Positions 1 to 64,000 of a DNA stretch of 64,000 nt are shown here, piece by piece (the first letter of the stretch is position 1; every line of letters begins with the position of its first letter). The notes under the pieces are model-generated. The model ran no database searches. It was not told the origin of the DNA and saw only the letters and a list, made by a program, of their open reading frames with translations. The DNA comes from Nitrospirota bacterium (GTDB taxonomy: Bacteria > Nitrospirota > UBA9217). A program made the translations under genes and the position numbers. Location of the stretch: positions 32,001 through 96,000 of the forward strand of contig CAWFSF010000003.1 of assembly GCA_963818475.1 (NCBI GenBank). The letters run 5' to 3'.

Positions 1-995
1 TCGTAGATGCTGCCTAAAAGCTCTACGCCGATGGCGTCGAAACGGTATCTTGTCTTGGGGAAGTAGAGGTTGTCGATGATGTCCGAGAGAAGATCGGAAT
101 CAACGTCCACGCTCTCGCATGCGTGCGGCTTGAAGATGTCGCCGTTCAGGTCGTCGTTCACCTCGCGGAAGAGGTCAACAAGCGCAGGCATCATGGACTT
201 GCGCTTCCCCTCTTCCCTCCATTGCGCCACAATCTCCCAAAGCTCCCGCTCCGGCCTGATCTTCCGGTCTTCGGCAATGCGGATGAAAATGATGCGGTCG
301 AGCAGCTTCTGGACCACGTCATTCAGCACATGGACGTCGAGGTCGTGATTTCGCTTGTTGATGTCCTTGGCAAGCTCCGTACGCCACCCGGTCAGGTCTT
401 CGAGGAAAGACTTGTCCGGCGGGATTCTGAGGCGTTTGCTCTTCGGGTCCCGGGGAAGCAGCGCCTCCAGCGAACCCGCCGTAACACGCTCTTTCGAAAG
501 CTCCCAGAGCTTCTCGATGTTGGCGAGAAAGTCCGTGTATTTGAAATTATAGAGAAGACCTTCCTGGGGATATTTCGGATTCGGTTTGAGCGAAGCGTCG
601 AAGAGCTTGAACTGTTCAAAATCGGTGAGGATGACGAACTGGACTTCCTTGGTCGACCATGCGTAGGTTTTTGCCTGCATGATATGGTTCACATCGTCCA
701 GCGGCACCCACGGGGCCTTGGCTTCGACGAAGAGTTTGGTGCTGCCGTTTATGCGGAAGTTGTAATCAGGGCGAAGGGATGTTTCCGGGGAAAGCTCGAC
801 GATCACGTCGCGGTCATGGGGCGGTTTGTGGGCCTTGTTCTCGATGTCCCAGCCGAGGGCGTCGAAAAAGGGATTCAGAAAATCGATGCGTACTTGGGCT
901 TCGGGATAGCCCTTCTGGAGGTAGTGGTTTTTGTCCTGTTCGAACTTCGAGACTAAGGAGCGCAGTTTTTCCCGGAATGAGTCGATATCAGCCAT
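1..995 (-). CDS. Type IIG (Eco57I-like) restriction-modification enzyme, N-terminal part; runs off the window start
   Basis: Manual translation from ATG at 995 gives MADIDSFREKLRSLVSKFEQ...EAQVRIDFLNPFFDALGWD...RPDYNFRINGSTKLFVEAK (PD-(D/E)XK HsdR_N-like motif)...LLDRIIFIRIAEDR...YRFDAIGVELLGSIY, typical of Type IIG enzymes. Not in the ORF track because it has no stop in the window. Confidence 0.85.
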   Translation of the reverse strand, partial: MADIDSFREKLRSLVSKFEQDKNHYLQKGYPEAQVRIDFLNPFFDALGWDIENKAHKPPHDRDVIVELSPETSLRPDYNFRINGSTKLFVEAKAPWVPLDDVNHIMQAKTYAWSTKEVQFVILTDFEQFKLFDASLKPNPKYPQEGLLYNFKYTDFLANIEKLWELSKERVTAGSLEALLPRDPKSKRLRIPPDKSFLEDLTGWRTELAKDINKRNHDLDVHVLNDVVQKLLDRIIFIRIAEDRKIRPERELWEIVAQWREEGKRKSMMPALVDLFREVNDDLNGDIFKPHACESVDVDSDLLSDIIDNLYFPKTRYRFDAIGVELLGSIY

Positions 996-1092
996 GGTAC
1001 CCCTTGGCGCAAAGGATAGGTTCCATCGCCGCATATCATAGCATCAAACTCCCGGATACTGAAGTTCTTTTTGATCAAGAAGCATCACAGCG

Positions 1093-1443
1093 TCATTTGG
1101 AAGAAAAGGTCTTCAGCAGATCAATCACCGCTTTTTTGGTTTTCCTGGACTTGATACGCCGGTAGAGCCGCAAAAGCTCCGTTTCATCCTTCGGCGCTTT
1201 TCCGTAAGCCGCCGGGGCTTCCGCTACGGTTTCCGTTGCTGGGAAAAAAAGCGTTATTGGCACATTGACGGCCTTGGCGATCTGCTTCAGCCTTTCCACG
1301 CTGATATTGTCGCTGCCCTTTTCGTACTTCTGCACCTGCTGATACGAAACACCGATCAGCTCAGACAGCTCCATCTGGGTCATGCCGCGCGTTTTTCTTG
1401 CTTCCTTGATCATCTGCCCGATGCGCCTGTTGTCGAATTTCAT
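1093..1443 (-). CDS. XRE-family HTH transcriptional regulator
   Basis: IGQMIKEARKTRGMTQMELSELIGVSYQQVQKYEKG helix-turn-helix. Confidence 0.9.
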   Translation of the reverse strand: MKFDNRRIGQMIKEARKTRGMTQMELSELIGVSYQQVQKYEKGSDNISVERLKQIAKAVNVPITLFFPATETVAEAPAAYGKAPKDETELLRLYRRIKSRKTKKAVIDLLKTFSSK

Positions 1444-1502
1444 GCCTGTACTTTAGGAAAAATCGCCGCAAATGTCTATCAACCCATGGTTGTATTATTA
1501 TA

Positions 1503-1531
1503 TTGACTGACACAACCGTGAGTGGCATAAT
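1503..1531 (+). promoter_or_regulatory. Sigma70-type promoter of the response regulator, with a possible XRE operator half-site in the spacer
   Basis: TTGACT-N17-CATAAT; CAACC in the spacer echoes the palindrome CAACCcatGGTTG at 1480-1492. Confidence 0.6.
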
Positions 1532-1558
1532 ACGGTACTTCTATCTGGGGAGGGGGAA

Positions 1559-1912
1559 ATGAAAAACACGAAGACCGTTCTTGTTATCGAGGATGCCCGG
1601 CTGCTCAGAGAACTGTTGTGCGGTTTACTGGAGGCCAACGGCTTTGAAGTGCGGGGCTGCAAAGACGGGGTGTCGGCGCTGGAGGCCGCGGCGGAAACCA
1701 CTTTCCACGTCATTATTACCGATTACCGAATGCCGAACATGAACGGCATTGAAGCGACAAAACACCTGCGCAGGCGGTTTCCCGCATCAATTATCATCGG
1801 CGTAAGCTTTGACGACATGGAAAAAGCATTTCTCGCTGCAGATGCGGATGCTTTTTTACTGAAACCATATCACCCTGAAGATATTTTGAACCTTATGACC
1901 ATGAAAAGATGA
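1559..1912 (+). CDS. Single-domain response regulator (REC)
   Basis: VLVIED...IITDYRMPNMNG...FLLKP. Confidence 0.9.
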   Translation: MKNTKTVLVIEDARLLRELLCGLLEANGFEVRGCKDGVSALEAAAETTFHVIITDYRMPNMNGIEATKHLRRRFPASIIIGVSFDDMEKAFLAADADAFLLKPYHPEDILNLMTMKR

Positions 1913-1938
1913 TGGGGTTTCTGACTTGAACGATCGGC

Positions 1939-3423
1939 TCAGGCCTTCGCCACGCGCACGAGGGTGTTGTTCTCGTTCAGGCCGTCGATGATGGCGCCGA
2001 GGCCTGCCATGTTCCGGAGGTAGTTCAAGGCGTCCTGGGAGATCTCTTCTCCCGGGACCAGGAGCGGGATGCCCGGGGGATAGACGGTCACGATCTCGGT
2101 CGAGACCCGGCCGATAGAATCGTTCACATTCACGAGCTCGCTGTCGGAATAGAAGGCGTCGCGCGGGGTCATGGCAAAGCGGTTGTCCAGCACCGGCGGG
2201 TGGACCTTGTCGAGCGGCAAGAGCGCGCCCTGCAGACCGGTCTCGGCGGAGATCACCTTGAGCGCCTCCACAAGCCGGTTCAGGTCGTCCTGGCGGTCGC
2301 CGATCGAGACGATGACGAGCACATGGAAGGGGTCGGCCATCTCGACCTGGATGCCGAAGCGGATGTTCAGCAGGTGGGAGACCTGGTAGCCCGACAATCC
2401 CAGGTCCGCCACGGTGATGGTCAGCTTGGTCACGTCCATGTCATGCATGCCTGCCTGTTTTGCCTGGTCCTTGGTGAAACAGGTGATGCCCGGTATCTTG
2501 TTGATCTCGGCGCGCGCTTCTTCGGCAAACTTGATGGTCCGGGTCAGGAGCTTTTTGCCTTCCGTGGCCATCTGCATGCGCGCCAGGTCGAGCGAGGCCA
2601 TCAGGATGTAGGAGGGGCTGGTGGTCTGAAGGAGCTTCAGGGTGTTCGTAACATCGTCCAGGTTGACCCTGCCGGCGTTCGCATGGAGCATGGACGCCTG
2701 GGTCATGCCGCCCACGATCTTGTGCGTGGACTGAACGCACATGTCCGCTCCGGCCTCTAAGGCGCATTTGGGAAGCTTGGGATGAAACTTGAGGTGCGGA
2801 CCGTGCGCCTCGTCCACGAACACCAGAAGACCCTTGTCGTGGGCGTACGAGATGATTGTTTCGATGTCCGCGCAGAGGCCGTAGTAGTTCGGACTGGTGA
2901 TCAGGAGCGCACGCGCTCCGGGATTGGCGTCAACCGCTGCTTTGACCGTTTCAAAGGTCACGTTCAGGGTAAGCTTGAGGTCGCGGTCGAATCGGGGCTG
3001 GAAGAAAATGGGAGAGGCCCCGCTCATGATCAGCCCCGTAAGCACGGACCGGTGGCAGTTCCGGGCGATCAGGACCTTGTCCCCCGGACCGGTGGTGGCA
3101 GCCACCATGGCATGGTTCCCGACCGTGGTGCCGTTCACGAGGAAAAAGGAGCGGTCAGCGCCTGCTGACTTGGCAGCCAGTTCCTGGGCTTCCTTGATGA
3201 CTCCCGTGGGGTTCTGAAGCGAATCGACCTCGTCCAGGGTAGTGAGGTCGATGGAGAAGACGCGCGGCCCCACGAATTTACGGAACCGGGTGGCAATGCC
3301 TTTGCCGCTCTTGTGCCCGGGCGTATGGAACGAGACCTTGCGGCTTTCGGCAAGGTTCACCATTGCGTCGAACAAGGGAGTGCGGAACTGCTCGTCCTCG
3401 GGTTTGTTGGGAGGGGGGGTCAT
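1939..3423 (-). CDS. PLP-dependent Orn/Lys/Arg decarboxylase (fold type I; probably arginine decarboxylase)
   Basis: FHTPGHK, VDEAHG and QSTHK (PLP lysine) motifs; C-terminal YPPGIP; in an operon with speE and speD. Confidence 0.9.
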   Translation of the reverse strand: MTPPPNKPEDEQFRTPLFDAMVNLAESRKVSFHTPGHKSGKGIATRFRKFVGPRVFSIDLTTLDEVDSLQNPTGVIKEAQELAAKSAGADRSFFLVNGTTVGNHAMVAATTGPGDKVLIARNCHRSVLTGLIMSGASPIFFQPRFDRDLKLTLNVTFETVKAAVDANPGARALLITSPNYYGLCADIETIISYAHDKGLLVFVDEAHGPHLKFHPKLPKCALEAGADMCVQSTHKIVGGMTQASMLHANAGRVNLDDVTNTLKLLQTTSPSYILMASLDLARMQMATEGKKLLTRTIKFAEEARAEINKIPGITCFTKDQAKQAGMHDMDVTKLTITVADLGLSGYQVSHLLNIRFGIQVEMADPFHVLVIVSIGDRQDDLNRLVEALKVISAETGLQGALLPLDKVHPPVLDNRFAMTPRDAFYSDSELVNVNDSIGRVSTEIVTVYPPGIPLLVPGEEISQDALNYLRNMAGLGAIIDGLNENNTLVRVAKA

Positions 3424-3575
3424 GGCGTTCTATCAGTATTGTACCCGAAGCAGGAGAAATCCGCTTCAAAAGCACAGGGAGCTGCTCCAAAAAAATGAGG
3501 CGTACAGGAGTTAGTACGCCGCAGTCAGAACTTGATCCGCAGCACCATGCTGCAGTTTGGCTTTGTGCAAAGCCG

Positions 3576-4496
3576 CTAATGATAGGTGAAGAGCGGTGCA
3601 TTATCCTCGATGATCTTCGTCTCTTCCGCCATGGCCTTGCGGATGTGCTTCGGCAGAGAGTACATCCCCTGGTTCGTGATGCCGTCGTAGTACCGGTTCT
3701 CGCCCTTGATCCGCTTTTTTATCATCTCGTCCACTTCCTGGGGAGAGAACTTCCTTGGATCGAGGTTCTTCGATGCCAGGGTGAAGCCCCAGGGAAGGCC
3801 GAAGGACGGGATCGAGACCGCATAGGGTGCGACAACGGGGAAGACCGCGTTCAGGGTCTTGTCAACCGCCGTGAAGTTCAAGAGCTGGTGCAAAGCAGTG
3901 GTGCCGGCCTGGAGCGAGATGGTGCCGTCCGGGCTTAAGCGCTCTTTCACGATCTCGTAGAACTCGCGGGTGTACAGGAGGTACGCCGGACCTTCTTCCA
4001 CAGGCTCGGAGATATCGATGATGATGACGTCGTAGGTGTCGGTCGTTTCCTCGAGATACTTGCGAGCATCCATGTACCGGAGGTCCGTCCGCGAATCGTC
4101 AAAGGCACCCTGGTGCCACTCGGGAAGCAGTTCCTTCGACTTTTCAACAACTTCCTGGTCGATGTCCACCATCATGCAGTACTCGACGCTCTTGTGGCGC
4201 AGAACTTCTCGGAGCGTTGCACCTTCGCCGCCGCCGACAATGAACACCCGCTTCGGGTTTGGATGCGTAAGCATGGCCGGATGGACCAGGCCCTCATGGT
4301 AGATGAACTCGTCGGTGACGGTGGACTGCATCTTGCCGTCGAGCACCAGGCACCGGCCATAGCTCCCGCTGTCCATGATCTCCATCTTCTGGAACTTGGT
4401 CTGGCTCGCATACTGGATCATCTTGATGCCGTGGATATGCCCCTCGTCGGGGCTCGTGTACTCAATGAACCACTTGTTGCTCTTGGGCTCTATCAT
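3576..4496 (-). CDS. speE: Polyamine aminopropyltransferase (spermidine synthase)
   Basis: LVLDGKMQST, DEFIYHE and VGGGEGATLRE motifs. Confidence 0.95.
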   Translation of the reverse strand: MIEPKSNKWFIEYTSPDEGHIHGIKMIQYASQTKFQKMEIMDSGSYGRCLVLDGKMQSTVTDEFIYHEGLVHPAMLTHPNPKRVFIVGGGEGATLREVLRHKSVEYCMMVDIDQEVVEKSKELLPEWHQGAFDDSRTDLRYMDARKYLEETTDTYDVIIIDISEPVEEGPAYLLYTREFYEIVKERLSPDGTISLQAGTTALHQLLNFTAVDKTLNAVFPVVAPYAVSIPSFGLPWGFTLASKNLDPRKFSPQEVDEMIKKRIKGENRYYDGITNQGMYSLPKHIRKAMAEETKIIEDNAPLFTYH

Positions 4497-4894
4497 GCTG
4501 AAACCAATTCTCCCTGAACAACCGGTTTATGCGGAAGCTTTTCGTTGCCGAGGATCCCCCTCTTCATTTCAACCATGGAGGGGCTCTTTGACTGGAATTT
4601 CTCGATGAGGTAGTCTGCGGCGACCCTGGGGTCGATCAGGTCTCCGCAGGTGAAGACGTCGACTGCGGCGTAGCCGTATTCCGGCCAGGTGTGGATGGCA
4701 AGATGGGATTCGGCGATGACCACCATCCCGCTGATGCCAAAGGGGCTGAACTCGTGGAAAGCGACTTCAACAATGGTCGCCTTAGCCTCAAGTGCTGCAT
4801 TTTTTAGTGTTTCCCGTACAAACTCTAGGCTGCCTAGTGTTTTGGGGTTGCAATCCTTTAATTCCAACAACAGGTGAGTTCCTAGTGCGTGCAA
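4493..4894 (-). CDS. speD: S-adenosylmethionine decarboxylase proenzyme
   Basis: IAESHLAIHTWPE self-cleavage motif, DVFTCG; TTG start with AAGGAGG Shine-Dalgarno (SD). Confidence 0.95.
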   Translation of the reverse strand: MHALGTHLLLELKDCNPKTLGSLEFVRETLKNAALEAKATIVEVAFHEFSPFGISGMVVIAESHLAIHTWPEYGYAAVDVFTCGDLIDPRVAADYLIEKFQSKSPSMVEMKRGILGNEKLPHKPVVQGELVSA

Positions 4895-4899
4895 CCTGT

Positions 4900-5025
4900 T
4901 TACCTCCTTCTCAGCCCGCTTCGCAAGCTTCCCGAGGTCATCGGGATCTCAGCAGGACAGCCTCCCGATCTCTCGAGAGGGCTCGTTGACCAAATCCAAT
5001 CCGCCTCGACTTCTGACGGGCCCAG
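4900..5025 (-). CDS. Candidate leader peptide (uORF, CTG start) upstream of speD
   Basis: Open 42-codon frame MGPSEVEADWIWSTSPLERSGGCPAEIPMTSGSLRSGLRRR*; the last codons overlap the speD SD. Confidence 0.45.
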   Translation of the reverse strand: MGPSEVEADWIWSTSPLERSGGCPAEIPMTSGSLRSGLRRR

Positions 5026-5045
5026 ATACTGTAAAATTTGTAATG

Positions 5046-5074
5046 TGATTTATCAAAATTACGCTTCTTTGTCA
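5046..5074 (-). promoter_or_regulatory. Sigma70-type promoter of the speD operon
   Basis: TTGACA followed at the expected distance by TGATAAAT on the minus strand, about 20 nt upstream of the uORF. Confidence 0.55.
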
Positions 5075-5569
5075 AGAATAAAATGGATCTCGCTTCATTT
5101 TTTTCGCGCGAGACGCGAGAACGACCCCGACACGACTCCCAGCGGAGATTTTTGACTTCGCATCGCGGTCACGGCACGGTTTTTGTCGTCGATTTTGAGG
5201 CTTCGACCGGGTGACGACCGTTCGCTTTTCTTTGCATGAGCGAGCGACGTCGCGCGAGCGTCAGAAGAGAGAGCATTTTCTCCTCTCATGAGTGCGAGAT
5301 CTCGTCTGGTGAACGCTAAAAGACCTCCTCACGAAGCCGCGCTCGACGCTCCATACACCCTTTTCCCTCCCCTGAGCTCCCGTCGACCTGTCTCGCGTCC
5401 ACCACGCCGACCATTTCATCAAAAAACACTTTACATCTGTCTTAGATAGTTTTAATATTGTGCCTTAAATCGGCGGTCAACCGCCGAAGAGCCGGATGAG
5501 CACCGGGGTTTCACCCTGACCGCTGTCGTTATTTCGGCACCTGAACTCAGTTCTGGAGGTTTTACCCGC

Positions 5570-6224
5570 ATGTCTGCCAAAAAGTTCGTTGAGATCGGCT
5601 CGGTGCTCGTCAATCCCGAGATCTTCACCCGCCCCTACACCTGCGACGTGGTCGGCTATGACTGCAAATCGCAGTGCTGCTACCGCGCCTGCATCGTGCC
5701 GGAGCACGAGGCCAAAAGGATCGAGGCGAACTTCGACGACATCCTGTCTTATCTTAGCTCAGAGAACCGGGACGTGCTCAAAAAAAACGGCACGATCCTG
5801 GCGGACTGCAAAAAACAATGCCCCAAGGGCTGCGAGATCCACGACGACGAGGCCCAGGCCATCAAGCGGGCCTTCGGAGGCAAGGAATTCCGCTGCGTCC
5901 TGATCCACAACAACATCTGCTGCCCTGCTCTACACCAACAAGGAAGGGCTCAAGTACTGCGCCGTGCATACCTATGCCATGGACAAAGGCCTGGTCTGGG
6001 AGGAGTACAAGTTCGCCGACTGTGTGCAGTATCCCCTCGCTTTCTACACCACCGGGGAAGGCAAGCAGGTGCTCTCCATCCAGGACACTCCCTATCTGGA
6101 CCACATCCCGTGCATGAAAAGCCCGAAGGGCGACCCCATGTACAAGAGCCTCAAGAAGACGATCGAGACCTACCTGGGCAAGGATTTCTACAAGGAACTG
6201 GAAGCCTACGCGAAGAAGAAGTAG
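5570..6224 (+). CDS. Cys-rich DUF3109/YkgJ-like putative Fe-S or Zn protein (frameshift near 5920)
   Basis: C...CKSQCC...C in the first frame, continued by ...CAVH...CVQYP in ORF 5964-6224. Confidence 0.55.
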
Positions 6225-6247
6225 CGGGATATAGCAAGTCGACTTTA

Positions 6248-6325
6248 ACCACAGAGGCACAGAGGACACAGAGAAAATCCTTTTATTTCAAGATGCCTTT
6301 CTCCGTGACTCCGTGCCTCCGTGGT
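6248..6325. repeat. REP-like inverted repeat (ACCACAGAGGCACAGAG...CTCCGTGCCTCCGTGGT)
   Basis: Imperfect palindrome of 8-9 nt units; related copy at 62171-62249. Confidence 0.75.
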
Positions 6326-6367
6326 AGATAATCTTTTGTCCTTCGGTGGTTGATGTACACCTAACCT

Positions 6368-7139
6368 ATGGGAAACCTCTTCCTCAGCTTTACCATAGCC
6401 ATTTCCGGCGCGATCGGTCTCGTAGTTCTGAGTGGTGTTTTCAACCTCGAGAACTACACCAGCAAGACATTACCGCTCATTCCGATCCTCTACGCCATCG
6501 TCTACGAGGTCCTGGAACACAACAAAAAGGGCAAGGGTAAGGTCGTTCAGGCAACCCGGGAGAAGACAGAGGTGAAGGAGCGCGGAGCGCTCGCCGCCGA
6601 ACCGCTCACCTTCGGCAAAACTCGTCGCAGACGTGGGCGTCATCTTCATCATCAAGTTCTCCGTCGAGATGTTCCTCCTGGCGCTCTTCCTCCGCTTCAG
6701 CGGCCAGGCCTTCAGCGAGGCTTACGGCACGTTCTCCATCGATACCGTGGGCAAGCTCCTCCGGGGCGATCACCCCTGGCTCACGGGGAACGAAGGCATG
6801 TACCTGCTGGCTCTTATCGCGCTCATCACCTGCCTCCTCTCCGGCCTTTGGATCGGGTACACATCGAAAGGGATGGCCATCCTGGAAGGCGTGCTCGCCG
6901 GGGCCGCGGTCACCGTGATCATGGCCATGACCAACATGCTCACCCTCTACCGCAAGCTGGAAGAGGTCACGGTCCAGTTTGCCGATTCCCTGGGTTATGT
7001 GATAAGCGCGGGATTTCTGGTCGGGATCGCGCTCCAGGTGCTGCTCTACGGACTCTGGAGCGGACTGGTGCAGCGCGGGAAGAACGAACGGGCGCGGCTT
7101 GCGGCTGTTGAGAAAACAACGAAGAAATCCAAAAAGTAA
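6368..7139 (+). CDS. Multi-pass membrane protein (frameshift near 6620)
   Basis: Hydrophobic ORFs 6368 and 6633 join into one protein. Confidence 0.6.
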
Positions 7140-7234
7140 TTCTCCTCCTGGGCCTCACCGTACTGCTAGCCTGAATAAAACTGACGGCTTAACTCCTGCG
7201 GCATCTTGTTCGATGAGGGTGGGGAACACGGGTA

Positions 7235-7708
7235 TCATATACCGGCAGAATTCGTGCGTTTCTTCAGAAGCTGTCTTAACCGGACGGCATGTTCGTTCGT
7301 ATCGGACTTCAGACGCTCGATCAGGACCCGATGTTCGTGCGATTCGGCTGAAAAGTGGTCAAGGACCTTTCGTTCTATCAGGGATTCTTCGATGCTGGCC
7401 GCCAATGAAAGCGCCTTGAGAAGCGTGAGGGTGCCCTGTGTCTGGACGAAGATATTCTCCACATAGTTGACGAACGAATTCACCGTATAGGTGCGCGTCT
7501 TGTCTTCATTGAACATGAGCTGTCCCGCTTTCACCTTATCGGTGAAATATTCGATCCACTGCGCATGCTTCAGCTCTTCGTTGTGCTGTTCCATGAAAAA
7601 ATCCGCCTCCTCAGGAAACTTTATCGCGAGCCACCGGTACAATTGAGCGAGTTTGAGTTCCAGTCCTATGAACAGGGAAAGCATCGTCGTCTGGTAATCC
7701 TTGATCAT
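7235..7708 (-). CDS. Ferritin-like/rubrerythrin-family protein
   Basis: E-x-x-L...Y, EELKH and DTNEH four-helix-bundle motifs. Confidence 0.7.
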   Translation of the reverse strand: MIKDYQTTMLSLFIGLELKLAQLYRWLAIKFPEEADFFMEQHNEELKHAQWIEYFTDKVKAGQLMFNEDKTRTYTVNSFVNYVENIFVQTQGTLTLLKALSLAASIEESLIERKVLDHFSAESHEHRVLIERLKSDTNEHAVRLRQLLKKRTNSAGI

Positions 7709-7820
7709 CTATTGTCCCCCTGTCAACGACAGCCCGCGGGGCCACTGCGGAGCTGCCGTTGAACAATTCCTCCCTGCGGCATCCCGCAGGGAGAAGCTTA
7801 CGTCTAAAATCAGGAATACC

Positions 7821-9302
7821 TCACCTGATCCCCTTCGGTGTATCCTTTCTGTGCTGCTGCGAAATATAGTTGGCCGTAAAAATGTATTCGTCGATGTAAT
7901 CCCGTTTGCCGTCGCCGTTGAGATCGAAACGGGGCGCTTTTGCGGTCCCCTGTTCCTTGAGGAACAGCTTGAAATCCGCCTCCGTCAGTTTGCCTGACGA
8001 CCGGTCGATATTGACATCCATCGGTGGGGCTACGGTCAGAGGCATTACGCTCAGCTGATGGCCCTTCGGCAAGATGACCGCTGATTCCCATGTCCTCTTG
8101 TCCGGCAGCAGCTCCGCGACCCATTGGTTTTCCTTATTTGTCAGCGATACCAGGCTCACGCCCTCAAGGAGGAAATTATTATTCTCGCCCTTTGAATCGA
8201 GCTCAATGATCATTTTGACCGTCGTCTTGCCGTCGGAGAGAACGAGCGGCGGGTCCTGAGGCATCATGTCCGTCTTAAACAACGCAATGAGTGACTCCGG
8301 CGTTTTTTGTCCCTTATATTCCCGGAACTTTTCCAGGATGCTTTGGTAAGCCGGAACCTTCTTCTTTTCGGGCTCGTGGATCCTGATATCAGGTTTTTCA
8401 GCCTTGGCGACCGTCACGCGCTCCTGTTCAGGAGCTTGTTCCTTCTCCGGCTGAGCTCCCTCAGGAGCAGGTTTCTCCCCGCCCGGCTGAGTCGTCTTGC
8501 CTTCGGTCGGAAGGGTTACGGGAACGAGCAGAACGCCGGCACCCGTTGTCCCGCTCGAGGATGCGTCTTGTGAAGATCCCGCTGTCGAATTCTCTTTCTG
8601 CTGCGCAGGCGCATTGGTACTGCCGCCTGTGCCGGCGGTTTGGGCTGCGCTGCCTCCCTGCGCTTCGGCGCCCGTCTGCCCTCCGGTGTCGCTGTTCGCT
8701 GCCCCGTCACCGGTCTTCATCGCGTTCACGAAGCTGGAGGAGACCGGAACGGTGCGTCCCTGCTCCGATAAACCCGAAGCCGACAACGACCTGATATCGG
8801 CCCCGGTGCTTTTCAGCCGGGTAAAGGATACGGTTGCGACGGTGCCGTTGCCTTTGATCTCCGAGGTCCGGACAATGGCCAGGCGCATGGTTCCTGGTTT
8901 CGATACATTTACTGCTGAAAGGGCTCCTCCCACCAGACCTCCCTGCGTGATCTTCGGACTGGAAACGGATGAAGGATCGTAGTTGACCGTAATGTCCAAG
9001 CCGGACAGTCCGGAGAGATCATTGCCCTGGATCACATACGCGCTGTCCGAGGCCGGAGTCATAATGACCGCGCCGGAGGCAGCAAAAGCTCCGTGCGCTG
9101 TCAGGAATGTCAGTACCAGTGAGATACAAGCCGTTACTAATCCGTCGGGGTCCCAGGCGAGAACATGGTCCGGTCCGATGATAAACGTCGGTCCACTTTG
9201 CGCAAGCAATGCTGCACTTGAGCGCTCCGCCTGAATCAAAAGCTTCTCGAAGACGAAAGCGGTGTGCCGTTCTTTTGTGACATCCGGTCTGAAGAGCAAC
9301 AA
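7821..9302 (-). CDS. Exported cohesin-domain protein with C-terminal EF-hand/dockerin-like motif; true start uncertain (about 9130-9170)
   Basis: GLDITVNYDP...GNGTVATVSF cohesin-like segment, low-complexity linker, DLNGDGKRDYIDEYI. Confidence 0.7.
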   Translation of the reverse strand: MLLFRPDVTKERHTAFVFEKLLIQAERSSAALLAQSGPTFIIGPDHVLAWDPDGLVTACISLVLTFLTAHGAFAASGAVIMTPASDSAYVIQGNDLSGLSGLDITVNYDPSSVSSPKITQGGLVGGALSAVNVSKPGTMRLAIVRTSEIKGNGTVATVSFTRLKSTGADIRSLSASGLSEQGRTVPVSSSFVNAMKTGDGAANSDTGGQTGAEAQGGSAAQTAGTGGSTNAPAQQKENSTAGSSQDASSSGTTGAGVLLVPVTLPTEGKTTQPGGEKPAPEGAQPEKEQAPEQERVTVAKAEKPDIRIHEPEKKKVPAYQSILEKFREYKGQKTPESLIALFKTDMMPQDPPLVLSDGKTTVKMIIELDSKGENNNFLLEGVSLVSLTNKENQWVAELLPDKRTWESAVILPKGHQLSVMPLTVAPPMDVNIDRSSGKLTEADFKLFLKEQGTAKAPRFDLNGDGKRDYIDEYIFTANYISQQHRKDTPKGIR

Positions 9303-9363
9303 CCCGTAACCCGACCAACAGGGTCAATCCTGAAAACCCTAAACGTCATATCCCTTTTGTTAT

Positions 9364-10137
9364 TCATTCTCCATCAGGAAATCCAGGCATGGTTTTGCGC
9401 AATTGATACGCGTTCCATTCCTCAAGAGGGATGTCTTTGGTCGAATAACCTCCAGCCGGCGCCTCCGGCCCGAGGGCTACGCACCTGACAGCGTACGTTC
9501 CATTTTTGCTGATCCGTATCGACGGCATCTCAATCTGGAGATCGCTGTTTTCGAGCAGACTCACCGTCCCGTACCCGCCCAGAGGCGAGAATTTGTAGCC
9601 CCCCGCCCTCCAGAAGAGCGAGAGTTCAGCCTCCGTAGGCAGCGCCCAGCAGCCTTTCGGTTCCACCTCCGCACAGAACACTTTGGCGCGACCGAGATCA
9701 GGAGGAGACAGGCTGCTTTCGATCTGCAGCATGTCGGTCCAAGCAAGTCCACCCTGTTCGTCATACCAGCCGGTGATTCCGACTGCTGTTCGGAACGATG
9801 ACCACTGCCCTGACAATTTTTCTCTTGCCGAAAAGGCAAGCCGCCCCGAAAACCTGGCAGCCAGCTTCTGCTGGAACGCTTCTTTTTGTTCGTTCTTCAT
9901 GGACTGCTCGAGTTGGATTCGTTCACTTTTCAGCTCGTGCAGCAGGATCTCGCCGGGAAAGGTGAAGCCTCCGTGAATGGGAATCGGGTAAAAGAGTGAA
10001 AGGAGCCCGATGGTGAGACCGGTCACGAGCAGCGCCTTGCCCATGCCCCGCTTCTTCATCCTCCGGAAGACGCCGACCGTAACGGCGGTGACGACGAGTA
10101 AATAGGCGCCTAAAAAGATGAGGAAGAACATGGGCAT
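9364..10137 (-). CDS. Hypothetical membrane-anchored protein (Lcl/DUF1566-like C-terminus)
   Basis: Two N-terminal TM helices; AKVFC...WALPTEAEL...AVRCV. Confidence 0.55.
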   Translation of the reverse strand: MPMFFLIFLGAYLLVVTAVTVGVFRRMKKRGMGKALLVTGLTIGLLSLFYPIPIHGGFTFPGEILLHELKSERIQLEQSMKNEQKEAFQQKLAARFSGRLAFSAREKLSGQWSSFRTAVGITGWYDEQGGLAWTDMLQIESSLSPPDLGRAKVFCAEVEPKGCWALPTEAELSLFWRAGGYKFSPLGGYGTVSLLENSDLQIEMPSIRISKNGTYAVRCVALGPEAPAGGYSTKDIPLEEWNAYQLRKTMPGFPDGE

Positions 10138-10300
10138 CGTTTATCTCAAAACAACGATTGAACCTGACATTAAAGCACCAATCGAAACAACCTCAAGCGA
10201 GTGATCAAAGCAGACCGGATGCGACGCCTTTTTGGTCCGGGTTTTCATAAGAACACAGGGTGAGGTCCTTTGTTATGGTATCTACCCATGATCCTCAGGG

Positions 10301-10788
10301 TTAGGATACGCGGCGGGCGCCGAGGAAATGTTTTTTCCAGTAGGGATCGTCGAGGCTGTCCTCGCGCACGTTCTTGCCGCTGCTCGTCGCATGCACGAAC
10401 CGGCGATTGCTGGTGAAAATGCCGACGTGGGAGTATTTCTTTCCGGACTGGTCGAAGAACAGGAGGTCGCCTTTCCGCATGTCGCGCGACAGGATCGGCA
10501 CGGTGCGCTGCATGAGCGGTCCTGTTCCATGCGGCAGGTTCATGCCGGCGGCAAGATAGCTGTAGCGCACGAGCCCGCTGCAGTCGAAGCCCTCGGGGCT
10601 TTCGCCCCGGTACTGATAGGGCTTGCCGACCATGGTGAGGGCAATGTCCGCCGCCGTATCAGCCGCAGCTGCGGAGTATGCTCCAGCCGGTCGCGGCGGT
10701 GCTGCCACGCACCCGGAGACCAGGCCGATGATGAGCCACAAAGCTCCTGCAAACGCATACCACCTCACCATCTTGCTGCCTCTCTTCA
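10301..10788 (-). CDS. NlpC/P60 (C40) peptidase lipoprotein
   Basis: Lipobox VSGC; GKPYQYRG...GFDCSGL...HVGIF; the longer ORF start overlaps the upstream gene. Confidence 0.9.
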
Positions 10789-10823
10789 TGTATCTCATCC
10801 TCGCCCGGCCGCCCCTCTTTCCA

Positions 10824-11945
10824 TCACACATAGGTCGGCGGCGCATCCTTGTAGTGGTCATAGATCTTCTCAAAGGACTTGTGCGTGTCCTCGAATACTT
10901 CGAGAACCTTCGGGTCGAAATGATGGGGACCCATGCGCTCATTTCCCTTGACCATGATCCGGTACGCCATGATGTAGTCGAAGGCAGGCTTGTAGGGCCG
11001 GGTGCTCCTGAGCGCATCATACTGGTCGGCAAAGGCCACGATCCTTCCTTCGATCGGGATCTCCTCGCCTTTCAAGGCGCCGGGATACCCGGTCCCGTCC
11101 CAGCGCTCGTGGTGATTGATCGCCACCCGTTCCGCCATCTGGAGAAACTCGGAGTGGGACCCCTGCAGGATCTTTCCCCCTATGGTCGTATGGGTCTTGA
11201 CCAGGGCAAGCTCCTCAGGCGTGAGCGAGCCGGGCTTCAAAAGGATATCTGACGGGATGGCGATCTTCCCGATGTCATGCATCGGGGACGCGTATTTTAT
11301 CGTTTCCACCTTGTCCTCGGACCATCCAAGTTCGCGCGCAATGTGAGCACAGCACAGCCCGACCCGCTTGACATGCGCTGCCGTGGCCTCATCCTTGTAC
11401 TCGGCCACGATGGTCAGCCGGAAGATCGTGTCCAGATAGCTCACCTTCAGTTTTCGCTGCGATTTGACGATGTCCTGCAGGGCAGCATTGAGCTCGGAGG
11501 TCTTCTTCTCGGTCTCGGCCGCGAGGCGTACTGCGTGGTCTTTGAGAAAATCCTCAAATTCCTTGATCCGGAGAAGGTTCCTGGTCCGGATCATCACCTC
11601 GGTGCTGTCTACCGGTTTGGTCAGAAAGTCGTTCGCCCCGGCTTCGAGTGCCTTGAGCTTGGAGGCCTTGTCGTCAAGCGCCGTCATGACCAGGATCGGA
11701 ATGTGCCGGGTGTCGATGTTGTCCTTCAGCATCCTGCAGACCGCGTACCCGTCCAGCTCCGGCATCATGATGTCGAGAAAGATCAGGTCCGGATTGAATT
11801 CCACAGTCTTGAGGATGGCGTCTTTGCCGTTCTTCGCCGTATCGAACACGCAGGACAGGCCCTTCAGGATCGCCATGATGAGCCTGAAGTTCTTCTCCTC
11901 ATCGTCAACGATCAGGATCCTCGGCTGCTTGCTCGCTTCCGTCAT
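10824..11945 (-). CDS. Response regulator with HD-GYP c-di-GMP phosphodiesterase domain
   Basis: N-terminal REC; MHDIGK and [11 protein letters not shown]. Confidence 0.95.
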
Positions 11946-14131
11946 GTTCTCTCCTTCTCATGCACACTGGCATTTCGCGGGATCGTGAAACTGAAGCAGG
12001 CGCCCTTGCCGGGTTCACTCTCCACCCGGATGCTGCCCCCGTGCAGCTCCACGATCTTTTTACTGAGGTGGAGCCCAAGCCCCGTGCCCTCGAATTTTTT
12101 CGTCAAGGAATTGTCGAGCTGCACGAACGGTCGAAAGAGCCTCCGGCATTCCTCCTGCGTCATGCCGATGCCGGTGTCCGTAACGCTAACTTCGACGAGG
12201 TCAGGGGCCGGGGCCTGGCCGTTGACTCTCCGCGCGCTGATGCTTACGCGCCCCCCGGCGGGCGTGAACTTCACCGCATTGGCGAGCAGGTTCAGGGCGA
12301 CCTGCTTGACCTTCGTCTTATCCGCCGTGACCAGCTCGACATCGTCGCTGATCTCCGCGGCCAGGCTGAGCCCCTGCTTCTGCGCCCGCTCCCGAAACAG
12401 CGAAAGGCTCCCTTCGAGGAGCTCTTTCAGATAGAAGTCGTCAAGATCGAGCTCCATCATACCCGCTTCGATCTTCGACAGGTCCAGGATGTTGTTGATG
12501 ATCCGCTGCAGGTGCTTGCCGCTCTCCCAGATGTCCTTGAGATAGAGCTCCTGGTCCGGCGTGAGCGGCCCGCTTGCGCCGTCCCGCAATATCTCGGAAA
12601 AACCGATGATCGAGTTCAGCGGCGTCCGGAGCTCGTGGGACATGTTCGAGAGGAAGTCGGACTTTGCCTTGTTCGCGGCCTCGGCGACCATCCGCGCCTC
12701 CTCGAGCTCCCGGGTCCGCTCCCGCACCTTCGCCTCCATCTGTTCATAGAGCGTGGCGTTCTCGATCGCCACGGCGATGTGGCCTGCCAGGACCTCGAGG
12801 AAATCGATGTCGATGGGCGAATAGGGCTCTCCGCTTTTTTTCTGGCCCAGGGTCAGCACGCCAAGCAGTTGGTCCATAAAGAACAAGGGGAGGACTGCCG
12901 CGGCATCGATGTCCCTCAGGTATCCGACGATGAACGCGGACCCCTTTTCCCGGCGCTCCGCCTCGAGCTCTTCCCGGATCAGGATCTTCCCGGTCAGGGT
13001 GAGCCGCTGGACCAGGTCGCCTGCCAGGGACAAATTTTGCCCGACCCGCTCCTGCATATCGAACCCCTGCCGCAGCCGGTACGACCCGTCCGCGGCCCGC
13101 AAAAAGAGGCAGACGCTTTCCACCTCCAGGTTCTTTCTCATGCTGACGATGATGAACGCCAGCAGCTCGTCCAGGTCAAGGAGCGTGGAGATCGCGTTGA
13201 TCGAATCCCGCAGCACCTTCTGGTAATCGTACTTGTTCCGCACGACCCGCTGCCGGACCCACTCCGCCACCGTGCGGCTGAACCGGGTCCCGAAGAACAT
13301 CAGGCCGACGATCGGGAGCGAGACAACGATGGCGGCTATTGCACCGAGGGAAGGCTCCAGCAGGGTGAACAGGATGACGTGCATCCCGATGAACAGGACC
13401 GACAAAAGCACGGCCGTCAGCATCCGGAAGATGACGAACCGGATGTCGAACAGCCGGTGACGACTGACCGCGTACGCCGCAAGAGCGACCCAGGGAAGGC
13501 TGAAGTAAGAGCTCAGTCCCGGCTCGAGCGGGGAACCGCCGACCAGGGGCAGAATGCCCGCGATCAGCGTGCCGCCGGCGGCGAAAATGAGCATGCCGTG
13601 GATGAAGTAGCCAAGCTGTACCCGCTTGATCCCGCTCACCTGCCGTCTGAGCCGGAGCAGTTCGAACATCCCCCAGAAGAGCTGGACGATGCCGAGGAAC
13701 CGGAGCGGTTTGGCGAGAGGGCCGGACCGGTCGACATAGGGGATCAGCGCATAATTGCCGCTCTCGATCAGGGCAGTCGACACGCTCACGCACAGAACGA
13801 TGGTCCAGAAGGGATAGAGCACGTACCCGACGATGCGGGCCGCCCGGCTCTCCTCGTCCCTGAGAGAGAAGGCGAACTGCAGTGCCGCCGGTATCATCAG
13901 CCACCCGACCCAACTGGCGCGGGCAAGGAAGGTGACGTCCCGGCCAAAGGACGCGAGGACATACATGAGGCCCGTGAGCAGGGCGAAGGCGCCGGCGAAC
14001 AGGGAGAAAAGCGCCACGGACCTGTTCACGGGGCTGCGCAGCCGGTTGTGCCTGAACAACGCGGTCCCCAGCAGGATCTCGAAGGCCGCGATGATCAGGA
14101 GCGGATAGCCGATGATTTCAAACAGGTTCAT
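11942..14131 (-). CDS. Sensor histidine kinase (N-terminal 7TM, GAF, HisKA, HATPase)
   Basis: Many TM helices; MSHELRTPL; NLLANAVKF; GTGLGL. Confidence 0.95.
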
Positions 14132-14267
14132 GCTGCATCCCCGTGGGCCGGATTTCTACCGCCGGGCATTGGCGTTCCGCGTCAGCCCGTGCGTCGGTCT
14201 GAAGCAGAGTAGAACAGATTGTACCACAATATTGCGCTTCTGTAATCAAAAAGAGCCAGAAAACCCC

Positions 14268-14296
14268 TTGACCCCTCTTCCCTGCCCTGCTATATT
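14268..14296 (+). promoter_or_regulatory. Sigma70-type promoter giving a probable leaderless mRNA
   Basis: TTGACC-N17-TATATT, then 6 nt to the ATG at 14303, no SD. Confidence 0.6.
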
Positions 14297-14302
14297 CCCC
14301 CC

Positions 14303-16223
14303 ATGAAACATACCATTACCTTCGTCCCGGACAACGTCACTGTCACGGTCGACGACAACACCAATCTCTTCAAGGCCGTGAAATCCGCGGGGGTCTACGT
14401 GCTCTCGTCCTGCGGCGGCAAAGGCAACTGCGGCAAGTGCAAGGTCGTGGTCAGGGAAGGCACGGTCGAACCCGGCAAGTCCCGCTCGTACCTCTCTGCC
14501 GAAGAGATCGAACGCGGCTACGTGCTCGCCTGCCATTCAAAGGTCAAAAGCAGCCTGGTCGTCGAGATCCCGCAGGAATCGCGCATGCAGGCGAAGCACA
14601 AGATCGCCACCGGCGCAAAGACCGACGAGCTGCTCGATCTCATGCGCAGCGCCGGCGGGTGCCTGGAGTCCCGCATCAGCCGCGTCTATCTCGAGATCGA
14701 TCCGCCCACCATCGACGACAATATCGCCGACTACGAGCGGCTCCGGCGGGCCGTGGACAAAGAGGGCTTTGACGCCTCGCACCTCCACATGAGCCACATG
14801 ATGCTCTCCAAGCTCGCCCATGTGCTGCGCGAGGGCAACTGGAAGGTCACGGTCTCCCTGTTCAACGTCACCGCGGTGCTCGAAGTGCTCGACATCTTCC
14901 CGGGCGACGCGACGAAGACGCGCTACGGCGCTGCCGTGGACATCGGCACCACCACCGTGGTCGTCTACCTCGTGGACCTTACGAACGGCCAGATCGTCGG
15001 CACGGCCTCGACCTACAACAGCCAGGTGAAGTGCGGCGACGACGTGATCACGCGCATCGTCTATGCCACGGAGCGGAACGGGCTCAAGGAGCTCCAGGAC
15101 CTGGCCGTGGGCAACATCAACACCATGCTGGCGGACCTGGCCGAGAAGAACAGCATCCCCCCGGGCATGATCGACTACATGGTCGTGGCCGGCAACACCA
15201 CCATGATGCACCTCTTCTACGGCATCGACCCGCAGCATATCCGGGAAGAGCCCTACATCCCGACCGCCACCTTCTTCCCGATCATCCGGGGGAAAAGCGT
15301 CGGGTTCCAGTTCGACCCGCAGACCATCATCTACTCCATGCCGAACGTGGCAAGCTACGTGGGCGGCGACATCACCTCGGGCATCATGGTCTCGCAGATC
15401 CACAAGCAGGACAAGGTCTCGCTCTTCATCGACATCGGCACCAACGGCGAGATCGTGCTCGGCAACAAGGAGTGGCTCGTGACCGCGGCCTGCTCGGCAG
15501 GCCCGGCCTTCGAAGGGAGCGGCATCAAGTTCGGCATGCGCGCCATGGAAGGGGCCATCGAAGAGGTGGAGATCGACCCGAAGACGCTATGAAGTGAACT
15601 TCCGGGTCATCGGCGACGTGAAGCCCATCGGCGTCTGCGGCTCGGGCATGATCGACGCCCTGGCCGAGATGTATCTGTCGGGCGTCATCGACCAGAAGGG
15701 AAAGATCCGCGAGGAGATCGGGTCCAAGCGCATCCGGCGGGGAGAGAGCGGCCTCGAATACGTGCTGGCCTGGCGGGTGGAAAGCGCCATCAACAAGGAG
15801 ATCGTGCTGACCGAAGTGGACCTGGACAACCTGATCCGCGCCAAGGGCGCTATCTACGCCGGCTTTGCCACACTGCTTGCGCATATGGGCATGGGCTTCC
15901 ACGACATCGAGAAACTTTACATCGCCGGCGGTTTCGGCAGGTACATCGACGTGGAGCGCGCCATCACCATCGGCATGCTGCCCGACCTGCCGGTCGAGAA
16001 GTTCCAGTTCCTCGGCAACACGTCCATCATGGGCGCCTACTATGCGCTGCTCTGCGACCGCTTGCGGCACGAGGCCGAGGAGATCGCGAAGAAGATGACC
16101 TACGTGGAGCTCTCGGTCTCGCGGAGTTTCATGGACGAGTACATGTCAGCGCTGTTTTTGCCGCACACGAACCTGGATGCGTTCCCGACGGTGAAGAAGG
16201 AGCTGGAGAAGAGGAAGAAGTAA
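14303..16223 (+). CDS. ASKHA-domain 2Fe-2S protein, RACo/DUF4445 family (reductive activator of corrinoid proteins); frameshift near 15590
   Basis: CGGKGNCGKC...LAC ferredoxin domain; DIGTTT, DIGTNGE, AGPAFEG, GVCGSG and AGGFG motifs. Confidence 0.9.
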
Positions 16224-16252
16224 CTCACAACCACATACTGCTGAAACACTTA

Positions 16253-16293
16253 CAGGCTGACCGGTTACTTTCGGTCAGCCTGTTGTATTTTTG
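16253..16293 (+). terminator. Intrinsic terminator
   Basis: CAGGCTGACCG-loop-CGGTCAGCCTG followed by a T-rich tract. Confidence 0.75.
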
Positions 16294-16448
16294 ATCGATT
16301 CTGCAACCGTGTTCACAAACAACTCAACGGCGGGCTACGAGAGGAACTGTTGCAACTATCCCAACGATTGCGCCCTTTCTAAACCACATTCGCACACTCC
16401 TTCACTGTTGCCCAGCAGCGAGCTACCCGAATTGGATTGAGCGCCAGG

Positions 16449-16862
16449 TTAGACCTTTGATCTATTGCGCTTGATGATCTTTTCACGAAATTTTCGCGCT
16501 GCCTCCCGTTCGAACCAAAGCAAACTGATCCACAATTTTTGTCGTTTCGTGGTTATGCGATATTCGTGCGGCCCGTGCAATCTGTCTGCTGGATATCCAA
16601 GACGCTCAGCGTTTTCAACTTTTATTATTTCTGAGTAGGTGATCTCAATAGTACGAATCCATCCATCATAGCGAAATACATGGTCACCAAATGACATTTT
16701 CCTGTTGTACAATCGAGCTACGGCTGCAATAACAACGCAAACGAGTATTAGCATCGCGAAATATTCTCGCATGTAGAAAAGGCTGCAAGTTGCAAGTAGA
16801 AACAGGGCTGTAAGGCCATGCCCGAATAGGCCAACTGCGTATAGGTTTGCTCTGAAGGTCAT
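16449..16862 (-). CDS. Integron-cassette gene, small membrane protein (PH-like domain)
   Basis: Low GC; ATG 7 nt after GTTAGGC; stop codon lies inside GTCTAAC. Confidence 0.7.
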   Translation of the reverse strand: MTFRANLYAVGLFGHGLTALFLLATCSLFYMREYFAMLILVCVVIAAVARLYNRKMSFGDHVFRYDGWIRTIEITYSEIIKVENAERLGYPADRLHGPHEYRITTKRQKLWISLLWFEREAARKFREKIIKRNRSKV

Positions 16863-16868
16863 ATTATT

Positions 16869-16927
16869 GCCTAACGCGCGGGTGTAGGGCGCGGGTCACA
16901 GCGACCCACACGACCCGCTGGTTGGAA
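16869..16927 (-). other. attC recombination site
   Basis: TTCCAAC-cagcgggtcgt...acacccgcgc-GTTAGGC, 59-bp imperfect palindrome. Confidence 0.7.
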
Positions 16928-16974
16928 TCATCATCGAGTCGTTGCTTTATTCTTCATGGACTGCAAATTTATGT

Positions 16975-17457
16975 TTACAGTGGGGCTTCGTCGATAAGGG
17001 ATAGTGCGCGGTTGAGCACTGAAGGGGTGAGGCGGAAATGCACCCGTTCGATGATTTGGGCTATAATGGGACGCACCTCGGAAAGAAAACCCTTCCGCTT
17101 TGCCAAGATGAGCAAGCCCAGTGTGCCAATGACTTTAAGGCCAAGCTCGTCTGCGATTTCCCGAGCCTGTTTGTCATCTAAAATAATGCCTTGTATACCC
17201 CGTTCCAACGCGAGGGCAATCGCTTCGCTTTCACCTGCATGGAGGTTCAATTTCAAGAAACGAACGGGCATTTCGGCAGCAATCGGTTCAACGCGGATGA
17301 ACGGAGGCAGTTCCACAGTAACTTTCGCTGCCGTGCCCATAACTTCGTCACGCACCGAGACAGGGATGATGACCGTATCAAATAAGTGTTGCATGAGGTC
17401 AAGACGATCCACGGAGGAAAGGGCAATGAGCGGCGAGGAGTCGCTGACGACTATCAC
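16975..17457 (-). CDS. PIN-domain toxin (DUF3368 family)
   Basis: IVVSDSSPLI...LHAGESEAIALA...ILDDKQAR...GTLGLL. Confidence 0.9.
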   Translation of the reverse strand: MIVVSDSSPLIALSSVDRLDLMQHLFDTVIIPVSVRDEVMGTAAKVTVELPPFIRVEPIAAEMPVRFLKLNLHAGESEAIALALERGIQGIILDDKQAREIADELGLKVIGTLGLLILAKRKGFLSEVRPIIAQIIERVHFRLTPSVLNRALSLIDEAPL

Positions 17458-17708
17458 CGGAAAGAATCCATGTTGGCGAGGTCACGGTCAAGCTCAGCGT
17501 CATCATAATTCAGAAAGACGCCCTCGTCTTTCAGCACCTGCATAAACTCCATCCTGCTTTTGCCGCACAGCTCGCAAGCCTTACCGATGCCCAGAGCGCC
17601 TTTTTCATATAATTTCACGGCTAACAACTTCATAAGGTCGCTCGGGAGTGTCTTTTCAGGAAGCTTGAGTGAATGTAGCACCGAATCGGGTATGGTAAGC
17701 GATAACAT
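17454..17708 (-). CDS. UPF0175-family antitoxin
   Basis: LAVKLYEKGALGIGKACELCGKSRMEF; overlaps the toxin start; TTGACG-N17-TAAACT upstream. Confidence 0.85.
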   Translation of the reverse strand: MLSLTIPDSVLHSLKLPEKTLPSDLMKLLAVKLYEKGALGIGKACELCGKSRMEFMQVLKDEGVFLNYDDAELDRDLANMDSFR

Positions 17709-17854
17709 GACTATGACCTCCTTCAGCTTGATTTTACTATAAGACAGTTTACCCGCAAAGGCCAACAGCGTCAAGTGCTATTGGGCTTGCGGAGTCACTT
17801 TAGTCGTTTTCACTCCTCAGCGGAAGAAGTTTTCAATGCGTTGACGTCATGCAG

Positions 17855-18304
17855 CTATTGACATAACTCAATTTGGCTTCTTAACTTCACCAATTCCTCA
17901 ACCGCAAAATAACACCTGTAAATCTTCGGATAAGCTTTTGAATCGAGTATAATGTTTTTTGTTTGTTTATCAGGGGCTGGCTGCAGTATAAAATCTGGTT
18001 GAACTGTGAGGATAAGTCGTCTGTTATCATTTATTGAGCTCATACCATTCATCCAGCCCCATTGCCCTTCAATAGTAAATTTATAAACACCATCGATTTT
18101 CCATTTTCCGTTAATCGTTCGGCCACTAAAAGAGAGTGGGCCAGAGTCAAAGGAACCATCAGATGAAAAACGATAATAAGAGGAACCATCCGTAAAAACA
18201 AATTGGCCTTCCTTTTTTATAATGTCTAGTGCATTTGGATAAGTTTCTCCATTAGCGAAATGGGGCAAAAATATGATTAAGAGTAACAACAAAAACTTTT
18301 TCAT
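17855..18304 (-). CDS. Secreted hypothetical protein (low GC)
   Basis: Signal peptide MKKFLLLLLIIFLPHFANG; ATGA overlap with the transposase stop. Confidence 0.7.
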   Translation of the reverse strand: MKKFLLLLLIIFLPHFANGETYPNALDIIKKEGQFVFTDGSSYYRFSSDGSFDSGPLSFSGRTINGKWKIDGVYKFTIEGQWGWMNGMSSINDNRRLILTVQPDFILQPAPDKQTKNIILDSKAYPKIYRCYFAVEELVKLRSQIELCQ

Positions 18305-19362
18305 TTTTCACCTTTGCTGTAGCAGGCAAGAAACTGACGACAGGCGGCAAGTTTCTCCTTGCGGCAGCGATTGCCCAGAAGGCCGTAATGTCTGATTTTC
18401 ACGAACCGGTCAGGAAGGACGTGAAGGAGGAACCGCCGGATGAACTCCTCGGCTTTCAGGGGCATGATTTTGGTTTTGTTCCCGTCCGCGTAGTCGCGCC
18501 ACCGGAAAGAGACTTCATCGTCTTCGAACTTCATAATTCGGTGATTGCTGATCGCGATCCGGTGAGTGTATCTGCCGAGATACTCCAGAACGTCCTTGGT
18601 ATGCTTGAAAGGCGTTTTGCAGTAGACGACCCAGTTCTTCTTGTACAGGTTTGAGATCAGGGCATTAAAGGCCCCCGGCGACGCAAGGTGGCTTACGGCG
18701 CCGGGGTAAATGAGTTTGTTCTCAGCACGGAACTTTTTCAGATAAGCGATAAACTTCCCTCGAAAGAGCTTCGACATCACCTTGACGTGGACGAAGAAGT
18801 CCTTCTTGCATGACTTCCATTTCCGCCCGTCACGGGACAAGCCCCCGCCGGTCACAATGTTGTGGAGATGGGGATGGTCCATGAGGTTTTGTCCCCAGGT
18901 GTGCAGAATACTGATAAACCCGATCAGCGCTCCCAGGCGCTTTGGGTTCGCCGCAAGCTCCAGCAGGGTTTCTGAAACAGCCTTGAATAGAATCCCATAG
19001 AGGGCGTTCTGATTCCGGAGCACAAGGGGATTGAGAGTGTCGGGGATGGTGAAGACGACGTGGAAGTACGGTATGGGAAGCAGGTCCTTTCCCCGGTCTT
19101 CGATCCACCGCTCTTTTTTGAGGAACTGGCACTTGGGGCAATGACGGTTTCTGCAGGAGTTGTACGAGATCACCTTTGTGCCGCAGTGCTCGCACTCATC
19201 CACATGGCCGCCTTGATCGACGGTGCGGCAGGTCTCGATCGATCGCATGGCGCGAAGACGATTTAGGGGCATGGGATGAGCGTGGCGGTAATCAGGACCG
19301 TACCGGCGAAAGATGTCGGCAACCTCGAGCTGTCGGCTATCCCGCGTGAACACGGCGGACAC
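18301..19362 (-). CDS. IS91-family (Y2 rolling-circle) transposase, apparently C-terminally truncated
   Basis: SCRNRHCPKC Zn domain, HTWG...HPHLH HUH motif, YLGRYTHR, IRHYGLL. Confidence 0.95.
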   Translation of the reverse strand: MSAVFTRDSRQLEVADIFRRYGPDYRHAHPMPLNRLRAMRSIETCRTVDQGGHVDECEHCGTKVISYNSCRNRHCPKCQFLKKERWIEDRGKDLLPIPYFHVVFTIPDTLNPLVLRNQNALYGILFKAVSETLLELAANPKRLGALIGFISILHTWGQNLMDHPHLHNIVTGGGLSRDGRKWKSCKKDFFVHVKVMSKLFRGKFIAYLKKFRAENKLIYPGAVSHLASPGAFNALISNLYKKNWVVYCKTPFKHTKDVLEYLGRYTHRIAISNHRIMKFEDDEVSFRWRDYADGNKTKIMPLKAEEFIRRFLLHVLPDRFVKIRHYGLLGNRCRKEKLAACRQFLACYSKGEK

Positions 19363-19374
19363 CGCGTGCGCTGG

Positions 19375-20232
19375 CTACGAGGTCTGTGGAGGATTTGAGA
19401 AGGGATCTGAGTCCAGCGGGCTCACAATCTTTGAAAGGTGCTTTTTGCTCACGTGAAGGTAGATGGTGGTCGTTCTTACCGACGCATGGCCCAGGAGCAG
19501 TTGAATATAGTGCAGATCAGCGCCCGCCTCCAGCAAGTGCGTGGCGAAACTGTGCCGGAGCGTGTGACAGCTTACGGGTTTCGTGATACCGGCTTTAGTT
19601 TTTGCTCGCTTAAACGCAACCTGGATATAGCTGACAGAAACGTAGTGCTCCGGATTTTCACCCGGGAAGAGCCACTGTTTGGGATGGTATTTTTTCCAGT
19701 AGTCCCGGAGCGTTTCCAAGGCAACTTGCGACAAAAGGGTGTATCGGTCCTTCTTCCCTTTGCCCTGATCCACGCGTATTAGCATGCGGCTGCTGTCGAT
19801 GTCCGTGATCTTAAGCCGGGCGGTCTCGCTCGCCCGGAGTCCTGCGGAGTATGTCACCATCAACATCACGCGCTGCTTCAGGCTGGGTGCGGCTTCGAAT
19901 AAGGACAGCACCTCGTCCCGCTCGAGAACGATGGGAAGTGTTTTGGCGCTCTTTGGATAGGGAATCCTGTCCATCACCCAACCTTTGCCAAGCGTTGTCT
20001 CGAAAAGAAACCTCAGCGCGCTGTAGGTTATCTTCAGGGTAGATTGGGATACTTTCTTGTCCCGGACGAGGTAGAGCAGGTACGCTTTGACATCTCCGTC
20101 TTCCAAAAGGTTGGGCGGCTTTTTGAAATGGCGTTCCATGTCGCGCGCCGCCCGGTGATACAATGACTGCGTCTTTGGGGCCAATCCCCGAAGCACCATG
20201 TCGCCTTGCATCTGTTCTTTGTACGTCTCCAT
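19375..20232 (-). CDS. Tyrosine recombinase associated with the IS91 transposase
   Basis: YSAGLR, GKGKKDR, HTLRHSFATHLLE, LLGH, TTIY catalytic residues; 285 aa. Confidence 0.95.
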   Translation of the reverse strand: METYKEQMQGDMVLRGLAPKTQSLYHRAARDMERHFKKPPNLLEDGDVKAYLLYLVRDKKVSQSTLKITYSALRFLFETTLGKGWVMDRIPYPKSAKTLPIVLERDEVLSLFEAAPSLKQRVMLMVTYSAGLRASETARLKITDIDSSRMLIRVDQGKGKKDRYTLLSQVALETLRDYWKKYHPKQWLFPGENPEHYVSVSYIQVAFKRAKTKAGITKPVSCHTLRHSFATHLLEAGADLHYIQLLLGHASVRTTTIYLHVSKKHLSKIVSPLDSDPFSNPPQTS

Positions 20233-20592
20233 TGCACAATCTCCTTCCGCTGAATAGAAATTCCAACGGCATGACGCCGCTGGTGTTGCGAAAGAAGATT
20301 GTAAAATGACTGGGATTGAGTTGCAAGATTTTGGGGAAGTAATTTCGAATGAGACTCGTGCGATGGGATTACAGCGAAAAGCAGCGGAAAGTGAAAAGCA
20401 CCGCCGCGTAGCGGCTTAGTTCAACAAGTTATTGACTATCCCCTTGTTTTTAGGTCTTTACTATGGGGGATAGTAAAGCACGGATTTCCGTTCTTTACCA
20501 GTTTAGCAATGAACATGCCAAAGCTCTCGAATTAGTATGCATGACTATATGCTTGATCTATGTCGATGTCAACGAAACCGATGGGGTAATTT

Positions 20593-22002
20593 AGTCAACC
20601 CAAAGTAGAAATGTACCTACTCTTACCAAGATAGAAATGTCCGCTTTAGGAAGCAATTGGAAATTGTACATTTGCTCTGCGGAGTCTCTTCCATGGATGA
20701 TCTGATGGTTGATACCGACTTGTCGGTTTCTTATTGACTGCCGGTGTTTTAGGGTTTTCTTTCGCTGGCCGTGTTTTGATCTCCCGATATGTTAATTCCA
20801 AGCCCCTGTGAGTGATATGCAGAGATCCATCGAGTCGTTCTTCCACTGCGACCTTTTGAGCTTTATAGCGTCTTTGATCTGGTACAGTTTGCCATTATAC
20901 GCAATGGTGAAATCGTTCCGTAGCGTACGCTCCTCTCGAATGCAGAAGATCTTGTCGAGTTCCCTTATGGATAGCGCGCGTTGGTGTACATCGGCTGCAG
21001 AAACGGGTTTTACCTTGAATTTCGCATTGTATATTGGATGATACTTTATCAGGAATTCGTTTGCCTGCACAACACTGTTTACCCTGGCAAGCCTCATCTC
21101 TTTAACCAATCGATCCTGGAGCGTTCGAAAACTTCTTTCTATCCTGCCTTTTGCCTGGGGTGAATTCGCATGGATGACCGTTACTCCGAGTTCGGTTAGA
21201 CTCCTTTCGAACTGGCTCATGGGTTTTCTATCTTCCAACTCATCCTCGATGCTCTGCTTGGCATTGGATTTATACGTTGAGTGCTTGTCCAAATAGACAC
21301 TCTGTGGAATGCCGTAGCGCTTGATATACCGCTTGAAGCTATCCATGGCTGGCATGGTCCCCTCATAATCATAAAAGCGCCCATACACCGTTCCTGTGGC
21401 ATCATCGATATATCCCATTAATACGCTCTCAGGACCCCGGCCTTCGAACCAGGCATGATGGGAGCCATCCATCTGGAGCATTTCACCAAAATGATGCTTC
21501 CTCTCGCGCCATTGCCGGTGCTTTCTACCCTTGCGCTTCTCATAAGGGATGCTTTCCTGATTAAGCCATAGACGGAGGGTTTCGTCGCTTAGCTTGATTT
21601 CATGAACATCAAGAAGCTTTTCGCAGGCAAAGGTGGGGCCAAAATCACTGTATTTCTCCCGATACAGCTTGAGTGCCTTGTCTTTGTACCTTCTGAGGGA
21701 ATCGACGATTCGAGGTTTTGCCGCGGGATCGGTGACTGATGCCGTCGTCTCCCTCCTTCCGTACTCGTTTGAGTATCCGTCGAATCTGCCTGCTGCTCAA
21801 GCCTACAAGTTCAGCAGCTGTCTTCTGCGTGATCCTTTTATCCAATGCTTGGTGGATAATGTGCAGTCTTTTTGTTTCTCTCCTGCTCATAGTGATCATG
21901 TCCATTTCTGTCACAGTACCCTCCAATTACATCAGGGTATTGTAACTTAGAATAGGACATTTCTACTTTGGGAGAATAGGACATTATCATTTTGGGAGTA
22001 CA
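20593..22002 (-). mobile_element. IS1202/ISNCY-type insertion sequence with 20-bp target-site duplication
   Basis: Ends carry reiterated CCCAAAGTAGAAATGTCC motifs; CGAAACCGATGGGGTAATTT at both 20573-20592 and 22003-22022. Confidence 0.9.
20646..21926 (-). pseudogene. ISNCY/IS1202-family DDE transposase, split by frameshifts
   Basis: HTH fragment (21645-21926), QMDGSHHAWFE...PQAKGRIER core (20792-21481), C-terminal fragment (20646-20846). Confidence 0.85.
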
Positions 22003-22187
22003 CGAAACCGATGGGGTAATTTAAGGGTAATACAACGGATACGGATTGTAACATGAGAGGTTTCGATGAAGTGCAACTTCAATGACTTCAGGAAGAACTG
22101 ACCGCCGCACGTTTTTCCAAAAAATTTGGAAAAGGCGTCAGGGAGGTCAAGGGAGCAGTTCAATTCCGGCTGCTGATTTCTCTACCA

Positions 22188-23087
22188 TTAATAGCTGTAT
22201 CTTAGTCCCAGGCTGACGATATTATCGGTAGTGTTCGTGCCCGGCACGTTAGAATCGCTTGCCTGGTGGCCGTACTGCGCGTCCACAAACCATTTTTCCA
22301 GGAAATTATGTTCCAGACCGACTGATACCGTGTTGGCGGTCACCTTGAAATCCGAAGGCTCGTCATAGCTCCGAGCGAGGTAACTATACCCGAGAAGGAC
22401 CGTCGTTTTCGGCAGGACTACATACCCGGCCCAGATGCTGACCGCGTTGCCGCTGTAGCTGAAAAGAGCGGAATCCGCATGGTCCTTTTCGTATACGTAA
22501 CCTTCCTTCAACCAGAACAACGCACTCAACTTCTCCTTAAGCGTGAGGGACGCACCGTAAGCGGTACTGTCGCGCTGTGAATCGCCGAATCGTTTGAGCA
22601 GTCCGTTGACCGCGACCCTGGCTGTCACCATCTCGCCGAACCCTTTATTGAGCCCGGCGCTCAATCCGCCGATCGTGGAATTGAACTCGGTAAAGCTGCT
22701 GTAGGACGTGCGTTCCGCGCTCCCGGTCAGGAACAGGGACGTGGCCTCTGCGATCATCCTGGATGCTCCCAGGTCCGCGAAGAGCACGACCGATGTATCA
22801 CTGTTCGACGTCGAACTCGATCCGGTATAGGAAGGCCCCATCGGTCCCATTACCCCGGCAACACCCATCATCGATCCCCCGGTAGCACCGGGCATGCCTG
22901 CGTAACCGCCGCGCTTGTCGGACAGAAGTCCCACAACGTTATCTTCGTAGACCCCTTTGATCGCTGCATTATAGTAGATTTCCGCGTGCACGGCAGGCGT
23001 GAAAAGAACGTTAAGGATTACAACGAATAAAATAATTGCAAACTTTTTCGGTGATCGATGGGCTCGCATAGAGTGTTCCTCCTGCAT
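22188..23087 (-). CDS. Outer-membrane beta-barrel protein with a Met/Gly-rich loop
   Basis: Signal peptide, amphipathic strands, C-terminal LGLRYSY; loop GMPGATGGSMMGVAGVMGPMG. Confidence 0.8.
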   Translation of the reverse strand: MQEEHSMRAHRSPKKFAIILFVVILNVLFTPAVHAEIYYNAAIKGVYEDNVVGLLSDKRGGYAGMPGATGGSMMGVAGVMGPMGPSYTGSSSTSNSDTSVVLFADLGASRMIAEATSLFLTGSAERTSYSSFTEFNSTIGGLSAGLNKGFGEMVTARVAVNGLLKRFGDSQRDSTAYGASLTLKEKLSALFWLKEGYVYEKDHADSALFSYSGNAVSIWAGYVVLPKTTVLLGYSYLARSYDEPSDFKVTANTVSVGLEHNFLEKWFVDAQYGHQASDSNVPGTNTTDNIVSLGLRYSY

Positions 23088-23143
23088 TGTTCACGAATGA
23101 CATTTTTTTGGCCGAATCTGTCATAAGTATAGCAGAGCACAAT

Positions 23144-23180
23144 AAAAAAACAGGCAGCTGCAACAGCGTGCAACTGCCTC
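23144..23180 (-). terminator. Intrinsic terminator
   Basis: AGGCAGTTGCA-loop-TGCAGCTGCCT followed by T7 on the minus strand. Confidence 0.65.
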
Positions 23181-23214
23181 TTATATCACCTGTTCATGTG
23201 CACACCCTGTACTG

Positions 23215-23895
23215 CTACCGTCTCGAACCTCCCATGCCAGGCCCGGCGCCTGACCCCATTCCAGGGCCGTGGTCCATGCCCGAATCGGTGCCCATGTGGT
23301 CACGGTCGCGTGTCGTGTCCCGGTCATGCTGCATGGTTCTGTCCCGGTCCATGGTCCGCGTCGCGTTTTCCGCGGCCTTGTCAGGAGCGGTCCCGGATTT
23401 TATCTCTCCGGCGTAGGCATTCGTTGCGGCGGTGATCCTGCCGGCTTGGACCCCTTTGTTGATCCCGTTTGACATTATTTGCGACGTCTTGTCAGCCGGT
23501 GCGCCGGCTGCCACGGTCTTGCCAAAGGTGTTCGTCATCTGCACGGTTTCGCGCGCGTTGTACTTGTGCTCTAATGCATCCGCAGCGACCGCGGCCGCGT
23601 CTTTCTTCGCGCCTCCTGCTGTTTCTATGGATCTGGCGATCTCGGCAAGGTCTTTGCCTTTGATTCCCTGGTTGATGGATGCTTCAACCACGCGAAAGGC
23701 GTGCTCAACAGGCACACCCTTGTCAACGAGGCCCTGGAGCGTGGCTGTTGCCTGGGAGTGGTCTTTGGCATCAAGCTTCTTTTCCGTGGACTGCTTATCG
23801 ATATTTGCCCTTGCCTCATCCAGGGTAAGCGCAAACGTCGTTGCTCCGAAGATCAGAATGCTTCCCATCGCAATTACCATCAATATTTTTTTCAT
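23215..23895 (-). CDS. Exported helical-repeat protein with Met/His/Gly-rich tail
   Basis: Signal peptide; repeated (K/A)GVP motifs; tail DHMGTDSGMDHGPGMGSGAGPGMGG. Confidence 0.75.
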   Translation of the reverse strand: MKKILMVIAMGSILIFGATTFALTLDEARANIDKQSTEKKLDAKDHSQATATLQGLVDKGVPVEHAFRVVEASINQGIKGKDLAEIARSIETAGGAKKDAAAVAADALEHKYNARETVQMTNTFGKTVAAGAPADKTSQIMSNGINKGVQAGRITAATNAYAGEIKSGTAPDKAAENATRTMDRDRTMQHDRDTTRDRDHMGTDSGMDHGPGMGSGAGPGMGGSRR

Positions 23896-23924
23896 GTCGT
23901 TCTCCTTAAAGGTACAGTCTCTTC

Positions 23925-24842
23925 TTACCGCTTTCCGCCCATGCCGCCCATTCCTCCCATACCGCCTGAATTCGGACTGTGCATGGATCCTGCTCCCGGT
24001 CTTTCCTGCATGTCATGCATCATCTCCCCCCGCTCCATGCGGGAGTTCATGTTGGAAACGACCTCGTTCATCGGGCGATTCTTCCTGAGCTCGCCCACCA
24101 TGTAGCGCTCCATGGTCTCCAGGTCCCGTTCGGAATAGCCCTTGTCCACGGCCGTATGCACCATCTTCGCGGACTGTTCGGCAGTCATGCCGCTGCCCAC
24201 AAAGGTGGTCATCGTATCCACTGCCCGGTTAAACAGTCCGATCGATCCTTTCCGGTCCTTCACTTTTTCGCCCGTCTTCATAACAGCATCCTGCGGGATC
24301 GATTTTTCCAAAGCTCTCGCCACCGCTTCAACTGCATCATCCGATCCTCTTGCACCTGTTGGTCGTATGCCCCCTGTCTCGAGCTTGCTCACGATCGGCC
24401 TGGCTGCTGAGAGGTTGTCGGAAAGCCGCTGGGTAGCACCAACGATCTTCTCTGCAGGCACGCCTTTGGCGAGCCCCTGTTCCACCCGGTCAAGGACGGG
24501 TCGTACCGGCAGGTTCTGTTCCTTTGCCCTGGTTGCGGTTTCAAGGAATTTTTCGACATGCCGGCTCTCTATGCCCTGTTCCAGCCCGCGGGTGATGATG
24601 ATGGAGACATCCTCGGCAGGAACGCCCGCTGCCACTGCCCGGTCGGCTTTTGTCAGGATACCGGACTTCGATTCCCTCGAGAGCTGGGACTTTTCGACTG
24701 AAACCCGAGCGGCTTCGAGATGCTTTGATCCCGCCTCTTCCGCCCTGGCGCATGGCGGTGCTGTCAGAATTGCTGCTGTAGTCAGCAGCAGAGCAGTAAG
24801 GATCTTGAGAACGGCCTTCGTCATTTGTTTCTTCCTTTTCAT
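23925..24842 (-). CDS. Exported helical-repeat protein with Met/Gly-rich tail
   Basis: Signal peptide; GVPAE repeats; tail MMHDMQ...GGMGGMGGMGG. Confidence 0.75.
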   Translation of the reverse strand: MKRKKQMTKAVLKILTALLLTTAAILTAPPCARAEEAGSKHLEAARVSVEKSQLSRESKSGILTKADRAVAAGVPAEDVSIIITRGLEQGIESRHVEKFLETATRAKEQNLPVRPVLDRVEQGLAKGVPAEKIVGATQRLSDNLSAARPIVSKLETGGIRPTGARGSDDAVEAVARALEKSIPQDAVMKTGEKVKDRKGSIGLFNRAVDTMTTFVGSGMTAEQSAKMVHTAVDKGYSERDLETMERYMVGELRKNRPMNEVVSNMNSRMERGEMMHDMQERPGAGSMHSPNSGGMGGMGGMGGKR

Positions 24843-25498
24843 GTCCTGACCCTCATCACGGCATTTCTATTTCCGAAGCCATCGTCCCGGTAAGTTTCCG
24901 CATTCGGGTCGGTCACCCATGCCTTTCCGTCCACAACGAACATATAGCTGTGTTCCCCCGGTTGCAAGGGTATGCTGATGGTCCAAATTCCGTTTTCCTG
25001 TTTCGTGAGCACGTGTGTGTCGGTCTTCCACTTATTGAACGTGCCTGCGACCGCGACGTGGTGAGCTTCAGGCGCATGCAGGTTCATGGTCACCGTCACG
25101 GCCTGTTCCTGCTGCCGGACCACCGCGGTTTCTATTGGTACGTTCCGGGTGCGAACAGCAAGCGTGAAAACAAGAGCGAAGAGCACCGCAGCCGCAATTG
25201 CTGTGGCCATGTTCCACCTGAGCACCCGGCCCTTGAGCACGAAATCCCGCATGCGCCTTCCCATGGTCGCTTTTCTCGGTTGCAGCCGCCGCATGACCTC
25301 TGCGGTAAAGAAAGGGGGCGCTGCTATCCGCTCGCTCGTCTCAACAGCCCGGACCACCTCCCTCAGGCTGTCGAATTCTTCTTGCAACACAGGATTTGCC
25401 GTGACCTGATCGATCAGTGCCTTCTTTTCATCCGGTCCGAGGTCCCCGTCCAGCAGCCGGTGAATGATTTCCCTATCGAGTTCTTTTTCATCTTTCAT
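24839..25498 (-). CDS. Anti-sigma factor with C-terminal CBM48/AMPK glycogen-binding-like domain
   Basis: IIHRLLDGDL anti-sigma domain, one TM helix, VAVAGTFNKW...GIWTISIPLQPGEHSYMFVVDGKAWVTDP...DDGFG. Confidence 0.85.
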   Translation of the reverse strand: MKDEKELDREIIHRLLDGDLGPDEKKALIDQVTANPVLQEEFDSLREVVRAVETSERIAAPPFFTAEVMRRLQPRKATMGRRMRDFVLKGRVLRWNMATAIAAAVLFALVFTLAVRTRNVPIETAVVRQQEQAVTVTMNLHAPEAHHVAVAGTFNKWKTDTHVLTKQENGIWTISIPLQPGEHSYMFVVDGKAWVTDPNAETYRDDGFGNRNAVMRVRT

Positions 25499-26055
25499 AA
25501 CGTGACCCCCATCCCCTCCAGCAGCTTCCTGAGCATCTCTCTTCCCCGGTGCGCCCGTACTTTGAGAGCGCTGACGGAGACCCCCAGGGAATCGGCGATC
25601 TCCTGAAAATCGAGCCCCTCGATATGCTTCAGGATGATCACCTCGCGGTAGTCAGGGGGCAGCCCGTTCAGCGCTAGCTGGACCGCATCCCCGCTCTGGC
25701 GGCAGGAAGCGGCCTGCTCCGGCGAGCGGTCCGGCCCTGCGACATATTCGCAGATATCATCCACCGGCACGGTCTCCCTGGTGGCCCTGAAATGATCGCG
25801 GCACTTGTTGACCACGATCCGGTACAGCCAGGAAGAGAACCGGGAATTGAACTTAAAATCCCCGAGAGCGTTGTAAGCGGCAATGAAGCTTTCCTGCGCC
25901 ATATCTTTGGCCGCATCCCCGTCTCCCACCATCCGGAAAGCGATATTGTATGCCATGTTCTTATAGGAGTCCATCAGCACGGCATATTGGTCGCTATCGC
26001 CGGCCAGGACCTTCCGGATGATCGCGTATTCTTCTTTCACTCTGTCTGCACTCAT
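25495..26055 (-). CDS. ECF RNA polymerase sigma factor
   Basis: AKDMAQESF, FSSWLYRIVVN and region 4 EIADSLGVSVSALKVRAHRGR; likely start ATG at 26055. Confidence 0.95.
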   Translation of the reverse strand: MSADRVKEEYAIIRKVLAGDSDQYAVLMDSYKNMAYNIAFRMVGDGDAAKDMAQESFIAAYNALGDFKFNSRFSSWLYRIVVNKCRDHFRATRETVPVDDICEYVAGPDRSPEQAASCRQSGDAVQLALNGLPPDYREVIILKHIEGLDFQEIADSLGVSVSALKVRAHRGREMLRKLLEGMGVTL

Positions 26056-26065
26056 GTAGCACCTA

Positions 26066-26093
26066 TTAGACGATGGTCGCGCGAAAAGGTTAC
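26066..26093 (-). promoter_or_regulatory. ECF promoter (autoregulatory)
   Basis: GTAACCTT-N13-CGTCTAA. Confidence 0.75.
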
Positions 26094-26458
26094 TGCCCGG
26101 AAAGTTCTTCTCCCACGAGAAGAACGGAATTCTTCCTGCCGAACCCGTCGTCAACTTCGGGCACAGCGGGGTCCGGCTGCCAGTCTTTTTCGTTTATGAC
26201 GAAGAGGTACTCGTACCGCCCCTCGGCAAGCGGGAGAACTATGCTCCACAAGCCGTTTTTATCCGGTCCGGACAAGCGGTCTTTCCGGGTGTCCCAGGCA
26301 TTGAAACTCCCGGCAATGGCGACGCTTGTTGCCTTCGGCGCATACAAGGTGAACGAAACTCCTTCTTTCGTCATCTCCGGACCCGGATGCTTCGGTACGC
26401 AGGCCGCGAGCAGCGAGCAAAACAACATTGCCGGAATTATGATCAGGCATGGTTTCAT
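26090..26458 (-). CDS. Lipoprotein with CBM48/AMPK glycogen-binding-like domain
   Basis: Lipobox LAAC; VAIAGSFNAW...GRYEYLFVINEKDWQPDP...DDGFG. Confidence 0.85.
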   Translation of the reverse strand: MKPCLIIIPAMLFCSLLAACVPKHPGPEMTKEGVSFTLYAPKATSVAIAGSFNAWDTRKDRLSGPDKNGLWSIVLPLAEGRYEYLFVINEKDWQPDPAVPEVDDGFGRKNSVLLVGEELSGQ

Positions 26459-26562
26459 CGTTTTTTGAAATTTACTCTACTGCTATGATAGCGCCCATGC
26501 CTTGAGGTCGCAAGGCTAATTCATCTTTTGATGACGTTTAAGAAAAACCGGTGGACAAAACA

Positions 26563-26591
26563 GCGGCAGCCGGACCTTTATCCGGCTGCCG
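26563..26591 (-). terminator. Probable terminator hairpin
   Basis: CGGCAGCCGGA-loop-TCCGGCTGCCG followed by a T-rich tract on the minus strand. Confidence 0.6.
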
Positions 26592-26642
26592 TACACTTAC
26601 GTGAATTGAACAGGATACTCCCGGGAACAGCGCAAGGCCGCC

Positions 26643-27557
26643 TCAGATCGTCCCATTGGTCGTGGTCAGCCGGCTGATGAGCGCCTGCATGTCGGTGGCC
26701 GTCAGCCCTGATTGATTCATGCCTGAGCCCAAAAACGCTGTCATGGCATTCCCCAACCCGCTGGTACCTGCCGTCGACTGCATCATCGTCCCGCCGCCCA
26801 TCATGCTCATTCCGCCGCCCATCGTGATCTGCGTGCTCCCCATCATGCCGTTCATGGTACCGTCGGTGGCATCGTCCATCATTGCGGTCACTATGCCGGA
26901 AGAATCCGGCATTCCGAGGGTCTGGGCTAACTGCGTCATGGCAGCAACGGTCATTCCATAATTTCTCATGTCCTGAGTCGCCCCGGCTCCCGATCCGGCA
27001 ACGAGCGGATTCATCGGCGTCGTGTGGAGAATATCATTGACCATGAAATAATGACCTACTGCCGTGTTCGCGGCTTCACTGTTCGTTGCGGTCATGCCGC
27101 TTGCCATGGTGCTTGCCATTGCCTGGGCCATGGAAGTAAGCGGGGTCACCTGAACTCCGGTCATGGTGGCATTGCTCGCCATCATTGGAATAAGGGCCGT
27201 CATCACGTCATTCGCTCCCATGGGCATCACCGAACCTGTTGCCTCGTCCGTATAGGTCCCGCCGCTCATCAGCAGCATGACCGGACCTGTATAATTATCG
27301 ATGTTCATGCTGAAATTGCCCTGCGTGTCCGTCGTTGCGCTGGCCAGCATAACGCCTTTGGCGCCGTTGTTCACGGCATATGCCATCACCGTACCGCCGC
27401 TCACCGGGCCCTTGACTGCCGTCCCGCTGATCATCCCGGAGCCGGTCGTACCCGGGGTAGTCACACTGCCGCCGCCCCCGCCGCCGCACCCAAAGAGCAT
27501 GAACAGAGAACCGATCATAAGAACGAACACTGCCTGGCTTTTTTTGAATATTTTCAT
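26643..27557 (-). CDS. Methionine-rich lipoprotein
   Basis: Lipobox LFGC-GGGGGG; about 39 Met in about 304 aa by manual count. Confidence 0.8.
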   Translation of the reverse strand: MKIFKKSQAVFVLMIGSLFMLFGCGGGGGGSVTTPGTTGSGMISGTAVKGPVSGGTVMAYAVNNGAKGVMLASATTDTQGNFSMNIDNYTGPVMLLMSGGTYTDEATGSVMPMGANDVMTALIPMMASNATMTGVQVTPLTSMAQAMASTMASGMTATNSEAANTAVGHYFMVNDILHTTPMNPLVAGSGAGATQDMRNYGMTVAAMTQLAQTLGMPDSSGIVTAMMDDATDGTMNGMMGSTQITMGGGMSMMGGGTMMQSTAGTSGLGNAMTAFLGSGMNQSGLTATDMQALISRLTTTNGTI

Positions 27558-27629
27558 TTCAGACCTCCTCAAGTCTATACCCGAATTGTTATTGCATGAT
27601 GGCAATGATCTTTTTGCATCATTCCGAGA

Positions 27630-27657
27630 TTAGACGAAAGCAATCGAGAAAGGTTAC
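27630..27657 (-). promoter_or_regulatory. ECF promoter of the Met-rich lipoprotein
   Basis: GTAACCTT-N13-CGTCTAA, boxes identical to those at 26066-26093. Confidence 0.75.
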
Positions 27658-27703
27658 AGCCAGGACTCTTTTTTTTCCGAACGCCGTTCTAGCCATGCTC
27701 CGG

Positions 27704-27732
27704 GTAACTTTTTCATCGTTTTTTCCGTCTTA
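27704..27732 (+). promoter_or_regulatory. Divergent ECF promoter
   Basis: GTAACTTT-N14-CGTCTTA upstream of ORF 27768. Confidence 0.6.
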
Positions 27733-27767
27733 CGGTAAGATCAATAACACTTGAGGTTTGGAACACT

Positions 27768-27998
27768 ATGAAAAGAAGGATTATCGTAATACTTTTTGCC
27801 GCCGCTCTATCAGTCCCAAGCTATGACTGCCGGCTCACGAGTCTGGATGCGTTACCGACGGTGAAGAAGCAGCTGGAAGCGAGAGGGAGAACAGAGGGGA
27901 ACTGCGAATTACACCTACAATTCTGCACAGCCGATATTGTAACTAGAGCATGCCAATTGTATCCTGCACATGAACGACGAGTTGAGCCCACGCCGTAG
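27768..27998 (+). pseudogene. Truncated exported protein fused to a copy of the RACo gene 3' end
   Basis: Signal peptide MKRRIIVILFAAAL, then TSLDALPTVKKQLE, similar to the RACo C-terminus TNLDAFPTVKKELE. Confidence 0.6.
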
Positions 27999-28026
27999 AG
28001 CTCAGGACTCGAATGACTCGTTATAC
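27969..28026 (-). other. attC site
   Basis: GTATAAC...GTTCATG, 58 bp; nearly identical to the site at 28823-28881; overlaps the upstream stop codon. Confidence 0.8.
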
Positions 28027-28809
28027 CTTTATCGATTCAAGTTCTTTACGAGCGTATTCGAGAATAAGATTATCTCGTGCTACGCCATTCAACTCCGCAA
28101 AACTGCCGTCAGGGCTATTACCTTCCCACATGTAACACCATGCCATCAAGCCATCAGGATGGGAAAGAGGGTCGATAACTTTTAGATGTATCAAGTGAAT
28201 TCCTTGATCAGGGCTGATCGCTCCATTAACAATCGCTTTGCAAATATAGTGAAAATAATCCATTATCATTCCATCTTGGCTTAGCTGAGGAATCGATAAC
28301 TCGTGAAGAGTGGCTTCAAAATACTGAGGGATGTCTTCACGATCAGCAGGGAGGTTTAGCCCAGCAAGAATTCTTAGAGAAGGAGAATCAAGATTATATT
28401 CGAGAGCTTTGACCGCCCACTCGGTAAACTCTTGATCAGAAGCATCCTGTGCCCACCGTCTGATCAATAAAATCTTTAAGCCATCTTTGATACTAGTGGG
28501 TAACTTGACCTCGTCTTGCCATTTCTTAATATCAGTTTTCTCTTTATCCAGAAGTTCGTTCAGGTACTGTTCGGTCCGTATTCTGTTTATAGGTTGTTCT
28601 TTAAGAAATTCTTCCCGGATTTTCGCATTACTATGAAATGGCCGTCTTAGTGGATGGAATCTCATGTATAAAGCCCATGCAAAACCAAGAATCAGTACAG
28701 ATCCAAAATATATAGCGTGATAAGCAAGACTATTCGGAAACACCACCTGTCCTAATTTCCAGGCTATCAATACAGAAAGACATATATATAGAGTTAATCG
28801 TTTAGGCAT
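28021..28809 (-). CDS. Cassette gene, membrane-anchored hypothetical protein
   Basis: Low GC, flanked by attC sites. Confidence 0.75.
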   Translation of the reverse strand: MPKRLTLYICLSVLIAWKLGQVVFPNSLAYHAIYFGSVLILGFAWALYMRFHPLRRPFHSNAKIREEFLKEQPINRIRTEQYLNELLDKEKTDIKKWQDEVKLPTSIKDGLKILLIRRWAQDASDQEFTEWAVKALEYNLDSPSLRILAGLNLPADREDIPQYFEATLHELSIPQLSQDGMIMDYFHYICKAIVNGAISPDQGIHLIHLKVIDPLSHPDGLMAWCYMWEGNSPDGSFAELNGVARDNLILEYARKELESIKV

Positions 28810-28822
28810 GGCGGAAATAGGA

Positions 28823-28881
28823 ATATAACGACGAGTTGAGCCCCACGCCGTAGAGCGCAGGACTCGAATGCATTGTTATTT
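28823..28881 (-). other. attC site
   Basis: AAATAAC-aatgcattcgagtcc...ggctcaactcgtc-GTTATAT, 59 bp. Confidence 0.8.
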
Positions 28882-28885
28882 GGCA

Positions 28886-29302
28886 CTATGCTTCGCCGTT
28901 GATAAATACATCAAAGAATTTGTTTGCAATAAGATCGTATTTAAGTTGAAAGAAGCAACCACCGCCATCGTGGACAAGGACAAAATCTTTGCTTAAATTT
29001 ACGCCTTTGGGGTTGTGAAGACTGCAAAATGCATTGATGTAAACAAATTTACGTCCCTGTTCTTCTTGTCCTTGATACTGAAGACGGTAGGTGTTCCATT
29101 TTTTGAGCGATCTTCCAAAGACCTTCTCTTGCGATTTCATATATGGCTCAAGATGTATTTTAATTGTTGAAAGAATTTTGTCTGAGGGGTTCCACGTTCC
29201 GCCGTCAACCTTTGTCCAAGAATTTTCTTCGGCATTAGCGAGCCTGAGCAACAGCACTGGTATTATAAAAACCAGATATTTAGTTCTGCTTGAGATAATC
29301 AT
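28886..29302 (-). CDS. Cassette gene, secreted hypothetical protein
   Basis: Signal peptide; YRLQYQG...YINAFC...DGGGCFF; flanked by attC sites. Confidence 0.75.
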   Translation of the reverse strand: MIISSRTKYLVFIIPVLLLRLANAEENSWTKVDGGTWNPSDKILSTIKIHLEPYMKSQEKVFGRSLKKWNTYRLQYQGQEEQGRKFVYINAFCSLHNPKGVNLSKDFVLVHDGGGCFFQLKYDLIANKFFDVFINGEA

Positions 29303-29311
29303 ATTTTCACC

Positions 29312-29389
29312 ATATAACGTTCGAGCTCACCCGCCTGAGAAAGTGGGCGTAGCCCGCTGTAGCAGGTCGGGTGCAGCGCATTGTTAGGT
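29312..29389 (-). other. attC site
   Basis: ACCTAAC-aatgcgctgcacccgacctg...caggcgggtgagctcgaac-GTTATAT, 78 bp, canonical form. Confidence 0.85.
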
Positions 29390-29505
29390 TGCTGTGTCAT
29401 GCCAGTTGAGTGGGACGGATTACGGCGAGCGAGTCCATGAATTCGCTGTCTGCCTTTCCGGTGAAATGCATTGTCGGCTTCCGGCACAGGCCGAGCCTTC
29501 GTCTG

Positions 29506-30798
29506 CTATTCCGGTTCGCGACAAAGTCGCTCGACCCGCTGCGGATAACTGCTCCAATCCGGGACCCTGACATCTTGCCCTCCGTACTTATTTCCCAGCG
29601 CGTTCGCCGCTGTCCAGATGAGCCTATACGGAATGGGAGCTTCCAACATCTCACGCTCGCGCTTCTTCGCCTCAAGCTCGGCCTGAAGCTCGCGCTTCTT
29701 CGCTTCGTCATAGATGCTCACCTTGGCCAGGACCAGCTGACTCAGCACGGCGCGGTCGGCGTCCATCATCCGACCGCCGGGGCACAGACGCGCCTCGACG
29801 TGCTCTTCAAGCCTTTCCAGCAACAGCGGGATCACTTCTTCGTTTACAACACCCTGCTCATTCAACCCGTGAGGGGCGAGCTGCCTGGAAAAGTTGCCGG
29901 GCTCGAGCGCATCCCAGATCAGCTTGGTATTGATATTCGGAATGGCGTACCCAGTGAAATGCCGTTCAATCAGCGTCCGCAGCACCGCGCGGTCCGGCTC
30001 GCTCAGAGGTTCGTTCGCTGCGATTTGTGCGGAATCGTTCACGCCCTTTGCCAGGCCGGCGATCCATCCGGAACGTCTGGCAAGATAACCGCTCGGAGGC
30101 TCTTGCCGCCAAGGATAGGTCCATCCTGTGCCCCAGATGCGTTCATGTTGTTGTTCAGCGAGTTCCAGTATCACGCCAAGTCCGCCGGCTCCGGCTTCAC
30201 GACCCACGGCCTGCCCTGCTGAGTACTCCTGCTTCCAAAAATGCTCTTCCGTGTTTGCGAGAACGAGGAAACCAGGAAGCAGCGCCACCTGCAAGGCCAT
30301 CCATGCGGTGACCCAACCCGGCCAGCGCCGGCCCTGGCGCATGGCCCGGTACTGCGCGAGCGGAGCGATGACGATGAAAGGCAAAAATACCGCGCTGGTC
30401 ATCAAGAGCACGACCAGCGACGCCCCACCCGGGGCCCCTTTGAAGAATCCTGCTCGTTCGCTGGGAGAAGCGGCTAAGCCGAGGAGGAGAAAGATCACCA
30501 CCAGGGCGACGATGAGCCCGCCGACGAGAGCCGCCCGGTAGCGAAAGATCTTGGCAAACAAAGCCACGTCAACAATCACGCCATACGCGACGGTCAGCGC
30601 GAAGGCCAGAAAGAATCCAATCCCTTCCAATCGCATCTGGCCGTAACTCGCATGTGCGGCGGAGGCAAGCGCACATGAGGCCAGGAGGAAGAAGGCTGGC
30701 GCGTACCACCCTGCTCGAGACCGACGAAGACAGTTGCCACGAGATTGGCCCACGACAGAGCGTAACCGTCTGTCTTCGGTACTGAGGAGACGTGTCAT
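29506..30798 (-). CDS. Cassette gene, multi-pass membrane protein
   Basis: ATG shortly after GTTAGGT (30804-30810), which complements ACCTAAC of its own attC; about four TM helices plus a soluble domain. Confidence 0.65.
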   Translation of the reverse strand: MTRLLSTEDRRLRSVVGQSRGNCLRRSRAGWYAPAFFLLASCALASAAHASYGQMRLEGIGFFLAFALTVAYGVIVDVALFAKIFRYRAALVGGLIVALVVIFLLLGLAASPSERAGFFKGAPGGASLVVLLMTSAVFLPFIVIAPLAQYRAMRQGRRWPGWVTAWMALQVALLPGFLVLANTEEHFWKQEYSAGQAVGREAGAGGLGVILELAEQQHERIWGTGWTYPWRQEPPSGYLARRSGWIAGLAKGVNDSAQIAANEPLSEPDRAVLRTLIERHFTGYAIPNINTKLIWDALEPGNFSRQLAPHGLNEQGVVNEEVIPLLLERLEEHVEARLCPGGRMMDADRAVLSQLVLAKVSIYDEAKKRELQAELEAKKREREMLEAPIPYRLIWTAANALGNKYGGQDVRVPDWSSYPQRVERLCREPE

Positions 30799-30893
30799 GA
30801 GCAACCTAACGTTCAGTGGCATGGGCACCTCAATGTGTCCCGCAAGTGTCGGCTTTCGGCCACAACCAGACCCTCGGCGTACCTCGGCCATGA

Positions 30894-31202
30894 CTACCAT
30901 CTCATTGCGGCCAGCAGCCAGATCAATCCGGCCAGTAGCGCCACGTTGATACCCAAGGCGGACCAGGCAAGCCAGGAGCGACGATCGGCGCGCCAGGCGA
31001 GTCCTCCCAGTAAGGTGCCGGTCAGGAGCAAGACCAGTGCCCAGGTGAGCGCGAAGCCCAAGGCGTTGAAGCCAGTGAAGTCGTCGCGGAACGTGAATAT
31101 ATGCAAGCGCAACAGCAGGAACATCACGGGCAAACCCGCCGTCGCAACGAGCGACAGGATAGCGAAGATTTGTGCGCGTGTGCGATTCATCTCCGAGTGC
31201 AA
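30894..31202 (-). CDS. Small three-TM membrane protein
   Basis: Hydrophobic 102-aa ORF upstream of a degenerate attC. Confidence 0.6.
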   Translation of the reverse strand: MHSEMNRTRAQIFAILSLVATAGLPVMFLLLRLHIFTFRDDFTGFNALGFALTWALVLLLTGTLLGGLAWRADRRSWLAWSALGINVALLAGLIWLLAAMRW

Positions 31203-31206
31203 CTTT

Positions 31207-31273
31207 GGGAACGTTGGTTCTTAGAGTGCATTGTGAGGGACATAAATAAAGCACCGTAAGAACCAACGTTCCC
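31207..31273. repeat. 17-bp perfect inverted repeat (MITE/REP-like)
   Basis: GGGAACGTTGGTTCTTA...TAAGAACCAACGTTCCC. Confidence 0.8.
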
Positions 31274-31602
31274 TATTTTGCCCTTCCTCACGCGGAGACT
31301 ATTAAATCAGTGCCAAGCTATGACTGCCGGAACGAATGCCATGACTGCCCATCACTAATGACCTTAATCCCGATGGGTGACTGGTGCAGTGACAACTGAC
31401 ATTTAAACCGAATGAAACTGCAGCAATGGTACGGATGAAGATAACGAAAAGCTCGGCGAGAAACGTCCGTTTCTAGCCACAAGATAGCTTTTTTGCTTGA
31501 CGGTGCCCTTTAAGTGGGTGATCCTAAAGACTCCAAGGCAATAGGAGTTTCTCGCGTAAATAGGTTTATCATTTAAAATTCCAACAAGGCTAGAACGTCG
31601 AC

Positions 31603-32349
31603 CTATGCTGTCCCTTGATTTTTATGTTTATTGAGATTCATTTCAATCCAGAGGTGATGAAGCGCGAGTCTCTTGCCTTTTACGCTTCCGACCCTGCTAT
31701 GAACCGACTTAGAAATTGCAACTCCGTTGAGCGAATCTTCTTCAAAGGTATCTAGCTTCTCTCCATCGCTCCAATGGCAGGTATCTTCAAATACTCCTTG
31801 CGCAAACTTTGCGATCCAATCATTAATCTGGCTATGCCATTGGCTTAACGAGCATTTTTGAACATAGCCGACCAATGCGACGATATTATGATCACCTCCA
31901 TGCAGTCCGAGTTTGAATCGTTGGATCCCCCCGCTAACTTTGTCTTTTCCACCAGAAACATATTCTTTTTCTCGGTCGAGGGAAGGAGCGGGAAGACGTT
32001 TCCCTTCAATGACGAGGATAGTGTCGTATATGGTGTGAAGCCTAGCATCTATGGTTATCGGCTCAACCGGAGATACAGAGATGTCAACACTTCGTCGACC
32101 GGATTGATTTTCTTGATGGTCGAAACGCACCATCGGAAATTCACTTCGCGCATGTGCATCGAGATATTTGACGAGCTGTAGATTTAATTGATTCTCAGAC
32201 TGTGCGTCCCTTCGGTTTGGATCGTCTCTCCATGCTGGTAGTTGTCGCACAATATAAGCGATCGTTTTTGAGACAAGTGTGCCTTTTTGAATACCGGAAG
32301 TAATACCGCCTTTGGTTTGCGCTGCAGCCGTTTTTTCGCTCATATTCAA
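31603..32349 (-). CDS. Putative PD-(D/E)XK nuclease-fold protein
   Basis: E...RRSVDI...ILVIEGKRL; ATGA overlap with the methyltransferase. Confidence 0.6.
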   Translation of the reverse strand: MNMSEKTAAAQTKGGITSGIQKGTLVSKTIAYIVRQLPAWRDDPNRRDAQSENQLNLQLVKYLDAHARSEFPMVRFDHQENQSGRRSVDISVSPVEPITIDARLHTIYDTILVIEGKRLPAPSLDREKEYVSGGKDKVSGGIQRFKLGLHGGDHNIVALVGYVQKCSLSQWHSQINDWIAKFAQGVFEDTCHWSDGEKLDTFEEDSLNGVAISKSVHSRVGSVKGKRLALHHLWIEMNLNKHKNQGTA

Positions 32350-35207
32350 AAGCCCTGCTCGCGCAAATCTAGAAGCGATTCATCAGCATCCCGTATAGCG
32401 GTCGAAGGAATCCAATACCGTAGCCGGTCTGGCTTCACTATCAAAAATACATTTTGAGAATAGAACCGCAATACCCGTATGGTACGAAGAAATTTATACT
32501 GCTCTTCGTGATAGATAAGCTTTCGCAAATCAGCCTCAATCCCTTTTTCGATCCAGGTCAGATTTGGCCGCTCTCCGAAATAGAATGGCTGACAAATGAG
32601 ACCATCGAGATGAATGGTCGCCGCTGCTTTCAGATTATCGTAAACGCTGCCAAGCATTCGCATGAACAGATTGGCGTAGGCGTTGAGATCGCTTGGAGTC
32701 GCTGCATTTTTCAAGAGCGCGGAATTCTGCCCGAGACGCACATAATCAGCCATATATTTAAGGACATCCACTCGTAGTGTTTCTTCCCAGAAACAGAATG
32801 TCAACTCGCTCGGGTCTTCAGGAAACGGCAGCACATCTATATCTTGCTTCAGAATTGCTGTCGCCTTGCCTATTAGCGCTTGCGACCCATTTAGCATGCA
32901 CGTGAACCGATACATGTCTCGGTTGTGTGCAATAGTGCTATAAATCGAACGGAGATCTGATTCCTGTGAGCGAGGCGCATGGATTCCTACGATTTTGTCT
33001 CGATATGCTATAGAACTCTTAGACCAAAAAGCAATGGGAAGCGACTCTGACTCTTTGATCATTACGAGCGGCGGAGTAAACCGCCTTTCATTTCGAGGAC
33101 TTTCGAATTTTGTTTCATTTACAACACCAATACTGCTTTCATCTATGCCGTCTATTGTAAGCGCTTCCGTAGGCAGGTATTTTTTACCTGTTAAAAAGGG
33201 AGCCTCTGTTTTACCGCTTCCTACAATGAAGCCCTCCCCATAGTCCCAATCCTTTTGCTTGGCGATGAATTCTTCTAATGTGCGCATGCGTCGTAGACGT
33301 TGCGAGAGGTCAAGCAGTCTTCCACCGCCGAGCAGGTTAACGCGCCACACATATGGGTCTGCCACTGCTTGTGCCTGGGTCACGTGATGTTGATCGTAAT
33401 GATCGATCTCAAAGCAAATTCGCTCATGCGCGCTATTCGTCCGGCGGAATGTCAGATGATTAATCCAGTGGTTCTCGTGTGGGGTTTTTGCTTGAACGAA
33501 CATTGCCACTGTTTTGGGGTCCGCCGCATCATATAAATTGCGTATCGAACTGAAATCGAGAATGGCATGCACCTGAAATTTTCGATGGATAGCGGCTCGA
33601 AACGCTTGTGCGTGACGATTATAAAGAATACCAGCGGGTTGAATCAGGCATAGCCGACCGTTTGGCCTAAGCAGGTTCAGCGTTTCCTCCAGAAATAGAT
33701 AGGCTGCTTGTTTGTCCGGCAACGATCCGCGTGTGCTGTCCCGCTGTTTCGCAAGCTTATCAATCTTCTTACCGGCTTCCGACAACTTGGATTCAAAGGG
33801 CGGATTGCCAACAACGATGTCGAATCCGCCCGTCGGGAGAGAAGGCTTGCCTTGTTGCGTATCGTCGCATAAGGTAAAGAAATCAGCTTCAAGCAGGTTG
33901 GATTCGTGGAGAGGATCGAATTTCAGTTCGCGCCAAATAACAGCAGGCTGCAAAGCATCGCAAACCGCGAGGCTCAGGCTGAAAGCCGTAAGATGAACGG
34001 CATTTGGGTCTAGTTCGACTCCATAAATACTTCTCTTCAAAATTCTCTTGAGAGTCTGAACGTCGGGTTTTCTCCACCCATGGCGGCTGCGCCAGACATT
34101 GACAAGTCTCTTGAATGCCCCAACGAGGAAAACACCAGAACCACACGCCGAGTCCAGAACCCGTTCATCGCCCGAAAGTTTATCGTACGGCATGGCATAG
34201 TCAAGCAGCAATGCGGCTAGGAAAGGCGGGGTATAAACTGCACCATGGCCACCATTGACGAAGCGCTGATAAAGGTGACTGATGACCTCGACGGGTAGAT
34301 GTGCAAAGGAGAACCGTTTCCAAAGATAGCGCTGTCTGCTGAGTGTTTTCGCCTCTACGAGTTCAGCAAAGCGAAGAAGCGCTTTTTTTGTAATTTTTTG
34401 CCGACCCTCAACTGGCAAGGAAAAAATATCACCGTTGAATTTTTCTTCCAGTCTAGCAAGCAGACGTAACACTTCCTCAGGTTCGCCTCCTTGCAGTACG
34501 TCAAAAAAGCCTCGAGCTCCCTTTCGATAGGCCCCGAACCAGCCGTCTCCCGGAAATACTCGCCGGTCCTCAAGATATTTGATCAACACCAGCAAAAAAA
34601 GCAGGCGTCGCAGAATCGGATGGTTTTCTCCTTCGAGCTCCTCATCTGCTTCCACTATCGCCTGAATCAGTTCTTGATGGGCAACTTTTGTGTGGTCCGC
34701 CAGCTTGCGGTTATCCGGATCTTCCCAGAAGGTTCCATCGGCAAGCGGAAAAATTGTAAATTTCCAGAGGTTGTCCGATATTTCGCCCGCTGTTTTTAGT
34801 GCGTCGATTTCAAAGGTTTTAGCCGGGATATAGCAGTATTCTTCATTTTTTGATTTCCAAAAGTCCGGGCCTCTTACACACGATAAAATATCAACTCTGC
34901 TCTGCCAGGCAACGTAAATCAACGGAGCCAGTCCGTATAACCAGACCTTCCAGTGGAGCTCAGCCAATTTTTTTTCATCGAGTCGGTGGTTTGAGTTGTC
35001 AACAATATAAGCCGCGATTTGGGACGACCGGCCGTCGGTAAACCGCCGAAAATAAATATAATCGACATGATCAAACGCCTTTGCCTCATTAACGGCCGCA
35101 CGCTCGTCAACGGCTAAATTGGCTCCTGCATTGTCACGCAGAGAGACGAGGCCGGGTGCTGATTTTCCCGCACTGATAAAATCGATTGTTTCAAGCTGTG
35201 TCGGCAT
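32346..35207 (-). CDS. N6-adenine DNA methyltransferase (Type IIG/Eco57I-like architecture)
   Basis: GAVYTPP, VLDSACGSGVFL (motif I), VGNPPF (motif IV), C-terminal TRD-like region. Confidence 0.9.
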   Translation of the reverse strand: MPTQLETIDFISAGKSAPGLVSLRDNAGANLAVDERAAVNEAKAFDHVDYIYFRRFTDGRSSQIAAYIVDNSNHRLDEKKLAELHWKVWLYGLAPLIYVAWQSRVDILSCVRGPDFWKSKNEEYCYIPAKTFEIDALKTAGEISDNLWKFTIFPLADGTFWEDPDNRKLADHTKVAHQELIQAIVEADEELEGENHPILRRLLFLLVLIKYLEDRRVFPGDGWFGAYRKGARGFFDVLQGGEPEEVLRLLARLEEKFNGDIFSLPVEGRQKITKKALLRFAELVEAKTLSRQRYLWKRFSFAHLPVEVISHLYQRFVNGGHGAVYTPPFLAALLLDYAMPYDKLSGDERVLDSACGSGVFLVGAFKRLVNVWRSRHGWRKPDVQTLKRILKRSIYGVELDPNAVHLTAFSLSLAVCDALQPAVIWRELKFDPLHESNLLEADFFTLCDDTQQGKPSLPTGGFDIVVGNPPFESKLSEAGKKIDKLAKQRDSTRGSLPDKQAAYLFLEETLNLLRPNGRLCLIQPAGILYNRHAQAFRAAIHRKFQVHAILDFSSIRNLYDAADPKTVAMFVQAKTPHENHWINHLTFRRTNSAHERICFEIDHYDQHHVTQAQAVADPYVWRVNLLGGGRLLDLSQRLRRMRTLEEFIAKQKDWDYGEGFIVGSGKTEAPFLTGKKYLPTEALTIDGIDESSIGVVNETKFESPRNERRFTPPLVMIKESESLPIAFWSKSSIAYRDKIVGIHAPRSQESDLRSIYSTIAHNRDMYRFTCMLNGSQALIGKATAILKQDIDVLPFPEDPSELTFCFWEETLRVDVLKYMADYVRLGQNSALLKNAATPSDLNAYANLFMRMLGSVYDNLKAAATIHLDGLICQPFYFGERPNLTWIEKGIEADLRKLIYHEEQYKFLRTIRVLRFYSQNVFLIVKPDRLRYWIPSTAIRDADESLLDLREQGF

Positions 35208-35738
35208 TAGTTCCTTTAGCTAAACCAAATGTACCGTAGCATCATATCGACCTCTTGCAAATCTTAGCATCCGGAGTTGGGTCAGTGCGAGTGCATTGAT
35301 CGGTTCCAGGCGACATGTGGTGTTTGTGGTTTTATTATAGGTGAACATCTGTTCATGGTCAAGGAATTTCTCGTTTGTTTTCATGTATTACAGTTGTCGT
35401 GGAGAATCGGATCCTGCTCCGTTGAGCCATACGATAGTTTCTGGACCTCAAGCGTTTTTGCCTCATATTACAAAGAAATCTGCGGGGGCGGTTTTTGGCC
35501 AGTTGGAAAAAGCATCGGAGCACCTGATGTAACGAGGATACTGGATTTGAGAAAAGGGAGCAAGGAAAATATGGGTCTGATCCGGTGATAGTGAAGCCAC
35601 GAGGTGACGCGGGATCGTGAAGCAACATCGATTACGAATGAAACTTACAATGATCTCGACTCTCTGATCACTGTGGAGTAGGAAGAACTGACCATCGCAC
35701 GTTTTACCAAAAATTTTGAAAGGCGCAACTGCCGATCT

Positions 35739-36020
35739 CTAGAGCCGCCATAGGTAAGTAGCAAACCATAAGGAGCAGCCTGACACTGCAAAGATTTTCT
35801 CAAATATATTGAGCCGGTCAGTATTAACAATAAAATAAATACTCAAGGGAGAAGTAAGAAAGCATGCGGTAAGGTAAATGCATTTCGGCAAGACATTCTT
35901 TCTGTCTGATTCTTCGAAAAGCGTGCAAAATGGACATTCGATCTCGTCTTCCAGCCGATGTCCGCACCGAACACATCTGGTCACGCCCACTATTTCGTCA
36001 AAGTTCTGTTGATCTTCCAT
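35739..36020 (-). CDS. Small hypothetical protein (CxxC...CxxC plus TM segments)
   Basis: CVRCG...CPFC, then hydrophobic helices. Confidence 0.5.
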   Translation of the reverse strand: MEDQQNFDEIVGVTRCVRCGHRLEDEIECPFCTLFEESDRKNVLPKCIYLTACFLTSPLSIYFIVNTDRLNIFEKIFAVSGCSLWFATYLWRL

Positions 36021-36066
36021 TGTTTTCTGAATCCGGGTTTTATGGATCAGCTTCAAATCTCGCGAC

Positions 36067-36273
36067 CTAGCCCCTCATAAAATAAGGCAAGGCCATGAGC
36101 ACAATACCGACAAGAACGATCAAAAACGAGTTCGTGAAAAAATAGGGGAAAACCATCAGCGCCATGCCGGACAGGAGCGCAATGAACCGTCCTTGTCTCT
36201 TCCCATATACGAAGTAGCCCATGCCGATCGAGCCGAACAAAAGACCCCAGAGTAACGATGCCGAACTATCCAT
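36067..36273 (-). CDS. Small membrane protein
   Basis: GLLFGSIGMGYFVYGKRQ...FPYF. Confidence 0.7.
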   Translation of the reverse strand: MDSSASLLWGLLFGSIGMGYFVYGKRQGRFIALLSGMALMVFPYFFTNSFLIVLVGIVLMALPYFMRG

Positions 36274-36336
36274 GGTGTTTTCCTTAAATGAACAAATGGG
36301 TCGCTTTTCGACCTTTGTTCTTCGGCCAGTTCTGCA

Positions 36337-36942
36337 TTATTCTTTCTTCTTCAAATACTGCGGATACAGTTTGGTCGCACACTCGGGACAGAGACCGTGG
36401 CTGAATTCCACTTCCGAATGCTCGGAAATATAGGCTTCCATCTGGGTCCAATAGCCATGGTCGTCCCGGATCTTCTTACAGTACATGCAGATCGGCAAAA
36501 ATCCCCGCAGTGTTTTAATTTCCGTTGCGGAACGTTCCAGTTGAACGAGCAGTTTCTGGCGTCCGATGGCATAGCGTATAGAGCGCCCCAGCAGAACGTC
36601 GGTGATCTGGCCTTTGACAAGATAATCCTGGGCGCCTTTCTCAACAGCCTCGATGGCGAACTCATCATTATCGTAGCCGGTGAGTACGATGATGGGGACG
36701 TCGGGTGCATGCGCATGGGCCCTTTTAAAACCATCGAAGCCCGCTGCCGCGTCCGGCAGGCCGAGGTCCAGAAGCACGACGTCAAAGCCGCCTTTCTGTA
36801 AACATGCCAGCCCCTTGCTCAGCCGGTCAACATGCGTCACGTCATAATGAACGTTCGGCTTGCTGGACAGGTACCTCTGGATAAGTATTGCGTCACCAGG
36901 TTCGTCTTCTATGAGCAGCACCGCAATTGGCTTCGTAACCAT
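36337..36942 (-). CDS. Response regulator with C-terminal Cys/His motif
   Basis: REC domain plus LPICMYCKKIRDD...SHGLCPEC. Confidence 0.9.
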   Translation of the reverse strand: MVTKPIAVLLIEDEPGDAILIQRYLSSKPNVHYDVTHVDRLSKGLACLQKGGFDVVLLDLGLPDAAAGFDGFKRAHAHAPDVPIIVLTGYDNDEFAIEAVEKGAQDYLVKGQITDVLLGRSIRYAIGRQKLLVQLERSATEIKTLRGFLPICMYCKKIRDDHGYWTQMEAYISEHSEVEFSHGLCPECATKLYPQYLKKKE

Positions 36943-36957
36943 AGGTGTAAACCCAAT

Positions 36958-38433
36958 CTAGAGAGAAACCGGGGTCTCTCGATCCTTTCCTGCGGGGACG
37001 AATAAATCCACCGTGGTCCCTTCGTCTTTCCGGCTCTTCACCGTGATCGTGCCGTTCATCATGGTGAGCATTTTTTTTACGATCACCAGGCCGAGGCCGG
37101 TGCCGTGAGCCTTGGAGGTATGAAAGGGTTTGAAAAGGTCTTTCAGGCGTTCCTCAGGTATTCCGCCTCCGTTGTCCCGTACCCGGATCCGCACCATCGA
37201 TCCTGACGAAGAAACGCTTGCCGAGATCCTGGGATCCTTCCGTTCTTTCAGGGCGTCCGCGGCATTCGTAAAAACGTTCAGCAAAACCTGCTGGAGCAGC
37301 CGGGGGTCCGCGTAAACGCTTGCCGCGTCCTGCTCGATATCGATCGCAATGCCCTTTTTCTCGAAGTCCTCTTTTACCAGGGCGAGGAAATTCCCCAGGA
37401 AATCCTCAAGGTCAACGTCCTGGAGCTCGGGTTTCTCGAACATGTTGAAATTCCTGAGGCTTCGCAAAAGATATTCTACTTTTCCACAACTGTCCAGTGC
37501 GCGATCGATGTATTTTGCGATAGTCGCCTTGTCAAAGGTGTCTATTTTTGCCTTGAGCAGGCTCAGGCCCATAATGACCGCGTTGACCGGATTGCCGATC
37601 TCATGCCGTACCCCCGTGAAGATGTAGCCGATGTTATTCATGGTGTCTACGGCCTGGGCAATCGATTCGAGCCTGAGCTTGTCGGTGACGTCGCGCTTCA
37701 GGAACACATAATTGAGGATCTCGCCCGAGGGGGCCTTGATCAATGAGTAGGTGCACTCTTCCTCATAGGGCGTGCCGTCCTTCTTCGTACTCGTAAGGCG
37801 GCCGGTCCAGGCCCCGTCCCGTTTCATCACGTCCCGCATCCTCCGGGGAAACGGTTCGTCAAGTCTGCCGCTGTCGAGAATGTGGAGTTCCTGTCCTTCG
37901 ACTTCTTGCCGGGTGTGGCCCGAGATCCTTTCGTATGACGGGTTCACATACTGGATCATGCCGTGCGGGTCGGTGATGACCACCGCATCCGCCGCTGATT
38001 CGACTGTGGCCGCCAGGCGAATGCGCTCCTCCTCCGCCCGTTTTCTTGCCCTCCGCGTGTCCGCCTCACGGAGCTCCCGTTCGATGGCGGGCGCCAATCT
38101 CGCCAGATTCCCCTTCAGGACATAGTCGTGCGCTCCCGCCCTCATCGCTTCGACGGCGACGTCCTCTCCAATATTGCCGGAGACGATGATGAAGGGGAGG
38201 TCGAGCCCGCTTTCCCTGAGCACTGACAGGGCGTGGAGACCGCTGAACCGGGGCATAACGTAGTCGGACGTCACGACGTCCCATGTCCGCTGATCGAGCG
38301 CTGCCAGCATCGATTCAGGGGTTTCAACGCGCATGAAGTCGGGCTGGTACCCGCTTTTTCGCAGTTGGACGAGCAGCAGCAGCGCATCGTCCTCCGAATC
38401 CTCGACTATCAGTATCTTGAGCTTTTTGGTCAT
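36958..38433 (-). CDS. REC-PAS-histidine kinase
   Basis: REC, PAS, RHEIGNP, GTGLGL. Confidence 0.9.
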   Translation of the reverse strand: MTKKLKILIVEDSEDDALLLLVQLRKSGYQPDFMRVETPESMLAALDQRTWDVVTSDYVMPRFSGLHALSVLRESGLDLPFIIVSGNIGEDVAVEAMRAGAHDYVLKGNLARLAPAIERELREADTRRARKRAEEERIRLAATVESAADAVVITDPHGMIQYVNPSYERISGHTRQEVEGQELHILDSGRLDEPFPRRMRDVMKRDGAWTGRLTSTKKDGTPYEEECTYSLIKAPSGEILNYVFLKRDVTDKLRLESIAQAVDTMNNIGYIFTGVRHEIGNPVNAVIMGLSLLKAKIDTFDKATIAKYIDRALDSCGKVEYLLRSLRNFNMFEKPELQDVDLEDFLGNFLALVKEDFEKKGIAIDIEQDAASVYADPRLLQQVLLNVFTNAADALKERKDPRISASVSSSGSMVRIRVRDNGGGIPEERLKDLFKPFHTSKAHGTGLGLVIVKKMLTMMNGTITVKSRKDEGTTVDLFVPAGKDRETPVSL

Positions 38434-38510
38434 AATAAAGCGATAAGGGTACCGGGTACACCGTACAGAGTTTCAAGTTCAAATACTCTGAACTTTTCAC
38501 TTACCTCACG

Positions 38511-38942
38511 TTAAGGTCTTTCATTCAAAAGCAGCCAGTAGAGACCCAGTTGCCTCACCGCTTCCGTAAACTGGTTGAAATCAACAGGTTTGCGGACAAA
38601 GCTGTTTGCACCGAGCTGATAACTGGTAATGCGGTCCTTATCTTCGCTCGAGGTTGTAAGGATGACCACGGGAAGAAGCCTGGTCCTCTCGTCCGCCCGA
38701 ATACGCTGGAGGACTTCCAGTCCATCGACTTTGGGCATCTTTAAATCGAGCAGGACCACCTGGGGTTGCTCCTCGCTGTTTCTGCCCGTGTACTTGCCCG
38801 TGGCGAAAAGATAGTCAAGCGCTTCGGCCCCGTCCTGCGCCACCACAACCTTATTCAGGATATTGCCCTTCTTCAGCGCGCGTACCGTCAGCTCTATATC
38901 GTCCTGATTGTCTTCAACCAATAAAATGACCTTGTTGTTCAT
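38511..38942 (-). CDS. Single-domain response regulator
   Basis: LLVEDN...LLDLKMP...RKPVDF. Confidence 0.9.
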
Positions 38943-39052
38943 TCTGCGCTCCTGACTTTTTTATATGCGATCCCGGACATGATGCCTGATGCGGATCCTA
39001 CCCCACCATTATAATCATTTCTGGTTTCATTTCAAAACTTTTTTGGTGATGC

Positions 39053-41849
39053 TCAGGACAGCGTAAAGTAAAACGTTGCGCCCTTGTTCACCTCGCCCTC
39101 AGCCCAGACACGGCCGCCATGGCGGTTGATGATACGCTGGACCGTGGCCAGGCCGATACCCAAACCCGCAAATTCATCTGTTCCGTGGAGACGTTGAAAG
39201 GCCGTAAACAGTTTATTCGAATAGCTCATGTCGAAACCCGTGCCGTTGTCTCGGACGAAGTAGGCGGTTTTTCCGTCGACCTGCCGGACCCCGAATTCGA
39301 CCCGGGCGGCGGCAGATTTTCCCGTGAACTTCCAAGCGTTCGCAAAAAGGTTGTCCATGACGGCCCGCAGCATTACGGGGTCTCCCTGGGCGGTTGCACC
39401 TTCTGCAACAATAAACTCCACCTGCCGGCCGGGATCCGCCTTTCGCAACTCGTCTATCGCCGCCTTCGCCAGCGCGCTCAGATCCACCGGTGCGCGCCTG
39501 AGTTCGCCTCGCGTCAGACGGGACAGATTGAGCAACGCATCGATAAGCTGCCCCATTTTTATGGTGGCCGCGCGCACGCGCTGAAGGTAGTTCTTTCCCT
39601 CGGCGCCCAGTTTATCAGCGTAATCTTCCAGGAGGGCAAGGCTGAAGCCATCGATGCCCCTGAGCGGCGTCCTCAGATCGTGGGACACGGAGTACGCGAA
39701 GGCTTCCAGTTCCCTGTTGGCGGCTTCGAGCAGGGCCGTGCGTTCCACCACGCGCGCTTCGAGTTCCTGGTTGAGCTTTTTGATCTCCTCCTCAGCTTGT
39801 TTGCGCTCGACGATTTTCCAGACCGAATCCATCAGGAGCGTCATTTGGCTGACGTCCCGGTCGGTGTAATCGGTGGGCCTGTTGGCAAAGCCTACGACCG
39901 CAACGATACTTCCTTCGCTGAAAACAGGGACGCTGAAGAACCGAAACAACGGCGCATGGCCTTCCGGGTAGCCTTTCTTCAAGGGGTGGGGAGCGTGAAA
40001 ATCATTTACGATGATGGGCTTGCGCTGCCTGACCACTTCGCCCCAGATGCCGGTTTTTTCAAGCTGGTAATCCGTCTGCGGGTTGGCGATCGTGCATTCA
40101 GCCATTACTTCCTTTGACCACGCGTGCAGGATAAAATCCCGCGTATCTTCACGGTAGAAATAGAGATAGCCGAATCTGCTGCCGGAAAGAGCAATCGCCT
40201 CGTCAAGCGCAAAATCCAGCAATGCTCCTAATGATGCAGCCTGAAATTGTGATATTGCTAAAATACTTTTGTTGCGCGCCTCGTCCAGCTTCTCGATTTC
40301 TTCCGCCCGCTTGCGCTCGGTAATATCGCGGGCCGCGGCAAATACGCCGAGGACGTTCCCGATTTCGTCGCGGTACACCGCGGCATTGTACAGGACCGGC
40401 GTAATGTGCCCGTCTCTGCGTCTGATCTCGAGCGCGTAGTCCATCACCGCGCCTTCCTGAAATACCTGTTGATATCCGGCCCTCGCCTTCGCCGGCTCCG
40501 TGAAGTAATCGGAAAATTCGGTGCCGATAAGCTCTTCGCGGGAACAGCCCGTCACGTTCTCCGTGGCAGCGTTCACATCGGTGATCTTGCCGTTTGTGTC
40601 TATGGTCACCAGCGGGTCGAGGCTGGCCTCGATCAGGCTTCGGTTGTAGGCGTTCGCGAGCTCCAGGATTTTCTCCGCTGCTTTCCGCTCAGCGACGGCA
40701 TTTTCCAGTTCGATCGTCCGCTCCCGGACCCGCCGATCGATCGCGCCCGTCATAGCGTCAAAAGCCCGTGAAAGCCGGCCGACCTCGTCTTGCGCATCAG
40801 TGCCGACGCGGTGGCTCAGGTCGCCCGCGGCGATGGCTTCGGCGCCTTTTTGCAAGGAAGCGTATGGGACCCGTGATCGTTCCGGCGATTTTTGACGCCA
40901 TGAACAATCCTACGAGCACCATGAAGATCCCCACCGAGATGATGATGTTTCGTAACCGCCCGATCGGCGCGTATACCTCCACTGCGTCGATCTTGGTAAC
41001 CAGTCCCCATCGCAGGAAGGGGAGGTAACGCCAGGCGGCAAAGACCTCCTGGCCATGATAATCATAGGTAACGCCGGACCCGTTTTCTCCCTGCGCCGCT
41101 TTTATTGCAGGGACCGCGATTTTATCGCGAAGATCCACGTTCCTCTTTAACGCAGCGTTCGGGTCATGCCGCAGGGGGCTCACGAACAACGTCCGGTCTC
41201 CCTCCCTTCGTGCAATTAACGCTTCGCCGGTCGTTCCCAGGCCGGTCGTGTCCTGGACAAAGGTGAAGATGGGGCCCATATCAAATACAATGGCGACCTC
41301 TCCGGCAAAAGCACCCCGCAAATCCCGTACCGGCGCCACGCCCAGCATGACGAATTGATCCCCCATGGTGAACACATCGGAAAAATAAATATCACTCTTC
41401 CCGTCAGTAAACTCTTTTTTGCCTGGCAGGGGCCTGTCGAGCTGCAGGGCGGCATGTTCGGCATTACTGACATACACGACCCTGCCCTGCTTGTCCGTGA
41501 GCATAACGTCCATGTAGTCAGATGCCTCCTGAAATGTCTTTATCTGATCGTCCAGCATTTTTTTTGCCTTCAGATATTCAGGGTTGGCCCTGCCGTTCTC
41601 ATGCCTGCTTAATACCGGCAGGTTAAGCTTGATATTGTAATAGTTCTGGGCCGCCCTGATGTCGGCCTTGCGTTCTTCAAAAAAAGTCTCGATCCTGTCC
41701 TTCTTTAGATCCGCGATGCTGTTCAGCTGGTCGATACGGACAGTCTTCAGAATGTGTTTGCCCTGAAAATAAACAACCGTTCCGAACACGATCAGCGGGA
41801 GGAGGGTGAACGCGATAAACAGGACGATCAATTTATTTTTGAGAGGCAT
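39053..41849 (-). CDS. Cache-HAMP-PAS-GAF sensor histidine kinase (frameshift near 40855)
   Basis: ORFs 40797-41885 and 39053-40855 join within the HAMP domain; SHDLRTPL; GLGIGL. Confidence 0.85.
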
Positions 41850-42113
41850 GGGACTATCGGTCCTTTCGGAAATATCTTTAGCCACGATAGCAGAGGCAGC
41901 GCCGACCGTGACTACATACGGATGACTTGAACGCTTGCATCATCCATCCTTCAAATAAAGATTAATTTTTCGTTCTCTCTGCGCATCTGCGTCTCTGCGC
42001 GAGTTCAGCCCTTTATTCCAGCTGGTGAATATGCTAAATAGGGATCTTCCGGGTTTTGTGTGGATAGTTTTTCACCCTTTATCGATTTTCTTGCATATCC
42101 CCTTCGCAGCCTG

Positions 42114-42484
42114 AATGAAATTTTTGACCCGCCTATGGCCACATCCGCTCGATCGCGCAAACTCGGCCTTTGGCCTCAGACAGTGCGCGCTCGCCCTTCC
42201 GGGACGCTTCTTTAGGCCAAGACGGGTGCCCAAAATTTCACCTGCACTCCGCGAGTGTAGGGCCGCTCCGTGGACATGCGGGGTTGTTTTAAATACGTTG
42301 CACCAGAAACTTCCCATGCGAAAATCTAGGCATGCGACCGAGTCCGAGGGTGAAGCATTTCGGACTGTCTGAGCCCGAAGGGCGAGTTTCCGAAATGTAC
42401 CGAGGACGACCGAGCATGCCGTAAAGGATTTTCGCCGGGTGCCCTTCTTTCGGTTACCTTTCTAGGGCAAGCAAGAAAGGTAAC
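42114..42484. repeat. Large structured non-coding element built from two inverted modules
   Basis: AAACTCG-hairpin-CTCAGACAGT (about 42159-42184) and ACTGTCTGAG-hairpin-CGAGTTT (about 42364-42389), each inside long stems; terminal GTTACCTTTCT...AGAAAGGTAAC. Confidence 0.7.
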
Positions 42485-42567
42485 AGAAAACGCGTAAAAT
42501 GGCGCAAATACTGCTTAAGGTAAATCATATAGGCGCTTATTCCACCCACAAGAAAGCCAGAAGATCC

Positions 42568-43131
42568 CTAAATAGTTACCTTTATCTTTAGATCAATATT
42601 GTCACCCGCTTCGCACTTCAACGTTATGTGAAATATATTGGCATCTTCAAACTTTGCGTCAGGTTCGCATGATTCGAAATATTCCGTGAGTCCGACACCG
42701 GCTGCTTTCGCGCGATAAAACGGCTTATTGCTAAAAAGCCGGTAGAACACGATCTCTTCCTGTTCCAAAGTCGCAATGATCTTATTTTGCGGGTCAACTG
42801 CGATGGGGAGCGAGTAAGACGGTGAGGTGCGTTGTTCACGACAGTCGTAGTAGTAGCTATGGTAGCTCGGAGAGCCTTCGGAAATTAACAGCTCTGCGAT
42901 GGAATTCGACATCCAGTTTACAATGGGACCGATTCTCAGATAGCCCTTGCGGATCAGTTTTTTCTTGCCGGCCGTAATGTCATAAAAAACACCGGCGCCA
43001 CTACTCTCAGCACCCTCATATATTAGATGACAGCTCTTATCTGGTGAAACAAACTTCTGTGTAACGTTGCCTGCAAATGCCATCTGCGAACACAGACCGA
43101 GAAATAGTGCGATGCTCGGAAATAGCTTCAT
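42568..43131 (-). CDS. Secreted hypothetical protein
   Basis: Signal peptide, GAGGAGG SD, lower GC. Confidence 0.7.
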   Translation of the reverse strand: MKLFPSIALFLGLCSQMAFAGNVTQKFVSPDKSCHLIYEGAESSGAGVFYDITAGKKKLIRKGYLRIGPIVNWMSNSIAELLISEGSPSYHSYYYDCREQRTSPSYSLPIAVDPQNKIIATLEQEEIVFYRLFSNKPFYRAKAAGVGLTEYFESCEPDAKFEDANIFHITLKCEAGDNIDLKIKVTI

Positions 43132-43480
43132 GATCTGTCCTCCTCAACATACCTGAAGGTTCATTTGGGGCGCACCAAACCGAATGGTTATTTCAGTAGC
43201 GGTATGGAGCGTTTCTAGTCGCGAATCACAAATAGCTTTGTTATACCCCACCATAATCCTTTCAGGGAGGTTCGATTTTATTGTATTAGTAAACTCACGT
43301 TCGATCATGTCGACATTGTGTCGGAGTTCATCTATATCAAGCTGGGTTAATATAAAATAAAATGCTTGGTCTTCTAGAACTAACTTCTTATGAAGGTCAC
43401 GGTGAACTTCATCGGTGCAAAAACTCCCCAGGAATATGCTTTCTGCATGTATTTACCGGTCTTACGGAAGGAACAGACCG

Positions 43481-44452
43481 TCATTCCTTAACCGGCGTCC
43501 AGGTCTCATCTGGATCGTAGGTGTCCTTGTCCTGGGCCGTCTTCAGGGTGTCCGGTCCGAGGTTCTTCTGGTACACCTTGCCTTGCTGATTGACCATAAA
43601 GGTCATTACTCCCGACTTGCCCCAGTTTGAAGGGAACGCAACCAGGGCGAAGCCTCCGACCATGTTGCCGTTTATAATGTAACTGTATTTCCCCCCCGGC
43701 GCATTCTTGCCCTGCTGCGTCAGGATCTTGAAGTAGTAGCCATGAAACGGGATCGGCTGTTCCTTGAAGAGGGAATTCTCCTTCTTATAGCCCGACATCC
43801 TGGCCTGCGCCACGAGTTCACCCAGAGGGCTTACCGGTTCGCCCTGCGCGTGCCTCCAGAAGAGGCCGTTCTTCTTGCCGGGATCGCTTCGGAGTTTCTG
43901 TGCATAGGCGACTATCCCGTCGCCGTCCCAGTCCTTGAGTACATACTCACGCTGTGCCTTGACATAGGTGTGGCAGACCATTATGGCCGTGAGCTCATCC
44001 TCGCCTATCCTGCGGTTCAGGATCTCTTCTTTGCCCGCTTCGGTATCAAAGAACCATTCGCCATTCGCTTTTACCAGGGGAATCGGGAAAGGCCAGTTCT
44101 CGTTGCCTATGTGAATGATCACCTTTGAATCATTCTCTTTCACAAGACTGGTTTTTTCCGCCACGTGCCTGGCAAATTCCGCTGATTCCGTGGTGTCCTG
44201 CACCGCATCACCCGAGAGAAGGTCTTGTGAGGAGGGCCCGAATATCTGGTCGAGGGCAGCCTTATCGTGTATCTTGACCGCTTCAACGAGTCCCTTCAAG
44301 GCATCTTCAGGAGTGGAAAAGCGTTTTTGCGATGCCGCTGCCGATGCCGGCACACTCCAGGCAACTACAAACGCTGCACAGACCAAAAACGCCGCAATAA
44401 AAACCATACCCCGCGATGTACAAAAGAGCCTTTTCTGTCGCCTCGTCTCCAT
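43481..44452 (-). CDS. DUF2950-family protein
   Basis: WPFPIPLVK...EILNRRIG...PFHGYYFKIL...GFALVAFP. Confidence 0.85.
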   Translation of the reverse strand: METRRQKRLFCTSRGMVFIAAFLVCAAFVVAWSVPASAAASQKRFSTPEDALKGLVEAVKIHDKAALDQIFGPSSQDLLSGDAVQDTTESAEFARHVAEKTSLVKENDSKVIIHIGNENWPFPIPLVKANGEWFFDTEAGKEEILNRRIGEDELTAIMVCHTYVKAQREYVLKDWDGDGIVAYAQKLRSDPGKKNGLFWRHAQGEPVSPLGELVAQARMSGYKKENSLFKEQPIPFHGYYFKILTQQGKNAPGGKYSYIINGNMVGGFALVAFPSNWGKSGVMTFMVNQQGKVYQKNLGPDTLKTAQDKDTYDPDETWTPVKE

Positions 44453-44517
44453 TGATCTTTCCTTTCTTAACTCAAGGTATTCCGGGTAATTAAAATAGTT
44501 GAAGCAAGCCTTCCCTG

Positions 44518-45942
44518 CTACCTGCGTTTCCTGTCGCCGGAGTCGTCCTTGCCTGCAGGACCACTGCCCCGGCCTGCCGGGGGGGCAGAAGGTCGTGCTC
44601 GTTCGCTGCTTTGACGGCTGGCCTGGCCGCGAAGGCCCTGCGTCCTGGCTTCGCCGGTCCCCCGGTAGCCGCCAAAGGCCTCTGATGGTGTTCTCGCAGG
44701 CTGGGGCTGCTGGACCGCTCGCGACGGACTGGGCTGATTCGAGCCGAAGCTGCCTCCCCGGGGAGCAACTGCTGTCGGCTGACTGTTGCTTGGAGCCGGT
44801 ATCGCCGGCCGTTGGCCGACATTCGGGGTCGGTATCGTTCGTCGTTCACTGATACTCGGAGATGGCATTGTCGGTCGTTGGCCGACGTTCGGAGTCGGTA
44901 TGGCCGGCCGACGGATAACCGGTGTCAAGGGAGCCGGCTGCTGATTGACAATACCACGGCTTTCCCGTCCGCGATCGCTGTTTGCTTGGGCATTCCCTCC
45001 GCGGCCGTATAACCTTACGGCCGGCGGCCTGGTCTGTACCGGAGTGCTCCCCCGGACCTCGCCCATGCGTGCATACCTGTCGGCGTTCGGGCCACTGGGC
45101 CGTCTTGCCAGGTACCTGGCGGGGTCACCGTGTGATCTGTCATGCCTCCATGTCTGATTTGTGTAGGGCCTGCTTCTGTTGACATACACATCCCTTACAT
45201 GAACATAGGGCCTGGCATGGTCGACCCAGCCCGGCCGGTCCCAGCCATGATAGATCACGTGGCGGCGACCCCAGTCAAAGTCCATGCTCAACCAGTCCCC
45301 GACCATCAGACCAAAGCCAAAGGTGACGAACGGCGAATAATAACTCGGAGCCTGAACATAGACAACCGAAGTGTCATACTGCGGAACGTACATGTACTGA
45401 GGTTGGGCCGGGACGATCTGAATATAGTCTCCTTCGATGATGACGGTTTGTTCGGCGTTACTGACCAGATTACCGACGGCCCTCGCCCGCCACCTGAGCC
45501 GCTGGATCGAGGCGGTCACGTCTTCCGGCTGATTGAGGAAGGCGTCTCCCAGATTGGCGGTCCAATCCATATTCTCGGCCATCATGCGCAGGGTGTCTGG
45601 ATAGTGGGCAATTGCCCTGACGGACTCGGCCCAATCCTGCTCGTCAATATATGACGGATCCCCTCCATCAACGAGCCACGCCTCCGCATCGGCAACTTCT
45701 GTCGGATACGTTGAGGCAGGCAACAGCTGGGCCAGCAGAGGGTCCGGGTAGAGCGCGATGGGAGCAAGAAGATCGTCAAGCTCCTGGTCCGTGAAGGCTA
45801 CGTATAATGTCACATCCGGGTCCTCCGCCCGGACTTGCGTGGAGAGGAGCGCTAAAAGGCACACCATCAATACAAGCCGAAAGTCCTTTATAAAGGTCCT
45901 GGTCATTAGTACAGCTCCTTCCTTACTACGGCTCGTTGACAC
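44518..45942 (-). CDS. DUF3300-family protein with Pro/Arg-rich tail
   Basis: ELDDLLAPIALYPDPLLAQLLPASTYP. Confidence 0.9.
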   Translation of the reverse strand: MSTSRSKEGAVLMTRTFIKDFRLVLMVCLLALLSTQVRAEDPDVTLYVAFTDQELDDLLAPIALYPDPLLAQLLPASTYPTEVADAEAWLVDGGDPSYIDEQDWAESVRAIAHYPDTLRMMAENMDWTANLGDAFLNQPEDVTASIQRLRWRARAVGNLVSNAEQTVIIEGDYIQIVPAQPQYMYVPQYDTSVVYVQAPSYYSPFVTFGFGLMVGDWLSMDFDWGRRHVIYHGWDRPGWVDHARPYVHVRDVYVNRSRPYTNQTWRHDRSHGDPARYLARRPSGPNADRYARMGEVRGSTPVQTRPPAVRLYGRGGNAQANSDRGRESRGIVNQQPAPLTPVIRRPAIPTPNVGQRPTMPSPSISERRTIPTPNVGQRPAIPAPSNSQPTAVAPRGGSFGSNQPSPSRAVQQPQPARTPSEAFGGYRGTGEARTQGLRGQASRQSSERARPSAPPAGRGSGPAGKDDSGDRKRR

Positions 45943-46247
45943 CCGATTCTTGTAAGCGCTTTCGCAACCAATGAGATCATTTCCCTGCTCTAAAACAAAC
46001 TGTCCTGCCTGGACATAACTGACTACTATTCTTTAAGACACGGCTTATCGTAAAAAGTTGCATGATCTTTTTATATTACGAACGTTTGTGTTTAGCCAGA
46101 CGCTCAGCGTTTTTTCCTCAAAAGCCTTAGACGGGTTGCTCTACATTCCCTGTGCAGGCCTCAGTCTCCTTATCTTTATGAATCAGTATCTGCGGCCGTC
46201 CCTCAGATCAGTTCCCACCAAAGGGACAGCCATGTTCCACATATGTT

Positions 46248-46718
46248 TTATATACAATTCACAACTTCAGCTCTTTCCTCGAAAAGCAATTCCTTCACAC
46301 TTTCCACTTCAGCAAATTGATAGGGCGACGTTTGCGCTTGCGTAACAATGCAATTGCTACCGGGCTTTTTAATTACAATCGATGCTTTAATAAACTCACC
46401 GTAATCCACTATTTTCTCCACCGCGATTGAATAACCGCCAGTAGGGCGCCCGCCAAGGCTCAGTAAAATTACTCTTCGAGAAGAAAAATCCACTGTGTGC
46501 TCGGCAACTGGTTGTAGGAATAAATACAAACTTGCATTAAACGATGCTTGATCTGTATATACCTCAAGTTTCCTATTTGCAGGCACGCCGCTTATTGTGT
46601 TGTCACCTGCCGCTATTACGGAATAGCTGACCGTTGTGTCAGCGTCAGAATTTAGAGCGCAGCTCACCAACAATGGAGCGACCACAGATAAGAGAAGTGT
46701 AAATATTTTGAGCTTCAT
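46248..46718 (-). CDS. Lipoprotein with PrcB C-terminal-like domain (cassette-like)
   Basis: Lipobox LVSC; VDFS...GGRPTGGYSI...CIVTQAQTSPY. Confidence 0.8.
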   Translation of the reverse strand: MKLKIFTLLLSVVAPLLVSCALNSDADTTVSYSVIAAGDNTISGVPANRKLEVYTDQASFNASLYLFLQPVAEHTVDFSSRRVILLSLGGRPTGGYSIAVEKIVDYGEFIKASIVIKKPGSNCIVTQAQTSPYQFAEVESVKELLFEERAEVVNCI

Positions 46719-46867
46719 GTTTTCCTCCTATAGGCATAATGACATTGATCTCAGAGCGGCTACGCTCGCTGTTTAAAGGTGCTGGGTCTATTCGCCGATG
46801 TCTTCGTTCCAGAGTTTCGAATGCGCCTGCACAAACTCTTTCATTATGGCCACACACTCCGCGTCTT

Positions 46868-46936
46868 GTATGACTGGCGTTGAACGGCGGCAGGGAGGTG
46901 GCCTTTACCGCTGTCCGCTCGAATGCGTGGTTCGGC
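46868..46936 (-). other. attC site (slightly degenerate)
   Basis: GCCGAAC-cacgcattcgagcggacag...ctgccgccgttcaacgcca-GTCATAC, directly after the stop at 46942. Confidence 0.65.
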
Positions 46937-46941
46937 ATTTG

Positions 46942-47880
46942 CTAGTGCGTCAATTCTGGATTGAACACGCCTCTGAAAAGTGCAATAATTTCCGGGGAGA
47001 CCTCCAACAACCTCTTTTTTTTGTCCTTCCAGTCCTTATCGCACCACTGACCTGTCTTAATGTAGTTCTCAGAACCACTTCCGGTGGAGAGTATTTCTTC
47101 CCCGATGTAGGCGAACTCCTCCACTCCCTTTTCCGCCGATCGGTACCTTTCCCCATATTTCATATTCTTCCAGCTCTCATCCTGAGGCACATCGCTTAAC
47201 CTTTGATAGTTGTACAACTGATACCATACAATAAATTTCATCCTATTGATCGCGAGTGCATCCGGTCTTCGCTCTTTCGTCGTATCGGCATTGACGATGC
47301 CATTGGGAGACGGCATGCCATACCGCGGGTCCCTATACCATCGCGCAACAGCTTCGTAACACGAACGGCTGTCGATTCCCTGGTGGACCTGGAGTATATG
47401 CAGGAATTCGTGTATCAACAAATTCGTCTTGAAGCCATGCATGAATACAGGATCCTCTGGCTTCATTCCCCTTTGTTCATAAATCGCCCGGTACCGTGAT
47501 TGAAGCACCGTATTGTCCCAGTCCGGACTGACGCCAATATAGCCTTTTGCTCGATATGCCTTTGCCGTATTTGCCGAGGAATCCAGAATTATCGGCACCG
47601 ATGCCAGAAAGGATCTCAGTGATGGGTCGAAGACCTCAAACGCATTCTTCAATACACCGGCGTTGCGTTCTCGCGATATTGACACTGCCTCCCTATCGAG
47701 AAACCATCTGGGCAAAAACGAGAAGACCGGAGTCTCAACAATCCACCTGCCAACCCCGGAAGAGCCAAACCCGGCGATAACACGATTCTTCATGTGCATG
47801 TTTGCAAGTATCCCACAACCAAGAAGGAACAACGCAACTAAGACTGCATTTCTCATCCCGTGAGATTTACTGGTCCTCAT
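46942..47880 (-). CDS. Membrane-anchored protein with zincin-like HExxH motif
   Basis: LLIHEFLHILQ...EEFAY. Confidence 0.65.
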   Translation of the reverse strand: MRTSKSHGMRNAVLVALFLLGCGILANMHMKNRVIAGFGSSGVGRWIVETPVFSFLPRWFLDREAVSISRERNAGVLKNAFEVFDPSLRSFLASVPIILDSSANTAKAYRAKGYIGVSPDWDNTVLQSRYRAIYEQRGMKPEDPVFMHGFKTNLLIHEFLHILQVHQGIDSRSCYEAVARWYRDPRYGMPSPNGIVNADTTKERRPDALAINRMKFIVWYQLYNYQRLSDVPQDESWKNMKYGERYRSAEKGVEEFAYIGEEILSTGSGSENYIKTGQWCDKDWKDKKKRLLEVSPEIIALFRGVFNPELTH

Positions 47881-48006
47881 GTCTATCCTTCCGCCAATGA
47901 CAAAGCGCAACCATCACACTACTGGCTTCTCAACTGATGCTTGCTCCAACGCCTGTGCTACTGACAACAAAGGCATGTGACGAAACATCCTTTCAACCTA
48001 AAAACG

Positions 48007-48172
48007 GCATTTGGACACGGAAGAATCGGAAACATCTGATTACCAGAAGTAGGCGCTTCTAAGCGACGCGATAAATTCTCAAGCAAAGCATTCACCTATT
48101 GGGTGAACCTCTTATAAAAGAAATAATCCGCCATTATCCGGCTCTTATCCGTGTTAATCCGTGTCCAAATGC
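48007..48172. repeat. REP/MITE-like inverted repeat
   Basis: GCATTTGGACACGGA...TCCGTGTCCAAATGC with internal ATCCG units. Confidence 0.65.
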
Positions 48173-48259
48173 TTTTTTAAGGTTCAAATGCTGAACCATA
48201 TATTGAATAGTTTTTCTAGAGTGACGAAGGAATGCTCAACTTCTTCAAATAAGCCGCTC

Positions 48260-48958
48260 TTACTTCAGGTATGAGGAAAAATAGGGAGCCATCTCTTTCA
48301 GCATTTTTTCGGCTGCCATGGGGACCATGATAGCAAAGACGTTCAGGTTCACCAGTGCGTGCACATTCGCGTCGCTTCGCGCTGCCTCGATCATCCTCTG
48401 GCTGAAATCCTTGTTCAATATTTTCACTTCCCCGTAGATCTTTGCAAGTCCCTCGATCCCCCATTCGGGCTTTTTGCCTGCCTGCTCCCGTATGAGCTGC
48501 GCCACGAGGAACATGGCGACCGTCCGGTAGGCCGTTTCATCCAGGCTGGCAAAGGGAAGATGATAGCGGGCCATCGGCTTGAGCGGTTCCATGATGGGAC
48601 AGCCGCTCGTAGCCATGATGACGCCGAGCAGCGGGCTCAACCCCTCCTTTATCGACGTGGCCTTGCTATATGTCCGCTCCTTGACCACGACGGTCACGTC
48701 AACGTTGTCCTTGGAGGTGACCCCGCGGAACTCCTGCACGATCCCGGGCAGATTCGCGGCAACAGGACAGTAGAGATGGCGGTCTATATCGAGCGGGCAG
48801 TTCGAACATTGCTTATATTCCAGCCGCGCCCAGGCCGGCAGGTCCTCTTTCCGCTCGGTCACGAACAGCAGGTTTTCCTTGTCAAGGTGGATGTCGAATT
48901 TTTTCGACGTGTAGTCTTGAAACCTGAAATCATATACGATCTTGATCAGCTCAGCCAC
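48260..48958 (-). CDS. Conserved hypothetical protein (DUF6901-like)
   Basis: WARL...CSNCPL...CP...MATSGCP...PMARYHLPFA. Confidence 0.75.
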   Translation of the reverse strand: MAELIKIVYDFRFQDYTSKKFDIHLDKENLLFVTERKEDLPAWARLEYKQCSNCPLDIDRHLYCPVAANLPGIVQEFRGVTSKDNVDVTVVVKERTYSKATSIKEGLSPLLGVIMATSGCPIMEPLKPMARYHLPFASLDETAYRTVAMFLVAQLIREQAGKKPEWGIEGLAKIYGEVKILNKDFSQRMIEAARSDANVHALVNLNVFAIMVPMAAEKMLKEMAPYFSSYLK

Positions 48959-49004
48959 GACTTGCTCCTCCTCATCGGAACCCGTTCCTCATGCTGCGGT
49001 CCGC

Positions 49005-49274
49005 TCAGGCTTCCTGCACCTCGCTCATCAGGGAATCGATCTTCTCCCAGAGCGTTTTGGACGGCACATACCAGTCTGCGTGCGTGACCGTGATATCCAG
49101 GGTCGCGGTTTCCTCGCTCCATTGCCCTTGCAGCCGCACGCCGTGCTTTCGCGTGTCAATGGACCAGGGATTCTGGCCGATCACGGCGGACCCGTGTGTC
49201 TTCAGTGCATTGATGATCGCTTCCACCCTTTCCCGGTTGATATTTTCGTAAGAATGCGTTCCGTGTTTGGACAT
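49005..49274 (-). CDS. Small hypothetical protein
   Basis: SD-led ORF fitting the operon between neighbours. Confidence 0.6.
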   Translation of the reverse strand: MSKHGTHSYENINRERVEAIINALKTHGSAVIGQNPWSIDTRKHGVRLQGQWSEETATLDITVTHADWYVPSKTLWEKIDSLMSEVQEA

Positions 49275-49292
49275 CTGCTCCTTACCTCTCGA

Positions 49293-50186
49293 TCAGGATC
49301 GCTCTGTGATAAAGGTGCTCAAACCCTGCTGGAACGGGACCGGCTCTATCCCGAAGGCGTCGCGGATGTCCTTCATGCTGCAGACCATGTCCTCCTGAAG
49401 CATGATGAGCTGGTCCGTGGTGATGGGCGGCTTCGGGAGCACGGTCTCCATGACCCGCGCCATGGAACGCATGAACAGGAGCGGCATATGCAAGGCAGGC
49501 CGCGAAACGCCAAGGGCCGCGGCAATGGCCCGGGTCACCTCTTCGTAGGTAAGCTGTTCCGGTCCGCCGAGCTCGTAGAGCTCGTTCAGATAAGCGTCGC
49601 TGGTCACGGCCTTCAGGAGGCATGCCACCTCGTCGTTGATGAAGAGAGGCTGCACCTTCGTTTTGCCTGAACCGATGATCGGCAGGACCGGAGATAGCCG
49701 GATCATTTCGGACAGCCTGATCGTGAACTGGTCGCCGGGGCCGTAGATGAGCGACGGTCTGAGAATAGTCGAGGGAATGCGGCTGTTGCGCACCAGCTCT
49801 TCGGCCTCCCATTTGGTCCGGTGGTACTGGCTCACGGCATTGGCGCGGGTGCCGAGCGCGCTCTGGAACAGGAAATGGCGCACGCCTGCTTTCCGCGCCG
49901 CCTCAACAAGATTGCGCGTACCGTCCACATGCACGCTCTGGAAGGTGGCGCCCGGAGCTTCCTGGATGATGCCGACGAGATGGACCACGCGCTCGATGCC
50001 CTGGGCCGCTTTTTCCAGGGACGCCTTGTCAGAAATGTCGCCCGGCGCCACCTCCACGCCGAGGTCGCGCAACCCTGTCGCCTTTGCCGGGTTCCTGACT
50101 ACCGCCCTGACAGCCAGTCCTTCCTGCCGCATTCGTTTGATCAGATGACTGCCGATAAAGCCCGTACCACCGGTAACGAGTATCAT
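49293..50186 (-). CDS. NAD(P)-dependent epimerase/dehydratase, NDUFA9-like
   Basis: ILVTGGTGFIG; YHRTKWEAE; RPSLIYG. Confidence 0.9.
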   Translation of the reverse strand: MILVTGGTGFIGSHLIKRMRQEGLAVRAVVRNPAKATGLRDLGVEVAPGDISDKASLEKAAQGIERVVHLVGIIQEAPGATFQSVHVDGTRNLVEAARKAGVRHFLFQSALGTRANAVSQYHRTKWEAEELVRNSRIPSTILRPSLIYGPGDQFTIRLSEMIRLSPVLPIIGSGKTKVQPLFINDEVACLLKAVTSDAYLNELYELGGPEQLTYEEVTRAIAAALGVSRPALHMPLLFMRSMARVMETVLPKPPITTDQLIMLQEDMVCSMKDIRDAFGIEPVPFQQGLSTFITERS

Positions 50187-50320
50187 GAAGGACCTCCCAG
50201 AAGGGTGTTTTGATGCAACACCGGTCTACTAAACCGCGAATGAACGCTAATACACGCTAATATTTTCCGCGGGTACTGTTTTGACCTTCGGCCTTCAGTC
50301 TATCCACCTTCAACCTCTGC

Positions 50321-53221
50321 CTAGAACAGCGACGGCAGCCAGAGCAGGAGGCCGACCCAACTCTCGCCCTTTTCATCCAGCCCTTTGGCAAGCACGAACC
50401 GCAGCGTTACGGGCAGATTATAGGCAACGGAAATATCCATGCGCAGCTCGGCGCCCACGGCGCGCTTCAGCTCCGATGAGCGGTACTGATCGTCCCAGGC
50501 GTTCCCTGCCTCGGCAAAGACCGCGCCGTGCAGCCTCCTCATAAAGAAGGGCGTCTGGCCGCCGCCCCGTTCGATATTTTTCAGCGGAAAGCGGTATTCA
50601 AGGCTGGCAAGCCCGGCCTTCCTGCCCCGGAACGAATTTTCCGGGTAGCCCCTGAGATACACGGACTGATCACCAACCGCCAGCGTAACATCGCCCGGCG
50701 AATCGCCGCCGAGCGCAAAGGCCCCCTGCGGGAGGGGCCGGCCGGTCGAGATGCCGCCAAAGGCGCGGACAACGAGCACCTGGTGTTTCCAGGGGAAGGT
50801 GAGATATTCGTGCCAATCGGCCGTATATTTGTCGAACTCAAAATCGCTGCCCAGCGATTTGTCGAACCGCTCATAGCCCAGCTCAATGGTCCGCCCGTTC
50901 TCGGGGCTGATCGAAAAATCATAGCGCTGCGCATTGTTGTACAGATAGACCAGCCTTCCCGAGCCCAGTTCGCCCTCCGCCGGTGTGGGAGTGTACGACG
51001 GAGGGAAGGATGCGAGCTTCGTAAGCGAAGAGACTCGTCTGCCATCGGTAGCCGAGCGTTATGATGTGCTGGGTCTGCGTCTTGATGAGCGGCGCGATAA
51101 GCGAAACGCCGTAGCTCCGCTCGCGCTCCACATAATCCCTGGTCCCGGTCGGAAGCGAAAGCAGGTCGGTGTGGGTCGTATCCGTGTCCGATGCGGAAAG
51201 ATGGATCGTGGGAGCGAAGCCGTCGTAAAGATAGTCAAGGGTATACCAGGTGCGTCCTGTCTTGGGGCCGTAGAGGCCGCTCACCACATACTGATGCCGC
51301 TCAACAGCGTCGCCGCCGAAGGTGACAAACCCGCCAAGCGTGCCGCTGTCATAGCTGTAGCCGTACCAGGGGATCCAGAAGGTCGGTGCGAGCGTCGGGA
51401 GCGGGCTGTAGGGCTTTGTCGCGGTTTCGATCTGACGCTCTTCGTACTGCACAGCAGGATAGGGGTCCTGGTAGGCTTCGGCAGGCTTCCAGGAGGCCCG
51501 GTCATTGGCAAGGGTATGGACGTCGAAGCCTTTTGCGCTGTAGGACGTGAATGCAAGCACCCGGTTGTCCGGCGAGGGAGCGGGTGCGAAGGCGCCGCCG
51601 AGGACGTTCGTGATCTGGTACAGGTTCCTGGTCTCAAGGTCAAAGGCAAAGAGGTTGTAGATCCCGGTGCGGTCCGAAGCGAAATAGAGCGTCTTCCCGT
51701 CAGGGCTCCAGGCAGGCGCGCCGTCAATGGCCCGGTCGTGCATCACCTCATCGATCTTTGCTCCCGTGCTGTCAAGGATCCAGATGTCCTTGTACCCGCC
51801 GGGCTGCCACAGGCTGACGGCGATCTTCGAACCGTCGGGGCTGAAGCGCGGGCCCTCGTACTGGAGCTCGCTCTCCGCAGTGAGGAAAACAACGTCCTTC
51901 TCCTTTGCGGGATGCTTCCGGCCGGACGTGAGATCGAGCAGCGCGAGCCTGGTCATGCCCATCCGGTTCGTCACAAAAACAAGCTTGCTCCCGTCCGGAG
52001 AAGGCTGAGGATCGCGGGCGCGAAGCTTTTTGGTGAGCCGCACCTCCCGGTTCTTTTTCAGATCGTAATAATAGAGGTCGTCATAGATAGTTCGTGCCCC
52101 GCACTTCGATCTTGGTGTAGAAGAGCCTGCTGCCGTCGGCTGACCAGGCAGGCGTCAGGCCGGTCGCGCTCGAGGGGGACACGTTCTCCGTCAGTTTGCG
52201 GTCGTTCGTGCCGTCGGCGTTCATGACATAAATGCCGGGGAACTCGTCCCCGTTCGCTTCAAGATAAGCGATGCTCGCGCCGTCCGGCGAAAAGGAAGGT
52301 GCCAGCGTATTGGTAGCCTTTGCGCGTCAGCGCTGTTGAGGGAGTCATTCCTTTGGCCTTGACCGCCTCCTGCTGCCTGACATAGGTGACCCGGAGCTCA
52401 TCCCTCCATTCCCGGTAGAGCCTGCCGTAGTTCTGGCCGAGAGCCTGTTTGGCCGTCGAGTTCACCAGGAAAGGAAACCCCCTGCCGCTGTAGGCGACGC
52501 TTAAGTCCGCAAGCTTTTCCCTGCCGTAGGTATCGGCGATAAAACGGGAAAAAGACCCGCCAAAGAGATAGGGCACGTCTCCCTGGGGCCAGGAATCGGG
52601 GAACACGGTCATCTGGCTGAGCAGCGGGAACGGGCCTTCGAGCGTTGCCATGCGGAGCACCATGTCCGCGCCGGCCGAGCGGTTCCGGCCGCCCATGGTC
52701 TGCTCGGTCTCTTCGTAGACCGCGAGACCCTCGATCAGCCAGAGCGGCTGGAGCGCGTTGGGGAAATAGAACCTGCCGAAGATCGGCTTCATCACGCCGC
52801 CCAATCCTCCGGTGACCATGTCGAGCTGCAGGATGTGCGTGTACTCGTGCGTGATGAGCATCCGCATCCAGTCCTCGTAGGGCGTGGCGCCGAAGCCCGG
52901 TTCGCCCACCGGCTGCGTCAGGAACAGCACCATGAGATTGTACGGGATGGGCGTTGACATGCCGTTCGCCTCGTCCATGGAATCGACCAGAACGACCTGG
53001 GTCTTTGCTTTCGGCTCCCACTTGATGCGCGGGACCAGCCGGGTATGCACGTCTTCGGCTATCTGCGCAGTTTTGCGCGCAAGGGCCTCGCCGCCCTGGT
53101 GATAATGGATCAGGAAGTGCGGGGTCTCGAGCGTGGTCCAGGTGAACGAGGGATCGAACTTGGCGAACGACGGAGCTGCGAGGAGCATGAGAATAAAGAT
53201 GGTGAAGATCGTCTTTTTCAA
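50321..53221 (-). CDS. Peptidase-MA-like + TolB/PD40 propeller + BamA-like barrel protein (several frameshifts)
   Basis: ITHEYTH...EGLA, PD40 repeats (P-x-F/WSPDG), LRGY...ASLEYRFP...GAEL. Confidence 0.8.
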
Positions 53222-53430
53222 CGTGGCCTCCGGAAGTGGAACATGCTGCTTTCTCGTCAAATCATAGCAGAGGCGGCATTCAAGTCAAGACATAAGTCCT
53301 GGAAGCAGGAATGGAACATCATGGGGATCAAAGCAATTGTGCTGTCATTGCACGCTGTGCCCAGGCGATTATAAAGATCATGCCGCCTATCGGACCTGTC
53401 ATATGATACTCGGCGTAGCGATCGCCCCGC

Positions 53431-53673
53431 CTACTTCCGGAAATGCAGTTCGCACCGGAGCGCAACCTCCCCGGCGAGGCGTTTCGCTTCTTCCTCGATT
53501 CGCTTGTGCTCCGTGGGGGAGTGCGTGATGCCCCGCAGGACGAGACCTTCGCCGTCGGGAAGTACATCGAAGACAGGAAGAAAGAACTTCGGATTGGTGG
53601 CGATGCCTGCCTTGACCTTTGCGGCCTTGGTACGGATATGCAGGGAGCGCACGGCTTCCCCGGCAACGGGCAT
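53431..53673 (-). pseudogene. C-terminal gene fragment (cytidylate-kinase-like/BON-type tail)
   Basis: AAKVKAGIATNP...LVLRGITH...IEEEAKRLAG; no proper N-terminus. Confidence 0.4.
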
Positions 53674-53684
53674 GTTCTTGAGGA

Positions 53685-53815
53685 CTCGTGGGGCAGGGAC
53701 CGAACTGCCATGGCAATGACCCCCGCCAGAATGTGGTCGATGACGACGATGCTGGCGAGCGCGGACAAGAACGACAGGTCGAAGTTGACAGCTCCGAACG
53801 AACCCGGTCCATTAT
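53685..53815 (-). pseudogene. TerC-family 5' fragment
   Basis: FLSALASIVVIDHILAG-VIAMAVRSLP, similar to the intact TerC but lacking DNAV. Confidence 0.65.
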
Positions 53816-53852
53816 GCAGCTCCTCGCTGGTGCAGGGCAATCGCCCCGAAAA

Positions 53853-53886
53853 TAAAAGCCTTGGACGGATTATCGTCCAAGGCTTT
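53853..53886 (-). terminator. Terminator hairpin in the leader of the TerC fragment
   Basis: AAAGCCTTGGACG-loop-CGTCCAAGGCTTT-TATTTT. Confidence 0.65.
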
Positions 53887-54045
53887 GCGTGGTGTCAAGT
53901 GATTAATATGGCAGCGGCTCTTCTCCGGGCGCGGCAGGAGCGATGGTTCAGGAAGCGGAGACGGGACCCGGTTAAGAATGTCAATAACACAGATTCAAGT
54001 CTGCCCCCCCCTGCTGTACCTAAGCTTCCAGTTCGGCACACCATT

Positions 54046-54075
54046 AAAAAAAGCCGTCCCGATGAGGACGGCTTC
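54046..54075 (-). terminator. Intrinsic terminator after the RCC1-repeat gene
   Basis: AAGCCGTCC-loop-GGACGGCTT followed by a T run. Confidence 0.7.
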
Positions 54076-54195
54076 ATTTCATCTATTCTGTGGCGGAGGA
54101 TTACTTTTCCCTCTACCCTTGTGTCTGCTGCGTTCCGAAGCTCGCGGTCGTGAGCGATTCGGTTTTACATTAAGTTCGGATGCCGTGTCTTATAC

Positions 54196-56755
54196 TCACT
54201 GACACGTTCCGCCTATGCCCATGCTGAAACAAAGGGTATTGCCTGCCAGATCAACCGCATTTCCGGTTATGCCCTGTCCCGGCCACCCTATTAACGAAGG
54301 GCAGGTGAAAACGCCTGAGACAGCATCGTTGCATTCAAACGTAACGAGCGCAGTGACGACGTCGGACGACGGGTTGACAATGACAGTCAAAACTGGCGGC
54401 GTCTTATCTATTTTGACGGTCGGAACATGAAGCGCCTCATCGTTGCCGACATTGTCCTTCGCAAAATAGCTGACGCTGTGAATGCCTTCCGGGCTGACCG
54501 TAAATGAGGCAGTGCTGCCCGACACTATCGTCTCGGTCCCGTCGATGCTGTAATGGATTTCCTTCACCCCGGAGCCGCCGGTATTGTCGGTTGCCGTCAA
54601 GGTGATCTGCATATCGGACTTGTACCAGCCGTTATTCCCCGAAACTCCTCCGATCGCGATGCTCGTGGTCGGGGAAGTTACGTCCACCCCCGTGCCGGTG
54701 AGCGAAATAGTCAGCGTCGGCGTATCGGGATCATCGGAGGCGACCTCCAGTGTCGCGCTCTTCGCGCCCTGGGAGGCTGGCGTAAATGTTACGGTTACCG
54801 TACATGAAGTATTATAAGCTACAGACGTACAATCATTTGTCTGGCTGAAGTGAGTGGAATCTGGTCCGGTAACGCTTACAGAGCTTATCAAAAGCGCTGC
54901 TGAGCCCCCGTTCAAGATCGAAAACGTATATGTGGCCGCACTTCCCAGCTGAACTTCGCCAAAAGCAATCGCAGCTAAACTAGCGGAGATCTCCGGCGAT
55001 GCGCAAACCGGCTGCTTTATATTGGACCAATCAAAAGCATTCAATTGGCCGCAATAATTATAACCCACAGCCACGACGGTTCCACCCTCTTTAAGCCCAA
55101 TCGTGTGATACCCAACTGCTGCTATGGCTGTTATATTCGTCCACGTGGAAACATTCAACTGGCCATAGTTGTTAGACCCCGCAGCTACGACTGTTCCATC
55201 CGCTTTGAGCCCGACCGTGTGAGAAGCGCCTGCTGCAACGGCTTTTATGTTTGTCCAGGAGGAGACATTCAGCTGGCCGGACCCGTTAGATCCCGTAGCC
55301 ACGACCGTTCCATCCGCTTTGAGCCCGACCGTGAAATTAGCGCCTGCTGCAATGGCTTTTATATTCGTCCAAGAATAAACACTGCACTGGCCATTATTGC
55401 AATCTCCCACACCAACAACTGTTCCATTTTCCTTAAGCCCGATCGTGAAATCCGGGCCTGCTGCAACGGCTGTTACGGTCGTCCACGAGGAGAGATTGCA
55501 CTGGCCATAGTAATTATCTCCCACAGCCACGACTGTTCCATCCTCTTTAAGCCCGACCGTGTGACCCTGGCCTGCTGCAATGGCTTTTATATTCGTCCAG
55601 GAGGAGACATTCAACTGGCCGTAATCATTATTCCCCGTTGCCACTACTGTTCCATCCTCTTTAAGCCCGACCGTGTGATTCGCACTTGCTGCAACGGCTT
55701 TTATATTCGTCCACGAGGAGACATTCAACTGGCCATTGTTGTTAAACCCCGTAGCCACGACTGTTCCATCCTCTTTAAGCCCGACCGTGTGAGCTACGTG
55801 CCTGCTGCAACGGCTTTTATGTTCGTCCACGAGGAGACATTCGACTGGCCGTAGCTGTTAGATCCCGACAGCCACGACTGTTCCATCCTCTTTAAGGCCC
55901 GACTGTGTGATAAGTGCATGCTGCAATGGCTTTTATATTCGTCCACGAGGAGACATTCAACTGGCCAGCCGAATTATCTTCCCGACAGCCACGACTGTTC
56001 CATCCTCTTTGAGCCCGACTGTGTGATATTCGCCTGCTGCAATTGCTTTTATATTCGTCCACGAGGAGACATGCACTGGCCATTGTAATTATATCCCACA
56101 GCCATTACTGTTCCATCCTCTTTGAGCCCGACCGTGTGATCTCTGCCTGCTGCAATGGCTTTTATATTCGTCCACGAGGAGACACTCATCTGGCCATAGG
56201 TAGTTAGACCCCACAGCCACGACTGTTCCGTCCTCTTTAAGCCCGACCGTGTGAGAAGCGCCTGCTGCAACGGCTTTTATATTCGTCCAAGAGGAGACAT
56301 TCAACTGGCCATAGAATTTATCTGCCCACTAGCCACGACTGTTCCATTCTCTTTAAGCCCGATTGTGTAACCATTGCCTGCTGCAACGGCTTTTATATTC
56401 GTCCACGAGGAGACATTCAACTGGCCAGTAAGAATTATTCCCCACAGCCACGACTGTTCCATCCATTTTAAGCCCGACCGTGTGAGAAGCGCCTGCTGCA
56501 ACGGCTTTTATGTTCGTCCACGAGGAGACGATCAACTGGCCGAGTGACCAGCAGAGTTCACATTAACCCCACGATCGAGCACTGTGCCATCCGCTTTGAG
56601 CCCAACGGTGAGTTTTCTCCTGCGGCTATTGTCGTAACGTTATGATCTATGGTACGAGCAGCTTTTGCTGTTGAGGGCAGAGGATCAAAGAATAACAATA
56701 AATTACCACCGATAACAAAACATTGAATCGATCTCTCTACAGGTCCTTGAGACAT
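54196..56755 (-). CDS. Exported RCC1-repeat protein with ASH/choice-of-anchor-D and Ig-like domains (multiple frameshifts)
   Basis: Tandem repeats of about 114 bp (38 aa): NIKAIAAG-x-x-HTVGLKEDGTVVA-x-G-x-N-x-x-GQLNVSSWT. Confidence 0.85.
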
Positions 56756-56837
56756 ACTTTCTTGCAGTCATACTTTCCCCCTTTTTTCATTATTTATTTT
56801 TAAATATGCGCCACGGATTTCCAAGGTAAAACCTCTA

Positions 56838-56910
56838 AGTAGAGCGGAGAACTGCTCGCTCTGCCCCCCTCATCAAACCATGCAAGCGGTTTTCCCGCAC
56901 AGGGACGCTC
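56838..56910 (-). mobile_element. Group II intron 3' remnant (domains V-VI)
   Basis: TGTGCGGGAAAACCGCTTGCATGGTTTGATGAGGGGGG...CTCTACT. Confidence 0.7.
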
Positions 56911-57248
56911 CGGGGCGGGGAACTTTCGGGACATCCTATGCTTTCGAGAATCCTGCGACATCTTGCCTTGGTTCTTACGGCGCATTTGCGGATTTAACAT
57001 CTGCGATCCAGCCAGAACCTTAAAACATGCCGAGAAACAACGTGCGTGTTATGGATTTAGAATGCTAATGAAAGATTCGTTGATTATAGGGATATCCAAC
57101 CTGTTGTCAAGAAGTTTGACGGGGTAATTTCGGAGAAACGCCCTGATTGCGGGTTTCGGACTCGCGAAAAATGGCGTGGGTTGTGGAGCCAGAGTTGAGG
57201 TCCCCCGTGCCGCAGCAAGTAGCCGGGAGATGAGCGAACTTTACTTTA

Positions 57249-57361
57249 ATCAGGAAGTGCGGGGTCTCGAGCGTGGTCCAGGTGAAGGAGGGATCGAACT
57301 TGGCAAAGGCAGGTACGGCCAGGAGCAGAAGAACAGCGCATAGTGCAAGGATTTTTTTCAA
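57249..57361 (-). pseudogene. Truncated 5' copy of the peptidase/TolB/BamA gene
   Basis: Signal peptide + AKFDPSFTWTTLETPHFLI; 55 of 56 nt identical to 53109-53164. Confidence 0.8.
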
Positions 57362-57451
57362 CAGGCACCCTCCGCGGAACGGGTCGCGCCCGGCGTGACA
57401 GGCGTGCGGACACTGTTCCTGATTTAAGGATCAACGGGTTTCAGCGCGCGA

Positions 57452-58174
57452 TCAGGGGCGCTCGCGCTCTGTCCGTGTTAGCTTATTCAGGTCCCGCCTG
57501 AGCCAGAACTGCCCGACGCCAAGAACGCCTGCTGCAAAGAGAAGCTTGAGCGCATAGGTGGCGGTTCTGCCCGGGGCAATATGGGCGGCCACAACCGGGT
57601 CCGTCAGGATCATATCGCCGCCCACCACCCCGAGGATGGCCGCGCCGACATAAATGATCGCGGGGTATTTTTCCATAAGCGTCGAGAGCAGGGTGCTGGC
57701 GAACACGATGAGGGGAATGCTGAGGCCCAGGCCGAAGAGCAGCAGGAACAGGTTTCCCTGCGAAGCGCCGCCCACGGCAAGCATGTTGTCCACCGACATG
57801 GTAATGTCGGCGACCACGATGAACCGGACGGCGTGCCAAAGGGAGGCCGACTCGTGATGGGTCGCTGTCGCTTCCTCATCCTCGACAAAGAGCTTGACCG
57901 CGATCCAGAGGATCACGATGCCGCCGACCAGCTTCACATAGTTCACGGTCAGCAGCTCGGCGACAAAGAAGGTCAGGACCACGCGGAGCAGCACTGCTGC
58001 GCCGGCGCCGTACAGGATCCCCCTGATGCGCTGCTCCTTCGGCAGCGACCGGACCGCCATGGCAATGACCACGGCGTTGTCCCCGGCAAGGACGAGATCG
58101 ATGATAATGATGCTGAGGAGGCTTGAGAGAAAAGCCACGTCCAGGCTGGTGGTGCCAAGTTCTGCGAAATTCAT
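57452..58174 (-). CDS. TerC/YjbE-family membrane protein
   Basis: IIIIDLVLAGDNAVVIAMA; ADITMSVDNMLAV. Confidence 0.9.
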   Translation of the reverse strand: MNFAELGTTSLDVAFLSSLLSIIIIDLVLAGDNAVVIAMAVRSLPKEQRIRGILYGAGAAVLLRVVLTFFVAELLTVNYVKLVGGIVILWIAVKLFVEDEEATATHHESASLWHAVRFIVVADITMSVDNMLAVGGASQGNLFLLLFGLGLSIPLIVFASTLLSTLMEKYPAIIYVGAAILGVVGGDMILTDPVVAAHIAPGRTATYALKLLFAAGVLGVGQFWLRRDLNKLTRTERERP

Positions 58175-58559
58175 GCGACTGTCGTCCCTCCTGGTGCCGC
58201 GATCGGCACCTCGGTACCCAAGTGTGCAGCTCAAGTGTATATCAAAAAAATAGTGTGGTAAAGAACTTCTTTACCCCGCCTCGGATCAGCCGCTTGCCTG
58301 CGCATTCCGGAGCAAGCTGCCGGATGGCGCGAACTGTCAGCCCGGCATTTGAAGAAGGTTATTAATTTTTCCAATGAACATATTATCCGCTACCCGTAAA
58401 ATACCCCGGCAGGGTGATTTAATTCTTTCGTTTCTTCTACTAACATAATAATTGTTGCAGATTTTGAGCGCGAAGGAGGTGATGAAAAAGTGTCGTGCGT
58501 TCGGCAAAAACCGAACTTATTGCATTTTTATTAAACTTTTTTCCCACAAGGAGAATGTC

Positions 58560-59153
58560 ATGAAGAGAGTCGGTATTGCGGTAATGGTAATGAGCTTTTT
58601 CGCGGCAGTGTCCATGCAGCCGGTCTTTGCAGCAGACATAGATGCTCTCAAGGCACTGGTAAAGGACGAGGCACGCATTGTCAAGGATTACCCGCTCGAG
58701 AAGCAGATCGATGCCGTGGCGGCAAACCAGATGGCAAGTTCTCAGAAGGCGGTCATCGTGGACATACGGACCGCGCAGGAATACCAGCTGATCGGGCACG
58801 TTCCCGGAACCTGCAACATCCCCGTATCGTTCTGGGGCAAATGGGACGACCAGAAGAAGTCCTTTGGCATGGAGCCGAACCCGGATTTCGTAAAGCAGTT
58901 TTCGACCGCATTCCCGGACAAAAATAAGGCCTATATTCTCATGTGCCGTTCAGGACATCGCAGTGCCAAGGCGATCAAGACCTTGCAGCAGGCCGGGTAC
59001 ACCAACCTGTATGATATGTGGGACGGGTTCGAGGGCATCGCGGAGAAAGACAAGGCCTCGCCGAACTTCGGCAAAAAGACGGTTGACGGCTGGAAGAACA
59101 AGAACCTGCCGTGGACCTATGACATGGACCCCCTGCTCGTGGTTGCGAAATAA
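58560..59153 (+). CDS. Exported rhodanese-like protein
   Basis: Signal peptide; IVDIRT...GHVPG...CRSGHRS...GFEG. Confidence 0.85.
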   Translation: MKRVGIAVMVMSFFAAVSMQPVFAADIDALKALVKDEARIVKDYPLEKQIDAVAANQMASSQKAVIVDIRTAQEYQLIGHVPGTCNIPVSFWGKWDDQKKSFGMEPNPDFVKQFSTAFPDKNKAYILMCRSGHRSAKAIKTLQQAGYTNLYDMWDGFEGIAEKDKASPNFGKKTVDGWKNKNLPWTYDMDPLLVVAK

Positions 59154-59172
59154 TCGGGATCGCACGTGCCAA

Positions 59173-59206
59173 GCCCTCGTTCCCTAGCGAACGAGGGCTT
59201 TCTTTC
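59173..59206 (+). terminator. Intrinsic terminator
   Basis: AGCCCTCGTTC-loop-GAACGAGGGCT-TTCTTT. Confidence 0.7.
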
Positions 59207-59237
59207 TGGATGGATGTCCAGGGCGGATCTCCCAGGA

Positions 59238-61952
59238 TCACCCGGCGGCCGCCCCTCCTGCCGCGCCTTTGCCGCGTCTTTTGAAGAACTTCTCGATCTC
59301 CACGGCAATGAAAACAACTGATGACAGCGCGAGCGTAAAGAGCAGCTCAGCCAGCGACAGCGGCTCTGTTTTAAATATCGGGTTCAACACCGGCAGATAG
59401 ATGGTCGCCATCTGGAGGACGAACGTTAACAGAAAAGCGCCCACCAGCGGCTTGTTCGAGAAAAAGCCCTGGGTGAAGATCGATTCCCGTTCAGACCGTA
59501 TCGCAAGGACGTGCCCCATCTGGCTCAGGCACAGTACGGTAAAGACCATGGTCTGCCAGTGGGCATGCCCGGTCTTCAGGGACCAGGCCTGGGTGAACAG
59601 GGACACGGCGCCCATCAGAAGTCCGACCCAGACAATATGGACGCCGAGACCGTTGGCGAAGATGCTCTCTTTGGGATGGCGCGGCGGTCTTTCCATGATG
59701 CCTTTTTCCGCGGGCTCGGCCGCAAGGGCAAGGCCGGGAAGTCCGTCGGTTACCAGGTTGATCCAGAGGATATGAATGGGCAGCAGCGGGATGGGGAGCC
59801 CCAGAAACGGCGCGAGGAAGATCGTCCAGATCTCGCCGGAGTTGCTGGTCATGGTGTACTTGATGAACTTGCGGATATTGTCGAAGATCCGCCTGCCCTC
59901 CTTCACGGCCTTGACGATGGTGGCAAAGTTGTCGTCCAGCAGGACCATGTGGGACGCTTCTTTTGAAACGTCCGTTCCGGTAATGCCCATGGCAACGCCG
60001 ATATCGGCCCGCTTGAGCGCGGGGGCGTCATTCACGCCGTCGCCGGTCATGGCAACGAACTGGCCCTTGTCCTGAAGCGCCTTGACGATCTTCAGCTTCT
60101 GTTCAGGCGCGACCCTTGCGTACACGCGCAGATGTTCGACCCGCTCCTCGAACTCCTCCAGCGATAGCTGATCGAGCTCTCTGCCGGTGATCACCGCCCG
60201 GGAGTCCTGCTCGAGGATGCCCAGTCTTTTGGCAATGGTCGTTGCGGTCAGGGGATGGTCGCCGGTTATCATCACCGGCTTGATCCCGGCGGTCTTGCAT
60301 AAGCGCACGGCCTCCTTGGCCTCTTCCCGCGGGGGGTCCATCATGCCGACGAGGCCCAGGATGGTGAGCCCGGCTTCAACATGCTCCGGCGACATATCGT
60401 CGGGCAATGCGTCCCAGGTCCTCATGGCAATGCCGAGGACCCGGAGTCCGTCGGCGGACATCCTGTCGTTGACCTTCTGGATCTCCCCGGCGTCAACGGT
60501 CTTCAACCCTTCGTCGGTCAGGATGCCCGCTGACTTGTCCAGCAGAACATCGATTGCGCCCTTGGTAAAGGAGACGAATTTCCCATCCCTGGCCCCGGTG
60601 GAACGTGGTCATGCATTTTCTGTCGGAATCAAAGGGAATTTCGGCCACTCTCGGGAGGTCCTGCTCAAGGGCTTTTTTGTCAAAGCCCCTGTTTTTCGCT
60701 ATGACATACAAGGCGACTTCCGTCGGGTCGCCGATCACCTTGCCTGATGCGTCTCCCTCCGCGTCATTGCTCACGGCAAGGGCGGTCATGAGAAGCGATT
60801 GCGGATTGCGGCTTGCGGATTGCGAAATAGAACCCCCTCTCCTCCTGGGGAGAGGGCTGGTGAGGGGCGATTCCGATCTCCGAACTCCGCACTCAGAACT
60901 ATGCTTCCCATTCACATACACCTCTTCCACGGTCATTTTGTTCAGGGTCAGGGTGCCGGTCTTGTCGGAGCAGATGTAGGTGACGGAGCCGAGCGTTTCG
61001 ACCGCCGGAAGTTTCCGTATCAGGGCGTTCTGCCTGACCATCTTCTTCGCGCCAAGAGCGAGGGAGATGGTGATCACCGCGGGAAGGGCCTCGGGAATCG
61101 CGGCAACGGCGAGCGAGATCGCCGTAAGCAGCATGAGCAGCGGCTCCTCCCCTCTCAGGATGCCGACGCCAAAGACAATGGCGCAGATGGCAAGCACGGC
61201 AAGGGCGAGTTTCTGGCCGAAGGCCGCGAGCCTTTTCTGGAGCGGCGTCTTTACCTCCTCTTCCTCCTGCAGCATGGTTGCGATCTTTCCGAGCTCCGTC
61301 GCCATGCCCGTTGCCGTGACCACGTCCCCTGCCGCGGCCGTAGCTCACGATCGTGCCTTTATAGGCCATGTTCTTCCGGTCGCCGATGGACAGGTGCTCG
61401 TCGTGCAGCGGCTTGGCGTGCTTTTCAACGGGCAGGGATTCGCCGGTCAGGGCGGCCTCCTCGACCTTCAGCTGGGCCGTCTCGATCAACCGCATGTCAG
61501 CGGGAACGATCTTTCCCGCCTCCAGAATGACGACGTCGCCGGGAACAAGCTGCGACGCCGGGATGGTTGACGGGGTTTCCGTCCCGCATCACCAGGGCGT
61601 ACTGGGCGGCCATTTTTCTGAGCACTGCCATCGCTTTTTCCGCCCGGTATTCCTGGACAAAGCCGATGACGGCATTCAGCACCACGATCACGATGATGGC
61701 GATGGTGTCGGAGGCCTCTCCGATAATGCCCGAGATGATCGCGGCGGCAATCAGCACGAGGATCATGAAGTCCTTGAACTGGTCGAGGAACATCATGAAC
61801 AGCGTCTTTTTCTTTTTCTCCACCAGCTCGTTGGGGCCGTGCTGCTCGAGGCGCAGACCTGCTTCAGCGGGCGTGAGCCCGGAAGGCGAGCTTCCCAGCT
61901 GCTTCAGCGCTTCATCAATGCCCAGGCGATGCCATGCTGTTCGTTCTTCCAT
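59238..61952 (-). CDS. Cation-transporting P-type ATPase (P2A, Ca2+/PMR1-like), several frameshifts
   Basis: LTGES, IPEALP, DKTGTLT, MITGD and TGDGVNDAP motifs spread over four ORFs. Confidence 0.9.
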
Positions 61953-62075
61953 CGTTGTTTGCTTCCTCTCTGCGGTGTGTGATCGGGCCGTCGGACCTTC
62001 TCTTATAGATATCACGGGATCGTTCTTTTGTAAAGGGAGGCAATTCAAGCGCATTTGAAAGTCGTAACTGATTCG

Positions 62076-62249
62076 CCCCTCACCTTTATCCTCTCCCCGA
62101 GCGAAGAGGGCAGGGGGAGGGGGACTTTCCTGCCTGTAAAATTTGAGGCATACGTAAAAAGTCAAAATCTACCACAGAGACACGGAGACACGGAGAAAGT
62201 CGATTTGAAAACGTTACTGCTTTTCTCTGTGACCTCCGTGCCCTGTGGT
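62076..62249. repeat. Two adjacent REP-like elements (CCCCTCACC...CTCTCCC type and ACCACAGAG type)
   Basis: Match the copies at about 60833-60868 and 6248-6325. Confidence 0.65.
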
Positions 62250-62367
62250 GAAAAAAGGTTTGTTACGATTTTATCAATTTGCGAATCTTGCGTTCAATCT
62301 TTGCTATATTGATTGGTGGGCTGCGGTTGGATTGCGATGAGATCGGTGGGCGGGTGGGCCGGCCAGG

Positions 62368-64000
62368 TCAGGAACGCCGCTCGCCCGGCTTTTTGTCCAG
62401 GGCTGCGCGAACGGCAGCGACAAGCTCCTCGGGCAGAAATGGTTTGGAAAGGAAATCATGCCCTTCGGCATGCACCCGTTTGCTGTCGATAATGTCCGCG
62501 GTGTAGCCGCTCATGAACAGCACCTTGACGTCCGGCCTGGCCGAGCTCGCCGCGTCATAGACCTCGCGTCCGTTCTTCTTCGGCATGATCACATCGAGCA
62601 GCAGCAGCTGGATCCGGTCTTTGTTCTCGGCATATTTGCGCAAGGCGTCCTCGCCGTCCATGGCCTCGATGACCTGGTACCCGGCATCCCGAAGCGAGCT
62701 GCTCGCCATGCGCAGCACTTCCGGGCTGTCTTCGGCAACGAGGACGGTCTCGGTCCCGCGCGTCGGGGCCGCTGCTGCTGCCGGCTTCAGGGCGCTGGCA
62801 GGAAAGGGGATCATAGGCAGATAGACCCTGAAGGTCGAGCCGCCTCCGGGCCTGCTTGCCACATCGACAAAACCGCCATGCTGCTTGACGATGCCGTACA
62901 CGATCGACAGGCCGAGGCCCGTTCCCTTGCCGACCTCCTTGGTCGTATAAAAGGGGTCGAAGATCTTCTCCCGCATGCGCTCGTCCATGCCCGTGCCCGT
63001 GTCCGTGACCGAAAGCAGACCGTAGCTGCCCGGCCTGCCGATCCCCTGGTCCCCGGCCAAAGACTCGTCAAGGTCCGTGCGTTCCGTGGCAATGGTCAGG
63101 GTCCCGCCGTTCGGCATGGCGTCCCGCGCATTGGAGCAGAGGTTCATCAGGATCTGCTCGGTCTGGCCCCGGTCCGCCATGACGATGAGCTCGCCTGCGG
63201 CCGGGATCGTGACCAGCTCCACATCCTCGCCGATGATCCGAAGCAGCAGCTTCTCGACGCCCGACACGATCTCGTTCAGATCCACTGGCCCGGGCGAGAT
63301 CGCCTGTTTCCGGCTGAAGGCGAGCAGGCTCCTGGTCAGGTTCGCTCCCCGTTTGGCCGCCGCGGCGATGTGGTCGCTCACCGTTGCCAGTGCCTCGTCG
63401 TGCTGCAGCTTTTTTTTCAGGATTTCGGCGTAGCCGAGCACGGCGGTCAGGATATTGTTGAAGTCATGGGCGATCCCGCCGGTCAGCGTTCCCACTGCCT
63501 CCATTTTCTGCGCCTGGTTAAGCTGTTCTTCGAGCTTGCGCTTGGCCGTGATGTTATGGATGATCTCGATGGCCGACACGACCGTGCCGGCCTTGTTCCG
63601 CATGGGAAAGGACTTTGTCTCCACAAAGACCTCATCACCCCGGCTGTCATGGTGCGTATGCAGGGCAGTGTGGGATTTCCCCGTTTCAAAGGTCTTCCGC
63701 ACCGTGCACTCCTCGCCGGTCTCATAACAGGGCTGCTGCTGCTTGTGCGAAACCTCGTAGCAGTGCTTGCCGATGATATCGTCCACGTCCATTTTCACCT
63801 GGGCTGCGTAGGCGTGGTTCGCCATGAGGATCCGGAAGTCCCGGCCGATGACCACAAACGCCTCATCCACTGCCTCCAGCACGTTCTTCACAAATTCTTC
63901 GGCATGCTTTCGCTCGGTGATGTCCAGGATCATCCCGGAGAGCGTATCTTTGTCAAGGGTGGCGCTGATCAAAACGTTCTTGATCCCGCCTGAACGCGTC
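62368..64000 (-). CDS. PAS-domain hybrid histidine kinase/response regulator; 5' end outside the window
   Basis: PAS, GGIAHDFNNIL, GKGTGLGL, C-terminal REC. Confidence 0.9.
   Translation of the reverse strand, partial: TRSGGIKNVLISATLDKDTLSGMILDITERKHAEEFVKNVLEAVDEAFVVIGRDFRILMANHAYAAQVKMDVDDIIGKHCYEVSHKQQQPCYETGEECTVRKTFETGKSHTALHTHHDSRGDEVFVETKSFPMRNKAGTVVSAIEIIHNITAKRKLEEQLNQAQKMEAVGTLTGGIAHDFNNILTAVLGYAEILKKKLQHDEALATVSDHIAAAAKRGANLTRSLLAFSRKQAISPGPVDLNEIVSGVEKLLLRIIGEDVELVTIPAAGELIVMADRGQTEQILMNLCSNARDAMPNGGTLTIATERTDLDESLAGDQGIGRPGSYGLLSVTDTGTGMDERMREKIFDPFYTTKEVGKGTGLGLSIVYGIVKQHGGFVDVASRPGGGSTFRVYLPMIPFPASALKPAAAAAPTRGTETVLVAEDSPEVLRMASSSLRDAGYQVIEAMDGEDALRKYAENKDRIQLLLLDVIMPKKNGREVYDAASSARPDVKVLFMSGYTADIIDSKRVHAEGHDFLSKPFLPEELVAAVRAALDKKPGERRS

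Follow-up and report, generated by a model that had tools for sequence, protein, structure and literature searches.

What does an ECF sigma factor control when its anti-sigma factor carries a carbohydrate-binding-type domain and its neighbours encode methionine-rich exported proteins? A locus of this kind was analysed in the genome of an uncultured Nitrospirota bacterium, within a window of 64 kb (the whole stretch of DNA analysed; all coordinates refer to it). Seven co-oriented genes, here g1 to g7, occupy the minus strand at 22188..27557, and ORF coordinates and domain matches agree with the original prediction for every one of them. Synteny was examined in 54 loci with a near-full-length match to the anti-sigma factor, the denominators below varying with the DNA available.

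By its sequence matches, the cytoplasmic part of the system is SigW/RsiW-like. Gene g3 (25495..26055, minus strand, as are all genes g1 to g7) contains Sigma70_r2 and r4_2 domains, i.e. encodes an ECF sigma factor, and its closest solved relative is B. subtilis SigW (5wuq_A, E=5e-30). The product of g4 (24839..25498) is a single-pass anti-sigma factor whose N-terminal domain matches RsiW of 5wuq (E=1.4e-9); CxxC is absent from this RsiW-like domain. One transmembrane helix (residues ~95-115) comes next, and residues 132-219 form a CBM48/AMPK1_CBM domain on the periplasmic side (AMPK1_CBM, E=1.2e-13; CBM_48, E=1.4e-11). Homologues of g4 number 368, and PF02922 and PF16561 were present in all 120 of those listed. 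Gene g2 (26090..26458) encodes a stand-alone CBM48-fold lipoprotein (CBM_48, E=1.3e-12; AMPK1_CBM, E=2.2e-10) that is a paralogue of the g4 sensor domain. It has the lipobox LAAC, and an alignment of 22 homologues shows the lipobox cysteine kept in at least 90% of them.

A sharply conserved ECF-type motif, GTAACCTTT-N12-CGTCTAAT, is found in three copies in the window: before the sigma gene (P(sigma), 26065..26093, minus strand, PWM score 33.6 bits), before g1 (P(g1), 27629..27658, minus strand, 34.2 bits) and divergently before a truncated c13-type gene (27702..27735, plus strand, 31.1 bits). When the 4.66-Mb genome was scanned with the PWM, only these three sites scored 31-34 bits; the single further site reached 20.8 bits, under the training minimum of 22.7 bits. 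Because all three strong matches of the genome fall in the cluster, the regulon is self-contained, as had been proposed, and the expected induction of Met-rich exported proteins agrees with the presence of ECF promoters before g1, g5 and g6. Of the close loci, 35 extend far enough for the motif to be judged, and in 32 of these it stands directly 5' of the sigma gene; it also lies 5' of g1 in 10 of the 11 loci that bear it, and 5' of c13 in 4/4 loci, the divergent arrangement driving the c13 gene in L001, L002, L003 and L023. Neither of the genome's two Oxidored_molyb genes lies in the cluster or has a promoter match.

The cluster comprises about four transcription units rather than a single operon. 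P(sigma), the -35 element of which overlaps the g2 stop codon, is placed so that it would provide autoregulation of g3-g4-g5-g6, and the g5 start overlaps the g4 stop. A terminator hairpin after g1 (26564..26591, minus strand, 12 pairs, 9 of them G-C) is kept in L001-L004. Between this hairpin and g2 lies a sigma-70-type promoter candidate, TTGCGA-17-TATCAT (26485..26513, minus strand), which is kept in L001, L003 and L004; other loci have TGGTATAAT-type extended -10 boxes at the matching position 5' of g2. Since the ECF promoter lies downstream of g2, which has a sigma-70-type promoter of its own, g2 would be an input or regulatory part and not an output. The wide co-occurrence of g2 with the sigma and anti-sigma genes supports the original reading; a place for g2 among the outputs is not supported.

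A similar distinction applies to g7 (22188..23087), a candidate outer-membrane beta-barrel with weak domain matches (BBP2_2, 2e-5; OMP_b-brl, 4e-5), a signal peptide and the C-terminus ...LRYSY, whose true start is likely the ATG at 23069 behind GGAGG. This barrel had been counted as a regulon member with a Met-rich loop. The gene exists, and so does a Gly/Met stretch near its N-terminus (5 Met in one 40-residue stretch). However, the stretch occurs in only 5/25 barrel homologues, no ECF promoter precedes g7 in the window, and the gene comes after a terminator-like hairpin and T run between g6 and g7 (23152..23179, minus strand, 11 pairs), with equivalent hairpins 5' of g7 in L003 and L009.

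The exported proteins behind the ECF promoters belong to unrelated families that have Gly/Met(/His) low-complexity segments in common. The Met-rich lipoprotein g1 (26643..27557, lipobox LFGC) contains 12.5% Met and ranks second among the 3530 genomic ORFs of at least 150 aa (median 2.39%, 99th percentile 5.92%). Its N-terminal part is a beta-sandwich, weakly CarboxypepD_reg-like, and its C-terminal half is Met-rich; Met makes up 8.8-14.2% in 13/13 ORFs of the family. The c13 proteins of relatives are exported; their core reads FFYxGYWYRP and their tail GHGMGMG, a type of tail found on c5-type proteins also. The remnant in the window (27768..27998, plus strand) matches them in the signal peptide only, and borders a low-GC stretch (0.41-0.44) at ~27.8-29.4 kb. 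In L031, a small Cys/Met-rich peptide stands behind the same ECF promoter. No protein of the cluster gave a Pfam or NCBIfam match to Met/His-rich copper/silver protein families.

Genes g5 (HEL, 23925..24842) and g6 (23215..23895) encode exported helical-repeat paralogues with Gly/Met/His tails, g6 being a short version of g5 in the same BLAST cluster. The AF2 model of g5 has 13 helices (pLDDT 87.4), and its matches were to designed helical repeats only. The Gly/Met tail of g5 ends in GGMGGMGGMGGKR and that of g6 in ...DHMGTDSGMDHGPGMGSGAGPGMGGSRR. The Met-rich tails described in the original prediction were found in most but not all relatives: at least 4 Met occur in the last 45 residues in 34/49 homologues, while the other 15/49 have at most 3 Met and charged residues instead. 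A universal job of the helical protein therefore cannot rest on Met.

Conservation of all seven genes had been suggested as a check, and it extends to part of the cluster. The conserved core is the sigma factor, the CBM48 anti-sigma factor, the CBM48 lipoprotein and the helical-repeat protein: sigma adjoins anti-sigma in 50/51 loci, and the stand-alone CBM48 gene and the helical protein are present in 37/44 and 37/47 loci, respectively. Loci with this core are found across the Nitrospirota; MAGs of Vicinamibacteria and Gemmatimonadota have it too, with the genes in a different order. In contrast, the g7-type barrel is syntenic in 24/39 loci with enough downstream DNA, and g1 is found in only 10/40. 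The loci inspected have no conserved protease gene near the cluster, nor is any copper-resistance, msrPQ or thiol-redox gene conserved nearby. The genome does have a Peptidase_M50 (site-2 protease) gene; a PrsW-type site-1 protease was not found in it (91% complete).

The locus probably encodes an autoregulated ECF sigma/anti-sigma module for envelope signalling, the regulon of which is local and very small. In the resting state, the sigma-70-type promoter of g2 would give basal transcription, read-through from which would supply some sigma and anti-sigma factor. The RsiW-like domain of g4 would hold the SigW-like g3 in the cytoplasm, while the CBM48-fold domain would be displayed in the periplasm near the inner membrane. 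An extracytoplasmic cue may then act on this domain, probably together with its paralogue g2, and g4 would be inactivated, most likely by regulated proteolysis in which the RseP-type site-2 protease of the genome performs the final step. Free sigma factor would activate the GTAACCTTT-N12-CGTCTAAT promoters of its own operon (g3, g4, g5, g6) and of g1, and in relatives that of one more exported protein, which has a Gly/Met/His tail. The outputs would most likely act like a sponge in the periplasm and soak up a thioether-seeking agent. Soft metal ions, e.g. Cu(I)/Ag(I), are a tentative choice of target; holdase or structural roles seem somewhat less probable and an action on oxidants less so again, other functions taking what is left.

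What the cue is, and what the outputs do, could be read otherwise. In the strong form of the original reading, both CBM48 domains might be true alpha-glucan sensors that report extracytoplasmic glucan, in parallel with the RsgI anti-sigma factors, whose CBMs serve to sense polysaccharides. CBM_48 and AMPK1_CBM score above the Pfam cut-offs in g2 and g4 alike, and at the positions of AMPK beta W100 and W133 the Trp residues show no variation among 18 anti-sigma homologues, and none or almost none among 22 lipoprotein homologues. Glycogen sensing was proposed for ECF278 by the catalogue authors (PMC7826278), and the CBMs borne by RsgI are a known precedent. However, the equivalent of K126 is Met or Leu, not Lys, in the CBM48 domains of the cluster. 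Mutation of K126 abolishes glycogen binding by the AMPK beta CBM (PMC6274970), so that glucan binding is uncertain here. Moreover, ferulic acid esterases, through their CBM48-type modules, are among the best PDB sequence matches; neither the neighbourhood nor the set of genes behind the promoter includes a conserved glycoside hydrolase, glucan synthase or sugar transporter; and the outputs are unrelated to carbohydrate use. True glucan sensing is considered rather unlikely. It seems more improbable still that the Met-rich exported proteins are ECF-induced sacrificial sinks for periplasmic reactive oxygen or chlorine species, in the manner of MrpX. A small ECF-controlled regulon around a Met-rich periplasmic protein is exactly the arrangement that Melnyk et al. 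2015 report (PMC4436054), the Met content of g1 is extreme, and Met-rich tails recur in several unrelated exported families. But a methionine sulfoxide reductase gene is in or near the cluster at none of the loci inspected, the Oxidored_molyb genes lie elsewhere without the promoter, and the anti-sigma factor does not resemble NrsF but is a single-pass protein with a CBM48 domain. In addition, Met in g1 is not just frequent but invariant at many positions, and the His residues of the MDH/GHGM tails, like the L031 peptide, fit metal ligation better.

A possibility somewhat less doubtful than these is that the helical protein and the lipoprotein are putative partners of the anti-sigma factor, which would act as RseB-like protectors or feedback inhibitors in general envelope stress, with the Met tails as a lineage-specific decoration or flexible, holdase-like tails. 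Across phyla, no other gene accompanies the sigma/anti-sigma pair as constantly as that of the helical protein, and its start overlaps the g4 stop; the helical core is conserved whereas the tail ranges in composition between Gly/Met and charged repeats; and g2 is driven by a separate housekeeping-type promoter. Yet no relatives of the helical protein are known, and it is duplicated (g5, g6) behind an ECF promoter like an output. The autoregulated module with Met-rich outputs is preferred.

SigW promoters have the form TGAAAC-N16-CGTA, and the motif of the cluster is similar in style. SigW/RsiW (PDB 5wuq) is also the best solved match of both g3 and the cytoplasmic domain of g4. The system nevertheless differs from it: g3, at 137 bits, stays below the SigW equivalog cut-off of 209, g4 lacks the zinc-motif CxxC and has a CBM48 ectodomain, PrsW was not found in the genome, and the regulon is tiny and different. 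The original statement that no described system with this combination could be named holds only in part, since a CBM-type anti-sigma factor already occurs, by computation only, in ECF278 (Casas-Pastor et al. 2021, NAR 49:986, PMC7826278, supplement). As published there, ECF278 (subgroup s1) has the anti-sigma factor at +1, a protein that crosses the membrane once and places a 'glycogen recognition site of AMPK' domain in the periplasm; in this it resembles the present cluster, which is likewise known by computation only. In contrast, the hosts given for ECF278 are Desulfovibrio, Syntrophobacter and Chloracidobacterium, not Nitrospirota, and its promoter is GTGAC / GTATA versus GTAACCTTT / CGTCTAAT here, the published motif having 0 matches in the window. 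The lipoprotein, the helical proteins and the Met-rich targets are not mentioned in the ECF278 passages. The reactive-chlorine response SigF/NrsF-MrpX-YedY(MsrP) of Azospira suillum (Melnyk et al. 2015) likewise couples an ECF sigma/anti-sigma pair to a small regulon around a periplasmic Met-rich protein. Unlike it, the present regulon lacks a methionine sulfoxide reductase and has another type of anti-sigma factor, and its Met-rich proteins are unrelated to MrpX, larger and partly folded (beta-sandwich in g1, helical repeats in g5/g6). The SigI/RsgI polysaccharide biosensors of Clostridium thermocellum share a carbohydrate-binding-module-type ectodomain on the anti-sigma factor, but they belong to a Gram-positive host, use a sigma factor of the SigI and not the ECF family, control cellulosomal enzymes and have CBMs of other families. 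Met/His-rich periplasmic copper/silver proteins include CopA/PcoA with their Met-rich regions, CusF and SilE/PcoE. Although no copper-resistance genes are near the cluster and control is by an ECF sigma factor rather than CusRS/CueR, the tail motifs of g6 and c13 (MDH, GHGM, MGGM) and the composition of g1 resemble those of such proteins.

Few bacterial signalling devices are as common as ECF sigma factors; to our knowledge, neither signal nor output has been identified for most of their groups. As originally predicted, seven co-oriented ORFs lie on the minus strand at 22188-27605, which was borne out by ORF calls together with Pfam and NCBIfam searches. The cluster is a genuine ECF module, conserved and experimentally uncharacterised, with an unusually well-defined promoter and a closed predicted regulon.

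A pattern scan with one genome per species gave 195 relatives, and 80 loci (given L numbers below) were kept. The closest relatives are Nitrospirota MAGs, with 70-78% identity. Synteny was counted in the 54 loci with a near-full-length match to the anti-sigma factor, each feature being scored only where the flanking DNA sufficed. The sigma gene adjoins the anti-sigma gene in 50 of 51 loci, and a stand-alone CBM48 gene is found on either side in 37 of 44: upstream of sigma in 29/47, and downstream of the anti-sigma gene in 11/50, the latter in records labelled Nitrospira, Vicinamibacteria and Gemmatimonadota. The helical-repeat protein was detected by tblastn in 37/47 loci, and clustering added a few more. 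The conserved neighbourhood that had been predicted therefore holds for the sigma gene, the CBM48 gene and the helical protein; the outer-membrane barrel of the g7 type (24/39) and especially the Met-rich lipoprotein g1 (10/40) follow it less closely. Within the phylum, 66 of 301 sampled genomes carry the helical protein, including 36 of the 63 from the family of the window's own genome and 23 of the 50 from a second family. No further neighbour was widely conserved, the commonest being a Ca-type P-type ATPase at 9 loci. This ATPase (PMR1/SERCA-like, scoring under the equivalog cut-offs) adjoins the cluster in L008, L011, L014, L019, L020, L021, L030, L032 and L033; in L020 and L021 it has the g1 gene upstream of it, on the same strand. 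A different barrel, Phenol_MetA_deg-like, precedes sigma in Nitrospira-type loci, of which L027, L038 and L041-L043, for example, are from records labelled Nitrospira. In L041-L047, which are Nitrospira and Vicinamibacteria records, this barrel is directly upstream of sigma, replacing the downstream g7-type barrel, and gives a weak FapF-like match (E=2.5e-6).

The sigma factor g3 (25495-26055, minus strand) consists of regions 2 and 4 only in Pfam and NCBIfam (Sigma70_r2, 6.5e-17; Sigma70_r4_2, 6.9e-17), and its 102.7 bits against TIGR02937 sigma70-ECF (cut-off 42.9) place it among the ECF (group IV) factors. Its best relative of solved structure is SigW of B. subtilis (5wuq_A, E=5e-30), while its scores stay under the SigW equivalog cut-offs (137.4 vs 209 bits for NF007223, 131 vs 243.1 bits for TIGR02948). 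The anti-sigma factor g4 (24839-25498, minus strand) has one hydrophobic span, at residues ~95-115, between its N-terminal domain and a CBM48/AMPK1_CBM domain made up of the C-terminal 90 residues. With a profile of 18 anti-sigma homologues, residues 10-78 match the RsiW chain of 5wuq (E=1.4e-9); the N-terminal domain also matches NF052375 antisigma, under the cut-off. The His of the ZAS motif (H-x3-C-x2-C) is nearly invariant in the family, and the conserved Cys pair is absent from the aligned anti-sigma homologues. Although the RsiW-type match and the His are kept, the N-terminal domain is therefore classed from its sequence as anti-sigma-domain-like and not as a ZAS domain, because the Cys pair is not conserved. 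For the same reason, and because the sigma factor falls under the equivalog cut-offs, g3 and g4 are predicted to be relatives of SigW/RsiW and not orthologues.

A conserved ECF promoter motif, GTAACCTTT-N12-CGTCTAAT, was recognized in the window and its relatives. Upstream of g1 the form TGTAACCTTT-N12-CGTCTAAT is common to five loci and has the typical shape of an ECF promoter. Before the sigma gene the motif lies at 26065-26093 (minus strand), its −35 box overlapping the stop codon of the lipoprotein gene g2 and its −10 box ~13 nt before the sigma start; before g1 it lies at 27629-27658 (minus strand), and a third copy at 27702-27735 (plus strand) is directed away from g1, toward the remnant of a divergent gene, c13. 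Across the close loci (L001-L038) with enough upstream DNA, it directly precedes the sigma gene in 32 of 35; it stands before g1 in 10 of the 11 loci having that gene and before the divergent c13 in 4/4. From 57 instances a weight matrix was derived (training minimum 22.7 bits); over the whole 4.66-Mb genome, only the three cluster sites scored in its training range (34.2, 33.6 and 31.1 bits). A fourth site, C6:266341, was put down to chance: at 20.8 bits it is under the training minimum, and no ORF of at least 150 aa follows within 600 nt downstream. No ECF motif was found before g7. The CBM48 lipoprotein gene g2 is preceded by a sigma-70-type promoter candidate, TTGCGA-17-TATCAT, which is kept in the nearest loci, with TGGTATAAT-type boxes instead in others. 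The genes g1 and g6 are each followed by a strong, conserved hairpin terminator. The predicted transcription units are thus g2 from its sigma-70-type promoter with read-through into the sigma operon; g3-g4-g5-g6, g1 and the c13 remnant each from an ECF promoter; and g7 separately. Among sequencing runs, no RNA run is listed as containing this DNA, and the best DNA runs share at most 0.14 of the sampled words. A self-contained regulon had been proposed from the start, and the confinement of all three genome-wide sites to the cluster agrees with it; the wiring had to be corrected, with g2 on the sigma-70-type promoter and g7 outside.

The putative sensor consists of two CBM48-fold domains. The lipoprotein g2 (26090-26458, minus strand; lipobox LLAAC) is a small protein made up of a CBM48/AMPK1_CBM domain, with E=1e-12 (CBM_48) and 2e-10 (AMPK1_CBM) and scores over gathering (48.3 vs 22.4 bits and 41 vs 26.8 bits); the corresponding values for g4 are E=1e-11 and 1e-13, likewise over gathering (45 vs 22.4 bits and 51.5 vs 26.8 bits). 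According to the available text of PMC6274970, the glycogen-binding residues of the AMPK beta CBM are W100, K126 and W133, and mutation of K126 abolishes glycogen binding. Upon alignment to the AMPK beta-2 CBM, W157 and W194 of g4 stand where that CBM has W100 and W133, and both are invariant in the anti-sigma family; at the same two positions the lipoproteins have an invariant W55 and a nearly invariant W93. The position of K126 is taken by Met in g4 and by Leu in g2. Because the Trp pair is kept but the K126 equivalent is not a Lys, binding of alpha-glucan by these domains is possible, not established. No carbohydrate-active gene was associated with the system in the related loci or among the promoter targets. 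Complex prediction for g4(125-219) with g2(21-122), both with alignments, scored 0.00 in two runs made without controls, a value that speaks neither for nor against binding.

The predicted outputs of the ECF promoters are exported proteins of unrelated families. By promoter prediction g1 (26643-27557, minus strand; lipobox LFGC; no family match) is one of these, and its 12.5% Met ranks second among the 3530 genome ORFs of at least 150 aa (median 2.39%, 99th percentile 5.92%). The most Met-rich ORF of the genome, C6:2237104-2237817 on the minus strand (13.1% Met, 237 aa, signal peptide, mature part starting GGMMG), lies well away from the cluster and lacks an ECF promoter match. The g1 family is large (1015 proteins at E<=1e-3), its Met positions are strongly conserved in the alignment, and CarboxypepD_reg is weakly matched in 6 of 27 members. 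The AF2 model of g1 is poor (pLDDT 49.6), being confident for the N-terminal beta-sandwich only.

Neither of the helical-repeat proteins, g5 (23925-24842) and its paralogue g6 (23215-23895; one BLAST cluster), both on the minus strand, has a family match. Database searches gave 169 relatives, and among the 120 listed none has a Pfam domain or a name. The AF2 model (pLDDT 87) has 13 helices in a two-helix repeat. Foldseek found no PDB match at E<=0.001, the Atlas returned only unnamed clusters, and in VIA-align the top match was to designed repeats at a Z of 10.3, which is under the level exceeding a common helical arrangement. Assignment to T2SSF was considered from weak Pfam matches in 6 of 28 members (best E 1.5e-4) and was judged to be a helical-repeat resemblance. 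The last 45 residues are Gly-rich and disordered; at least 4 Met are present there in 34 of 49 homologues, and in the other 15 the tails are charged and nearly Met-free.

The barrel candidate g7 (22188-23087, minus strand; ending ...LRYSY) gives weak beta-barrel matches: BBP2_2 at 24.0 vs 23.7 bits over a C-terminal stretch only, and OMP_b-brl at 24.1 vs 28.7 bits. A Met stretch is present in 5 of its 25 homologues. In other genomes further genes behind the ECF promoter encode small exported proteins. At L031:6540-6752 (plus strand) a copy of the promoter precedes a gene for a 70-aa exported Cys/Met-rich peptide with the mature part MGTCKCTMGTCTGSGTM... The c13 protein of relatives is exported and has a tail of the GHGMGMG type; the window keeps no more of it than the signal peptide, at 27768-27998. 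Two paralogues of the c13 family lie close together at C5:421642-424394, with 35-45% identity to the c13 of relatives. Homologues had been expected to share the Met-rich tracts. This is so for g1 (8.8-14.2% Met in 13/13 g1-type ORFs of the loci) and for most helical tails, and fails for g7 and the Met-free tails. Met-rich low-complexity segments are thus shared by unrelated exported proteins of the regulon without being universal to its conserved core.

The original prediction held that no described system has this combination. That no longer applies to the architecture: in ECF278, as described in the available text of Casas-Pastor et al. 2021 (PMC7826278), a +1 single-pass anti-sigma factor carries a periplasmic AMPK glycogen-recognition domain, as g4 does here, and glycogen is proposed as the signal. 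In contrast, that text takes ECF278 from Desulfovibrio, Syntrophobacter and Chloracidobacterium, not Nitrospirota, and gives for subgroup s1 a target promoter whose boxes are GTGAC (−35) and GTATA (−10), a motif (GTGAC...GTATA) with 0 matches in the window, where GTAACCTTT-N12-CGTCTAAT is the conserved one. Since related loci of other phyla show TGTGAC −35 boxes and L080 a GTATC −10, the comparison suggests that the two promoters may be variants of one theme. The literature search found no experimental study of such a system. RsgI/SigI, in the source text available, is a precedent of CBM-bearing anti-sigma factors. The closest functional analogue is SigF/NrsF-MrpX-YedY, where the available text of PMC4436054 places a Met-rich periplasmic protein under ECF control; unlike that system, the cluster here is without a methionine sulfoxide reductase and its anti-sigma factor is of another type. 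YedY/MsrP is not in the regulon: the two Oxidored_molyb genes of the genome are at C3:135.6 kb and C3:263.4 kb (cluster at C3:54-60 kb), neither has an ECF promoter match, and none is conserved in the related loci.

In the resting state, g4 would sequester the sigma factor. The cue may be an extracytoplasmic event on its CBM48 ectodomain, probably together with g2, and release would most likely proceed by regulated proteolysis; a Peptidase_M50 site-2 protease gene is present in the genome, and PrsW was not found there. The freed sigma factor would then activate its own promoter and induce g5, g6 and g1. As to what these products do, a periplasmic sponge for soft metals is favoured on the sequences because of the MDH, GHGM and MGGM tails and the Cys/Met peptide; next in rank is a sink for oxidants, followed by a role of the helical protein as holdase or regulator. 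A wider reading is conceivable, and we put it forward as tentative and rather doubtful: a new envelope defence of anaerobic Nitrospirota and some Acidobacteriota/Gemmatimonadota, in which the paired CBM48-fold domains of anti-sigma factor and lipoprotein would monitor the condition of some part of the envelope, perhaps a glycan or perhaps the helical-repeat protein, and the output would be a 'methionine sponge' of unrelated secreted proteins with Gly/Met/His segments that buffers periplasmic soft metals or oxidants, built round a helical-repeat fold without a natural relative of solved structure.

Sensor parts, a precise promoter and a three-promoter regulon can all be read from the DNA, so that the circuit is complete on paper. 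Because these parts are defined and the helical protein is frequent in two families, the circuit is directly testable in a heterologous host. Its outputs are unusual, with unrelated secreted proteins converging on Gly/Met-rich segments and one helical-repeat family without a known relative. Identification of their ligands would add a new mechanism of periplasmic protection in hard-to-culture subsurface bacteria and would give a periplasmic CBM48-type sensor its first function. The sigma/promoter pair could also be a new orthogonal switch for synthetic biology.

Adjoining the c13 remnant is a low-GC stretch (~27800-29400; 0.41-0.44 vs 0.55 for the genome) with two genes lacking a family match (28021-28809 and 28886-29302). 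This stretch occupies the place of the remaining c13 gene in relatives and has the look of an insertion by which this ECF target was truncated. Immediately downstream of the cluster, 18301-21926 holds mobile elements: an IS91-type Y2 transposase (Y2_Tnp + Zn_Tnp_IS91) with an adjoining gene of the phage-integrase family and, beside them, the remains of an IS in which the HTH part (21645-21926) and a weak DDE/rve part (20792-21481) form two ORFs. Elsewhere in the window, 32346-35207 encodes a 953-aa Eco57I/MmeI-like N6 DNA methylase, a type IIG-like restriction-modification candidate, and 14303-15592 a RACo-type reductive activator of corrinoid proteins with Fer2 and RACo domains.
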